This document shows, in pieces, positions 1 through 63,228 of a DNA stretch of 63,228 nucleotides. The position numbers and the translations under genes were made by a program. The notes beneath the pieces were generated by a model, which saw nothing but the letters and a program-made list of their open reading frames with translations, was not told the origin of the DNA and made no database searches. Origin of the DNA: Nemertoderma westbladi (taxonomy: Eukaryota > Animalia > Xenacoelomorpha); NCBI GenBank assembly GCA_032718475.1, contig JAUCBJ010007588.1:1-63228 (forward strand), given 5' to 3'. The stretch's first letter is position 1; every line of letters starts with the position of its first letter.

Positions 1-1172
1 TGCCTTTGCTGGCCAGTTCCCCCCCGGTCGCTAGAATACTCTCAAAGGGATTTATAACTAAAATAGTGCAAGCTACCAGCTTATTGGCTGATGTGCTGTG
101 TGGAGATATCTGGGCTCAGTTTAATCGGCCAACCAGTGTAGGGAGGTTGCCTAAGCCTTGCTGTCCGTGTCGGCCAATAGAATTTGCGTAGGCGTTGATT
201 TCGACCTATCCCAGCGCTACTGAACTGAATTTCCTATCTCACTGCTCATCCTCTGTGTTGGACGGGAGCTTCGGGGAATAAGAGTTTTTGGTATACTCGT
301 ATAGTAGTAGTAGTCATATGATTTTATATGATTCTGTTGTTGTGTTCCCATTTTCGCCATAACACCGGCTTTTTGGGAAGAACTCTAGTAAAACTGCTTA
401 AATTATCGAAAGTATAAACTGTTACCTAACTAACCTAACGCAATCGACTTATCTGATCTAATTAACTCACTATTAATCATATTGTTTGTACTGTTATTTA
501 CCGTCAGTTATTAATTGTACCTATTTGTTAATGGAAATATTGCTCTTTGGATAATACGGATAAATCACCCAAATTTCCCAATTTTCTTGATACACTACAG
601 GTTAGAGAGACAGGCTATACATAACAATTGCGATTTATATTAATGTGGTGTGTATTGAATCTAATGTTATTTAGCAGACCCTACATGAGTCAATTGCTGC
701 TCTCTTTATGTGTGATCAAATATACTGACGGTCGGCAGAATAGTGTGTATGATTGTGATTGGTAACAAAGTATTTCCTAAAGAATACGCTTTATACTTTA
801 ATCATAAGCGGTATCGTTGCGTTTTAGTATAAGTCTTAGTTCTGTTTAAATAGATAGAGCGCCACGTCCTAAAGGAACTGTTAATATTTCCCGAAAGCCA
901 ATAATATCTGTCAGAAATTAATTATTAACGATCTGTCGAATAATACAGTAAGTTTACGCTGCAACCTTACACTGCAATAATAAAATTTAAGCATCCGAAT
1001 TCAGCCTCCCGGGTGTAGATCCATCGGGTGAATGATCGCGCATGGGCTGACTTCGGCTAATGTTTTGTGTATTAGCATAAATTGTTGTCGTATGCTAAAG
1101 GTGTTTTAATTAACTAAAAGACATATAAATTTTGGCAGGTTAAACTGCTAAAGGTCTTCAAAAGCGCGAACA
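1..1172 (+). mobile_element. LTR of the same BEL/Pao family (third subfamily; solo or 3' LTR, first ~30 bp outside the window)
   Basis: Reverse complement aligns along its length with LTRs 42463-43645 and 14041-15296. Ends in ...AAGCGCGAACA at 1172. The following sequence does not match the internal leader. Confidence 0.88.
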
Positions 1173-1642
1173 GGTACCCTTATGGCTCCAGTGTTTCTTT
1201 TATGTTCGGTGTATTAAATATTCCTAAATTTATTCATATACGTGCTGCAGCAATTAATTCTCTATTTTTACGTGCAACAAATTCGTGTAATACAATGGTA
1301 ATTGCAACGTTTCATGAGGTATACAAAACGAGTAGAATATTTTTAATGTGGGACCTATATTATATTGATGACTAAAATTAATTATATTTAGTTAGCCTAG
1401 ATTCTAGATATCCTTGATTGTGCTAATAATATTTTATATATACAGTATATTTGTTTGTTTGTTTGTTTTTATGGGCAATCGTGCCTGAAATAAAGTTAAA
1501 TTACAATGAAGGTTGTTATTGATACAAATTACTAGATACAAAAAGTCAAATACAATTTTTAATTTTAATTTCCACCACCACCAAAATTAAATTTAGTAAG
1601 ATTTTTACATCCCTCCACCAAACACAAGTCTAAAACTTGGAT

Positions 1643-4600
1643 TCAGTACCAGTCTTGGAGGTCAAACCCCCGCAGACCGGCACCGTCCCCAAACCCGAGC
1701 GGCCTCCATGGACGCCTACCGCCACGCAGGCACAGGGAGTTTGAGTGCAGCAGCGCAAACAATAGGCGCCTCCGCACTCCGCCCAGCACACAAGCTAGGC
1801 CTCGCTCGCGCATCCCACGCTGCCGGGCCACCAGGGTCTCCGCAAGGTGGCGGATTAGGATATCGGCCTCCTTGCACTACACCCCGTCGGTGGTTCCGAC
1901 TAGGGGGGTGAAGGAGATCCGACGGTCCTCGCACACTGCGGCATAGTGTACCTTCTTGGCGCGGACCCTCTGCTGGAGAACGGAGTCTAGGGACCGGTTA
2001 ACATAAGAGGGGGTGTCAGCGTTTACAACCGCAATGCCAAATGACGCCACCCTCTGTTCGGCCCAGACTCCCCTCGCCAGGAGGTCCGCCCTTACTCCAC
2101 CCACCTCGCGGCCCTGTCTGTCCAGGTAGCCGGACGCCAACGTAACCTCACGCTGGACGCACGGGCCCCCGAACGCGGACGCGATTAAGTCCCCGAAGAC
2201 CTCCCGCACCTCGTTGTGCCGCTTGATAATCAAGCCCCCCGACTTGCAATTAAGGGCGTGGGATGTCGAAAAAGACTCCCCACACCCCTCGCACTTAGCC
2301 GGGAGGCCGGGAGGCGTCAACCCATACCGCAAGGCAAGGTTGTCCCGGAACACTTCGGGGTCCAGGTCGGTGTGGTCCACCGCCGAAGGCTGAGCGGTCA
2401 GCCACCCTCCCGTCTTGTGGGAGACCATGCGCTCCACCGTGCGGCGCCGTTCGGCAGGAACAGCGGGGAGGGCAGACTCCAGTCTCACCTTGTAAGCCTC
2501 GTCTTGGGTAATGCGGCTTTCAGCGAGGGCCGACGCGAGACATGCGGCGTGGTCTGCGACCTGGAGGGGGTTGTCCAACAGCAGCGCATCAACCACCCCA
2601 GCTGTGCCGGCCAGTGACGCCTCTCTAGCATGGCACCATCGCATTAACGGGTCCTGAATCCCGATCCCGCCGTGTCGGACTGGCAAAAGAACCAAGTCTT
2701 CGTCAACAGCACCGAGGGGTATCCCAAACAATGCCGGGATGTAACTGCGCTGCAGCGCCTCCCGGATCGGAGCCAAATCCTCATAGTCGATTTCAACCAC
2801 CCGGAGCAGGAAGTCCCACTCCGCTTGTAAGCAGCGGGACATTCCCGTATGAGCGGTCTGGGGATATTCCTCGGCCACCTCCGCCAATCTACCGATACTG
2901 TAGACCCACCCCTCAACTTTCTCTGCGATGAAACCCCGCAGCCCCTGGGAATCACCAACATAACCCCCCAGAAACCTGTGACCGGAGACGATCCGAACGC
3001 CCGACCTCCCAAACATCTCGTGTGCCTGCTCAACATATGCCGGTTTCACCACCAAGTAGGACTTGGTGGGCTCCGGGTTGTACCCAATTCGGGGTCCACT
3101 GAGGAGCAACTCCTCCCACCAACAGAGCACACCAGCGGGGGAACCAGTAGATGAGGCATCATCGGCATACCAGCACTGTCTTTGGTGGTGCGGTGTTGGG
3201 TCGCCAGGCGGGGTCGACGGCGGGTTGCCGGGTAGGGTTGATGGCGGGTCGCCAGGCAGGGTCGACGGCGGATTGCCGGGTAGGATCGACGGCGGGTTGT
3301 CGGGTAGGGTCAATGGCGGGTTATCGGGAAAGGTAGACGGCGGGTCGCCAAGCAGGAACGAGGACAGGTTGCCGGGTAGGGTTGACAGCACGTCGCCAGG
3401 CAGGGTCGACGGCGGATTGCTGGGTAGGGTCAACGGCGGGTTGCCGGGTAGGGTTGTCGGCGGGTTATCGGGTAAGGTAGACGGCGGGTCGCCAAGCAGG
3501 GACGATGGCGGGTTGCCGGGTAGGGTCAATGGCGGGTTGCCGGGTAGTGTCGACGGCGGGATGCCGGGTAGGTTCGACGGGGGGTTGCCAGGTAGGATCA
3601 ACGGTGGGTTACCGGATAGGGTCGACGGTGGGTTGCCGGGTAGGGTCAACGGTGGGTTGCCGGGTAGGGTCGACGGCGGGTTGTCGGGTAGGGTCGATGG
3701 TGGGTTGCCGGGTAGGATCAACGGCGGGTTACCAGATAGGGTCGACTGCGGGTTGCCGGGTAAGGTCAACGGCGAGTTACCTGATAGTGTCGACAGCGAG
3801 TTAGGTAGGGACAACGGCGGGTTGCCAGGACACTCAGGTATCCGGAAGTCCCGTAGCCTCCGTATCATGGGAAGGGTCCCACAGCCATACCCAAGCATGG
3901 CGGCCAGGTCGCCCTGGGTGTACCCTTCCCTGCTCCAGAGCGGTACATCAGACCCTTGTAAGAAGAGAGCGGCGTGGCCGTTGTATGCAATAAAGAGGTA
4001 ACGGGAACACCGGTGCCAGTAGACCCGCGCATTCCACAGGGCCACGGGGCGACTCAAACTGTTAAAGGCATTAGAGGCGTCTACGAGGAGCATCCCCTCG
4101 GTGGAGTCGTCCTCATACAATGAAGCCATCGCATGGACGGCGCCCTCGACACCCGCCTTAACACCCGCACAGAGTTTATCCGCCCCGCATTCCACAATGA
4201 AATCCATCTTGGTGGCAGCTGTGAGGCAGTTAGTCAGCAACCGGTACAGGACCTCCCCAATGCCGATGGGGCGGACACCGGGTTCCTTGTCAATTGCGAC
4301 GAGGCGACAGGCACGCAGCGCGCGGATCTCGCCCCAAGGTACCACCGAGTTGGCGAGGCGTCGACTCTCTCTCTCGGTAATGAGACGAACTGCCGCCCGA
4401 TTCTGTCCCACCAGTATTTTCCGATTATACAACCGACCTGGGTTTACTTTTGCCGATCCCCAGGACTTAGCGAACTTGGAGCTGCAGCGCTCCGCCTCCA
4501 CCACCAGCTGCTTATACTCCTCTCGCTCCCACATGCCAATCCGGCGCAGCATAGTACGCCGAATATCCGCACTTTTAGTCACGTCTGGGTCTTGCTGGAA

Positions 4601-5239
4601 TATGGTAGCCACTCAACAGAGTGATCGTTCCGAGGGGTGGATACCGTCCGTCAGAAATACCAGCTCGCGAGCGACTAAGTCGGCGATTTTGCATCCCACA
4701 TTGCCACCCGGCAGTATATACTGGCAACAAGTAAGGCAGGTGAGGCGGGAATAATTGGCCTCCCAATACGGATCGGTGGAAGAGCCAGGAGAGTTTAACC
4801 ACTGGCCACCGAAGGCCGACTCCAAAAGCTCCACAGTGGTAGGGAAAGGAGGAGAACTCGCACACCCAGGCAAAGATAACGGAGGAGAAACGGTGTCGAC
4901 GACTCGGGGAATCTGAGTTATCTGAGTTATCGCACTCGAAAACGAACCAGTTTCCGAGCTATCCCCATCCGAGTCGTCGCCAGTGGATTCATGCAGCAGA
5001 GTGTCATCCACTACGGGACTAATGGAGGCCCTCGATATGAGATGCGGGTTCAAGCAATTGCCAACAGACAAAGGCGAGCAGCTGGTGCAGGGTTGCCCGG
5101 CACGGACACAACGACAACGACTAGAAGTGGTACAAGCGCGGATCTCACACTGACAGCACCATTGGGACGACGACTGCCCTGAGCCCTGAGACATAACTGA
5201 CCGAATAGACAAACCGATCGAACCAGACAAACCATCCAA
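1643..5239 (-). pseudogene. CRE-clade (RT + restriction-like endonuclease) non-LTR retrotransposon ORF, inactivated
   Basis: ORFs 4613-5239, 1877-4612 and 1643-1831 share one frame, separated by TGA (4613-4615) and TAG (1877-1879). N-terminal Cys-rich domain. RT motifs VRPIGIGE, LLVDASNAFN, QGD, YADD. Zn knuckle CEGC..HALNC, then RHNEVR, RADL, KK.HY. The expected nuclease Asp reads Gly (SFGIAV). Apparent deletion at ITERES|RRLANS. Confidence 0.85.
3197..3829 (-). repeat. 24-bp minisatellite (~26 units) encoding (PGNPPSTL)n within the RT domain
   Basis: Repeated ggcgggttgccgggtagggtcgac-like unit, in frame between QGD and YADD. Confidence 0.95.
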
Positions 5240-5558
5240 GGAGAGAGACTCGCGGTCACGAAACTGAACTCATCAACAAAATATCAACAAATCAGCAAAT
5301 CAACAAATTATAATTTAATTATATAATTTTATTTAATTCGTAGCGAATAAGAAAGAATCAATATTTAAACTGAATGTGTCAATATTATATTGTACTGTTT
5401 ATATTATAAAGAATTATTATTATTTATTATTATTATAATAACTTTTATCCGCATAGCGCAGTAAATTTGTAAGACAATTACGATAAATCTTAAAGTTGGT
5501 TTCATTAGTGGAGGTGGGTTTCCTAATATAAAGTGTGTAATGGTCACTTTTGCGTTTA

Positions 5559-8500
5559 ATGGATTTAAGTAAAGAATTAGTAAGCCAAGGATTACAAGGA
5601 ATATCCTTCTTGCTAATAGCTATTTTAGGTAAAAACTTAAAAAATGAAAAAAATAAACATTTGTACTACAAATTTTATCAAAATCAGAGTAGAAGACATT
5701 GAATTAATAAATTAACGGGACATCAGACTTTTTGTAGGACAATGCAGTGGAATCTTTTAAGTTTTGTAGGAAATTATCTTTATGAAATTGAGAATAGTCG
5801 TACCGGTAAGATATTCAATAAGCTTAAAGTAAGGTGGGTGGGTGGCTTGTTGAACCAACTGTGTGATCATGTCCGAGAAGATACTAGAAGACAGTGTGTA
5901 GCAATATAATCACGGACTGTAGGTGCATTCGACTTGGCGTTTAACCCTATTAAACCAGGGGGGGGGGTCAATATGACCCCCCCTCCTCCCATGGTTTTTT
6001 TATTATAATTATGAAACAAACGCAGTTGGGAATCTGAAATTTTATGACTTATGACTCAATATGACGCCCCCCCCCCCCCCCCCGTATTTGTACAACATTA
6101 TATAGCCCGTTGTTACTAATAGGGTTAAAATGTTAATATAATAATCACCAGTCAGTAGGGTGTCACAATTATTAATCAATTTAAAAATATCAAATGTTCT
6201 CATAATAATTAGAATCAATAATTATTGATAATTAGATATTTTATTACTCAGGCCCAGTAGAGGATCCCTGTATCATTTGTCCACAAACCGGTATAGAATA
6301 CGATTGTAAGATAACAAGAGGATTGGTTACTGACTGCTATGCCTGTGCTAATGGATATTCCTGTAAAGGTAAGAGGAATAGTATATTACTTACTTTTTTT
6401 GGACGTGTTCATTATATTTTATTAGCAAGTCGTTAGACTTGATTACTGTAAGAATTGTTGACTGACTGACTGACTGACTGACTGACTGACTGACTGACTG
6501 ACTGACTGACTGACTGACTGACTGACTGACTGACTGACTGACTGACTGACTGACTGACTGACTGACTGACTGACTGACTGACTGACTGACTGACTGACTG
6601 ACTGACTGACTGACTGACTGACTGACTGACTGACTGACTGACTGACTGACTGACTGACTGACTGACTGACTGACTGACTGACTGACTGACTGACTGACTG
6701 ACTGACTGACTGACTGACTGACTGACTGACTGACTGACTGACTGACTGACTGACTGACTGACTGACTGACTGACTGACTGACTGACTGACTGACTGACTG
6801 ACTGACTGACTGACTGACTGACTGACTGACTGACTGACTGACTGACTGACTGACTGACTGACTGACTGACTGACTGACTGACTGACTGACTGACTGACTG
6901 ACTGACTGACTGACTGACTGACTGACTGACTGACTGACTGACTGACTGACTGACTGACTGACTGACTGACTGACTGACTGACTGACTGACTGACTGACTG
7001 ACTGACTGACTGACTGACTGACTGACTGACTGACTGACTGACTGACTGACTGACTGACTGACTGACTGACTGACTGACTGACTGACTGACTGACTGACTG
7101 ACTGACTGACTGACTGACTGACTGACTGACTGACTGACTGACTGACTGACTGACTGACTGACTGACTGACTGACTGACTGACTGACTGACTGACTGACTG
7201 ACTGACTGACTGACTGACTGACTGACTGACTGACTGACTGACTGACTGACTGACTGACTGACTGACTGACTGACTGACTGACTGACTGACTGACTGACTG
7301 ACTGACTGACTGACTGACTGACTGACTGACTGACTGACTGACTGACTGACTGACTGACTGACTGACTGACTGACTGACTGACTGACTGACTGACTGACTG
7401 ACTGACTGACTGACTGACTGACTGACTGACTGACTGACTGACTGACTGACTGACTGACTGACTGACTGACTGACTGACTGACTGACTGACTGACTGACTG
7501 ACTGACTGACTGACTGACTGACTGACTGACTGACTGACTGACTGACTGACTGACTGACTGACTGACTGACTGACTGACTGACTGACTGACTGACTGACTG
7601 ACTGACTGACTGACTGACTGACTGACTGACTGACTGACTGACTGACTGACTGACTGACTGACTGACTGACTGACTGACTGACTGACTGACTGACTGACTG
7701 ACTGACTGACTGACTGACTGACTGACTGACTGACTGACTGACTGACTGACTGACTGACTGACTGACTGACTGACTGACTGACTGACTGACTGACTGACTG
7801 ACTGACTGACTGACTGACTGACTGACTGACTGACTGACTGACTGACTGACTGACTGACTGACTGACTGACTGACTGACTGACTGACTGACTGACTGACTG
7901 ACTGACTGACTGACTGACTGACTGACTGACTGACTGACTGACTGACTGACTGACTGACTGACTGACTGACTGACTGACTGACTGACTGACTGACTGACTG
8001 ACTGACTGACTGACTGACTGACTGACTGACTGACTGACTGACTGACTGACTGACTGACTGACTGACTGACTGACTGACTGACTGACTGACTGACTGACTG
8101 ACTGACTGACTGACTGACTGACTGACTGACTGACTGACTGACTGACTGACTGACTGACTGACTGACTGACTGACTGACTGACTGACTGACTGACTGACTG
8201 ACTGACTGACTGACTGACTGACTGACTGACTGACTGACTGACTGACTGACTGACTGACTGACTGACTGACTGACTGACTGACTGACTGACTGACTGACTG
8301 ACTGACTGACTGACTGACTGACTGACTGACTGACTGACTGACTGACTGACTGACTGACTGACTGACTGACTGACTGACTGACTGACTGACTGACTGACTG
8401 ACTGACTGACTGACTGACTGACTGACTGACTGACTGACTGACTGACTGACTGACTGACTGACTGACTGACTGACTGACTGACTGACTGACTGACTGACTG

Positions 8501-11500
8501 ACTGACTGACTGACTGACTGACTGACTGACTGACTGACTGACTGACTGACTGACTGACTGACTGACTGACTGACTGACTGACTGACTGACTGACTGACTG
8601 ACTGACTGACTGACTGACTGACTGACTGACTGACTGACTGACTGACTGACTGACTGACTGACTGACTGACTGACTGACTGACTGACTGACTGACTGACTG
8701 ACTGACTGACTGACTGACTGACTGACTGACTGACTGACTGACTGACTGACTGACTGACTGACTGACTGACTGACTGACTGACTGACTGACTGACTGACTG
8801 ACTGACTGACTGACTGACTGACTGACTGACTGACTGACTGACTGACTGACTGACTGACTGACTGACTGACTGACTGACTGACTGACTGACTGACTGACTG
8901 ACTGACTGACTGACTGACTGACTGACTGACTGACTGACTGACTGACTGACTGACTGACTGACTGACTGACTGACTGACTGACTGACTGACTGACTGACTG
9001 ACTGACTGACTGACTGACTGACTGACTGACTGACTGACTGACTGACTGACTGACTGACTGACTGACTGACTGACTGACTGACTGACTGACTGACTGACTA
9101 CTCTAACGATTTTGATGAAATTTTCACAGCATCTAGATACCGCGATTCTAAGGTCCCTGGCATGATCGGCTACTCCGTCCATAGCCTCTGGGCCCGAAAA
9201 ATAGAGATAAACGAAAAAACGCCATAAGCGCAATGGTAAAATAGCACCAATGACAGCTGGTGTCCTGATGAAATATGGCTTATGTAATGCATTTCTACAC
9301 AAGGCTTAGTAATAAATCGATGAGGTTGCCAAGATTACTAGTGACGGGCCTACCGGCCCAATAAGGAACCGACTTTTTTTTCAAATAAAAGAGACAATGA
9401 GCTCGGCTCGGTCTGGCACGATTGGGCTCGATTCAGTTCGACTTGGCTTGATCGGCTCGGTTTGGCTCGATTGGGCTAGACTCGGCTTGATTGGGCTCGA
9501 CTTGACACATCTCGACTCGGCTCGGTCCGGCTCGACTTGGCTCGAAGGTACTTATAGCCTAAGAGAACAGCAGTAGAGAAACCGGTAGCAAGGAACCCAA
9601 CGGTTGATTTTTGGAGGACATAAAAAGTAAAAAAAAAAGGACAAAAAAAGGATTTAAACGGACAAGAAAAATTATTGCGTTTTGAAACGTCTGATGTTGG
9701 TTAAATTTAATCATGTACATAAATCACTAAATCCAAACGTAAAAAATACGTTGGATTTTAACATAGATTTTAACGTTATTTTGAAACGTCTGACATTGGT
9801 TAAAGTCAATCATGAACTTAAATCACTAAACCCAATATTAAACAAACGTTGAAATTTAACATCGATTTTTAATATTAATTTAAAACGTCTGACATTGGTT
9901 AAAAAGAAACATTATTGTATGTAATGTAATTGTAATGTAATTGTAATGTAATTTAGTCACGTTAATATTTATGACGTTATATACTAACGTTATTATTTCG
10001 TTTTTAATAACATTAAAATAACAAATCCAGGATGGTTACATATATCATTACTTTTATGTTATTTCTTAACATAAAAATATTGTTTGCTATAAACGTAACA
10101 TTATACGTGCATTTAAGCCCTTCTCTCATGTTTTATGGTTCGCTTGCTCAAACTAATAATCCCCCTCCATTGCCGTTCTTTATATCGTTATTTATAATTG
10201 GCAAACCCTTTCTTTATTGAATAATTAATTAATAATTTCCCTACGCATGTTGATATGGTAGTGGCAGGCTACAATCTCTAACACAGTTTGATTGAATACA
10301 ATTTTGTTGTAGGCAATTGTATGCAAATTAATAACAATTAAAACGTACAGTATAACGTGAATTGAATTTTTTGTATAATGACCAGTAAGGAACAAATAAT
10401 GAAATAAACAGCAAAATCAAAGTAAAATATCACAGAATAAGTAAACAACAAATATATGGCTGTATGGCCCATTACGTAAATGGTTTTGATATTTCGGTTA
10501 AAGTTAATCACAGACTTAAAAAGAATATGTTTATGACGTAATAATAAGTGACAACAACGTAATGAATTGCATCAATTAAAATACTTTGAGTTAATATTAT
10601 TCACTAGATTTATAGATCTGATTTGTAGTCTATATAAAATAATGTACATATAGTGGGTTTAATAAATAATACCTCACAACAATGTTAATGGTTATCCCCT
10701 GTATCTATCTAATCTTAATAAAAATCATTCATACAAAATCATCAACATTTAGATAAGTTGCATCGCTATTATTCGGTAAATTACCATGATCATCTCTATA
10801 CAAGGAATGCAAACGAGATTGGAACCACAACAGTGGGGCAAACTGGAAACAACGGATACGTGTATGAAGGATTCGAGGGATACGTTCGCGATAGTCAAAT
10901 AAATGGGGAAGTCCCATTGTATCGCTATATAAAACAGGTTCAGTATATATATGTATATGTATATATATATGGTTTATACTGTATTTATTTGAGTTTGACA
11001 TAAAAAATAAAACACGAAAACTACATACATCATTGAGTAATTATGGAGAGTCCGAATAGCAACTAACTCCCTTCTTAGTTGAGAATTACGATGGAGGGTG
11101 GGAATAAAGCGATGGGAGTTTTTTCCGTTTCTTTTTTTCATATTTACATTTCTTGCACAAAAATAATAAAAGGGACTTAAACTATATCTAAAAAATTTCA
11201 GATCTTTGTCTTTATTGCTTTCTAGTTATTTGGTGTTTGAAAAAAAAATCAATAGAACAGGTTACAGTTTAAATTTTGGGAGTAATCATCTGTTACTTGG
11301 GTCGATTTCCCCCTGGAGAGGGATGATTTTTGATTGCGTCGAACCCCCCTCCCCCCCCCCCCCCCCCCCCATTATGTGATGAATTTAAATTTTACAAAGG
11401 ATAAATGCAATAATATGCAAAAAATATATACAAATGTAAAAATCATATTTATGTCTCAAATGTTTTATTTATTACAGTCAGGTGGAATCGACCATTTTTA

Positions 11501-11747
11501 CACTACCAATGCCGCGATAATAGGAACAACAACTCCAGGTCAAACAGGTAACCATGGCTACACAAGTGAAGGTGTGGTAGGATACTGCCAACCATCTCAA
11601 GTTGGAGGCACCGTACCCTTGCACCAGTACTGGAAAGGGAGCGTCCAAGATCATTTATACACAACGAATGGTAATGACATTCAGGCGATGACTATTGGTT
11701 ACGTATACGAAGGAGTGGCTTGTTACGTCTACGAAGCGGAACCTTAG
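5559..11747 (+). CDS. Spliced host gene, ~225 aa: hydrophobic N-terminus, 6-Cys module and three DUF5648-like repeats. Exons 5559-5628, 5770-5805, 6252-6368, 10753-10937, 11478-11747
   Basis: All introns GT-AG, phases 1/1/1/0, 678 nt total with no internal stop. TATAAA at 5527. Repeats LHRYY..HDHLYT..E..GY.YEG..GY, PLYRY..DHFYTT, PLHQYW..DHLYTT..GYVYEG match the DUF5648 pattern from memory. The first two exons are less certain than the last three. Confidence 0.75.
5945..6124. mobile_element. piggyBac-type MITE
   Basis: TTAA|CCCTATTA ... TAATAGGG|TTAA: terminal inverted repeats with a TTAA target duplication (5941-5944, 6125-6128). Confidence 0.75.
6417..9382 (+). mobile_element. Possible Helentron-associated (HINE/DINE-1-like) element carrying the TGAC array
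   Basis: T-runs at both ends, 5' hairpin CAAGTC-gtta-GACTTG, internal tetranucleotide array, and 3' GC hairpin GGGCC-tacc-GGCCC just before the T-run. Confidence 0.45.
6459..9099. repeat. Perfect (TGAC)n microsatellite, ~660 units
   Basis: Uninterrupted tetranucleotide run of ~2.64 kb. Confidence 0.99.
9400..9545. repeat. Degenerate (GGCTC)n pentamer array
   Basis: gctcggctcgg / ttgggctcga units. Confidence 0.8.
9680..9952. repeat. ~100-bp tandem repeat (about 2.2 units) followed by (TGTAAT)n
   Basis: aaacgtctgaYRttggttaaa recurs at ~9685, ~9784 and ~9883. Confidence 0.75.
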
Positions 11748-11873
11748 AGGCAAGTAACATAAACATAAACTGATAGAAAATTATTGTGCTTTATTATTAT
11801 TATTATAAGTGCATTACCACTTTACAGTTGTGTAAGTTATACAATGAATATATATACCATATTCTGTATACTG

Positions 11874-12090
11874 TACTACTACTACTACTACTAGGATCGG
11901 CATGCTGCACTGCAGCTGCATTTTTAAGAATGCTGTGCCGGCTTATCGACAAAATTGCACCGCCACAACTCCCTATCACCCATGACATTTGCTAGATCAT
12001 CCGCATCTTCAAGGCCAGTGTCCTTTAAGATGCGTCTCAAGAAAGTCATGGGCTGTCCACCATGCTTATTCACTCCATGAGGCTGCACTA
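11874..12090 (-). mobile_element. 3' fragment of an RTE-type LINE with (TAG)n tail
   Basis: QPHG..K.GGQP.TF...ILKDTG...DL..VMGDRELWR resembles the RTE C-terminal motif. (CTA)n at 11874-11893 on + is the tail. Confidence 0.65.
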
Positions 12091-12736
12091 TACTGTACAG
12101 TAGTATAGTATGAATGAAACTGGCGAAATCCGGCGCAAATAACAGCTGATTACTCTCTAAAAATACTGTAATACTGTTACCCGATCTATTTTCGTTTATT
12201 ATTTTGGTTAGAACTGTAACCAGCCCTTCCATTTTCTTGATAATTAACATTGAGACGAGATATTAATCCACCGAAACGGGATTTACTGCCCCCCACCCCC
12301 TCCACCATGTCTCCCTATATGATTTGCTGAACTATCACAATGCCTATTTACATAGTATTTCAGTGTATTAGTATTAGTATCGTTTTTACATAATGTATAT
12401 TTATATATCTACAGATATGTGACTACGACAACCATGTTAACTTTCTTGAGGAAACATTTGATGTAGTAATCGTTAACTGTGGTGATGGGATCAAAAACTC
12501 AATGTTAATCAACATCAGAAACGATAAACACAACTAATATAGGCCTATATATGCATATGTAACTAATATTTGCTTTGCTTTGCTTACATCAACTGTTGGT
12601 ACCAACCAGGACGCCTTGGTACCAACATACAGTACTGTACCGGTACGTAGTCAGAATGTCACCGGACTGAGGTTTCATCTTCATCCCCGAATTTAAGATT
12701 TAATAAAAAATAGATGGTATCTGATGTATCAACACT

Positions 12737-12860
12737 AAAAAAAAGCAAACAGTCGGCCGAAGCCGGAGGCGACCCGAAGGCTCCTCTTTCGATAGCTGCT
12801 ACCCGAGGGTAGGGGTGGGCGCTACTCCTATCCCAAGATTTGCTCCCAGTTATTTAACTG
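12737..12860 (-). mobile_element. SINE/LINE-UTR fragment
   Basis: GC-rich island GTAGCGCCCACCCCTACCCTCGGGTAGCAGCTATCGAAAGAGGAGCCTTCGGGTCGCC ending in a T-run. Resemblance to RTE-associated SINE ends is from memory only. Confidence 0.35.
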
Positions 12861-14040
12861 GTATCAATACTAAATAGTAATGTATCTTAATTAATAATGA
12901 TTTAATTTTTAGGGGTGTATTTTTCTAAAACTGTTAGGAAGATATTAGAAAAATTTGAAGTAATGACTTTATGCGATACTTTGGGTCAACATCAAAAGTT
13001 ATCTGAAACTCGGTATCGGTTCGTACCAGAAAAATATTTGTTTGTTTGTTGTTTTACCTCTCATAAACAACAAAATTTACCACTTTGAACGATATGTAAT
13101 TTTAATCATATACAGTACATTATCTACCGCCTACCGGGAGTAGAAGGTTTAGGGTTGTACTGTAGTCAAATATAATATCTTTATAATTCTACCAAACTGT
13201 AGTCATTCACGACATGCGATGGCGGAGAATATTGTTGATGAGTAGGAGGCGAAAGCAAAGATTACAATATATTCCCCAGCAACTCATTTGTAGGGCGCGA
13301 CTCTTTCCCAAGAGTTGCTGCGCAATCACCATTTGAGATTCGCATATTTGTTTAAATTCCGCGCCAGGCTTAGATTTTTTAGCTATTGGAGCATTGTCTG
13401 GCGATTTCGGTGCTGGTCGACGAAAAACAACATCGCTCTCATCTCTCACAAATTTTGGAGCAACTGCAGAACCGTACTTTTGTGTCCTTTGCTCTATTTC
13501 ACCAGTCATTTCGAAAAGCGTATCACTTCCATATATTGAGAGATTGAATTTATCGTCACTTTCTTCGCGGCCTCCCTCACCGACCCCTGTCGCGTTGGGT
13601 GAACAACTGTATGTCTGTGCGTCCTGCTTTGTTGCGTAATTCAGAAAAATGTAGGTTCATTGAATAATTTCAGGTGTAATGTTCTGTTACCCTGTGTTTT
13701 TCTGAGCGTATCTGTATTTTGAATAAGTATTTCAGTAACTATATACCGATTCTGAAATAGTAAATAATTTTCGCTACAGTGTTGCAGCCGACATGTTAAT
13801 TGAAAGATACAATGTTTAATAACAGTTTCTAATATTTATTTATAATAATTTAATTTAATAATATTCAGTGTACTGAATTCAGCATACAGCTACCGGTACT
13901 ATAGTACCGGTAGCTGTATGCACCATAGAAAGGCTTTCAGTAGGGTATATCTTTTGCGTAGAGGTATAGCCCTCATAGAGACTACATGTAGGTAGGTGTA
14001 GCCTTCATGTAGATGCACGTGTAGGGTGAATGTAGGTAGG

Positions 14041-15296
14041 TGTACGCGCTTTTGAAGACCTTTAGCAGTTTAACCTGCCAAAATTTATATGTCTTTTGGT
14101 TTATAAATAGACTTTAGAAGTTGACAAATATTTAATACCAATAAACACAACATTAGCAGAAGCCAGCCTAGTGCGCGTCCATTCACCCGCTGGATATACC
14201 CGGGAGACTGGATTCTGAGGGCTTAGATTATTATTGCAGTGTAAGCTTACTGTATTATTCGATTGATCGTTAATAAATAATTTCTGACTAATATTATTCA
14301 CTTTCGGGAAATATTAACAGTTCCTTTAGGACGTGGCGCTCTATCTAGGTAAACAGAGATATGACTTATACTAATCACAACGGCAAGTCGGTAAGGCTTA
14401 TGATTCACGTATGAGGCGCATTCTTTAGGAAATGCTTAGTTATCAGTCACAATCAGGCACACTACCGGTAACACACAATACTGCTCACTAATTTGCCGAC
14501 CGTCAATGAATTTTATCATATATAAAGAGAACAGCAACGGACTCATGTAGTGCTTATCAAATAGCATTAAATTCACTACAAACCACAATAATATAAGTCG
14601 CAATCGCTATATATAACCCGTCTCTCTAACCTGTAGTGTATCAAGAAAATTGGGAAATTTGGGTTCTTTATAGATGTTATCCAAATAATATTCAACCAAC
14701 TGATACAAAATATGACAACAGCAAACAGCAGCACAACAATGTATGTTGAACCGATAATGCAAGACTGAACGGAGTTGCACCGATAACAGTTATACGCTCT
14801 ATAATTTAAGCCTACTAATGTTTCTTCTAAAGTATGAAAAACGAATTGACTCTAGAGCCGGTGTTCCTGGCCTAGATAGAAACAACACAACAGTAACAAG
14901 AAAAACAGTAAGACTGAACACTCCTAGCATGATCTGCCAAAATATCTCCACATCGACAGAAAAAATCGCTCTGATTGGCTGTTAAGCTAAACAAAGAACC
15001 ATGTGTCCAATGGCCGTTTCCATGTCAGCAACCAGCTGTTAGATGTCGTAAGCTGAATCATCAAGGCTAAGCTGTGCCAGGGTATTTGGTGCATTGCGGG
15101 TTTTTTGCCTTACCATGTCCGCCAAAGCACACATATAGAAGAATGACGTTTATGTCCGTTAAAACACCTATAACGGTACCTTGCGGGCGAGGGGGATATA
15201 TATATAGTTAGAGAGCTTTTTAGAGTATTCCAGCGCCTGGGGGGAAACTGGATTGCAAAGCAAAAGGGCCAGTTATATCCCACAGAAGCTTTTACA
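14041..15296 (-). repeat. 3' LTR of outer element (1256 bp)
   Basis: Nearly identical (about 3 differences seen) to 25843-26083 plus 43651-44665. Confidence 0.95.
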
Positions 15297-15304
15297 CCGC
15301 TCCC
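15297..15304 (-). other. Short polypurine tract (GGGAGCGG), outer element
   Basis: Abuts the 3' LTR; identical in the inner element at 27267-27274. Confidence 0.7.
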
Positions 15305-15374
15305 AGAAAATGGGATTTGAGTCTATAAAATATACAAAATCACAGTTTCTAATATACGTAAATACTCTAAACAG

Positions 15375-16400
15375 TTAGTCTTTCTTACGCGGACGGCGTT
15401 TACGCAGTTTTTTAAAGCTAGCCAGAGTCTTTTTCTCTTTGGGGCGAGCCACTTTACAAGGAGGGCTATAACTCCTGGGTGAAGGGTGCAATATGATTGC
15501 ATCAGAGGGTGTAGGATTATGGTCGGTGTATCCGCCAGTCGAAGTACCGGGTTGATTGACATCAACGTCGGGGGAGAGGGGTCTAACGGCTTTGAGAGCT
15601 CGTTTTAATACAGCCGCTCTTACGGGTCCTTTACGAGTGGTCTGAACGAGAGCCGTGGGTGGACCATAGGCAGTTAGAAACCTCCGGGGTTTAATGGTTC
15701 TTTCCAACTCGCGTTCGCAGGCTCGGTATTCATAAGGCCGTCGATGTACTTCCTGTAACTCAGGGTGTGAGTTAACAAATAAGTCTCCATAGTCCGGATC
15801 CTGACGGATGTAATCGATTAAGTTATAGGAATGAAGGTTGCTAGGATTAACACTCCTGAGAAATTTGCGTACGAATTTGGTTGAAATACATTCTCCGACG
15901 CGCTTCAGTAGCTCGTAACTCGATATGCGTGATTTCTGTTCGACCGAAGCGAATAGATAAGGATGGAACGCATAAACTCCTTCGTAAGCGCGTCCGGGAT
16001 AATAGCGATGGCGCGAATCACAATGTAAATCAGCGTTCGCTTCCCAAGCTCTGATGTAACGTAGTGTGATCATTTCATCTACGCTTTCCAAATCGTGATT
16101 AAAAGGGCAATCGAAACTGGCGTGTCCCTTTAGTTGACAATGGTGACATTGAGTCATAAATTGAGGGCAAACCGCAAAAATGTGCAAGTTATTGAGTCTG
16201 CAATACACACAATATATTTCCATCACCGGTTGTTCGTGGAAATAGGAACAGCGGACGTTTGTGTCCATGGGCGTAACATGGTCTCTCGATGCGCATAACC
16301 GACAACGTTGCCGAGAAACATAGTTGGCATGGCGATAATTGTACGCAGTGAGACACTGTGGACCTTGATACCATTCTAGGATGTAATCGTTGTCGCTGTT
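15375..16400 (-). CDS. C-terminal half of accessory Zn-finger ORF (outer copy, N-terminus deleted)
   Basis: Colinear with aa ~255-591 of ORF 27345-29120. The frame stays open upstream of the annotated ATG at 16268. Confidence 0.8.
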   Translation of the reverse strand, partial: NSDNDYILEWYQGPQCLTAYNYRHANYVSRQRCRLCASRDHVTPMDTNVRCSYFHEQPVMEIYCVYCRLNNLHIFAVCPQFMTQCHHCQLKGHASFDCPFNHDLESVDEMITLRYIRAWEANADLHCDSRHRYYPGRAYEGVYAFHPYLFASVEQKSRISSYELLKRVGECISTKFVRKFLRSVNPSNLHSYNLIDYIRQDPDYGDLFVNSHPELQEVHRRPYEYRACERELERTIKPRRFLTAYGPPTALVQTTRKGPVRAAVLKRALKAVRPLSPDVDVNQPGTSTGGYTDHNPTPSDAIILHPSPRSYSPPCKVARPKEKKTLASFKKLRKRRPRKKD

Positions 16401-16445
16401 CCGGGCGCGATAGGCTGAATCTCCTCAGATTCTAGGCATATTGGT

Positions 16446-16823
16446 TCATCTTCCCAGTCTGTTACGAATAGAATTTTCGTGATCTATTCTCGGTTTATCG
16501 TTACGACTCCGCTGGGTATGATATTTAAATAGAACCATTTCCCTTTCGGTGTCTACATCGTCCGTATCATGTAAATCGATAGGATGGCCGGTAGTTAGGA
16601 AGTCCATATACGTACTATTACGATGCGTATAGCGAGCGGTGAATTTTCGATAGTCCAATTCACGCGTAAGTTGCTCTTGGGACATCGGCGGTTCGATATA
16701 ACGACCATCGTCCTCCGTAATGGTTGGATCGGCTTCACCGCGTATCAAGCTATCCACAAATGCTTGTAAAGGTAGAGTATATCGCTCCCTGATACCAAGA
16801 TCATCTTCTATCAACTCCGTCAT
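16446..16823 (-). CDS. Accessory ORF-A, 125 aa, unknown function (outer copy)
   Basis: About 10 aa differences from 30051-30428, with many third-position changes. Confidence 0.75.
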   Translation of the reverse strand: MTELIEDDLGIRERYTLPLQAFVDSLIRGEADPTITEDDGRYIEPPMSQEQLTRELDYRKFTARYTHRNSTYMDFLTTGHPIDLHDTDDVDTEREMVLFKYHTQRSRNDKPRIDHENSIRNRLGR

Positions 16824-18449
16824 ATCTGCTATCTGAGTTTATTAATATCGAAATGAGTTTATGTTTAGGCGAGCGGACATCGCTGCCTACCTCTCTTTGC
16901 CCCCGGACAGTGGGATTCTCAGCGCCGATGTACCGTCGTCGCGGTGTTTACGCCAACATGTAGCAACAGCACGACAACGATAACCGGCACAAGTCACTCC
17001 ACTGTCCGTCCCAAAGGCTTGAATCCACTTTAGGTTCTTTCTATAGGAGAGTTGGGCTACTTTCACAATTGCGACTAGCTACTGTAAACATACTTTAGCA
17101 GTAACATTCACCTATAAACGCACAAATTCCACACAACTGTCACCAATTGTACACATACAGGCCATTTGTCCGTTAGTCAGTGCATTCCAGAATGTCACGT
17201 TATTACTGTGTATCCTTGGATACTAACAGTGTGTTATGTATTCTCTATGCTATGCAATGGGACAAGCTTTCTATTGTTCTCTTAACTTGCTTCTAATTCT
17301 AGCGTGGGTGTTGCTATGGTGACATTATGGAATGCTAGCGGTAGAATTAGGGTAATTCTCATGCATACAGATCTGGGATGCTATTTAATAATAATTCTTT
17401 AATTGTCAATATCCTCTTTATGCATGATTTTATTAATTTTATCGGCTATTGACTATATGTTGGAGATTCTCGCACTCTAATACACTCAATAGGATGAATC
17501 TCCGCTCCCATGATCTATTAATTAATGGAATTTTGGGAATGTTATAAATTGCACAAAATGACAATTTATGAATTTCATTTAAAATATGAATTTAAATCTA
17601 TTCCTGTGAATTTTATTATTTGATGTTAAAATTGACACAATTTTTATTCCAGAGCATGTCTGGGGACTGAGGATCCTTAATTCTATAAAATTGTCTTTTA
17701 AGAGTATCGGTAAGTGCTGCGATATCTTAATTGACTAGAAATTTTAAAGGATCTGAATTTTACAGATTTTAATAAATATTAAATTAATATTTAAGATGGG
17801 CACCGATTTATTCCAGAACTTGTCTGGAGACGTTAACCATTGATTCTAGAATTTGTCTTTCAAGTATATCGGTGGGTGCCGCGATATCTTAATCGACTAG
17901 AATTACAGATGGTCAAAAGGTTTAACAGATTTATTTGCGTTTCATGCTACTGTTAGAGGGACATCACGCTACTATATGTATTATTATATATGGTATGAGA
18001 GCAATATCGCACGAAGCAATGTCAGTGTGAAGAGGCAAGTCGTTTCCAAGGTCTACCCAGAGCTTGGTTTAGCCGAGACACGAGGATCTGAACTTTGCAT
18101 TCCTAATACTCTGCCTACCAATAATACTTGAATATAGTAGGAGCTTTATTGTACTTTAATAAGTACGGACATTTCATCTTACTGTAGTCACGTATTTATA
18201 ATAGGATACGGACAGTAAGGAAAGAGAAAAATTATTATTTCTCGCCGTCGCACTAAATATATTATAAGTAATTACGTACGTAATAAACACTAATATATTG
18301 CACTAATCTACTAAATAATCACTAAAATAACATTCTACTAAATAAAATTAAAGAAAACGATTATAATAAAATTACATAATAATACATACATAAATATAAA
18401 ATAAAAACAAATATAAAATGATATAGTCACACGCCCACTCCATATGTTA

Positions 18450-21400
18450 TTACGTTATGGAGTCCCTAGATATTTGTCGGATTAGGGAAGTGGTCGTAGG
18501 AAGAGTATCTTGCCTTCCATAGTTTCCGGACAGTTTTCGGTCTCTTTCCAGTAAACATAAACGACTAGCTGGTCGATTGAGTTGTTGTGTTACTTTCTCC
18601 GCTCCCTTGGCCTGTCTAATCTCCACCGGGGTAAGATGAGGAGGCCATTCTTCTTCTTCTTTACTTAAGAAGTCGGATCCACCTAACCAGCCTGGAGTAT
18701 CTATCAGTTCTTGAGGAGTTGCTCCTCTGGAAGCGATGTCGGCTGGATTAATCGTCCCAAGGCAATGTCTCCATTGATCTACATTGGAGTTAATATCGTC
18801 ATTATCTGAGGAGTATGGTGTTCCCTCAGTTGGATCGTCCACATCACTGCTCTCCACTTCCCATTCCTTTACTTGGTATACCTGTTGTTGAGGTAATCTC
18901 TCTTTGAGAGTTCTACGGGAAGGGCCAGTAAAGTACCAACCTACTCTAGTTCTTACCGCATAGGTTTGTAGTGGCTGCGGTTGAGCAGGCCGTTTCTCCA
19001 ATGTCTCGAGCGCCTCATGCGCGTTTTGGCCGATGAGTATTTGCACTCCAGGATAATCTGTCTGGAATCGAGGTATCTTAAGATGTTGAATGCTCTCATC
19101 CTCGTCCCAATTATAAAGGTCTGCTTGAGTAGTAGCGAAGTTCTTTATAGCCACCATTTTTACTGACCTTATACTTTGTGCTCCTAATTTATCCTGGGGG
19201 GTGGACAACGCACCTACATAGTAATCTGCCGTTATGGTAGATTTCCAAACTTGCATAATTCCGGACATATTCAACTTAGTTTGGAATTTGGGTTGTCCAG
19301 CAAAGATATCTTCGGCTAGTTCTTGATCGATGAATGTTCCTGTGCTGCCGGAGTCAAGGAGGGCGTTCACTATGTAACTTTTGGTAGGACCGTGAACTCT
19401 TACCTGCACTACAGGAAATTCTCTGATTCCTACGTTGGAAGTTGGAGCTTTCCAAGATGGTTGTCTGTCAAAGGTAGTTGGGGGGAACTCATTGTCGGTG
19501 TCCTTTTCGTAAGTAAGTGCTCGATACACCACGGTATTGATTAGGTAACAGGATTCGTTGGCGTCGGAGAATTCGTCAGTATAGAATCCTTCCATCTCAG
19601 ATTCTTGATCAGTGTCATTTACATCACTGAATTGGACATGTAGTTCGGGCTCACTTACCTGACTCGGGTTGTTTCGTTCGAACTCACTGTGTAACAAGAT
19701 GTGATGTTTCGCGCCACACTTTGCACACTTTACGTCGGAGTAACAGGTTCGCCGTTGGTGTCCTGATCTGAGGCAATTATAGCATAACCGCTTATTCCAC
19801 AGGACTGTACGTCTGTCTACAAGGGATTTCTTTAGATATTCAGCACACGCACTCAAACGGTGGGGCCCGTCGCACAGCGCACATTTTGGTTTGATGTTAC
19901 TCACCTTACCTTGGGTAACGTTATGCACTCTCGTTCTTTCTTCGGGCTTTCTTCCGTGCATTCTGTTAGGAGACTGAGGAGGGGTCTTGGCAACCTGTTC
20001 TCTCCTATCGTTGGTTCGAGCCTTGTATTTACTTACGTCTTTTGAGGTTTTGCCAACGTAGTAAGATCGATCAGTGTCTTTCCTGCTGTCCTCTTCTTGA
20101 GAAGCTTGGCTTTCGCCGTCGTCAGTATAACACACTGGTATTATCCTTCTCCTAGAAACGGGTTTCTCACTTACCTTATTTTCCGATGTTTTCTCTCTGG
20201 ACTACTTTATGAGTTGTAATTTTACTTCACTATCTAAGAAGGACATGAGATCAGCCATGGTAGGGCCTCGTCGTTGCTGCTCATTCATGTACAACACTTT
20301 CTTGTCCCAGCGTGTACATACTCCACCCTTTGGTAAAGTAGAGACTACGGCTCCAATAACCATGGAACTCTGATATTCATGAGACTTACCTAACCAGTCC
20401 AATTGTCTACAGCGCTTGTGTCCTTCTGGGCTCCTCCCCGAGGCGCACCCACGAGGCGGACACCTTTCCACCACCCCTGGGGCCAGTCCGACTCCGTTTT
20501 TATCAGACCGGGCCGGAGGGTAGCCCGATGCTTCCCGGGTTCAATTTTCAATCCCCCGATCACACTGGCACAGCTCGTCGTGTGTAGCCGAACGAAGTAG
20601 AAAAATTCGCCTACTGTCAACTTACTGTGGCCTGACTGTACATTGAGCCAACTCAGAGAGTCAACCGGCGGGTGGACCAGTCGATAGCGATCGAGCATCA
20701 AGGTCGCCCTTGAGCCAAACCGACGGTCTTGTCCCAAGTGGGCTTGCGCTACCCAACATGGAATATTGACACGTTTTCACCCGCCTCGCCGGCAGTATTG
20801 AGGGGAAGTCGGTTCCGCAAACAATACTGACTAGCTCGAAAGCTAGGAACAAGTCACCACTTACCAGTCACTGTACACGTGTACTCAATAGATGCTCACG
20901 AAATCAAGTACACAACGGTAAACACAAATCTGACGCATACCATGCACACACAGAGGACATAATCGGGGAAGACAAAATCGGTGACAAAATCAGAGGGGAC
21001 AAAATTGTATCGACTAATAAAGAGTCTTGAGTACTTTATTTTACCGACAGGGTAAAATAACTTTGTGTGCACAAAGTATGCTGGGGCGCAGTAAAATATG
21101 GTCCTACTAATAACCGGCGGCGACTGAACCAACCGGCAAGGTTTCCCACACTCACTCGCAGTGGCCACACACACGCTCACATATACCACGTACACACACA
21201 AACCACAGATCACACTAAGCCACCACCCCTAATGTGTACAGGACTGGCAGTACGGCAACAGGCCGACTAGACGGTACCACGGCACCATGTTGATTCATGG
21301 TTCGTAAGACACGAGGGCCTTCAGTAACTCCCTTGCACTATAGATTCAATTTAACGTGCCCCCAGACCCTCACGAGTCCGCCGCCGCCTGTTGGAGACAC

Positions 21401-23577
21401 CCCTATAGAGACCTCACCTCCTTAGGCATCTCCTGAATCTCATCGGAAAACTCTATAATCCCGCTACTAAGGAAGTTTCGGGGGGCTACTAATTTTGCAT
21501 ACAAATACTTAGCTATGTTATCCTTGTTACCATACCTGATGTTTAATGTATCACAAACTTGTCTTAATCCTTCTGGATGTCCAATAAACTTTAACGCCAT
21601 TAACTTGGGAGGTCCTTCCAAGCACTTGATGAGGAACCTAAGTTTCTCTCCGTTAGATAGTACAGAGTTCTGTATGCTGTCTTTGTAATATTCATTGAAA
21701 GGTAACCATTTCATCTCATCTCCATTGAATTTGACGATCTCTCCCACTTTAACCGCTTGGCGGGCTTCTGTTCTAGCCATCTGACGCGTAAAGCTTTCTT
21801 GGGCCATCGTGTTATTTAATATCGAATTATCGGTATATAAATTTCCTGGATTATTATCAGGTCTATAGGGAATATCATTAACAACAGGTTTATAATCACC
21901 CTTAATAGGGTTTGCTATAGGAGTTTCTACTTCACTAGCAGTATAGATGCGTGTAGGCTCCACACCTTGCGCATGTAATACTTCAGACCTAACAGGTTGA
22001 CACAATGTTACAGGGGGTATTGGTATACCCTTTTGTATATTGACTAATTTGTCGCGTTCCAGCGCGATACTTTGTTGCACTTCTTGCAATTCTGCCCTAC
22101 CTTCCCTTACTGTTCCCTTAAGTTGGTAGACAGTCTCCTGCATCTGTCCGAGCAGGAGATTCATCCCCCGCCGTCCCTCATCTACCCACTCGACCGCCGA
22201 AGCGGGAGTCGCCAACATTGTAGCGGGCTGACGTGGGACGACGGGAGACAAATCTTTGATTTCTCTCTCAGCTTCCAGGACAGGGATATTCTCATGGACT
22301 GTTCTACCGGGTACAGGCAGTGTAGTACTGTGTAAAGGGAATTTAGAGTTAAGCTCTGGAAGTACAGGGGTCTCTAGCACAGTAGTGGCTTTGGGAACGA
22401 CAGGCCCAATTATTTCAGGCTCATCAACTATTGTAGGGAGTCTTTTGACCTTAATAATTTGGTCTGTAGGTTCTATACTACCTAAGTCTGGGCTAGCTAG
22501 TTGTCTTCTAACCGCTGGGGGCAAATCAGGCAATTTGTGATGGTGAGATGTTTTTCTACGCCTGCTTAGACGAGATCTATTTCCTCCGCCTTCAGGATCG
22601 GTGGTTTCGCTTTCCTCTGATGAGGTGTATCCCTGGCGTTTGGGAGTAGATCTTCTCATCATCTGCATGTGACTAGCAGTTAACTGATTATTTATGTTGT
22701 CTTGCGTCTCTTGAAGATTTTCCAACTCCAGTTGTGTGGTCTCCTCAGACGCTCTCCATTCTGCTTCTGCTACTGCTTTGGCCGCCTTTCTTTCTGCTTC
22801 TGCTTCTGCCATTGCCGCTGCCTTCTTTCTTTCCGCTTCTGCTTCGGCCATTGCCGCTGTTACTGCAGCTGCCTTTCGGTCCTCTATCCGTTTTTTCTTT
22901 ACTTGTTCTTCTTGGACTCTAACTAGGCGGAGTTTTTCATCAAATTTAGCTTGGTTTGCAGCTAACATTTCCGCATCGATTGCGTCCAACACAAGCTTGG
23001 TTCCTTCACTATTAGGGCGAAGTCCAGACAGTCGTCTCCTCAACTCTTCGTCTCCTATGAATCGCTGATAGTCTGACAGATAGATGTCAATGGCGTCTCT
23101 AGTTCGCGGCTTCTCTGCTGCTGTTAATTCGCTTTCCACTTCGCTTTCCACCTCGCTTTCCACTTGAGAAGAAGTGGCGTCGGTTGATTCTTCATAGGTT
23201 GGCCGCTCATCATAAACCGTATCCGCCATCTTCGCTCCGCGTTCGGGCGTCCGCTCAACAGTATCCGAACTACTGGAGCTATCGGGCCGCTGAGAACTAG
23301 GTTCTTGGCTAGGAGGTTGCTGCTGTTTTATAGCTTCTTCTTGATCCCGCTTGACTTGGGCCCGAGTGCCTATGGCAGACCAACGGCGCTTCACTAACTT
23401 CGCAAATTGCGAAATCGCTTCTACCAACCTAGGTTCTGACACAACCACTGCAGGGGTTGCCCTTCTTACAGTATGAGGGGTTTCAGACCTCGGTCTGGGA
23501 TTCTCTACACTTTGATCTGAGAAACAGGCTGTTGTTTCTAGGAGACTATCTGACAGAGTTTGCCTTGTGTCAGCCAT
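18450..23577 (-). pseudogene. Outer gag-protease-(delta pol) ORF, broken by a 1-kb insertion and a TAG at 20202-20204
   Basis: Colinear with inner gag: KFNGDEMKWLPF, three Zn knuckles, ALLDSGSTGTF. Then jumps to WRHC.GTINPADIASRG and finally to QQLNRP..RLCLLE. Confidence 0.9.
20413..21427. mobile_element. ~1-kb GC-rich insertion in outer gag, no target duplication
   Basis: Inner copy reads gtctgcag-atctcc; outer reads gtctacag-[insert]-atctcc. No TIRs, poly-A or TSD visible. Confidence 0.8.
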
Positions 23578-25831
23578 GTTTGATTGTACAGTTGAATGCC
23601 TACTGCTATATTACAGTTAAAGCAAGTCTAGTAATTCAGTATCACTGTTAGCCTAATAATTAATTACCGATACTGCTACTCAGTGTAGCGTGATATATAT
23701 ATATATATTAGAATACCGGTATGCTTATAATATATATATAAGTATTATTACAGACTAGATTTGTCACAGAGTACCGGTATATAAATTTAGCACAAATATA
23801 TATAAATATATAATAGGCCTATCGGGAATACCGGTATACAGCTGACACTTATAGTATATATAAGTATAATTATTACAGACTAGAATTAATTACAGAATAA
23901 CGGTATGATTTCAGCCCAAATTTATAGAAATAAATATAATAAGCCTATGGTAAATACCGGTATGTCAATTATTTTAGAATAATTGAATTTCTGAATATTT
24001 TAGGGTTACTTGGTTACTTTAACTTACTTTATTACCGTTATTTAAGCAGTAGTCCGACTGATATGGAGACCTAGTTGTTGTATGGCAGGCCTACTATTTA
24101 TAAATCGTTTGAGTTGATTTATAATATATATATACCCGTTTAAAATGGGTTTTGTCAATATTTGAAATAAATGTTATTATTTCTGGGGTTCACTACACAG
24201 AAGCTGTGCGCTCTCAGTGAAGTGCTATTTATTGGACACTAAAACTGATAATTCTAATTTACCTAAGTTACTTAATACTACAAATTACTTACGATACGGG
24301 TGAGATTAAATCTCTAATTAAACTCAACAAAATATTACGTACGAAATTTTTAGGGTAATTTCACAGGAAGTCTACAAACCAGCCTAACAAAGGGTTAGAA
24401 TTCTGGTTATTACAACGGGCAGGGTACTACGGTATTTGAAACAATAAGTAGTAGTAAATATATTGCGCTGTCCAGATAGGAAAATACCACCGCCTGATGA
24501 CCTATAGCCGTATCGCTATAGGTACTACGTTATGTATCACGGAGTGTTCCTACCTAGAAGTTAATTACCGCGGACTACCAGATCCAACGTGCCTATTAAC
24601 CACTTTACAACACAAATATACTGCCTACACACTAATTACTTTCGGAAAGCACTGTACACTAAACCCTAAATTAGGTACAAGTACTGGTACAACAAATAAT
24701 CAGTAGTTAAATATACTTGAACAGTTAAAAGAACCACAGCATCTGCTGGAGTGACCGGAGCACAAAGTCACCAGTCTTTTCCTACGCCAAGCAGCCCGTG
24801 TAGTACCGGGGTTAATTTAACTATAACAGTATGTGTAACAAGCACAATTACTGTAGGAATAAACTTGGGGACATGAATGTTGCGAATAATCGCATAAACT
24901 CTGAATAATAAATATTACGCTACCCGTACAGAATACTCAAACAAAATACAAACCAAACGCTGGCAGACTACCATCAAGCCTAAATAAACTACAGTTGTGC
25001 AGATTCCAAAATGGTTAGTTAGTATGCGTTCTAACACGGTAGTACGACTTATTCTTTAAGAGGGGATTGACCTTACAGCTCTGGCTGCCCCAACTTACTA
25101 ACTGGCACTTTATCAGACAAACTCTACACACGCAGCAATCTCTTCAGACCTAATAATAGCTAGACAACAATCCAGCCTACAAAATATCTGAGTAATTACT
25201 ATTACGGTATCTGAACAGACCACACAAACAAACACAGGCCAAAACGTTGGCAGAATACTGTCAAGCCTAAATAAACTACAGTATGTGCAGATTCCAAAAT
25301 GGTTAGTTAGTATGCGTTCTAACACGGTAGTACGACTTATTCTTTAAGAGGGGATTGACCTTACAGCTATGGCTGCCCCAACTTACTAACTGGCACTCTA
25401 TCGGACAAACTCTACACACGCAGTAATCTCTCCAAACCCAACAACAATCCGACAACAGTCCGGCCTACAATTATCTGAACAATCTGAGCAGACTTACACG
25501 TCTTCAGCTCAATATTAACTTACATGTAAATAAAACCGACAGAAATAAGTAAAATCTCAATAAAAAACCAGGGCGGCCGTCCCTGATTAAATACTAAGAC
25601 CTACCGGTATACAATAATCAAAATCGAATAATACTAATGTACTTATACTGGAAGTACCGGTTAGGACAGTTGGGCCTACGGACCTACAGAAGTACCGGTT
25701 CTAGCAGTTGGACCTACGGACCTACAGCAGTACCGGTTCTGGCAGTTGGGCCTACTGACCTACAGAAGTACCGGTTCAGGTTTACCGGTCGACCGGTACT
25801 TTCAACTTTATTGCTTACTGCAATAAAGTCA

Positions 25832-25842
25832 ATAACTGTTAT
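25832..25842 (-). promoter_or_regulatory. Non-tRNA primer-binding site, outer element (AUAACAGUUAU)
   Basis: Directly abuts the LTR terminal CA. Exact complement of LTR positions 44152-44162 and 14783-14793. Confidence 0.7.
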
Positions 25843-26083
25843 TGTACGCGCTTTTGAAGACCGTTAGCAGTTTAACCTGCCAAAATTTATATGTCTTTTG
25901 GTTTATAAATAGACTTTAGAAGTTGACAAATATTTAATACCAATAAACACAACATTAGCAGAAGCCAGCCTAGTGCGCGTCCATTCACCCGCTGGATATA
26001 CCCGGGAGACTGGATTCTGAGGGCTTAGATTATTATTGCAGTGTAAGCTTACTGTATTATTCGATTGATCGTTAATAAATAAT
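25843..26083 (-). repeat. Outer 5' LTR, U5-end portion (split by inner element)
   Basis: Matches 14041-14281. Confidence 0.95.
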
Positions 26084-27266
26084 TGTTCGCGCTTTCAGAC
26101 CTTTGGCAGTTTAACCCGCCAAATTATGATGTCTTCTAGATAATAAATCACTTTTAGTCTATGACAAGTATTTAATTCACTACACTAGTCGAATCCAATC
26201 TGTGCGCGATCATTCACCCGCTGGATATACCCGGGAGATTGGGTTCGACGGCTTAATCTTATTGCTATGTAAGCCTAATGTATTATTCGACTGACAGTAT
26301 TATATAATCTCTGACAATATTATTCACCTTCGGGGAATATTAACAGTTCCTTTAGGACGTGGCGCTCTATCTATACAAACAGAGTTATGACTTAAACTAC
26401 TCACAACGATATGGCTTAGTTATAATTCACATATATGGCGCATTCTTTAGGAAATGCTTCGTTATCAGTATCACTCATACACAATGCTGCACAATACTGC
26501 ACACTGATCTGCCGATCTTCACTGATTTTAGTTATATATAAAAGGAACACGGACCGACTCATGTAGGGTCTATCAAATAACATTAGATTCACTTCAAACC
26601 ACTTTAACATAAGTCACAATCGTTATATGTAACCTTTCTCTCTTACCTTCGGTATATCAAGAATATTGGGTTTCGGGGTTATTTATCGTTATTCCAAATA
26701 TAATAATTCATCAACCATATTATGAAGAACTGACAGTAAATAGCAGTATAACAATATAAAAGTATGCACAGTGATTCAGTGTGCGTTAAGTTCATTAGTT
26801 TATTTTGAGTTGTTGATTGTTGTGATCAGTTTGGTTTGATAACGGATATATGCCCTTTATAATTAAGCCTACTAGTGTTAGACTAAAACAGGAAAGCACA
26901 AAATATTTACAAGCCGTTCTCTCCTGGCTCAGGAAAGAAAGACCAACAACACTGAAAACTGATAAGAATAACCTTATTTACAAAGGCTTCCACCCAACAC
27001 AGAGAAAGAGCATAAAGATAGGAAAATTCAGTTCAGTAGATCTGTGATAGGTCGAAATCAAAATCAACTCAAATTCTATTGGCAGATACTTTCCCAAGCT
27101 GGTTGGACAATCAAACGTAGCCCAGATCCCTTCGCACAGCGAATCAGCCAATCAGCCGGTAGCTTGCGCTATTCGAGTTATAGATCCCTTTTTAGAGTAT
27201 TCTAGCGACTGGGGGGGAACTGGTTAGCAAGGCAAACGAATCAGTTATCCCACAAAAGCTTTTACA
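26084..27266 (-). repeat. 3' LTR of inner element
   Basis: Direct repeat of 42463-43645 with TG/CA ends. Confidence 0.97.
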
Positions 27267-27344
27267 CCGCTCCCAGAAAATGGGATTTAAGTCTATAAAA
27301 TATACAAAATCACAATTTCTAATATACATAAATACTCTAAACAG

Positions 27345-29120
27345 TTAGTCTTTCTTGCGCGGACGGCGTTTATGCAGTTTTTTAAAGCTAGCAAGAGTCC
27401 TTTTCTCTTTGGGGCGAGCCACTTTACGAGGAGGGCTGTAGCTCCTAGGCGAAGGGTGCAATATAATTGCATCAGAAGGTGCAGGGTTACGATCGGTATA
27501 CCCGCCGGTCGAAGTACCTGGTTGATTAATATCAACCTCAGTGGAGCGAGGTCTAACGGCCTTTAGAGCGCGTCTCAGGACAGCAGCTCCTACGGGTCCT
27601 TGACGGGTCGTCTGGACACTAGCGGTGGGTGGACCGTGAGTGGTAAGGAACTTTCTCGGTTTAATGGTTCTCTCCAGCTCGCGTTCTCGGGTTCGATATT
27701 CATATGGTCGCCGAGATATTTCCTGTAGTTCAGGATGCGAGTTCACAAAGATGTCGCCATACTCAGGGTCCTGACGGATAAAATTGATCAGGTGATATGT
27801 GGTTATATCATTAGGGTTAACGTTTCTAAGGTATTTCCTGACAAACTTGGTGGAAATACACTCACCAACACGCTTCATTAACTCGTAACTTGGTACGCGT
27901 GTTTTCTGTTCAATTGACGCGAATAGATAAGGATGGAACGCGTAAACTCCCTCGTAAGCTCGTCCAGGGTAATAGCGATGTCGGGATTCGCAATGTAAAT
28001 CGGCGTTCGCTTCCCAAGCTCGGATGTATCGCAGGGTGATCATCTCGTCTACGCTCTCTAAATCGCGATTAAAGGGACAATTGTAACTTTCATGTCCTTT
28101 AAGTTGGCAGTAGTGACATTGAGTCATAAATTGTGGGCAGACGGCAAATATATGAGAGTTATTAAGCCGGCAATAAGCACAATATATTTCCATCATCGGT
28201 TGTTCGAGGAAATAGGAACAAGGTACGCTCGAGTCTAGAGGAGTGAAGTGGTCTCTCGATGCGCATAATCGACAACGTTTTCGGGAAACGTAGTTGGCGT
28301 GTCGATAATCGTACGCTGTGAGACGCTGTGGACCTTGATACCACTCTATGACATAATCATTGTCACTGCTCCGGGAAGCCGTAGGTTGAATCGCTTCTGA
28401 TTCAAAGCATACTGGTTCATCCTCCAGCTGCATAGACGAAGTGGGTGCGTCGGTTTCCGTAAGTGGACCCACTGTCTGTATTTCCACGACAGAATAACCT
28501 GTAGATATTCGGGGTCTTTGTATAACGGATGAATGTAGGTTCTGTATACAAACGTCTTGAAACACGGCAAATCCAGCGCTACTCAGTTTCTCCGCAGCTG
28601 AGTCTCTAAGACTGAGCTTGGTCAGCGCGCGGTCCTTGAACTGACTATCGACGTTACGGAACGGAGTCAGAAAGCGCCGGAAACATTCGAAACGTATGAA
28701 CTTATTGTGTTCGTCTAACTTGGCGAGTTTAGTTCCAAGTATTAACGGGTGAGCGCGTATGGTACGACTGCACACATCGGCTAGCCAACTGGCAAGTGCT
28801 GCGTTTTCAAAGATCGTGTATATAGCTAAGGAAGGGCGAAGTGGAACACTCATAAAGCTATATACTGCACCAGGCGCAGTTAATGGTCCATCAAAATATA
28901 AACGAGAGTAATGATCTCCATATACTTGCTGGTAATTGGTAGGATTTCCAACTTTGAAATTCCATCCATATTCTTGAAAGGCAAGATGTCCGATGGACGT
29001 CCGTTGTACTTTAGTAATGTCGATGGGTGTATTGGCATACATAGTGCGAAAGAAACCTCGGCCTTCGGCCCAAGGGGCAATCAGCTGAGTATCAACGAAG
29101 GGATATGGAATGTTCTCCAT
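27345..29120 (-). CDS. Accessory ORF-B, 591 aa: Cys/His cluster, CCHC knuckle, basic C-terminus; not env-like
   Basis: CRLC....H, CAYC.....H....C, CHYCQLKGHESYNC (CX2CX4HX4C). Ends KKLHKRRPRKKD. No signal peptide or TM helix evident. C-terminal half conserved in outer copy. Confidence 0.85.
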   Translation of the reverse strand: MENIPYPFVDTQLIAPWAEGRGFFRTMYANTPIDITKVQRTSIGHLAFQEYGWNFKVGNPTNYQQVYGDHYSRLYFDGPLTAPGAVYSFMSVPLRPSLAIYTIFENAALASWLADVCSRTIRAHPLILGTKLAKLDEHNKFIRFECFRRFLTPFRNVDSQFKDRALTKLSLRDSAAEKLSSAGFAVFQDVCIQNLHSSVIQRPRISTGYSVVEIQTVGPLTETDAPTSSMQLEDEPVCFESEAIQPTASRSSDNDYVIEWYQGPQRLTAYDYRHANYVSRKRCRLCASRDHFTPLDSSVPCSYFLEQPMMEIYCAYCRLNNSHIFAVCPQFMTQCHYCQLKGHESYNCPFNRDLESVDEMITLRYIRAWEANADLHCESRHRYYPGRAYEGVYAFHPYLFASIEQKTRVPSYELMKRVGECISTKFVRKYLRNVNPNDITTYHLINFIRQDPEYGDIFVNSHPELQEISRRPYEYRTRERELERTIKPRKFLTTHGPPTASVQTTRQGPVGAAVLRRALKAVRPRSTEVDINQPGTSTGGYTDRNPAPSDAIILHPSPRSYSPPRKVARPKEKRTLASFKKLHKRRPRKKD

Positions 29121-30050
29121 ATTCCGAAAGTCGTATGCCTAATATGTCTTCCATTGATGGTAGTGGTAAAGAGCAGGGGAAGACCTATGTCGTATTCAGA
29201 AATATTCCGAAATACGATCTCAGTAGGAGGATTGTTACATTCGAGGACTATCTCCAACTGAATTTATCCCCAGTGCGATAAGGGAACAACCAGTTCAATG
29301 CCTCAGTTGTTATACATAAGATTATAAGATTTATATCTCCAATCATTGAGGGAGGTGAACAACCAGATTTATGACACACAATGGTACCAGTTGTTCACCT
29401 ACTAACTGCGTGTCCTTTCAGTCCTTGTATCACGGTTGTGAATTTAAGGAAATCCGAGGTGGTTGATTATCTAATCAACAACGAGAGGGTGGAAGTGGAT
29501 ATCATAAATATCAACAGAATGACACATGGACAGGAGATGCGGACACCAATATTAGCATACAAATAAACGGTAAGGGGGTGGAGGTTGATATCATAAATAT
29601 CAACAGAATATGACATTGACAGGAGGTGCGGACACCAATATTAGCATCCAGATGAACAGTAAGGGATGGGAGGTTTAGTGCTCGTTTCCCGAAGCTCCGA
29701 GCACGTTGGGAAGAGAAGGTGGGATGAAATATGTCGTATCTTTAGTAACAACATATAAGAGGGTAAGAGGAGTAGAGAGGAGGGAGGATATTCGATAGTA
29801 TCCATAAGATACCACAATGGATGTGTTTTCCGTCACATCATCATTCATTCCTGCCTTTTAATTGTGACACTGATCACAATAATTACAGGAAAACGATGAA
29901 GGAAGGGAAAGTTACAGCCTCCCGAAGGAGACCGCCCGCGAGCACCCGTGCCCCGGGGAAAACTATTCACATTATGGACCCTGGACATTAACCCATGTCT
30001 CTTCTCCAGTGGTTCTCCTTTATTTGTTCGCATCAACCTTCTTCCACGTT

Positions 30051-30428
30051 CTATCCTTCGAGTTGATTTCGAATAGAGTTCTCGTGTTCTATTCTCGATT
30101 TATCGTTTCGACTCCGCTGGGTATGATATTTAAATAAAACCATTTCCCTTTCGGTGTCTACATCGTCCGTATCGTGTAAATCGATAGGATGGCCGGTAGT
30201 TAAGAAGTCCATATACATACCATTACGATGCGTATAGCGAGCAGTGAATTTTCTATAGTCCAATTCACGCGTAAGTTGCTCCTGGGACATTGGCGGTTCG
30301 ATATAACGACCATCGTCCTCCGTAGTAGTTGGATCAGCGTCGCCGCGTATCAAGCTATCGACAAACGCTTGTAAAGGTAGAATATATCTCTCCCTGATAC
30401 CAAGATCATCTTCTATTAATTCAGTCAT
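30051..30428 (-). CDS. Accessory ORF-A, 125 aa (inner copy)
   Basis: Conserved with 16446-16823, same ATG context TAGCAGATATGAC. Confidence 0.75.
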   Translation of the reverse strand: MTELIEDDLGIRERYILPLQAFVDSLIRGDADPTTTEDDGRYIEPPMSQEQLTRELDYRKFTARYTHRNGMYMDFLTTGHPIDLHDTDDVDTEREMVLFKYHTQRSRNDKSRIEHENSIRNQLEG

Positions 30429-32080
30429 ATCTGCTATACGAGTTCACCAATATTATAATGAGTTTATATATCGTTAGGCGAGCGGGCGTCGCTGCCTATT
30501 TCTCCCTTGCCCCCGGACAGTATGAGATTCTCAGCGCCGATGTACCGCTGTCGCTATACTTTCGCCAACGACGTAGCCGTACAACGACAACGATAACCGG
30601 CACAAGTCACTCAACTGTCCGTCCCAAAGGCTTAGATGTACTTCAGGTTTTCCTTGGAGAGTTAGGTTACTTTTACGATTGCGACTAGCTACTGTAAACA
30701 CACTTTAGCAGTAACATTCACCTATAAACTCACAAATACCACACAACTGGTCACAACTACGCACATTCGGGCCATTTGTCCGTTAGTCAATGCCTTCCAG
30801 AATGTCACTGTATTATTATGTATCCTTGGATACTAGTAGTGCGCTATTTATTCCCTATGCTATTCAATGGGACAAGCTTTCTATTGTTCTTTTAACTCCA
30901 TTCTAATTCTAGCATGGTTGTTGCTATGGTGACATTATGCAAAGCTAGCGGTAGAATTAGGGTAATTCCAATGCATACAGATCTGGGATGTTATTTAATA
31001 GTAATTCTTTAATAGTCAATGTCCTGTTTTATACATGACTTTATGAATTTTATCGGCTATTGACTATGTTTGGGAGACTTTCGCACACTCATATGCATAA
31101 TAAGATAAATCTCCGCTCCCTTGATCTATTAATTAATGGAATATTGGGAATGTTATAAATTGCGTAAAAATGGCAATTTATTAAATTCATTAAAAGGCAT
31201 GAATTTAAATTATTCCCTGAAATTTTATTATTTGATAATTAAATGGACATATTTTGATTCTAGAACATGTCTAGGGACACAAGATCCTTAATTCTATGAC
31301 AATTGTCTTTTTTAAGAATATCGGTAAATGCTACGATATCTTAATTGACTAGAATTGTTGAAGGATCTGAATTTTACAGATTTTGATTGATTAGATTTGC
31401 AAATATTAAATAATTAATATTTGAGATGGGCACCGATTTATTCCAGAACTTGTCTGGGGACGTTAACCACTGATTCTAGAATTTGTCTTTCAAGTATATC
31501 GGTGGGTGCCGCGATATCTTAATCGACTAGAATTACAGATGGTCAAAGGGTTTAACAGATTTATTTTGCGTTATACGCTACTGTTAAAGGGACATCACGC
31601 TACTATATGTATTATTTAATATACGGTATGAGAGCAATATCGTACGAAGCAATGTCAGTGTGAAGAGGCAAGTCGTTTCCAAGGTCTACCCAGAGCTTGG
31701 TTTAGCCGAGACACGAGGATCTGAACTTTGCATTCCTAATACTCTGCCTACCAATAATACTTAAATATAGTAGTGGCTTTATTGTACTTTAATAAGTACG
31801 GACATTTCATCTTACTGTAGTTACGTATTTATAATATAATACGGACAGTAAGGAAATAGAAAAATAATTATTTCTTCGCCGTCACACTAAATATAATATA
31901 AGTAATTACGTACGTAATAAACACGAATATATTGCACTATTCTACAAAATAATCGCTAAATAATATTCTACTAAATTAAATAAAACGATTATAATAAAAT
32001 TACATAGTAATACATACATAAATATAAAAATAATAAAAATAATATAAAATAATAGAGTCACACGCCCACTCCGAACGATA

Positions 32081-35000
32081 TTAAGTCGGGGAGTCCCTAG
32101 ATGTCGGTTGGATTAGGGAAGTGGTCGTGGGAAGAGTTTCTTGCTTTCCATAGTTTCCGGAGAGCTCTCTGTCTCTTTCCAGTAAACATAAACGTCCCAC
32201 CGGGCGATTGAGCTGTTGAGTCTCAAAGACTATCCCTGGTTTATTAAAGTTACGACGCATGACGACGAGCTCTACTGATCGCACCAAACCATCGCTCGAG
32301 ATATGAGTCTCGATGATACGTCCTGTTTGCCATCGCTTACGTGGGAGATCGGGGTCCACAATAAGCACCATGTCTCAAGCGCTGACGTTTTCTTGCTGCG
32401 CAAACCACTTAGTTCGAAGTTGTAGAGTGGGCAGGTAATGTTTCTCGAAATGGTCAGCGAAACGACGGGATAGCAACTGCATAAGTTGCCAGGTTCGACG
32501 GCAGTACTCGTCTCCGTCTGTGATCTCCGATCGTGGGAGCATGGCTACGGGTTTCTTCAGTAGAAAGTGCGCGGGTGTTAGCGCTTCCAGGGAATCAGGA
32601 TTTGAAGAGACTGGCATAAGCGGTCTTTCGTTGAGATAGGCGGCGATTTCCTCCATTAACGTCCGCAATAGTTCGTCGGTGAGATAAGCGCGACAAGGCA
32701 CAATAAAGTGGAACGCAGTCTTCACGCTCCTAATCAATCTCTCCCAACTTCCTCCCCACCAAGGGGCGTCGGCGGCGTTGAAGGTCCAGCTAGACGCTGT
32801 TATCCTTAGCTGATCGTCCACCTGTCTTTTGTTCCAGTCCTTTACGTAGGCTTGAATTTCGTTGTTGGCGCCAATGAAGTTCGTTCCCTTATCCGATCTC
32901 ATCGTGTTACTGGTTCCGAAGCGAGCGATCTGTCGTCGTAAACTCAACACGAAGCTGTTGGTGGATAGATCGTTTACCATATCGAGATGGATAGCTCTAC
33001 AAGTCATACAAACGAAGATGACACACCATCTCTTGACTATAGTCCGGGCACGATATACTTCAATAGGGCCAAATAAATCCACACCGGTATTAGTAAAGGG
33101 TGGTTCGTAGAAGCTTACTCTTTCCCTAGGTAATTCTGCCTCTCGCTGTGTCAAAGGCCTACTGAATGCTTTCCTACAGGGTATACAGTTCCTAAGAACT
33201 TGGTTCAGAGCCCTACGGGGTTTATAAAAATAGTAGCGAGTTCGAATTTCGCTCAGAACTCGTTCTCTACCAGCATGGTACAGTTTGCTATGAACATCTA
33301 CAATTATCTTGATTTGTATGTCAAGATTTCTAATGAGGATGGGAAACTTAGTGTCAAAGGATAATGGGGCGTTGGTCAGCCTACCTCCAACACGTATTAA
33401 CCCATCTATCATGGTACTAGAGAAGCGATCCCTTAAGCGCATCTGTGGATTTCTTAACAACAGGAAATACTTATCGGAATCCTCATAGCATTGTAGGAGT
33501 CTCAGCATCTGTTTGTTGGTTTCATCATGCTCCTGGTAACTGATCTTCTCATTTAGAAACCTGTTGGATATCTTGTATTTAGGAAGATCTTTAACAACAT
33601 GGACTCGTGCAGATGTTGATGGAGCATCATCACTATTGGTCTTTGTCCCGGAGTAACGATAATGAAAACATCGTTTCAGATAGGTGACAGCTTTACAGAG
33701 CCGATTCCAGGAACTGTAGTGACGTATCGCTCTCTGCAAGAGAGGTGAGAGTCCTTGCGAAATATCTGGTATTCCAGATTTCCAATCCTTGTCACGGATT
33801 TCCAAGACTTCTTTAGTCGTGGCGGTGGGTTTCTGATCCAAAGCATCCTCTCCGGAAGTAAATAATACAGATAGATCAACCGCAGGTTTAAACAACTTCG
33901 ATTTACTCGCTCGAGTTTTGGGTTTAACTTTCTCCGCTCCCTTGGCCTGTCTGATCTCTGCTGTTGTGAGATGGGGAGGCCATTCTTCTTCTTCTCTGTA
34001 GAGAAAGTCGGGTCCTCCTAACCATTCGGGAGTATTTACCAATTCCTTTGGAGTCGCTCCTCGGGACGCGATGTCTGCTGGATTAATCGTTCCGGGGCAA
34101 TGTCTCCATTGGTCCATCGTCGTGCGACTAAGTATGATGGCTACCCTGTTGGTAACGAAGACGCTGAACTGACAGACTTCATTGGTTATATACTCTAACA
34201 CGAGTAAAGCGTCGGTCCAATAGACAGTTTTCTCTAATGGATAGTCAATCTGTTCGGTTACATTCCGGCCGATGGCTGTAGCGTATAGAGCCGCTTTTAA
34301 CTCCGCTCGAGGAACTTTCAACTTGTTGTTGATTAATGCTTTAGAAGTAACCAAGGCGACTTTGATTCCATCCGGAGTTTCCACCCTTAGATAGGCTACT
34401 ATACCTATTCCCATATCGCTGGCGTCTCCAAACACATGGAGTTGATAGGAATACGTAGGGAGAACATGACAAAAATATGAACGGGAAATTATAAAATCCT
34501 CGATAGCTGGCAGAGAATCTTCCCATTTCATCCACTTCTTCAATAATTCTCCCTTAAGTGGATCGTCCCATGAGTGGTTTTCAAGCCACATTTGTTGTAC
34601 CAAACTAAGAGCAATCAATATAACTGGGCTAATAAATCCCAATGGATCGAAATAAGTGCTCAGTATACTTAAGCAAATCCGTTTGGTTCGAACTGGATTA
34701 TCTCGCTGTTTTAGCTGGAAAAACAGGATATCTCGCTCTGTGTCCCATTTCAAGCCGAGTGTCTTGGTTTCTGGCAGATCATCTTTGATCAAATCGAGAT
34801 CTTTCGCTCCTCGATCTTCCGCAGGGATCGACTCCAGAAACTCACGGGAGTTGCTGGTGAATTTGGTTAATCGAAACCCACCTCTTTTTAAGCACTCTAC
34901 CGTTCCTTTAGCGACCTCAATGGCTTCATCAACTGATGGGAGGGACTTCAGATTGTCGTCCATGTATATGTCTCTCTTGATGTTGTCGATCACTTCCTTA

Positions 35001-38000
35001 GAGAATGCCTCTCGGTTGTCCTCTGCAGTGGTACGCACTACCGAACAGGCGTTGGAAGGGCTTGAGATTATCCCAAAGGCCTGGATAGTCATCCAGTACT
35101 CCACCGGTTTCTGGTTGAGGTCTCCTTCGGGCCACCACAGAAATCGTAGACTATCTCGATCCCTATCTAACACCTTGACTTGTAAGAACATGCCTTCTAT
35201 ATCGGAGGCGAAAGCAATCGAATATTGTCTCAATCTTAAAAGAATTCCCAACAAAGATTGAAGCAAGTTGGGTCCGGGTAATAATTCAGAGTTAAGGGAT
35301 TGACCCATGTAAAGAGCGGAGCCATCAAACACTACTCTCACTTCATGTGGCTTACCGGGTTTAGGAACGTAATGGTGGGTTAAGTAATACGTTCTTTCAG
35401 TCACAGGTGTTTCTTCCGGTACTCTCTCCGCGTATCCCTTACTAATAAATTTTTCCAGCTGTGTTTGATACATTGCTTTAGCTGAAGAATTAGCCGTAAG
35501 GCGTCGATGGAGTTGCGCGATTCTTTTTTCCGCCAAGGGTCTGTTATTGATGAACTTCGGTTCTCTCTTGCGGAAAGGTAGACCGACTTCATACCTACCT
35601 TGATCTTTGAGGAAACGTGTAGTTGTCTCTTGGATCTGCTTGGCCCTTTCTTCTTCCACCGATAAGGCTTTATCGTAGGAATTGGGCTCTACCGCCTCTT
35701 GCGTAAAGAATCGTACAGCATGTTCATCTCGAGTCTTGGCATTGCAACGCTCAATGACGTCATTTAACTCGTCGTTATAAGCTTCTCATTCAGATGGATA
35801 GAGAAGTTGACATAAGTTAACTTGGTTTTGCCAAGCCTCGTTTTCCTTAAGGAGATCGATGGTATTCTCCTCATCAAAAAGCTGGTGAACGTCGTCGTTA
35901 TCTGAGGAGTATGGAATTCCCTCAGTTGAATCATCTCCCTCACTAGCATCATCTTCCCATTCACTCACCTGGCAGACTCTCTCTTGCGGTAGTCTTTCTC
36001 TGAGTGTTCTACGGGAAGGGCCAGTAAAGTACCAACCTACTCTAGTTCTTACCGCATAGGTCTGTAGGGGCTGCGGTTGAACAGGCCGTTTCTCTAATGT
36101 CTCCAGCGCCTCATGCGCGTTTTGGCCGATGAGTATTTGCACTCCAGGATAATCAGTCTGGAATCGAGGTATGTTAAGATGTTGGATGCTCTCATCCTCG
36201 TCCCAATTATAAAGGTCTGCTTGAGTAGTAGCGAAGTTCTTTATAGCCACCATTTTCACTGACCTTATGCTATGTTCTCCTAGTTCGTCCTGGGGGGTGG
36301 ACAACGCTCCTACATAATAATCCGCTGTGATTGTAGATTTCCAAACTTGCATAATGCCGGACATGTTGAGCTTAGTTTGGAACTTGAGTTGTCCAGCAAA
36401 TATATCTTCGGCTAGCTCTTTGTCGATGAATGTTCCTGTGCTGCCGGAGTCCAGGAGGGCGTTCACTACATAACTCCTCTTAGGTCCGTGAACCCTTACT
36501 TGTACCACAGGAAACTCTCGGATCCCTACATTGGAAGATGGCTCTTTCCAAGATGGTTGTCGTTCAGAAGTAGTTAGAGTGAAGTCGTTGTCTGTATCTT
36601 TTTCATAGGTGAGTGCTCGATACACTGCGGTATTTATCATGTAACAGGATTCGTTTTCGTCGGAGAACTCGTCTGTATAGAATCCTTCCATCTCAGATTG
36701 ATCAGTGTCGTTCACATCACTGAATTGGACATGTAGCTCGGAATCACTTACCTGATTCGGACTATTTCGCTCGAATTCAGTGTGCAATAAGATATGATGT
36801 TTCGCACCACACTTTGCACACCTTATGTCAGAGAAACAGGTACGCCGTTGGTGTCCTTGTCTGAGGCAATTATAACATAACCGCTTATCCCACATGACTT
36901 CGCGTCTCTCCGTTAATGACTTCTTCAGGAATTCATCACACATATTTAAACGGTGGGTCCCGTCACACAGCGCACATTTCGGTTTGATGTTACTTACCTT
37001 ATTTTGAGTCACATTGTGTACACTTGCCTTTTCTTCGGGCTTTCTCACCGGAATTCTCTTGGGAGACGTGGGAGGAGTTTTTCTTACCTGATCTCTCCTG
37101 TCATTTGTTCGAGACTTGAATTTACTTACCTGATCTTTAGGCATTTTATTCACGTAATAAGATCTCTCAGTGTCTTTCCCGCTATCTTCTCCTTGAGAAG
37201 TCTGGCTTTCGCCGTCGTCTGTATAACACACTGGTGTTACCTTTCTCCTAGAGAGGGGTTTTTTACTTACCTTGTTTTCCGGTGTCTTCTCTCTGGACAG
37301 TTTCAGGAGCTGTAATTTCACTTCTCCATCTAGGAATAACATGAGATCAGCCATGGTAGGGTCTCGTCGTTGTTGTTCCATCATATATAACACTTTCTTA
37401 TCCCAGCGTGTACCTACTCCACCTTTCGGTAAAGTAGAAGCCACTGCTCTAATAACCATAGTGTTCTGATACTCATGAGACTTACCTAGCCAATCTAATT
37501 GTCTGCAGATCTCCTGGATCTCATCGGAAAACTCGATAATCCCGCTGCTAATAAACTTTCGGGGCGCTACTAACTTTGCATACAAATACCCAGCGATGTT
37601 ATTCCTATTACCATACCTGATGTTTAGTGTATCCCAAACTTGTCTTAATCCGTCTGGATGTCCAATAAACTTTAACGCCATTAACTTGGGAGATCCTTCC
37701 AAACACTCGATGAGGTATCTAAGTTTTTCTCCATTAGATAGTACAGAGTTCTGTATGTTATCTTTGTAATATTCATTAAAAGGTAACCATTTCATCTCAT
37801 CTCCATTGAACTTGACGATCTCTCCCACCTTTACTGCTTGCCGGGCTTCGGTTCTAGCCATTTGACGCGTAAAACTTTCTTGGGCCATCGTGTTATTTAA
37901 TATCGAGTTATCGGTATATAAATTTCTCGGATTATGATCAGTTCTATATGGAATATCATTATCAACAGGTCTATAATTACCCTTAATAGGGTTCACTATA

Positions 38001-40216
38001 GGAGTTTCTACTTCGCTAGCAGTATAGATGCGTGTAGGCTCCACACCTTGCGCATGCGATACTTCAGACCTAACAGGTTGACACATTGTTACAGAGGGTG
38101 GTGGTATACCCCTTTGAGTATTTACTAATTTATCGCGTTCTAGCGCGATACTTTGCTGCACTTCTTGCAACTCGAGCCTACTTTCCCTTACTGTGCCCTT
38201 GAATTGCTGGACAGTCTCCTGCATCTGCCCGAGCAGGAGATCCATCCCCCGCCGTCTCTCATCCACCCATTCGACCGCCGAAGCGGGAGTCGCCAACGTT
38301 GTAGCGGGCGGACGAGGGACGACGGGCGACAAATTATGAATATTTCGCTCGGGGTCCAGAACCTGAACTGTCTCTTGGGCAGTTCTACGGGGCACAGGTA
38401 GCTTAGTGCTATGCAGAGGGAATTTAGAGGTAGTCTCAGGGAGCACAGGTGTGTCTATCACCGAAGGGGTGATTTCCAGAACAGGCCTAATTACTTCAGG
38501 CTCATCTACTATAGTAGGGAGTCTTTCTATTTTAATTATTTGGTCTGTGGGCTCTGTACTACCTAAGTTGGTGTTATTTAGTTGCCTTCTAACAGCTGGA
38601 GGCAAATCAGGCAATTTCTGTCGGTGGAATGTTCTTTTACGTCTGCTTAGACGAGATCTATTTCCATTGCCTTCAGTATCGGTGGTATCGCCTTCCTCAG
38701 ATGATGTATATCCCTGTCTTTTGGGAGTAGATCGATTCATCATCTGCATATTACTAGCTGTTAACTGTTTATTTATGCAGTCTTGATTCTCCTGAATGTT
38801 TTCCAATTCTAATTGGATGGTTTCTTCAGCCGCTCTCCGTTCTGCTTCTGCCACTGCCTCTGTCGCTTTTCTTTCCGCTTCGGCCGCTGCCATTGCCGCC
38901 TTTCTTTCTGCTTCTGCCGCTGCCTTTTCCGCTGCCGCTTTTCTTTCAGCTTCGGCCGCTTTTGCCTCTGCCGCTGCCTCTGCCGCTGCCTCTGCCGCTG
39001 CCGCTTTTCTTTCTGCTTCTGCAGCTACCACTGCTGCTTTCTTTCTGTCTTCTATGCGTTTTTTCTTTACTTGCTCTTCTTGGACTCGTGTCAGGCGGAG
39101 TTGTTCATCAAATTTGGCCTGATTCGCAGCCCTCATTTCCACATCGATGGCATCCAACACAAGCTTGGTTCCTTCACTATTAGGGCTAAGTCCCTCTAAC
39201 CTTCTCCTCAACTCGTCATCACCTAAAAAACGTTGATAGTCTGACAGATAGATGTCAATGGCATCCCTCTTATGCGGTTTCTCTGCCGTCGCTTCACTTT
39301 CCACTTGGGAAAAAGTAGCGTCTGTTGATTCTCCATGGGTTGAGCGCTCCTCCAGCTGAGTTTTCCACTGAGCTGTTCCTTGAACCTGGCGACTCACCCG
39401 TTGAAACCACGTTTTTACGGCAACTTGCAACGACGTGTCTTGTCTTCGTTTAGAAGCCTCCTCAAAGGCCGATAATATTAACCTGATTCGTAGAATTCTT
39501 TCTCTTACTTGATAAAGCAGCTGTCCCTGCTCTTGAGGTCCCTGAGGTTGTTGTAACAGTTGTTTTTCTACTCGCTCCATAGAGCTGAAGAATCCCTGTG
39601 CGTATCCGGCTGCGGACCTCTTCCACACAGCGGGATCTATGGTTTCTTTGGCTATTCCCATCCGGTGTATGTCTTCCCAGGCAGCTTCTGATAAATCAAA
39701 CGGGAGTCCGGGTCCGGGGAAGTTCCATTGCGACTCGACCATGGACTTCAGTTCTTCTCTTGTGTATCCAGCATAACTATCTCTAGTTGAACGCTGGCTT
39801 CTCGCCCAATCGATCTGGTGTTCTTCCACAGCGATCAATAACCTGGTGAGTACGGCTGCAGGAAGGATGAGAAGGGGATCCGAATAAACCGCATCCGTCA
39901 TCTTTGCTCCGCGCTCGGGTGTCAGCTCTACAGTATCATCACTACTGGAACTGTTGGGCCGCTGAGAAATAAGTTCTTGTCTCGCGGGTTGTTGCTGTTC
40001 TGCTGCTTCTTGGTCCCGCTTGACCTGAGCTCGAGTGCCTATGATAGACCTACGATGTTGGACCAGCCTAGGTTTGGTTATTACTACAGGAGGGATGACC
40101 TTCCTCACAGTGGGAGGTGAACTGAACTTACGACTAGACGGTTCTACGCCTCTATCTGAGTCGCAGATAGTTACATCTAATAAACTGTCTGACAGGTTCT
40201 GCTTAGTATCAGACAT
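32081..40216 (-). pseudogene. Single-frame BEL gag-pol polyprotein (2712 codons) with two in-frame TGA stops
   Basis: ORFs 35786-40216, 32375-35659 and 32081-32371 share one frame. Three Zn knuckles, protease LLDSGS, RT YMDD, RNase H HVFGDAS, integrase HHCC with GVDLFGP / SDKGTNF / GGSWERLI. The second stop replaces the Gly of the conserved GD.V motif. Confidence 0.93.
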
Positions 40217-41519
40217 GTTTATGTATACAGTTGAATGTCTACTGCTGTATTACAGTCTGAGCAAGTCTAGTAACTCAGTATTAACTGCTAGCCTAGTAAT
40301 TAATTACCGATACTGCTACTCAGTGTAGCGTGATATATATGATATATTAGAATACCTGTATGCTTATAGTATATATAACTATAAGTATTATTACAGACTA
40401 GGTTTATCACAGAATACCGGTATAATTTTAGCACAAATATATATAAATATATAATAGGCCTATCGGGAATACCGGTATACAGCTTACAGTTTGTAGTATA
40501 TATAATTCTGGACTAGAATTAATTATAAGTACCGGTATAATTTCAGCCTAGATTTATAGAAATAAAGATAATAGGCCTATCGTAAATACCGGTATATCAA
40601 TTATTTTAAATAATTGAATTTCTGAATTTTAGGGTTACTTGGTTACTTTAACTTACTTTATTACCGTTATTTAAGCAGTAGTCCAACTGATATTGAGACC
40701 TAATTGTTGTATGGTAGGCCTACTTATTTATAAATCGTTAGATTTGATTTATAATATATATATACCCGTTTTAATGGGTTTAGTCAATGTTTGAAATAAA
40801 TGTTATTATTTCTGGGGTAATCACTATACAAAGCGGTACGCTTTCAGTGAAGTGTCACTTATAGGACACTAAAACAAATAATACTAATTTACCTAAGTTA
40901 CTTAATACTACAAATTACGTACAATTCGGGTGAGATTACAATCTCTAAATAAACACAAAAATTTACAAAACACAAAATACGAATTTTCAGGGTAATTTTA
41001 CAAGAAGTCTACAAACCAGCCTAACAAAGGGTTAGAATCTGGTTATTACAACGGACAGGGTACTGCGGTATTTGAAAATAATACATAGTAGTAAATACAC
41101 TGCGTTGTCCAGATAGGAAAATACCACCGCCTGACGACCTATAGCCGTATCGCTATAGGTTCTACGTTATGTATCACGGAGTGTTCCTACCTAGAAGTTA
41201 ATAGAGCTAATCGAACGTGCCTATCAACCACTTTACAACACAAATATAATGCCTACACTAATTACTTTCGGAAAGCACTGTACACTAAACCCTAAATTAG
41301 GTACGAGTACTTGTATAACATATAATCTGTAGTTAAATATACTTGAACAGCTAAAAGAACCACGGCATCTGCTGGAGTGACCGATGCACAAAATCACCAG
41401 TCTTTACCTACGCCAAGCAGCCCGTGTAGTACCGGGGTTAATTTAACTATAGCGGTATGTATAACAAACACAATAACTGTAGGAACAAACTTGGGGAATG
41501 AATGTTGCGGATAATCGCT

Positions 41520-42110
41520 AATCGATAAATAAATATTACGCTACGCGTACAAACTACTCAAACAAAATGCAGACCGAACACTGACAGACTACTATCAAGC
41601 CTAAACAAACTACGGTATATGCAGACTCCGAAATAATTAGGTAGTATGCGTTCTAACCCAGTAGTACGACTTATTCTTTAATTGGGGGTTTACCTTACAG
41701 CATTCGCTGCCCCTACTTCCTAACCGTTCTTTATCGGACAAGTGATCTACACACGCTGCAATCCGTTCAGACCTAACAACAGCCAGACAACTATCCAGCC
41801 TACAAATTATCTAAATAAATATTATACGCTACCCGTACAGACTTACACAAACAAAGTACAGACTAAACGATGGCAGACTACTCTCAAGCCCAAATAAACT
41901 ACAGGACATGCAGACTCCGAAATGATTAGGTAGTATGCGTTCTAACCCAGTAGTACGACTTATTCTTTAGTTGGGGGTTTACCTTACAGCATTCACTGCC
42001 CCTACTTCCTAACCGTTCTTTATCGGACAGGCTCTACACACACTGTAATCCGTTCAGACCTAACAGCAATCAGACAACAGTCCAACCTACAAATTATCTG
42101 TACAATCTGA
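41520..42110. repeat. ~290-bp tandem duplication in the long leader (counterpart at ~24900-25480)
   Basis: Block tagtatgcgttctaacccagtagtacgacttattcttta occurs twice in the inner leader; a homologous block occurs twice in the outer leader. Confidence 0.8.
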
Positions 42111-42271
42111 TCAGGCTTACATGCCTTCTGTTCAATACTGGCCTACAAATAAATAAAACTGACAGAAATAGGCCTAAGTAAAATCCCAATAAAAACCAGG
42201 CGTCCCCGATTAATTATTAAGACCTACCGGCTTATAAAGATCAAATCGAATAATACTGCTGTACTTATACG

Positions 42272-42420
42272 GGAAGTACCGGTTAGGACAGTTGGGCCTA
42301 CGGACCTACAGAAGTACCGGTTCTGGCAGTTGGACCTACGGACCTACGGAAGTACCGGTCCTGACAGTTGGGCCTACTGACCTACTGAAGTACTGTTCAG
42401 GTTTACCGGTTGACCGGTAC
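42272..42420. repeat. ~38-bp repeat x3-4 just inside the PBS (counterpart at 25650-25800)
   Basis: gaagtaccggtt..cagttggRcctacggacctac units. Confidence 0.8.
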
Positions 42421-42450
42421 TTTCAACTTTATTGCTTACTGCAATAAAGC

Positions 42451-42462
42451 TATATCCGTTAT
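42451..42462 (-). promoter_or_regulatory. Non-tRNA primer-binding site, inner element (AUAACGGAUAUA)
   Basis: Abuts the LTR terminal CA. Exact 12-nt complement of LTR 43218-43229, also present in the 3' LTR at 26839-26850. Confidence 0.75.
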
Positions 42463-43645
42463 TGTTCGCGCTTTCAGACCTTTGGCAGTTTAACCCGCCA
42501 AATTATGATGTCTTCTAGATAATAAATCACTTTTAGTCTATGACAAGTATTTAATTCACTACACTAGTCGAAACCAATCTGTGCGCGATCATTCACCCGC
42601 TGGATATACCCGGGAGATTGGGTTCGACGGCTTAATCTTATTGCTATGTAAGCCTAATGTATTATTCGACTGACAGTATTATATAATCTCTGACAATATT
42701 ATTCACCTTCGGGGAATATTAACAGTTCCTTTAGGACGTGGCGCTCTATCTATACAAACAGAGTTATGACTTAAACTACTCACAACGATATGGCTTAGTT
42801 ATAATTCACATATATGGCGCATTCTTTAGGAAATGCTTCGTTATCAGTATCACTCATACACAATGCTGCACAATACTGCACACTGATCTGCCGATCTTCA
42901 CTGATTTTAGTTATATATAAAAGGAACACGGACCGACTCATGTAGGGTCTATCAAATAACATTAGATTCACTTCAAACCACTTTAACATAAGTCACAATC
43001 GTTATATGTAACCTTTCTCTCTTACCTTCGGTATATCAAGAATATTGGGTTTCGGGGTTATTTATCGTTATTCCAAATATAATAATTCATCAACCATATT
43101 ATGAAGAACTGACAGTAAATAGCAGTATAACAATATAAAAGTATGCACAGTGATTCAGTGTGCGTTAAGTTCATTAGTTTATGAGTTTGTTTTGTTTGTT
43201 ATGATCAGTTTGGTTTGATAACGGATATATGCCCTTTATAATTAAGCCTACTAGTGTTAGACTAAAACAGGAAAGCACAAAATATTTACAAGCCGTTCTC
43301 TCCTGGCTCAGGAAAGAAAGACCAACAACACTGAAAACTGATAAGAATAACCTTATTTACAAAGGCTTCCACCCAACACAGAGAAAGAGCATAAAGATAG
43401 GAAAATTCAGTTCAGTAGATCTGTGATAGGTCGAAATCAAAATCAACTCAAATTCTATTGGCAGATACTTTCCCAAGCTGGTTGGACAATCAAACGTAGC
43501 CCAGATCCCTTCGCACAGCGAATCAGCCAATCAGCCGGTAGCTTGCGCTATTCGAGTTATAGATCCCTTTTTAGAGTATTCTAGCGACTGGGGGGGAACT
43601 GGTTAGCAAGGCAAACGAATCAGTTATCCCACAAAAGCTTTTACA
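42463..43645 (-). repeat. 5' LTR of inner element
   Basis: Direct repeat of 26084-27266. Confidence 0.97.
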
Positions 43646-43650
43646 ATAAT

Positions 43651-44665
43651 TTCTGACTAATATTATTCACTTTCGGGAAATATTAACAGTTCCTTTAGGA
43701 CGTGGCGCTCTATCTAGGTAAACAGAGATATGACTTATACTAATCACAACGGCAAGTCGGTAAGGCTTATGATTCACGTATGAGGCGCATTCTTTAGGAA
43801 ATGCTTAGTTATCAGTCACAATCAGGCACACTACCAGTAACACACAATACTGCTCACTAATTTGCCGACCGTCAATGAATTTTATCCTATATAAAGAGAA
43901 CAGCAACGGACTCATGTAGTGCTTATCAAATAGCATTAAATTCACTACAAACCACAATAATATAAGTCGCAATCGCTATATATAACCCGTCTCTCTAACC
44001 TGTAGTGTATCAAGAAAATTGGGAAATTTGGGTTCTTTATAGATGTTATCCAAATAATATTCAACCAACTGATACAAAATATGACAACAGCAAACAGCAG
44101 CACAACAATGTATGTTGAACCGATAATGCAAGACTGAACGGAGTTGCACCGATAACAGTTATACGCTCTATAATTTAAGCCTACTAATGTTTCTTCTAAA
44201 GTATGAAAAACGAATTGACTCTAGAGCCGGTGTTCCTGGCCTAGATAGAAACAACACAACAGTAACAAGAAAAACAGTAAGACTGAACACTCCTAGCATG
44301 ATCTGCCAAAATATCTCCACATCGACAGAAAAAATCGCTCTGATTGGCTGTTAAGCTAAACAAAGAACCATGTGTCCAATGGCCGTTTCCATGTCAGCAA
44401 CCAGCTGTTAGATGTCGTAAGCTGAATCATCAAGGCTAAGCTGTGCCAGGGTATTTGGTGCATTGCGGGTTTTTTGCCTTACCATGTCCGCCAAAGCACA
44501 CATATAGAAGAATGACGTTTATGTCCGTTAAAACACCTATAACGGTACCTTGCGGGCGAGGGGGATATATATATAGTTAGAGAGCTTTTTAGAGTATTCC
44601 AGCGCCTGGGGGGAAACTGGATTGCAAAGCAAAAGGGCCAGTTATATCCCACAGAAGCTTTTACA
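43651..44665 (-). repeat. Outer 5' LTR, remaining portion
   Basis: Matches 14282-15296. Confidence 0.95.
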
Positions 44666-45475
44666 ATAGGTGTAGTCCCATAGATATTAAAGTAATTTAT
44701 GTGTCAATTTTCAGTAACGTGATGCACGGTCGTCATCAGGGTGTAATGGCAATCTCTGATCTCCACGGTACTTCAACCTGCAGATCTGTCTGCTGTCAGA
44801 CAACAGGCAACAGCTTTTACTGCATACTGTTACTGTATAAACAGCAAACATCGTTCTGATTATTTATATTTATGACGAGTAAGGGTCTTCTTGATGAGCC
44901 ACGGCTAAAGTCCCTTACTTGTAATAAATATTATAATTTGAGTATGCTTACGCCACGAAAGGCATCGATCCATTAGATGAACTTGTTCTGATTTATATGT
45001 TGCGGAGTAACCTAACAGCCATCATCGCGGGACTATAGTCGACACCAGCAACGACTCCCATCTGCCCCTCTTTATCAACCGTCATCCATGGGACTTGAAC
45101 AGTACTTGATTACAGCATTGAAATGTTTTTGATGTTTTGTTTTGAAAGTAAAAAATATAGAAATCTGGAAGTTTTGTTTGTTTCAATTTTCAGGCAGTCA
45201 CATCCCACCAACCCACAGTCCCATTCCCACTATCCCATGAACATCTGTTTCATTATAAGTGCATTTCTTTAGTATATCATCAGTGGCGGATCTAGGACCT
45301 AAATCCCATATCGGACAGTCGGAATAATTCCAATCTCGATGATAGGAATTAATCATTAAACCGATGAGATTCAAATCCCATCTCAAATTAACAGCAAAAC
45401 AATAAACGAAATTCAATAGCTTACAGTTATATTTGATTGTGTTAAAAAAAGTTAAAAGAAAGAAGAAGTTAAATT

Positions 45476-45635
45476 TACGGAGCCCCTAAGGGGACATTAA
45501 AATAAATAAAAATTCTAACACGAACTTCGTGTTACTAACACGAACTTCGTGTTACTAAGACGAAGTTCGTGTTAGTAACACGAAGTTCGTGTTAGAATTT
45601 TTTTTTATTTTTAATGTCCCCTTAGGGGCTCCGTA
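45476..45635. mobile_element. 160-bp palindromic MITE, IS3EU-type ends
   Basis: TACGGAGCCCCTAAGGGGACAT...ATGTCCCCTTAGGGGCTCCGTA with 6-bp TSD TAAATT (45470-45475, 45636-45641). TAYGG termini with a 6-bp TSD fit IS3EU. Confidence 0.8.
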
Positions 45636-46987
45636 TAAATTGCATATCCATTAAAATATCATGAAATTGATACGGGACGGCAGTTTACAGTCGATTAAAA
45701 AGGCCACAGTAAGATTTATAAAATGAAGAATAAGTATAAAATCAACACACAATATTATCAATATAGATATTGAAGACATAATTCAATAAACAAATATTAT
45801 AAATAAAATATATATTCCGTATTATTAATCAGTCTACATACTGTACAGCATTATAATCCAAACTTTTAAACAACTGGTAGAATTCGTGGAGTTGCACTAA
45901 ATCCAATCGGCGGCATTGATTCTCAAATGTGGGCAGTCCAAATCAATGAAAGTGGTGGCCGGGATATGCTGATATGATAACCACGGAACCGGAACGGCGA
46001 TCTCGTGGCATATGGCTCTATGCGCTGGACTGCTGGATGCTTTTTATAGTAAGATCGTTTAGCCAACTCTATTAGGCAACCAAAAACAAACAGCGTTACT
46101 AACAATTAATACATTAGATATAAATACATCAGAGACTGAGAGACTACCTTTGCCACTGGTTCAGTCCGGTATCATTGTTAGCGTTTTATGAACCACCTAC
46201 ACCCACTCATCCTCAGCTCAGACCCCCATGACGAGCGGTAACCCTAACCGTTGGTCGATTCCTCTTTGACTGGAAACATACGGTTCGGCCCATACAAAGT
46301 CATTATCCTCCATCATAAGATCTACAGTATGTATCGGTATATCGTTCAGTCGTTTTCTTCCATTGTCACTACTGTAGTAGTGATTGGCTCCGCTTCGTGG
46401 GTATTCCGGGTACCCCATTCGACGTATTCCCACCTCCCCCTTGTTGTTCCGGGTACCCCCGTTCGCCATGATTTTCGCATCTCCTTGCTGCCTTGTGGTT
46501 ATTCCGGGTACCCCTGTTTGCCGTATTCGCTTCTCCTCGTGGTTGTTCCGGGTCCGGGTACCCCCGTTCGCATTTGCATCTCCTCGAGCAGTCGAGGAGG
46601 TTCCGGTCCAGGTACCGGTGTTCGCCGTACGTAGGCCTATTCATTCATAAATTGTTGTTTTTAAAGACCTACCTACACCTACCTACATTCACCCTACACG
46701 TGCATCTACATGTAGGCTACACCTACCTACATGTAGCCTCTATGTAGGCTATACCTCTACGCAAAAGTTATATCCCTTTCAGTAAATGGAAGCAATTCTT
46801 GCCAATTCTAAAGTGAAAGTAAATAATAGTATCACAAGGTTAATCACACCAAATACCAGTAATTCAACAGCGGTAGGCCTAACGGTACCGGTATTTGTAG
46901 CACGTCCTACTGTACTATACTACAGTACAGTGGGACTTGCCCTGAACCTATATTAATTAAGTGATATTATTTATATCACTTAGTAAT

Positions 46988-47695
46988 GGTACATGCTAAA
47001 AAGTGGAATGAGCTAGAATGACCTAGAATGATCTAGAATGACCTAGAATGAGCTAGAATGACCTAAGAATGACCTAGAATGAGCTATGAGGAGATTATAG
47101 AATGCAAGAATGACCTAGAATGACCTAATAATCACCTAGAATGAGCTATGGGGATATAATAGAATGCAATACCGACCTATACCGAGCTGTAACAAGATAA
47201 GAATCGAGTCGTTTGAGTCAGGGATATGAATCGTTTTTTTCGAGAGCCAGCAATATGTCGTAGTATGGCGATTTCTAGTAAAGAGCAGGTAGTGGATAAG
47301 TTCTTTACATACAGCGCTTCGGTTTTGGAAACTACATACCGGAAGCCTATTAGTGCCGGACATAAACAAGGTAGTAAGCAGCATTCTTCTAAGCGAGCAT
47401 ATTACTACAAATAATAGTATTACTAATAATAATAGCTCATTCTAGGTGATTCTTATCTTGTTATAGCTCGGTATAGGTCGGTATTGCATTTTATCATCTC
47501 AACAGAGTTCGTTCTAGGTGATTCTTATGTCATTCTAGATAATTCTAGATCATTCTTGCATTCTATCATCTTCTCATAGCTAATTCTTAGCTCATTCTAG
47601 ATCATTCTAGGTCATTCTAGATCATTCTAGATCATTCTAGGTCATTCTAGATCATTCTAGATCATTCTAGCTCATTCTACTTTTTAGCATGTACC
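46988..47695. mobile_element. 708-bp foldback (MULE-like) element with 10-bp subterminal arrays
   Basis: TIR GGTACATGCTAAAAAGT, (CTAGAATGAN)n arrays in opposite orientation, 9-bp TSD CTTAGTAAT (46979-46987, 47696-47704). Confidence 0.88.
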
Positions 47696-47752
47696 CTTAG
47701 TAATATTTACTGAAAAAGTAACAGTAGGCCTAATATTGATCAAAATAAACAA

Positions 47753-47890
47753 AAATTACATAGATAACGTAGATAATGTACTGTATATGATTAAAATTAT
47801 ATAGATAACGTAGATAATGTACTGTATATGATTAAAATTACATAGATAACGTAGATAATGTACCGGTATATGATTAAAATTATATATCGT
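47753..47890. repeat. 41-bp tandem repeat x3
   Basis: aaattaYatagataacgtagataatgtactgtatatgatta units. Confidence 0.85.
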
Positions 47891-49210
47891 GGTAAATTCC
47901 TAAATTTTGTTGTTTATTTGTGATTTTCATTAAGATTAACTCTCTCTATCGTCTATAACAGAAGGGCTATACTGCAATAGAACAATCCTTGCGTTCTATT
48001 ATTGGTCAGCAATTGGGATGAAGTAAAACATTAATTGATTTCGTAAAAAAAATTAAATTTCTTGATAAATAAATATTGTTCTTTATGAAAACATAATATG
48101 TTGTCTAATTAACGAAATTTAATGATATTTAGCTCATTTGGAAGCCACACATTCCAGCATTATAAATATGTAAATAAATCGTTATGAAACTCAAAGGAAG
48201 TTACTCTTTATGTAATCAGATGGCGTTCTCTGATTACGTTGCGGCACTCTTACTAAGAGTTTTTATGTGGATAGAAGGCCAATAGAGTATTTCCTTACTT
48301 TCTTACCGACCTACACCCTTGGGAGTGCAGATACAACAATTGGAATCGCAATACATAAGGAATACATGTCATAAATAAATAAAGAATGTATTTCGGAAAA
48401 GTATTTATTTAAACCTCAAGCATATAAATAAATCGCTTTCCAATGTTATTAAAGTTATGCTTCAAATTATCATTTTATACATTTGAATATCTGTTTAGAC
48501 TGGTTGCCATAGTAACTAGATTTTCTAATTAACCTCAATCGGCTTGACTATGAGCCTTATAGTAGAGATTGATAAACCCCAAATTTATATCTAATTATTA
48601 TCTATTGACATCATTTGTGGCGAATATTACAACGTTCACAGTCCCCCAACACCATATTATTTATTAGCCGTCAAATATTAGCCGACAGACAGACAAACCG
48701 ACCTTTAAGACAGACAACGGTTGAAACAGCGGTGCCCGTATGCTAAGTTCGCTAATTCATAGCTCGTCTGGCCGCATGTAGACGCCGCTGTCATAATAGT
48801 ATAAAACATAATGTTAATCAACATAGTGAAGTTTTATTGTTTACAAAAACAGAGGAAAATTTAGTGTTAGACAATCAAATATAATATTTAGCAACAAATA
48901 ATCAAAACCACTCATTATTGGGTAAATTAATAACTCTATTAATTCAACTAAAATAATCATCCATACGTGATATTATTGAATAAATTTAAATATTAATCCT
49001 AATCTGGTAATTAATAAAATCAATCTACTGTAGCTTCAAGAATAAACATTTTGAATTTAAGTGAAACTCGAGAAAATATTTCGGCTACAAGAGTAAATAT
49101 TTAATAATTATAATAGCAAACAAAAAACACAAATAATGTCTCATCTAAATCAATCATTATCACGTTGTATTATTTAAAAATAAAATGTTATGTGTGTTAT
49201 TATTTATTAA

Positions 49211-49896
49211 GGGGGGGGGGGGGGGGGGGTCTAATTTTCTGACCAAAAAGTCACATTTTTTAAACATAATATCCTATCTGATGAGGAATTTCATGTTGAA
49301 TCCAAATCTGGAATCTATTTTTCAATATTTCGCTTAGTTTTCGAGATATCGGCAACCACTAAGGTTCCACCTTAGTGTAGTGGTTGCATTGAATTCACAT
49401 CTCCTGTAGGTCGTGGGTTCGATCCTCACTTGGGCCAGGGCAGTTTTCGTTTCCGCACGAATGCTTTAAAGGGACCAGCCAGGGCGCATCTCTGCCTTGC
49501 TACCACTTAAGTGGTAGCTAAATGAGTACTGGAGTTTCCTCTGGGGAGTAAAGTTCTGGGGGGACCGCACTGGAAATACGTCGTCAGACTTTGTGAGTAA
49601 TCACTGGCCTAGCGGCCGAAGAAAATTTACTTTTTTTTATCTGGGGTAGAAGATACTGGCACCGATATATCGCGTTATTAATCTCCAGTTGTAGTCGTAA
49701 TACGATTTTAGGCGCATTCGAAAGCTCTTTTCTCAGAGAACAAAGTTACCATTTGGTTTGACAAACTCTTGAAAGGTGGCTGAGCAATCAAAATCAAAAC
49801 CTTAATCAAATTAGTAAGCATATTATTTTTCGGCATCAGATAGGATAAAATTTGACTATTTGTTCGGAGAATCCCCCCCCCCCCCCCCCCCCCCCC
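49211..49896. mobile_element. Non-autonomous TIR element with G-run/C-run ends (Kolobok-like?)
   Basis: TTAA-G(n)...tatcctatctgatg mirrored by catcagataggata...C(n)-TAA. Confidence 0.55.
49363..49640 (+). mobile_element. tRNA-derived SINE, copy 1
   Basis: A-box TAGTGTAGTGG, B-box GGTTCGATCC; body homologous to 59912-60181. Confidence 0.85.
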
Positions 49897-50737
49897 TAAT
49901 AAACTTATAATATTTAAACTAACTACGAAATAGTCTATTACTTTCATAGAATGTAAATAACACGATCGTTCACAGCGACTAAATAAAATAATTAATGGTA
50001 CAGTTTGTGAAAAAGCAATAATTATTGGTTTGCGCACCTCAGAATGATAATTCGATTACACGAAACTAATTACAACATATAAACTCATAATATATTCCTA
50101 ATAAAGACACTAAAAACAACCACAGCAATAAATTGTAAAAACTGGAACGCAGGTATTTATCTATTTACAACTTAGGAACTATAATATTCATCTATAAATA
50201 GCAATGTTTGCCCTTTTGGGCGGTGAATAATATTATAAATCATAATTGAACACTAGAAAGAGGACAAATACCAGCCAAAAAACTACGTAAACCTCTATAA
50301 TAATAGTCAGTCAGTGCAGCCAACGTCTCTGGTACCACCCAGAACGAGCAGTAACGTTTACCCTTGTGTGTGTTGTGTGTTAGTTAATAAAAACAAAACA
50401 GTAGTGAACAAATGGTAAAAATATAGGGAATATCCAATATTAATTGTAAAATCTATCAAGAGAGATTAGCTCATTAACTTTCCATCTCACCAAATCCCTA
50501 ATTAATAAACTCAATGCGCCCGAAAATTATGACTCACCACTACAATATGACAAATATTACTCATTAAACACAATATTCTTGCAAATTAGTTTCCAATTAT
50601 TATTTAAACATTCAACACAATAGTTTCTTAGGAACCCACTATAGTACTAAATAGACCCCTACCCCTCCACACACAAAGGATATACCGCTGGGTACCGCTA
50701 GATGGCTCCACTCCATATACTATGTTGGCCGGAGCTT

Positions 50738-62812
<12,075 letters not shown>

Positions 62813-63228
62813 CTAGGAACATTAATAGAAATAATTAACTCGATTTATCAAGGAAAACTTAAATTAGTTGTCGCCAATAAGTCTGGTGCTATACTAAGGT
62901 CGAGCGAGTTGGAACACTGGAAATGAGATCCTACAACTTTGTGATTAATACGGATTCATGTCTTAAATTCATTAAATCCTCGGTTTTTTTTACTTAGTAT
63001 GTATCAAGGATGTTATTACGTTACTTACGTTACGGTATCTTTTCAGGAATACCGTAGCTCAATATTTTTCCGTAACGTAAACCGTAACGTAATAACTTTT
63101 TCAATACCGTAACGTAATATTCTAATATTACTGTATATTTTTACCGTAACCCGTAACAGCCTAATATTTGTTTTATCTACCAAGCAATCATGTTGGACAA
63201 AAAAGTAAATCTTTCGACAAAAAACTTT

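Follow-up and report, generated by a model that had tools for sequence, protein, structure and literature searches.

The BEL/Pao retrotransposons (Belpaoviridae) have been described as simple, tRNA-primed elements with a gag-pol(-env) organization. Members of the family range from 4.2 to 10 kb and use tRNA-Arg or tRNA-Gly as primers (PMC8742986, ICTV profile). Env-like third genes are on record for this family (PMC8742986), those of Tas and Cer7 in the available part of PMC554778 and that of Atlas virus in the accessible text of PMC9094657. Non-envelope extra ORFs are known from Gypsy and plant elements. According to the accessible portion of PMC5408684, the bdelloid rotifer elements Juno and Vesta carry family-specific sense ORF3s between pol and the 3' LTR, without transmembrane (TM) segment or envelope features and with a proposed auxiliary role; these are enzymes, a DEDDy exonuclease and a GDSL esterase, whose intragenomic variation is mostly neutral. 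In plants, SIRE eORF-3'F and the Ogre/Tat/Athila elements (PMC6317226, in the part available) combine heterogeneous, mostly orphan extra ORFs with large size and long non-coding regions. Giant elements are reviewed in PMC6431247, of which part was available, and a fusogenic sORF2 in MDG1-group elements is reported in a bioRxiv abstract.

We analyzed a 63,228-nt stretch of repeat-rich eukaryotic DNA (the window) that contains two nested LTR elements, both on the minus strand, to which all coordinates below refer unless stated otherwise. Judged from its sequence, the locus represents an oversized BEL/Pao lineage with a well-selected orphan accessory gene of putative RNA-related function. This gene, ORF3 (27345–29120), encodes a 591-aa non-envelope protein of the inner element. 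It shares position and family with the env-like third genes of BEL/Pao elements, from which it differs in lacking a signal peptide, a TM anchor and any match to fusion proteins, and in residing in a 17.6-kb element with two extra ORFs and no tRNA primer site. With the Juno and Vesta ORF3s it has the layout in common, but it is a zinc-knuckle protein with no enzyme match in a BEL/Pao host, and it evolves under strong purifying selection between subfamilies. The plant 3' extra ORFs belong to other superfamilies and another kingdom, and no sequence link between them and ORF3 was found. If a BEL/Pao lineage has two non-envelope genes under strong selection, a self-primer and close to double the largest size described so far, the family would come to include an organization like that of complex retroviruses. 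Limited literature searches retrieved no BEL/Pao zinc-knuckle accessory gene; a family with this ORF may already have been described.

The inner element (43645–26084, 17,562 nt) is inserted in the 5' LTR of the outer one (44665–14041). Its 5' LTR of 1183 nt (42463–43645) and its 3' LTR (26084–27266) differ by four mismatches and two gaps, and it is flanked by a 5-nt target duplication. The outer 3' LTR (14041–15296) and the outer 5' LTR, split by the insertion into 44665–43651 and 26078–25843, differ at 3 of ~1260 sites; here the 5-nt target duplication contains one mismatch. The LTRs of both elements have TG...CA ends. In the inner element, a gag-protease frame (35786–40249) with a DUF1759 region and a BEL-type triple Cys-His box ends at a stop before the reverse transcriptase (RT), and is followed by pol (32084–35785), which encodes RT, RNase H and integrase and in which an in-frame stop (32375–32377) sets off the integrase tail. 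Pfam searches detected Peptidase_A17 (E 4e-35), DUF1759 (E 2e-11), DUF5641 (E 4e-9) and Integrase_H2C2 (E 5e-7). The pol frame has YMDD and DAS motifs, and the domain order is PR-RT-RH-IN. The Gag triple Cys-His box, as defined for BEL elements in the available part of PMC554778, has its motifs at aa 1092, 1125 and 1144, the third ending in His. On the strength of these domains, their order, the Cys-His box and the LTRs, both elements are assigned by sequence to BEL/Pao. The 17.6-kb size and the self-complementary primer site are atypical, yet such traits describe the family and do not define it. A search for reference RTs retained none of six viral-contig candidates for pol and gave no match in the PDB.

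Both copies are broken: the inner one by the in-frame stops at 35786 and 32375, and the outer one by two deletions that removed most of pol. The stop at 35786–35788, between the inner gag-protease and RT, may reflect programmed read-through or mutation, which are indistinguishable because the outer copy lacks that site. The outer gag is interrupted by a 1015-nt insertion (20413–21427) in which no terminal inverted repeat was found and which has no second copy in the window. The leader is 2.2 kb long in both elements and contains a ~290-nt tandem duplication (40250–42460 and 23611–25842).

A tRNA-type primer site is absent from both elements, and Rfam and tRNA scans returned nothing. Instead, the first 12 nt past the inner 5' LTR (42451–42462), which lack the tRNA-type TGG, are exactly complementary to positions 417–428 of the element's own LTR (43218–43229), a candidate self-primer, and the first 11 nt past the outer 5' LTR (25832–25842) are exactly complementary to positions 504–514 of the outer LTR (window 44152–44162). 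The two LTR partners occupy homologous sites and show two compensatory pairs. Complements of such length are reached by 2 of 15,166 internal positions for the inner element (12 nt) and by 13 of 10,516 for the outer one (11 nt). When the inner primer site is paired with the outer LTR and vice versa, the matches drop to 7 and 6 nt, and the pairing energies change from −16.8 and −10.7 to −2.6 and −7.3 kcal/mol, respectively. Self-priming elements are recognized, in the available text of PMC6317226, by at least 10 nt of LTR complementary to the sequence 0–5 nt after the 5' LTR, and both elements carry such a complement. The pairing pattern indicates that this BEL/Pao lineage is probably self-priming. 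It resembles in this respect Tf1/sushi, Tcn1 and TAR/Houba, in which an own-LTR complement of at least 10 nt likewise follows the 5' LTR directly; those elements, however, are Ty3/gypsy or Ty1/copia in the same text. A TATA-like motif lies 11 nt upstream of the inner LTR partner site, closer than expected for a transcript start there. No paper on BEL/Pao self-priming was found in limited literature searches.

ORF3 is a real gene. It runs from 29120 to 27345 in the sense direction of the element and counts 591 aa from the ATG or 597 from stop to stop, whereas the plus-strand translation of the same interval has many stops. The inner 3' LTR begins 78 nt past its stop codon, in line with the original prediction of a 591-aa sense ORF ending ~80 nt ahead of this LTR. 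Its start codon at 29120 stands in a strong context, with A at −3 and G at +4. The annotated frame is the sole stop-free and the most conserved one, the other five containing 9–29 stops per copy. When the 197 inner–outer substitutions were placed at random 2000 times, it stayed open twice, and for the 232 N-terminal codons, which have no outer counterpart, the chance of an open frame is ~8e-6.

The outer element contains an open remnant of ORF3 (15375–16424, 349 codons stop to stop) that lacks the 5' part. A 1634-nt deletion, placed in a short similarity between its two breakpoints, fuses the end of an upstream ORF, ORF-a, to about residue 233 and is followed by a 1-nt deletion that is either real or an assembly error; two stops interrupt the single frame that ORF-a and the ORF3 remnant share. 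The outer deletions are not spliced introns, as they have no GT-AG ends. The two copies align over 343 codons and are 82.8% identical in aa sequence; of their differences, 132 are synonymous and 65 non-synonymous, and 46, 22 and 129 fall at codon positions 1, 2 and 3. By the Nei-Gojobori method with a bootstrap confidence interval (CI), dN is 0.086, dS 1.07 and dN/dS 0.081 (CI 0.052–0.119), values that come from two sequences only, with dS near saturation in parts. The three parts of the protein give 0.067, 0.057 (aa 361–490) and 0.115, and gag lies higher, at 0.22 and 0.16. A ratio near 1, which would have spoken against an accessory gene, is far from what is observed. No clear asymmetry in CpG decay is seen in the outer ORF3 (19 versus 15).

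The open C-terminal ~330 residues with many synonymous differences, noted earlier in the outer element, are confirmed, with the reservation that this copy is a broken remnant. The further claim, that the outer element kept ORF3 after losing RT and integrase, is not supported. A 62-codon RNase H remnant (18594–18779), stranded between the two outer pol deletions and unlikely to be functional there, served as a control: its dN/dS is 0.10 (CI 0.04–0.20) and its dS 0.89. Since this ratio is the same as that of ORF3, the low dN/dS arose while both lineages were complete, before the deletions, and selection on ORF3 after the loss of RT was dropped as an explanation; the outer LTRs, moreover, differ at very few sites, as given above. 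Three large outer gag-pol deletions (531, 1761 and 1704 nt; window 15297–25842) are all multiples of three, which happens by chance about once in 27. The outer element may belong to a non-autonomous family in which selection keeps frames open, and the deletion lengths are a hint in favor of the ORF3-retention idea.

The ORF3 protein carries three CCHC zinc knuckles at aa 283–348 (28077–28274), whose 12 ligands are all identical in both copies. Knuckle 1 (residues 283–301) has the spacing C-x2-C-x4-H-x9-C, knuckle 2 (314–328) C-x2-C-x5-H-x4-C and knuckle 3 (335–348) the canonical C-x2-C-x4-H-x4-C; the Pfam knuckle scores, with two variant motifs, fall under the curated cut-off. By their sequence, the Cys/His clusters are CCHC knuckles, which would bind zinc and RNA. 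They are followed by a predicted helical region (aa 350–490; 27651–28073). The basic tail (aa 560–591; 27348–27443) has a bipartite NLS-like or arginine-rich RNA-binding pattern, with 14 K/R and 2 D/E in 32 residues, and is basic in both copies; in both it fits the bipartite NLS pattern, of which a second match occurs at 416. An acidic linker lies around aa 225–260. The N-terminal region (aa 1–232; 28425–29120), absent from the outer copy, has no detectable relative: Pfam, NCBIfam, PHROGs, PDB and phage searches gave chance-level rows, and the ESM Atlas no usable one. Both AlphaFold models are of low confidence (pLDDT 34 and 39) and Foldseek gave nothing with them, which is no evidence either way.

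Hydropathy in simple windows peaks at 1.17 (19 residues) and, within the first 45 aa, at 0.87 (9 residues), and reveals neither a signal peptide nor a C-terminal TM anchor. The picture drawn in the original prediction, of three Cys/His clusters and a basic C-terminus without signal peptide or TM segment, is borne out by these motif and hydropathy scans. ORF3 matches no Pfam envelope or viral fusion family, has one N-glycosylation sequon and, in the inner copy, no furin site (R-x-K/R-R). A fusion glycoprotein, the finding that would have overturned the accessory-gene proposal, was looked for, and neither its features nor a match appeared, so ORF3 was rejected as an envelope.

A four-row profile of the knuckle-helix module matched LIN28 (E 0.003), Air2 (E 0.014) and retroviral nucleocapsids (E 0.14–1.3) in the PDB; those to LIN28 and Air2 are weak, being due mainly to the Cys/His spacing. 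The neighbors in the ESM Atlas are all CCHC/AIR2-type eukaryotic proteins, with a top score of 0.86 that we treat as a lead only. These weak leads point to single-stranded-RNA-binding chemistry rather than to family membership. CCHC knuckle families of the LIN28, Air2 and nucleocapsid type bind single-stranded RNA, so RNA is favored over DNA as the ligand of ORF3. Air2, of the TRAMP complex, and LIN28 share with it closely spaced CCHC knuckles, but the likeness is confined to these: ORF3 has no cold-shock match, its module of three knuckles and a helix is unmatched in the two proteins, and no Air2/ZCCHC7 or LIN28 orthologue was among the homologue-search matches, which led us to discard orthology. 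An origin of the knuckles by duplication of the Gag nucleocapsid was likewise rejected: only Cys/His positions can be paired in the alignment, which spans a 14-residue gap, and the knuckle spacing differs.

ORF3, searched without filtering against 1.84 billion cluster representatives, returned one remote match, the singleton P0001 (E 3.6e-4). P0001 has two copies of a module made of three knuckles and then a helix in which the E, A-D, R, G and F columns are invariant, and the first ~50 aa of the ORF3 helical region are common to it; it has no basic tail. When the post-knuckle segment of ORF3 alone is compared, the score with repeat 2 is reached by 1 of 3000 shuffles, while that with repeat 1 is reached by 774 of 3000 and is not significant. 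The 3685-nt contig of P0001, L001, carries it as an intronless ORF (79–2025) with the modules behind an unassigned 200-aa domain; 1.3 kb of AT-rich DNA follow, and then the start of an acidic ORF (3384–3683). Within these 3685 nt there is no RT, nor any LTR-level or self-priming similarity to the two BEL/Pao elements. A purine run and then TGT occur past the ORF, which is only suggestive. A retroelement origin of P0001 is plausible; the contig might comprise the 3' gene of another retroelement, then an LTR and the beginning of gag. To the eye, P0001 has an N-terminus reminiscent of a degenerate DEDD fold, an impression that no tool supports.

Further homologues were sought at several levels. 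None was retained among 3742 candidates for ORF3 (lengths 325–1035), P0001 aa 295–633 recovered itself alone among 813, and the module profile A2 none among 223 (lengths 74–321); proteins above about 1100 aa were covered by the unfiltered search only. Locus scans retained 1 of 465 metagenomic stretches, which is the P0001 contig, 0 of 118 viral contigs and 0 of 132 prokaryote genomes, collections that are mostly prokaryotic and in which absence therefore says little on animal genomes.

ORF3 is not the sole extra gene. About 5 kb follow pol in the inner element, and between pol and ORF3 we found a second conserved extra ORF, ORF-a (30051–30428), which the original prediction had overlooked. It encodes an acidic protein of 125 aa without TM segment, which gave chance-level rows only in Pfam, NCBIfam, PHROGs, PDB and phage searches. 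Its copy in the outer element (16446–16823) yields a dN/dS of 0.095. A conserved AG stands just ahead of its ATG, and a TATA-like stretch lies ~40 nt upstream. Pol and ORF-a are separated by a non-coding spacer that is ~10% divergent between the two elements, but the difference falls to 2.5–4% at 31422–31821, compared with a nearby dS of 0.36–1.07. This conserved stretch is a candidate cis-acting RNA element, or else a candidate trace of recombination between the two lineages. A 47-nt repeat is present in the conserved spacer (31310–31534), and an 89-nt tandem duplication lies between ORF-a and ORF3 (29473–29650).

Our leading reading, held tentatively and with a little less than even confidence, is that the ORF3 product is an accessory protein that binds RNA in the nucleus and acts on the transcript of its own element. 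The protein would be made from a subgenomic RNA, spliced or internally started, and would enter the nucleus via its basic tail, where its knuckles would bind zinc and the element's RNA, possibly at the conserved non-coding stretch 31422–31821. It may shield the ~17-kb transcript from nuclear decay or aid its export, in a role like that of Rev/Rex and with a chemistry like that of Air2/LIN28. Help of this kind is plausible because the element exceeds the size range of its family so widely and has a long region after pol. The basic tail may bind RNA instead of serving as an NLS, and the main activity could reside in the unexplained 232 N-terminal residues, which make up 40% of the protein. Compared with the original prediction of a nuclear nucleic-acid-binding regulator, the conserved non-envelope gene, the knuckles and the basic tail stand, with RNA favored over DNA, while the nuclear site and the regulatory role are what we infer. 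In its widest form the proposal is speculative and, taken whole, rather doubtful: a complex, self-priming 17–18 kb BEL/Pao lineage whose accessory region comprises two genes, one of which, ORF3, would found a new family of nuclear RNA adaptors, built of a triple knuckle and a conserved helix, that bind a conserved post-pol response element and override nuclear RNA surveillance. Such a Rev/Rex-like circuit would have arisen independently of the retroviruses.

A longer spliced gene might also start in ORF-a or in the short frames at 29857–29678 and 29263–29084, with the 591-aa frame as its final exon and further domains in the true protein, an arrangement that we consider somewhat unlikely and that is compatible with the nuclear RNA-binding reading. 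The open frame starts directly after an AG that follows a pyrimidine-rich stretch, and in the outer element ORF-a shares its frame with the ORF3 remnant, two stops apart; the ATG at 29120, however, has its strong start context, and the outer deletion lacks GT-AG ends and falls in a short similarity of its breakpoints.

It is unlikely that ORF3 counters silencing, by mimicking or titrating an Air2/ZCCHC-type nuclear exosome adaptor or a small-RNA factor and thus de-repressing the family in trans with no sequence-specific binding. The knuckle array does resemble that of Air2, and the available part of PMC5408684 discusses links of the DEDDy RNase D-like ORF3s of rotifer LTR elements to mut-7, EXD1 and Maelstrom, a setting into which the by-eye DEDD impression from P0001 would fit. 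Neither ORF3 nor P0001, however, has a sequence match to that fold at its N-terminus, and ORF3 is more constrained than Gag, whereas host-antagonist proteins often evolve fast.

The self-priming signature of both elements and the weak nucleocapsid matches of the knuckles would suit a second nucleocapsid-like chaperone in the particle, one that, for example, packages the long RNA or bridges ~770 nt to anneal the self-primer with the primer site. Such a function appears quite improbable, as Gag has its own triple Cys-His box, the ORF3 knuckles are spaced differently, and the separate frame leaves no obvious route into the particle. We give still less credit to a DNA-binding transactivator of the LTR or of an internal promoter, presumably comparable in role to foamy-virus Tas: adjacency to the 3' LTR, the NLS-like tail and the acidic linker are consistent with it, but CCHC knuckles usually bind single-stranded nucleic acid and no DNA-binding family was matched. 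Despite its orphan status and the lack of an outgroup element with ORF3 among our finds, a recently captured host fragment carried as neutral cargo, or an unrecognized envelope, is hardly credible, because a dS of ~1 with a dN/dS of 0.08 indicates long selection inside the element family and the protein has no hydrophobic segment, a single N-glycosylation sequon and, in the inner copy, no furin-type site.

Other repeats surround the two elements. A third LTR, on the plus strand at 1–1172, is 72–78% similar, has no matching primer site after it and is probably a solo or 3' LTR. Non-LTR retrotransposon-like frames on the minus strand (1877–5269), with an N-terminal Cys-rich region and without a significant Pfam match, are broken by a 24-nt tandem repeat; we take them to be of the CRE/restriction-like-endonuclease type. 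Long tandem-repeat arrays with 22-, 32- and 12-nt units extend over 6390–9305, 51000–58500 and 60800–62740, and the long frames in the first and the last of them are probably repeat artefacts.

Follow-up and report, generated by a model that had tools for sequence, protein, structure and literature searches.

The window, i.e., the whole stretch of 63,228 nucleotides analyzed here from a contig of the xenacoelomorph Nemertoderma westbladi (JAUCBJ010007588.1, assembly GCA_032718475.1), contains BEL/Pao retrotransposons whose 5' long terminal repeat (LTR) is not followed by a tRNA-type primer-binding site (PBS). Which molecule primes the reverse transcription of such elements is the question raised by this locus. 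Among the LTR superfamilies, BEL/Pao has received the least study, and priming by tRNA has been assumed for it rather than shown (PMC8742986). According to the ICTV profile of the Belpaoviridae, replication is poorly understood and is primed by tRNA-Arg or tRNA-Gly at a PBS of 18 nt (PMC8742986); an earlier sequence-only reading of this DNA likewise stated that BEL/Pao elements are generally described as tRNA-primed. The same reading had proposed that the primer is taken from the element's own RNA. This proposal is supported as the best reading: with a probability of about three in four, the sequence data point to Tf1-like self-priming by a piece of the 5' end of the RNA that would be cut by RNase H, with transcription start, cleavage, and priming as putative steps.

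Two Nested BEL/Pao Elements

Self-comparison of the window revealed two LTR elements, one nested in the other and both on the minus strand, besides a third LTR type at the window start:

26084-43645, minus: inner BEL/Pao element, LTRs of 1183 nt that are 99.2% alike
42463..43645, minus: inner 5' LTR, 1183 nt, TG..CA, 10 differences to the inner 3' LTR
26084..27266, minus: inner 3' LTR (self-comparison)
35786..40249, minus: Gag-protease frame with DUF1759, zinc knuckles, and LLDSGS protease motif, ending at an in-frame TGA
32375..35785, minus: RT-RNase H-integrase frame with PF05380 and PF17921 (domain and motif matches)
27345..29138, minus: additional frame of 597 codons with CCHC-like motifs, located between pol and the inner 3' LTR
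14041-44665, minus: outer element, target duplication 4/5 bp
43646..44665, minus: outer 5' LTR, upstream part, separated from the rest by the inner element, 2 differences to the 3' LTR over 1020 nt
25843..26083, minus: outer 5' LTR, downstream part, 1 difference in 241
14041..15296, minus: outer 3' LTR, intact, 1256 nt (self-comparison)
1..1172, plus: third LTR type, truncated at the window start and either a solo or a 3' LTR, with the homologous site at 413-425 and without a PBS inside the window

The inner element sits inside the outer 5' LTR and is flanked by an exact 5-bp target duplication (ATAAT). Both elements have two TG..CA LTRs and a short target duplication (5/5 bp inner, 4/5 bp outer). 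The inner element combines a PF05380 pol and a DUF1759 gag with the order PR-RT-RH-IN, and its closest protein homologs are metazoan BEL/Pao polyproteins with 39–45% identity. Its RT-RNase H-integrase frame retains YMDD, the four acidic motifs of RNase H, and the D,D,E motifs of integrase. With DUF1759 Gag, domain order, PF05380, 1.2-kb LTRs, and an extra downstream frame it shares the features of the Belpaoviridae (PMC8742986), but it is larger (17.6 kb compared to the 4.2–10 kb given for the family) and lacks a tRNA PBS; neither window element carries the 18-nt site for the 3' end of tRNA-Arg or tRNA-Gly. Membership in BEL/Pao thus rests on protein phylogeny, and the PBS is the described trait that differs.

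Some further properties of the two elements were recorded. A single in-frame TGA (35786-35788), which may be a lesion or a read-through signal, separates Gag-PR from RT-RH-IN. The homolog search with the extra 597-codon frame was empty, and its CCHC look-alikes are weak (all <0.9); a corresponding frame with CCHC-like motifs is found at 15375-16424 in the outer element, which has suffered large internal deletions. The inner leader (40250-42450, 2.2 kb) contains repeats of 38, 289, and 126 nt as well as many small hairpins, and a conserved GTAAGT donor-like word is located near 40655.

A Primer-binding Site Complementary to the Own LTR

The inner 5' LTR terminates with ..GAACA at 42463 and is directly adjoined by ATAACGGATATA (42462-42451). 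The lack of a TGG after this end, pointed out in the sequence-only reading, holds for 100 nt downstream of both 5' LTRs. The features relevant for priming are:

42451..42462, minus: inner PBS, 12 nt, immediately after the LTR, sequence ATAACGGATATA
43218..43229, minus: site complementary to the inner PBS, in the inner 5' LTR at LTR position 417-428, putative self-primer
26839..26850, minus: complementary site in the inner 3' LTR (12-mer search)
25832..25842, minus: outer PBS, 11 nt, immediately after the LTR, sequence ATAACAGTTAT
44152..44162, minus: complementary site in the outer 5' LTR (LTR position 504-514), exact complement of ATAACAGTTAT
14783..14793, minus: complementary site in the outer 3' LTR, exact complement of ATAACAGTTAT
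42427..42449, minus: hairpin with a 9-bp core, one base after the inner PBS (sequence and predicted folds)

The inner PBS is the exact reverse complement of the LTR site at 43218-43229, and all coordinates originally assigned to this pair were confirmed. Even with one mismatch allowed, the inner 12-mer occurs at only three places in the window, namely the PBS and one site per LTR. The outer complementary site aligns with the inner one, and the claim that PBS and LTR site change together in the outer subfamily was borne out: each PBS pairs fully with its own LTR, the cross-pairs reach only 7 and 6 nt, and the change is thus compensatory in two of two window elements. Both duplexes end directly at the LTR terminus (offset 0), as had also been read from the sequence. 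Being 12 and 11 bp long, these pairings fall within the published in silico definition of self-priming, which is a complementarity of at least 10 bp that begins 0–5 bp after the LTR (PMC6317226). The core of the hairpin that follows the PBS is common to the inner and outer elements.

The pairing might also be an inverted repeat that arose by chance in the AT-rich sequence or through a single copying accident, and both the base composition and the quasi-palindromic nature of the outer site (a caveat that had been raised before and was upheld) lend this some plausibility. However, dinucleotide shuffling of the LTR attained the observed match length in 0 of 3000 cases for the inner and 2 of 3000 for the outer element, the two pairings occupy a homologous position with different letters, and the same signature recurs in 10 of 12 distant relatives (see below). 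When internal positions were treated as pseudo-PBS, 1 of 15,100 attained 12 nt, and the true outer duplex has a predicted stability of -10.1 kcal/mol, i.e., approximately twice that of the self-dimers (-5.0 and -5.5 kcal/mol). We consider coincidence to be negligible as an explanation.

No tRNA-like or other Rfam match was obtained in the region 40200-44700, and no tRNA gene was detected anywhere in the window. The absence of a tRNA-type site together with the exact pairing to the own LTR right after the 5' LTR makes priming by the element's own RNA likely. A further copy of the inner 12-mer that had been suspected in a tandem-repeat unit is absent from the actual sequence.

Primer-binding Site Types among Host Contigs

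Sequence data of the host comprised seven runs, all consisting of assembled contigs and none recorded as RNA, in which the BEL/Pao family is abundant and diverse. For the PBS survey, contigs from four runs were aligned to the outer PBS, where other PBS types appeared as loose contig ends; two of these runs, X1 and X2, represent one sample. One PBS type has other bases than the inner PBS at two of its 12 positions, one of them adjoining the LTR; it was found in 11, 5, and 6 contigs of X1, X2, and X3, respectively. A second type (six contigs in X1), when joined to the following reference, would agree with the third LTR site in 12 of 13 bases, so that, upon joining these two cells of the alignment table, it seems to fit this LTR. 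Further cells among the rows listed are mixtures with an agreement of 0.78–0.89. Because the contigs are too short to join a PBS to its LTR site, these numbers describe variation of the PBS and not covariation, and linked covariation of PBS and LTR within the window family refers to two elements only.

The survey also bears on the earlier prediction that elements with the third LTR type should possess a correspondingly altered PBS. This prediction came true only in part: a type with the 12/13 match seems to exist, but the predicted change at the first base was not recovered. The last base of the third LTR site is C, and a G at the first PBS base is absent among the variants listed at the 1% cut-off, a result that proves nothing either way. 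The altered first base of the type with two differences to the inner PBS counts against the self-priming reading. The existence of several PBS types in one host fits badly with a single tRNA primer. Run X4, whose RNA origin is only a guess, yielded no usable transcript start or splice joint and was counted neither for nor against any reading.

As a separate observation, nine of the ten differences between the two inner LTRs lie in one 19-nt patch (43183-43201), 17–35 nt after the complementary site, and two of them are present in a contig of run X3. This patch possibly stems from gene conversion by another copy.

Self-pairing in Distant BEL/Pao Relatives

A pol profile search of metagenomes recovered 80 loci with 38–43% identity, whereas the same profile found no relative among viral contigs; the conserved LTR motif had 0 matches in metagenome and viral contigs. 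Direct repeats were present in 35 of the 80 loci and the LTR end could be defined in 14, of which two duplicates (of L058 and L075) were dropped, leaving 12 relatives with an identity of about 41%. An initial test of these for junction matches at offsets 0–1 only gave no self-match. The offsets were then widened to 0–5 and the splice donor was fixed as GT[AG]AG (..YAG introns) after reading the sequences, and the test is in this respect tuned post hoc, although 0–5 is also the published range (PMC6317226).

With these settings, the PBS of nine of the 12 relatives pairs over 11–15 nt across an exon junction within the LTR, at offset 2–4. In all nine (L002, L005, L010, L020, L043, L049, L058, L068, and L075) the LTR contains a GTAAGT..YAG intron, and the junction created by its removal is the exact complement of the PBS. 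L045 pairs directly with its own LTR (10 nt, offset 3). For L036 an exact match was not obtained; by eye, its layout is that of the junction-pairing loci, with one mismatch. The only locus of the 12 with a TGG within 5 nt of the LTR (PBS at offset 3) is L035, which has no self-match and is a natural control. Shuffled PBSs attained the observed length in 0 of 200 cases for nine loci and in 1 of 200 for L043. In each of the 10 matching relatives, the best partner of the PBS is the own LTR or that of a sister, and off-diagonal pairs of 11 were observed only among L002, L005, and L036. Since these three are sisters in the tree, the 10 matches correspond to approximately nine families. In 13 additional loci whose LTR end was picked by a scan, the top match was a junction in nine (10–15 nt) and contiguous in four (8–12 nt); seven of the 13 exceeded all 20 shuffles of a control that destroys splice sites and is lenient.

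Matching relatives and window elements have several properties in common. The pairing starts 0–4 nt after the LTR end in all 12 matching elements and has A-pyrimidine at its end in every one of the 10 relatives and the three window LTR types, followed by C in eight of these relatives and again in all three window types. An A[AT]TAAA hexamer is located downstream of the site in each of the 10 relatives and in both full window LTRs. Differences concern the loop, which spans 742–755 nt in the window elements compared to 62–278 nt in the relatives, and the make-up of the primer: the window pairings are contiguous, and no junction match with a GT[AG]AG donor was found, so that the window elements do not belong to the splice-junction primer type. 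A shortening of their loop by splicing at a donor-like word (inner LTR position 621) was considered and discarded, as no joint supports it. In L068, the 5' LTR copy (1-214) lacks the intron exactly at its GT..AG ends and the 3' copy (6769-7265) keeps it; the former may derive from genuine splicing, or two kinds of copy may have been mixed during assembly.

These data also bear on two other explanations. According to the first, a host tRNA half or an internal tRNA fragment is the primer and the LTR match is secondary. Priming by half-tRNAs is reported for some Copia lineages (PMC6317226), but the PBS differs at several positions between the two window elements, further types exist in the host, and 10 relatives have different PBSs that each match their own LTR, which renders this explanation very improbable. 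The second regards the pairing as a conserved long-range RNA structure or switch, involved in packaging, dimerization, or translation, with priming by another small RNA or by a protein. The leader is rich in hairpins, the hairpin behind the PBS has a possible alternative partner in the bases upstream of the site, and covariation is by itself no proof of priming. However, the distance between LTR end and pairing is 0–4 nt in 12 of 12 elements, a range that also includes the start of the TGG-type PBS in L035 (offset 3), the A-pyrimidine end is shared, and no other primer site is evident. A purely structural role is accordingly regarded as unlikely. Self-priming has gained independent support from the pairings of the distant relatives and the PBS polymorphism in the host.

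In a pol tree (43 rows, midpoint root, without named references for the clades BEL, Pao, Tas, Sinbad, Suzu, Dan, and Sailor), the inner element was placed on a long branch beside the tRNA-type L035 with a support of 0.867, outside any clade of self-pairing loci. A common origin of the self-pairing trait is thus unsupported by this tree.

Location of the Complementary Site within the LTR

A primer cut from the 5' end of the RNA requires that the complementary site is part of R, and the sequence-only reading had left room for two sources, the 5' copy of the site and, if it lies in U3, the copy at the 3' end of the RNA. Of these, the 5'-copy (R) version is the more likely one. The inner and outer LTRs are 33–40% alike at positions 101–380 and 69–87% alike at positions 601–1183, and LTR divergence begins upstream of 43267 in three runs, which fits a U3 that ends just before the site. 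The border of conservation is not clean, though, since the segment that directly follows the site (positions 429–500) shows as much divergence as U3 (17–50% alike). If R starts at the site, it would be approximately 700 nt long.

The possibility that the pairing involves the U3 copy at the RNA 3' end rests on TATA-like words that overlap and precede the site: the inner site is preceded by a TATAAA at a distance of 11 nt, and TATA is found near the start of each of the three LTR sites. Furthermore, the inner LTR contains a single poly(A) hexamer, which lies 660 nt downstream of the site and makes a short R far downstream possible:

42550..42555, minus: ATTAAA, candidate poly(A) signal, sole A[AT]TAAA in the inner LTR (position 1091)

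Against this possibility, the other two LTR types have not retained the upstream TATA word of the inner LTR, and a cut in the U3 copy would presumably sever the 3' R needed for strand transfer. In the relatives, moreover, the LTR keeps the intron whose removal creates the match, which would fit transcription and splicing of the 5' copy only. Overall, it appears improbable that the 3' copy serves as primer.

Predicted folds are compatible with the 5'-copy version for certain transcript ends. The PBS duplex forms with a probability P of about 1 when the RNA starts at the site or 11 nt before it and ends at 42420 or 42330, and is lost (P 0–0.03; penalty 2.7–7.4 kcal/mol) with a start at least 23 nt upstream or an end at 42200, bearing in mind that folds of such length are unreliable and depend on the RNA ends chosen. 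On the opposite strand of the LTR, a TATA-box-like word followed by an AP-1-like word (42912-42925, plus) is kept in the inner and outer LTRs and represents a possible antisense promoter.

A Model for Self-priming

In the preferred model of priming by the 5' copy, transcription would start at or shortly before the complementary site (LTR position about 380–417), which would be the start of a long R. The site would then fold back over about 750 nt onto the PBS, beside the stable hairpin, and, as happens in Tf1, cleavage by the element's RNase H would follow immediately behind the paired bases (A-pyrimidine, then C). This would release a 3' end, 0 to 2 bases from the LTR, from which minus-strand DNA would be synthesized across U5 and R. 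Following strand transfer, the copy in the 3' LTR would provide the site anew, and during plus-strand synthesis the primer would be copied such that the PBS is rewritten to match it. Copying of the primer back into the PBS is a standard step of LTR replication, and such rewriting would cause PBS and LTR site to change together.

On a broader scale, we lean, by a narrow preference, towards a scenario in which an extensive branch of the BEL/Pao elements of animals left tRNA priming for self-priming. Most of its members would splice a 5'-LTR intron to build the primer, whereas the high-copy, intron-less window family would use a 750-nt R-U5 loop and a primer that drifts freely because each cycle rewrites the PBS.

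Comparison with Known and Predicted Self-priming Elements

In Tf1, the primer consists of the first 11 bases of its RNA, which are freed by RNase H (PMC7175516 and PMC5341516); the account of an 11-nt, RNase H-cut 5' segment in the sequence-only reading agrees with the former source. Self-priming is established for Tf1, and elements from fungi to vertebrates have also been implicated in it (PMC4600332); eight self-priming elements have been named (PMC6934838), and the mechanism has also been predicted outside the Tf1/sushi group, for Tcn1 and the plant Copia element TAR (PMC6317226).

Like the window elements, Tf1 and Tf2 of Schizosaccharomyces pombe, Tj1 of S. japonicus, and the Tf1/sushi group have no tRNA PBS but an 11–12-nt PBS that pairs with the own LTR. 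They belong to Ty3/gypsy, whereas the window elements are BEL/Pao and have a loop of ~750 nt and a putative transcription start and cleavage. The Tf1/sushi group is defined by an RT of the Ty3/gypsy chromovirus lineage, and the window pol is of the Pao type. The best reading is therefore that the window family works like Tf1 without being a member of Tf1/sushi. The statement of the sequence-only reading that the Tf1 PBS begins with ATAAC proved correct (PMC11042837). That this start is shared with Tf1 is probably coincidence or convergence, because the PBSs of the relatives start otherwise.

For Tcn1 (Gypsy) and TAR, Houba, and Osr-1 (plant Copia), self-priming was called by the in silico definition into which the window pairings also fall (PMC6317226); these elements belong to other superfamilies and hosts, and there, too, self-priming is a prediction. 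The fungal GalEa Copia elements with their Conserved Hairpin Site likewise have no tRNA PBS and carry a hairpin right after the 5' LTR, but their authors detected no LTR complement (PMC5445492), whereas the window elements have an exact complement and a hairpin after the PBS.

No self-primed BEL/Pao element was found in the titles, abstract openings, and passages covered from the literature on BEL/Pao priming and on intron-built primers. The window adds an intron-less, offset-0, long-loop form of self-pairing and an independent sample of relatives that includes a tRNA-type control. If the proposed mechanism is true, BEL/Pao would be the third superfamily after Gypsy and Copia to use self-priming, which would make it a repeated invention. 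It would presumably free the elements from the host tRNA supply and from tRNA-fragment defenses, and could explain why PBS-based annotation misses such elements. With its high copy number, several PBS types, and two compensatory variants in one locus, the window family is a good test case, and its contiguous primer contrasts with the splice-built primers of the relatives.

Other Features of the Window

The minus strand at 1877-5269 contains a pair of frames resembling a non-LTR retroelement, with a 24-nt tandem array inserted in frame and without a Pfam match; it may resemble HERO/NeSL-type elements. Long satellites extend over 6459-9099, 51140-53832, 55090-57771, and 61000-62646, with the units (TGAC)660, 22-nt, 32-nt, and 6-nt. 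Two inverted-repeat elements of foldback/MITE-like appearance are located at 45476-45635 and 46980-47703.
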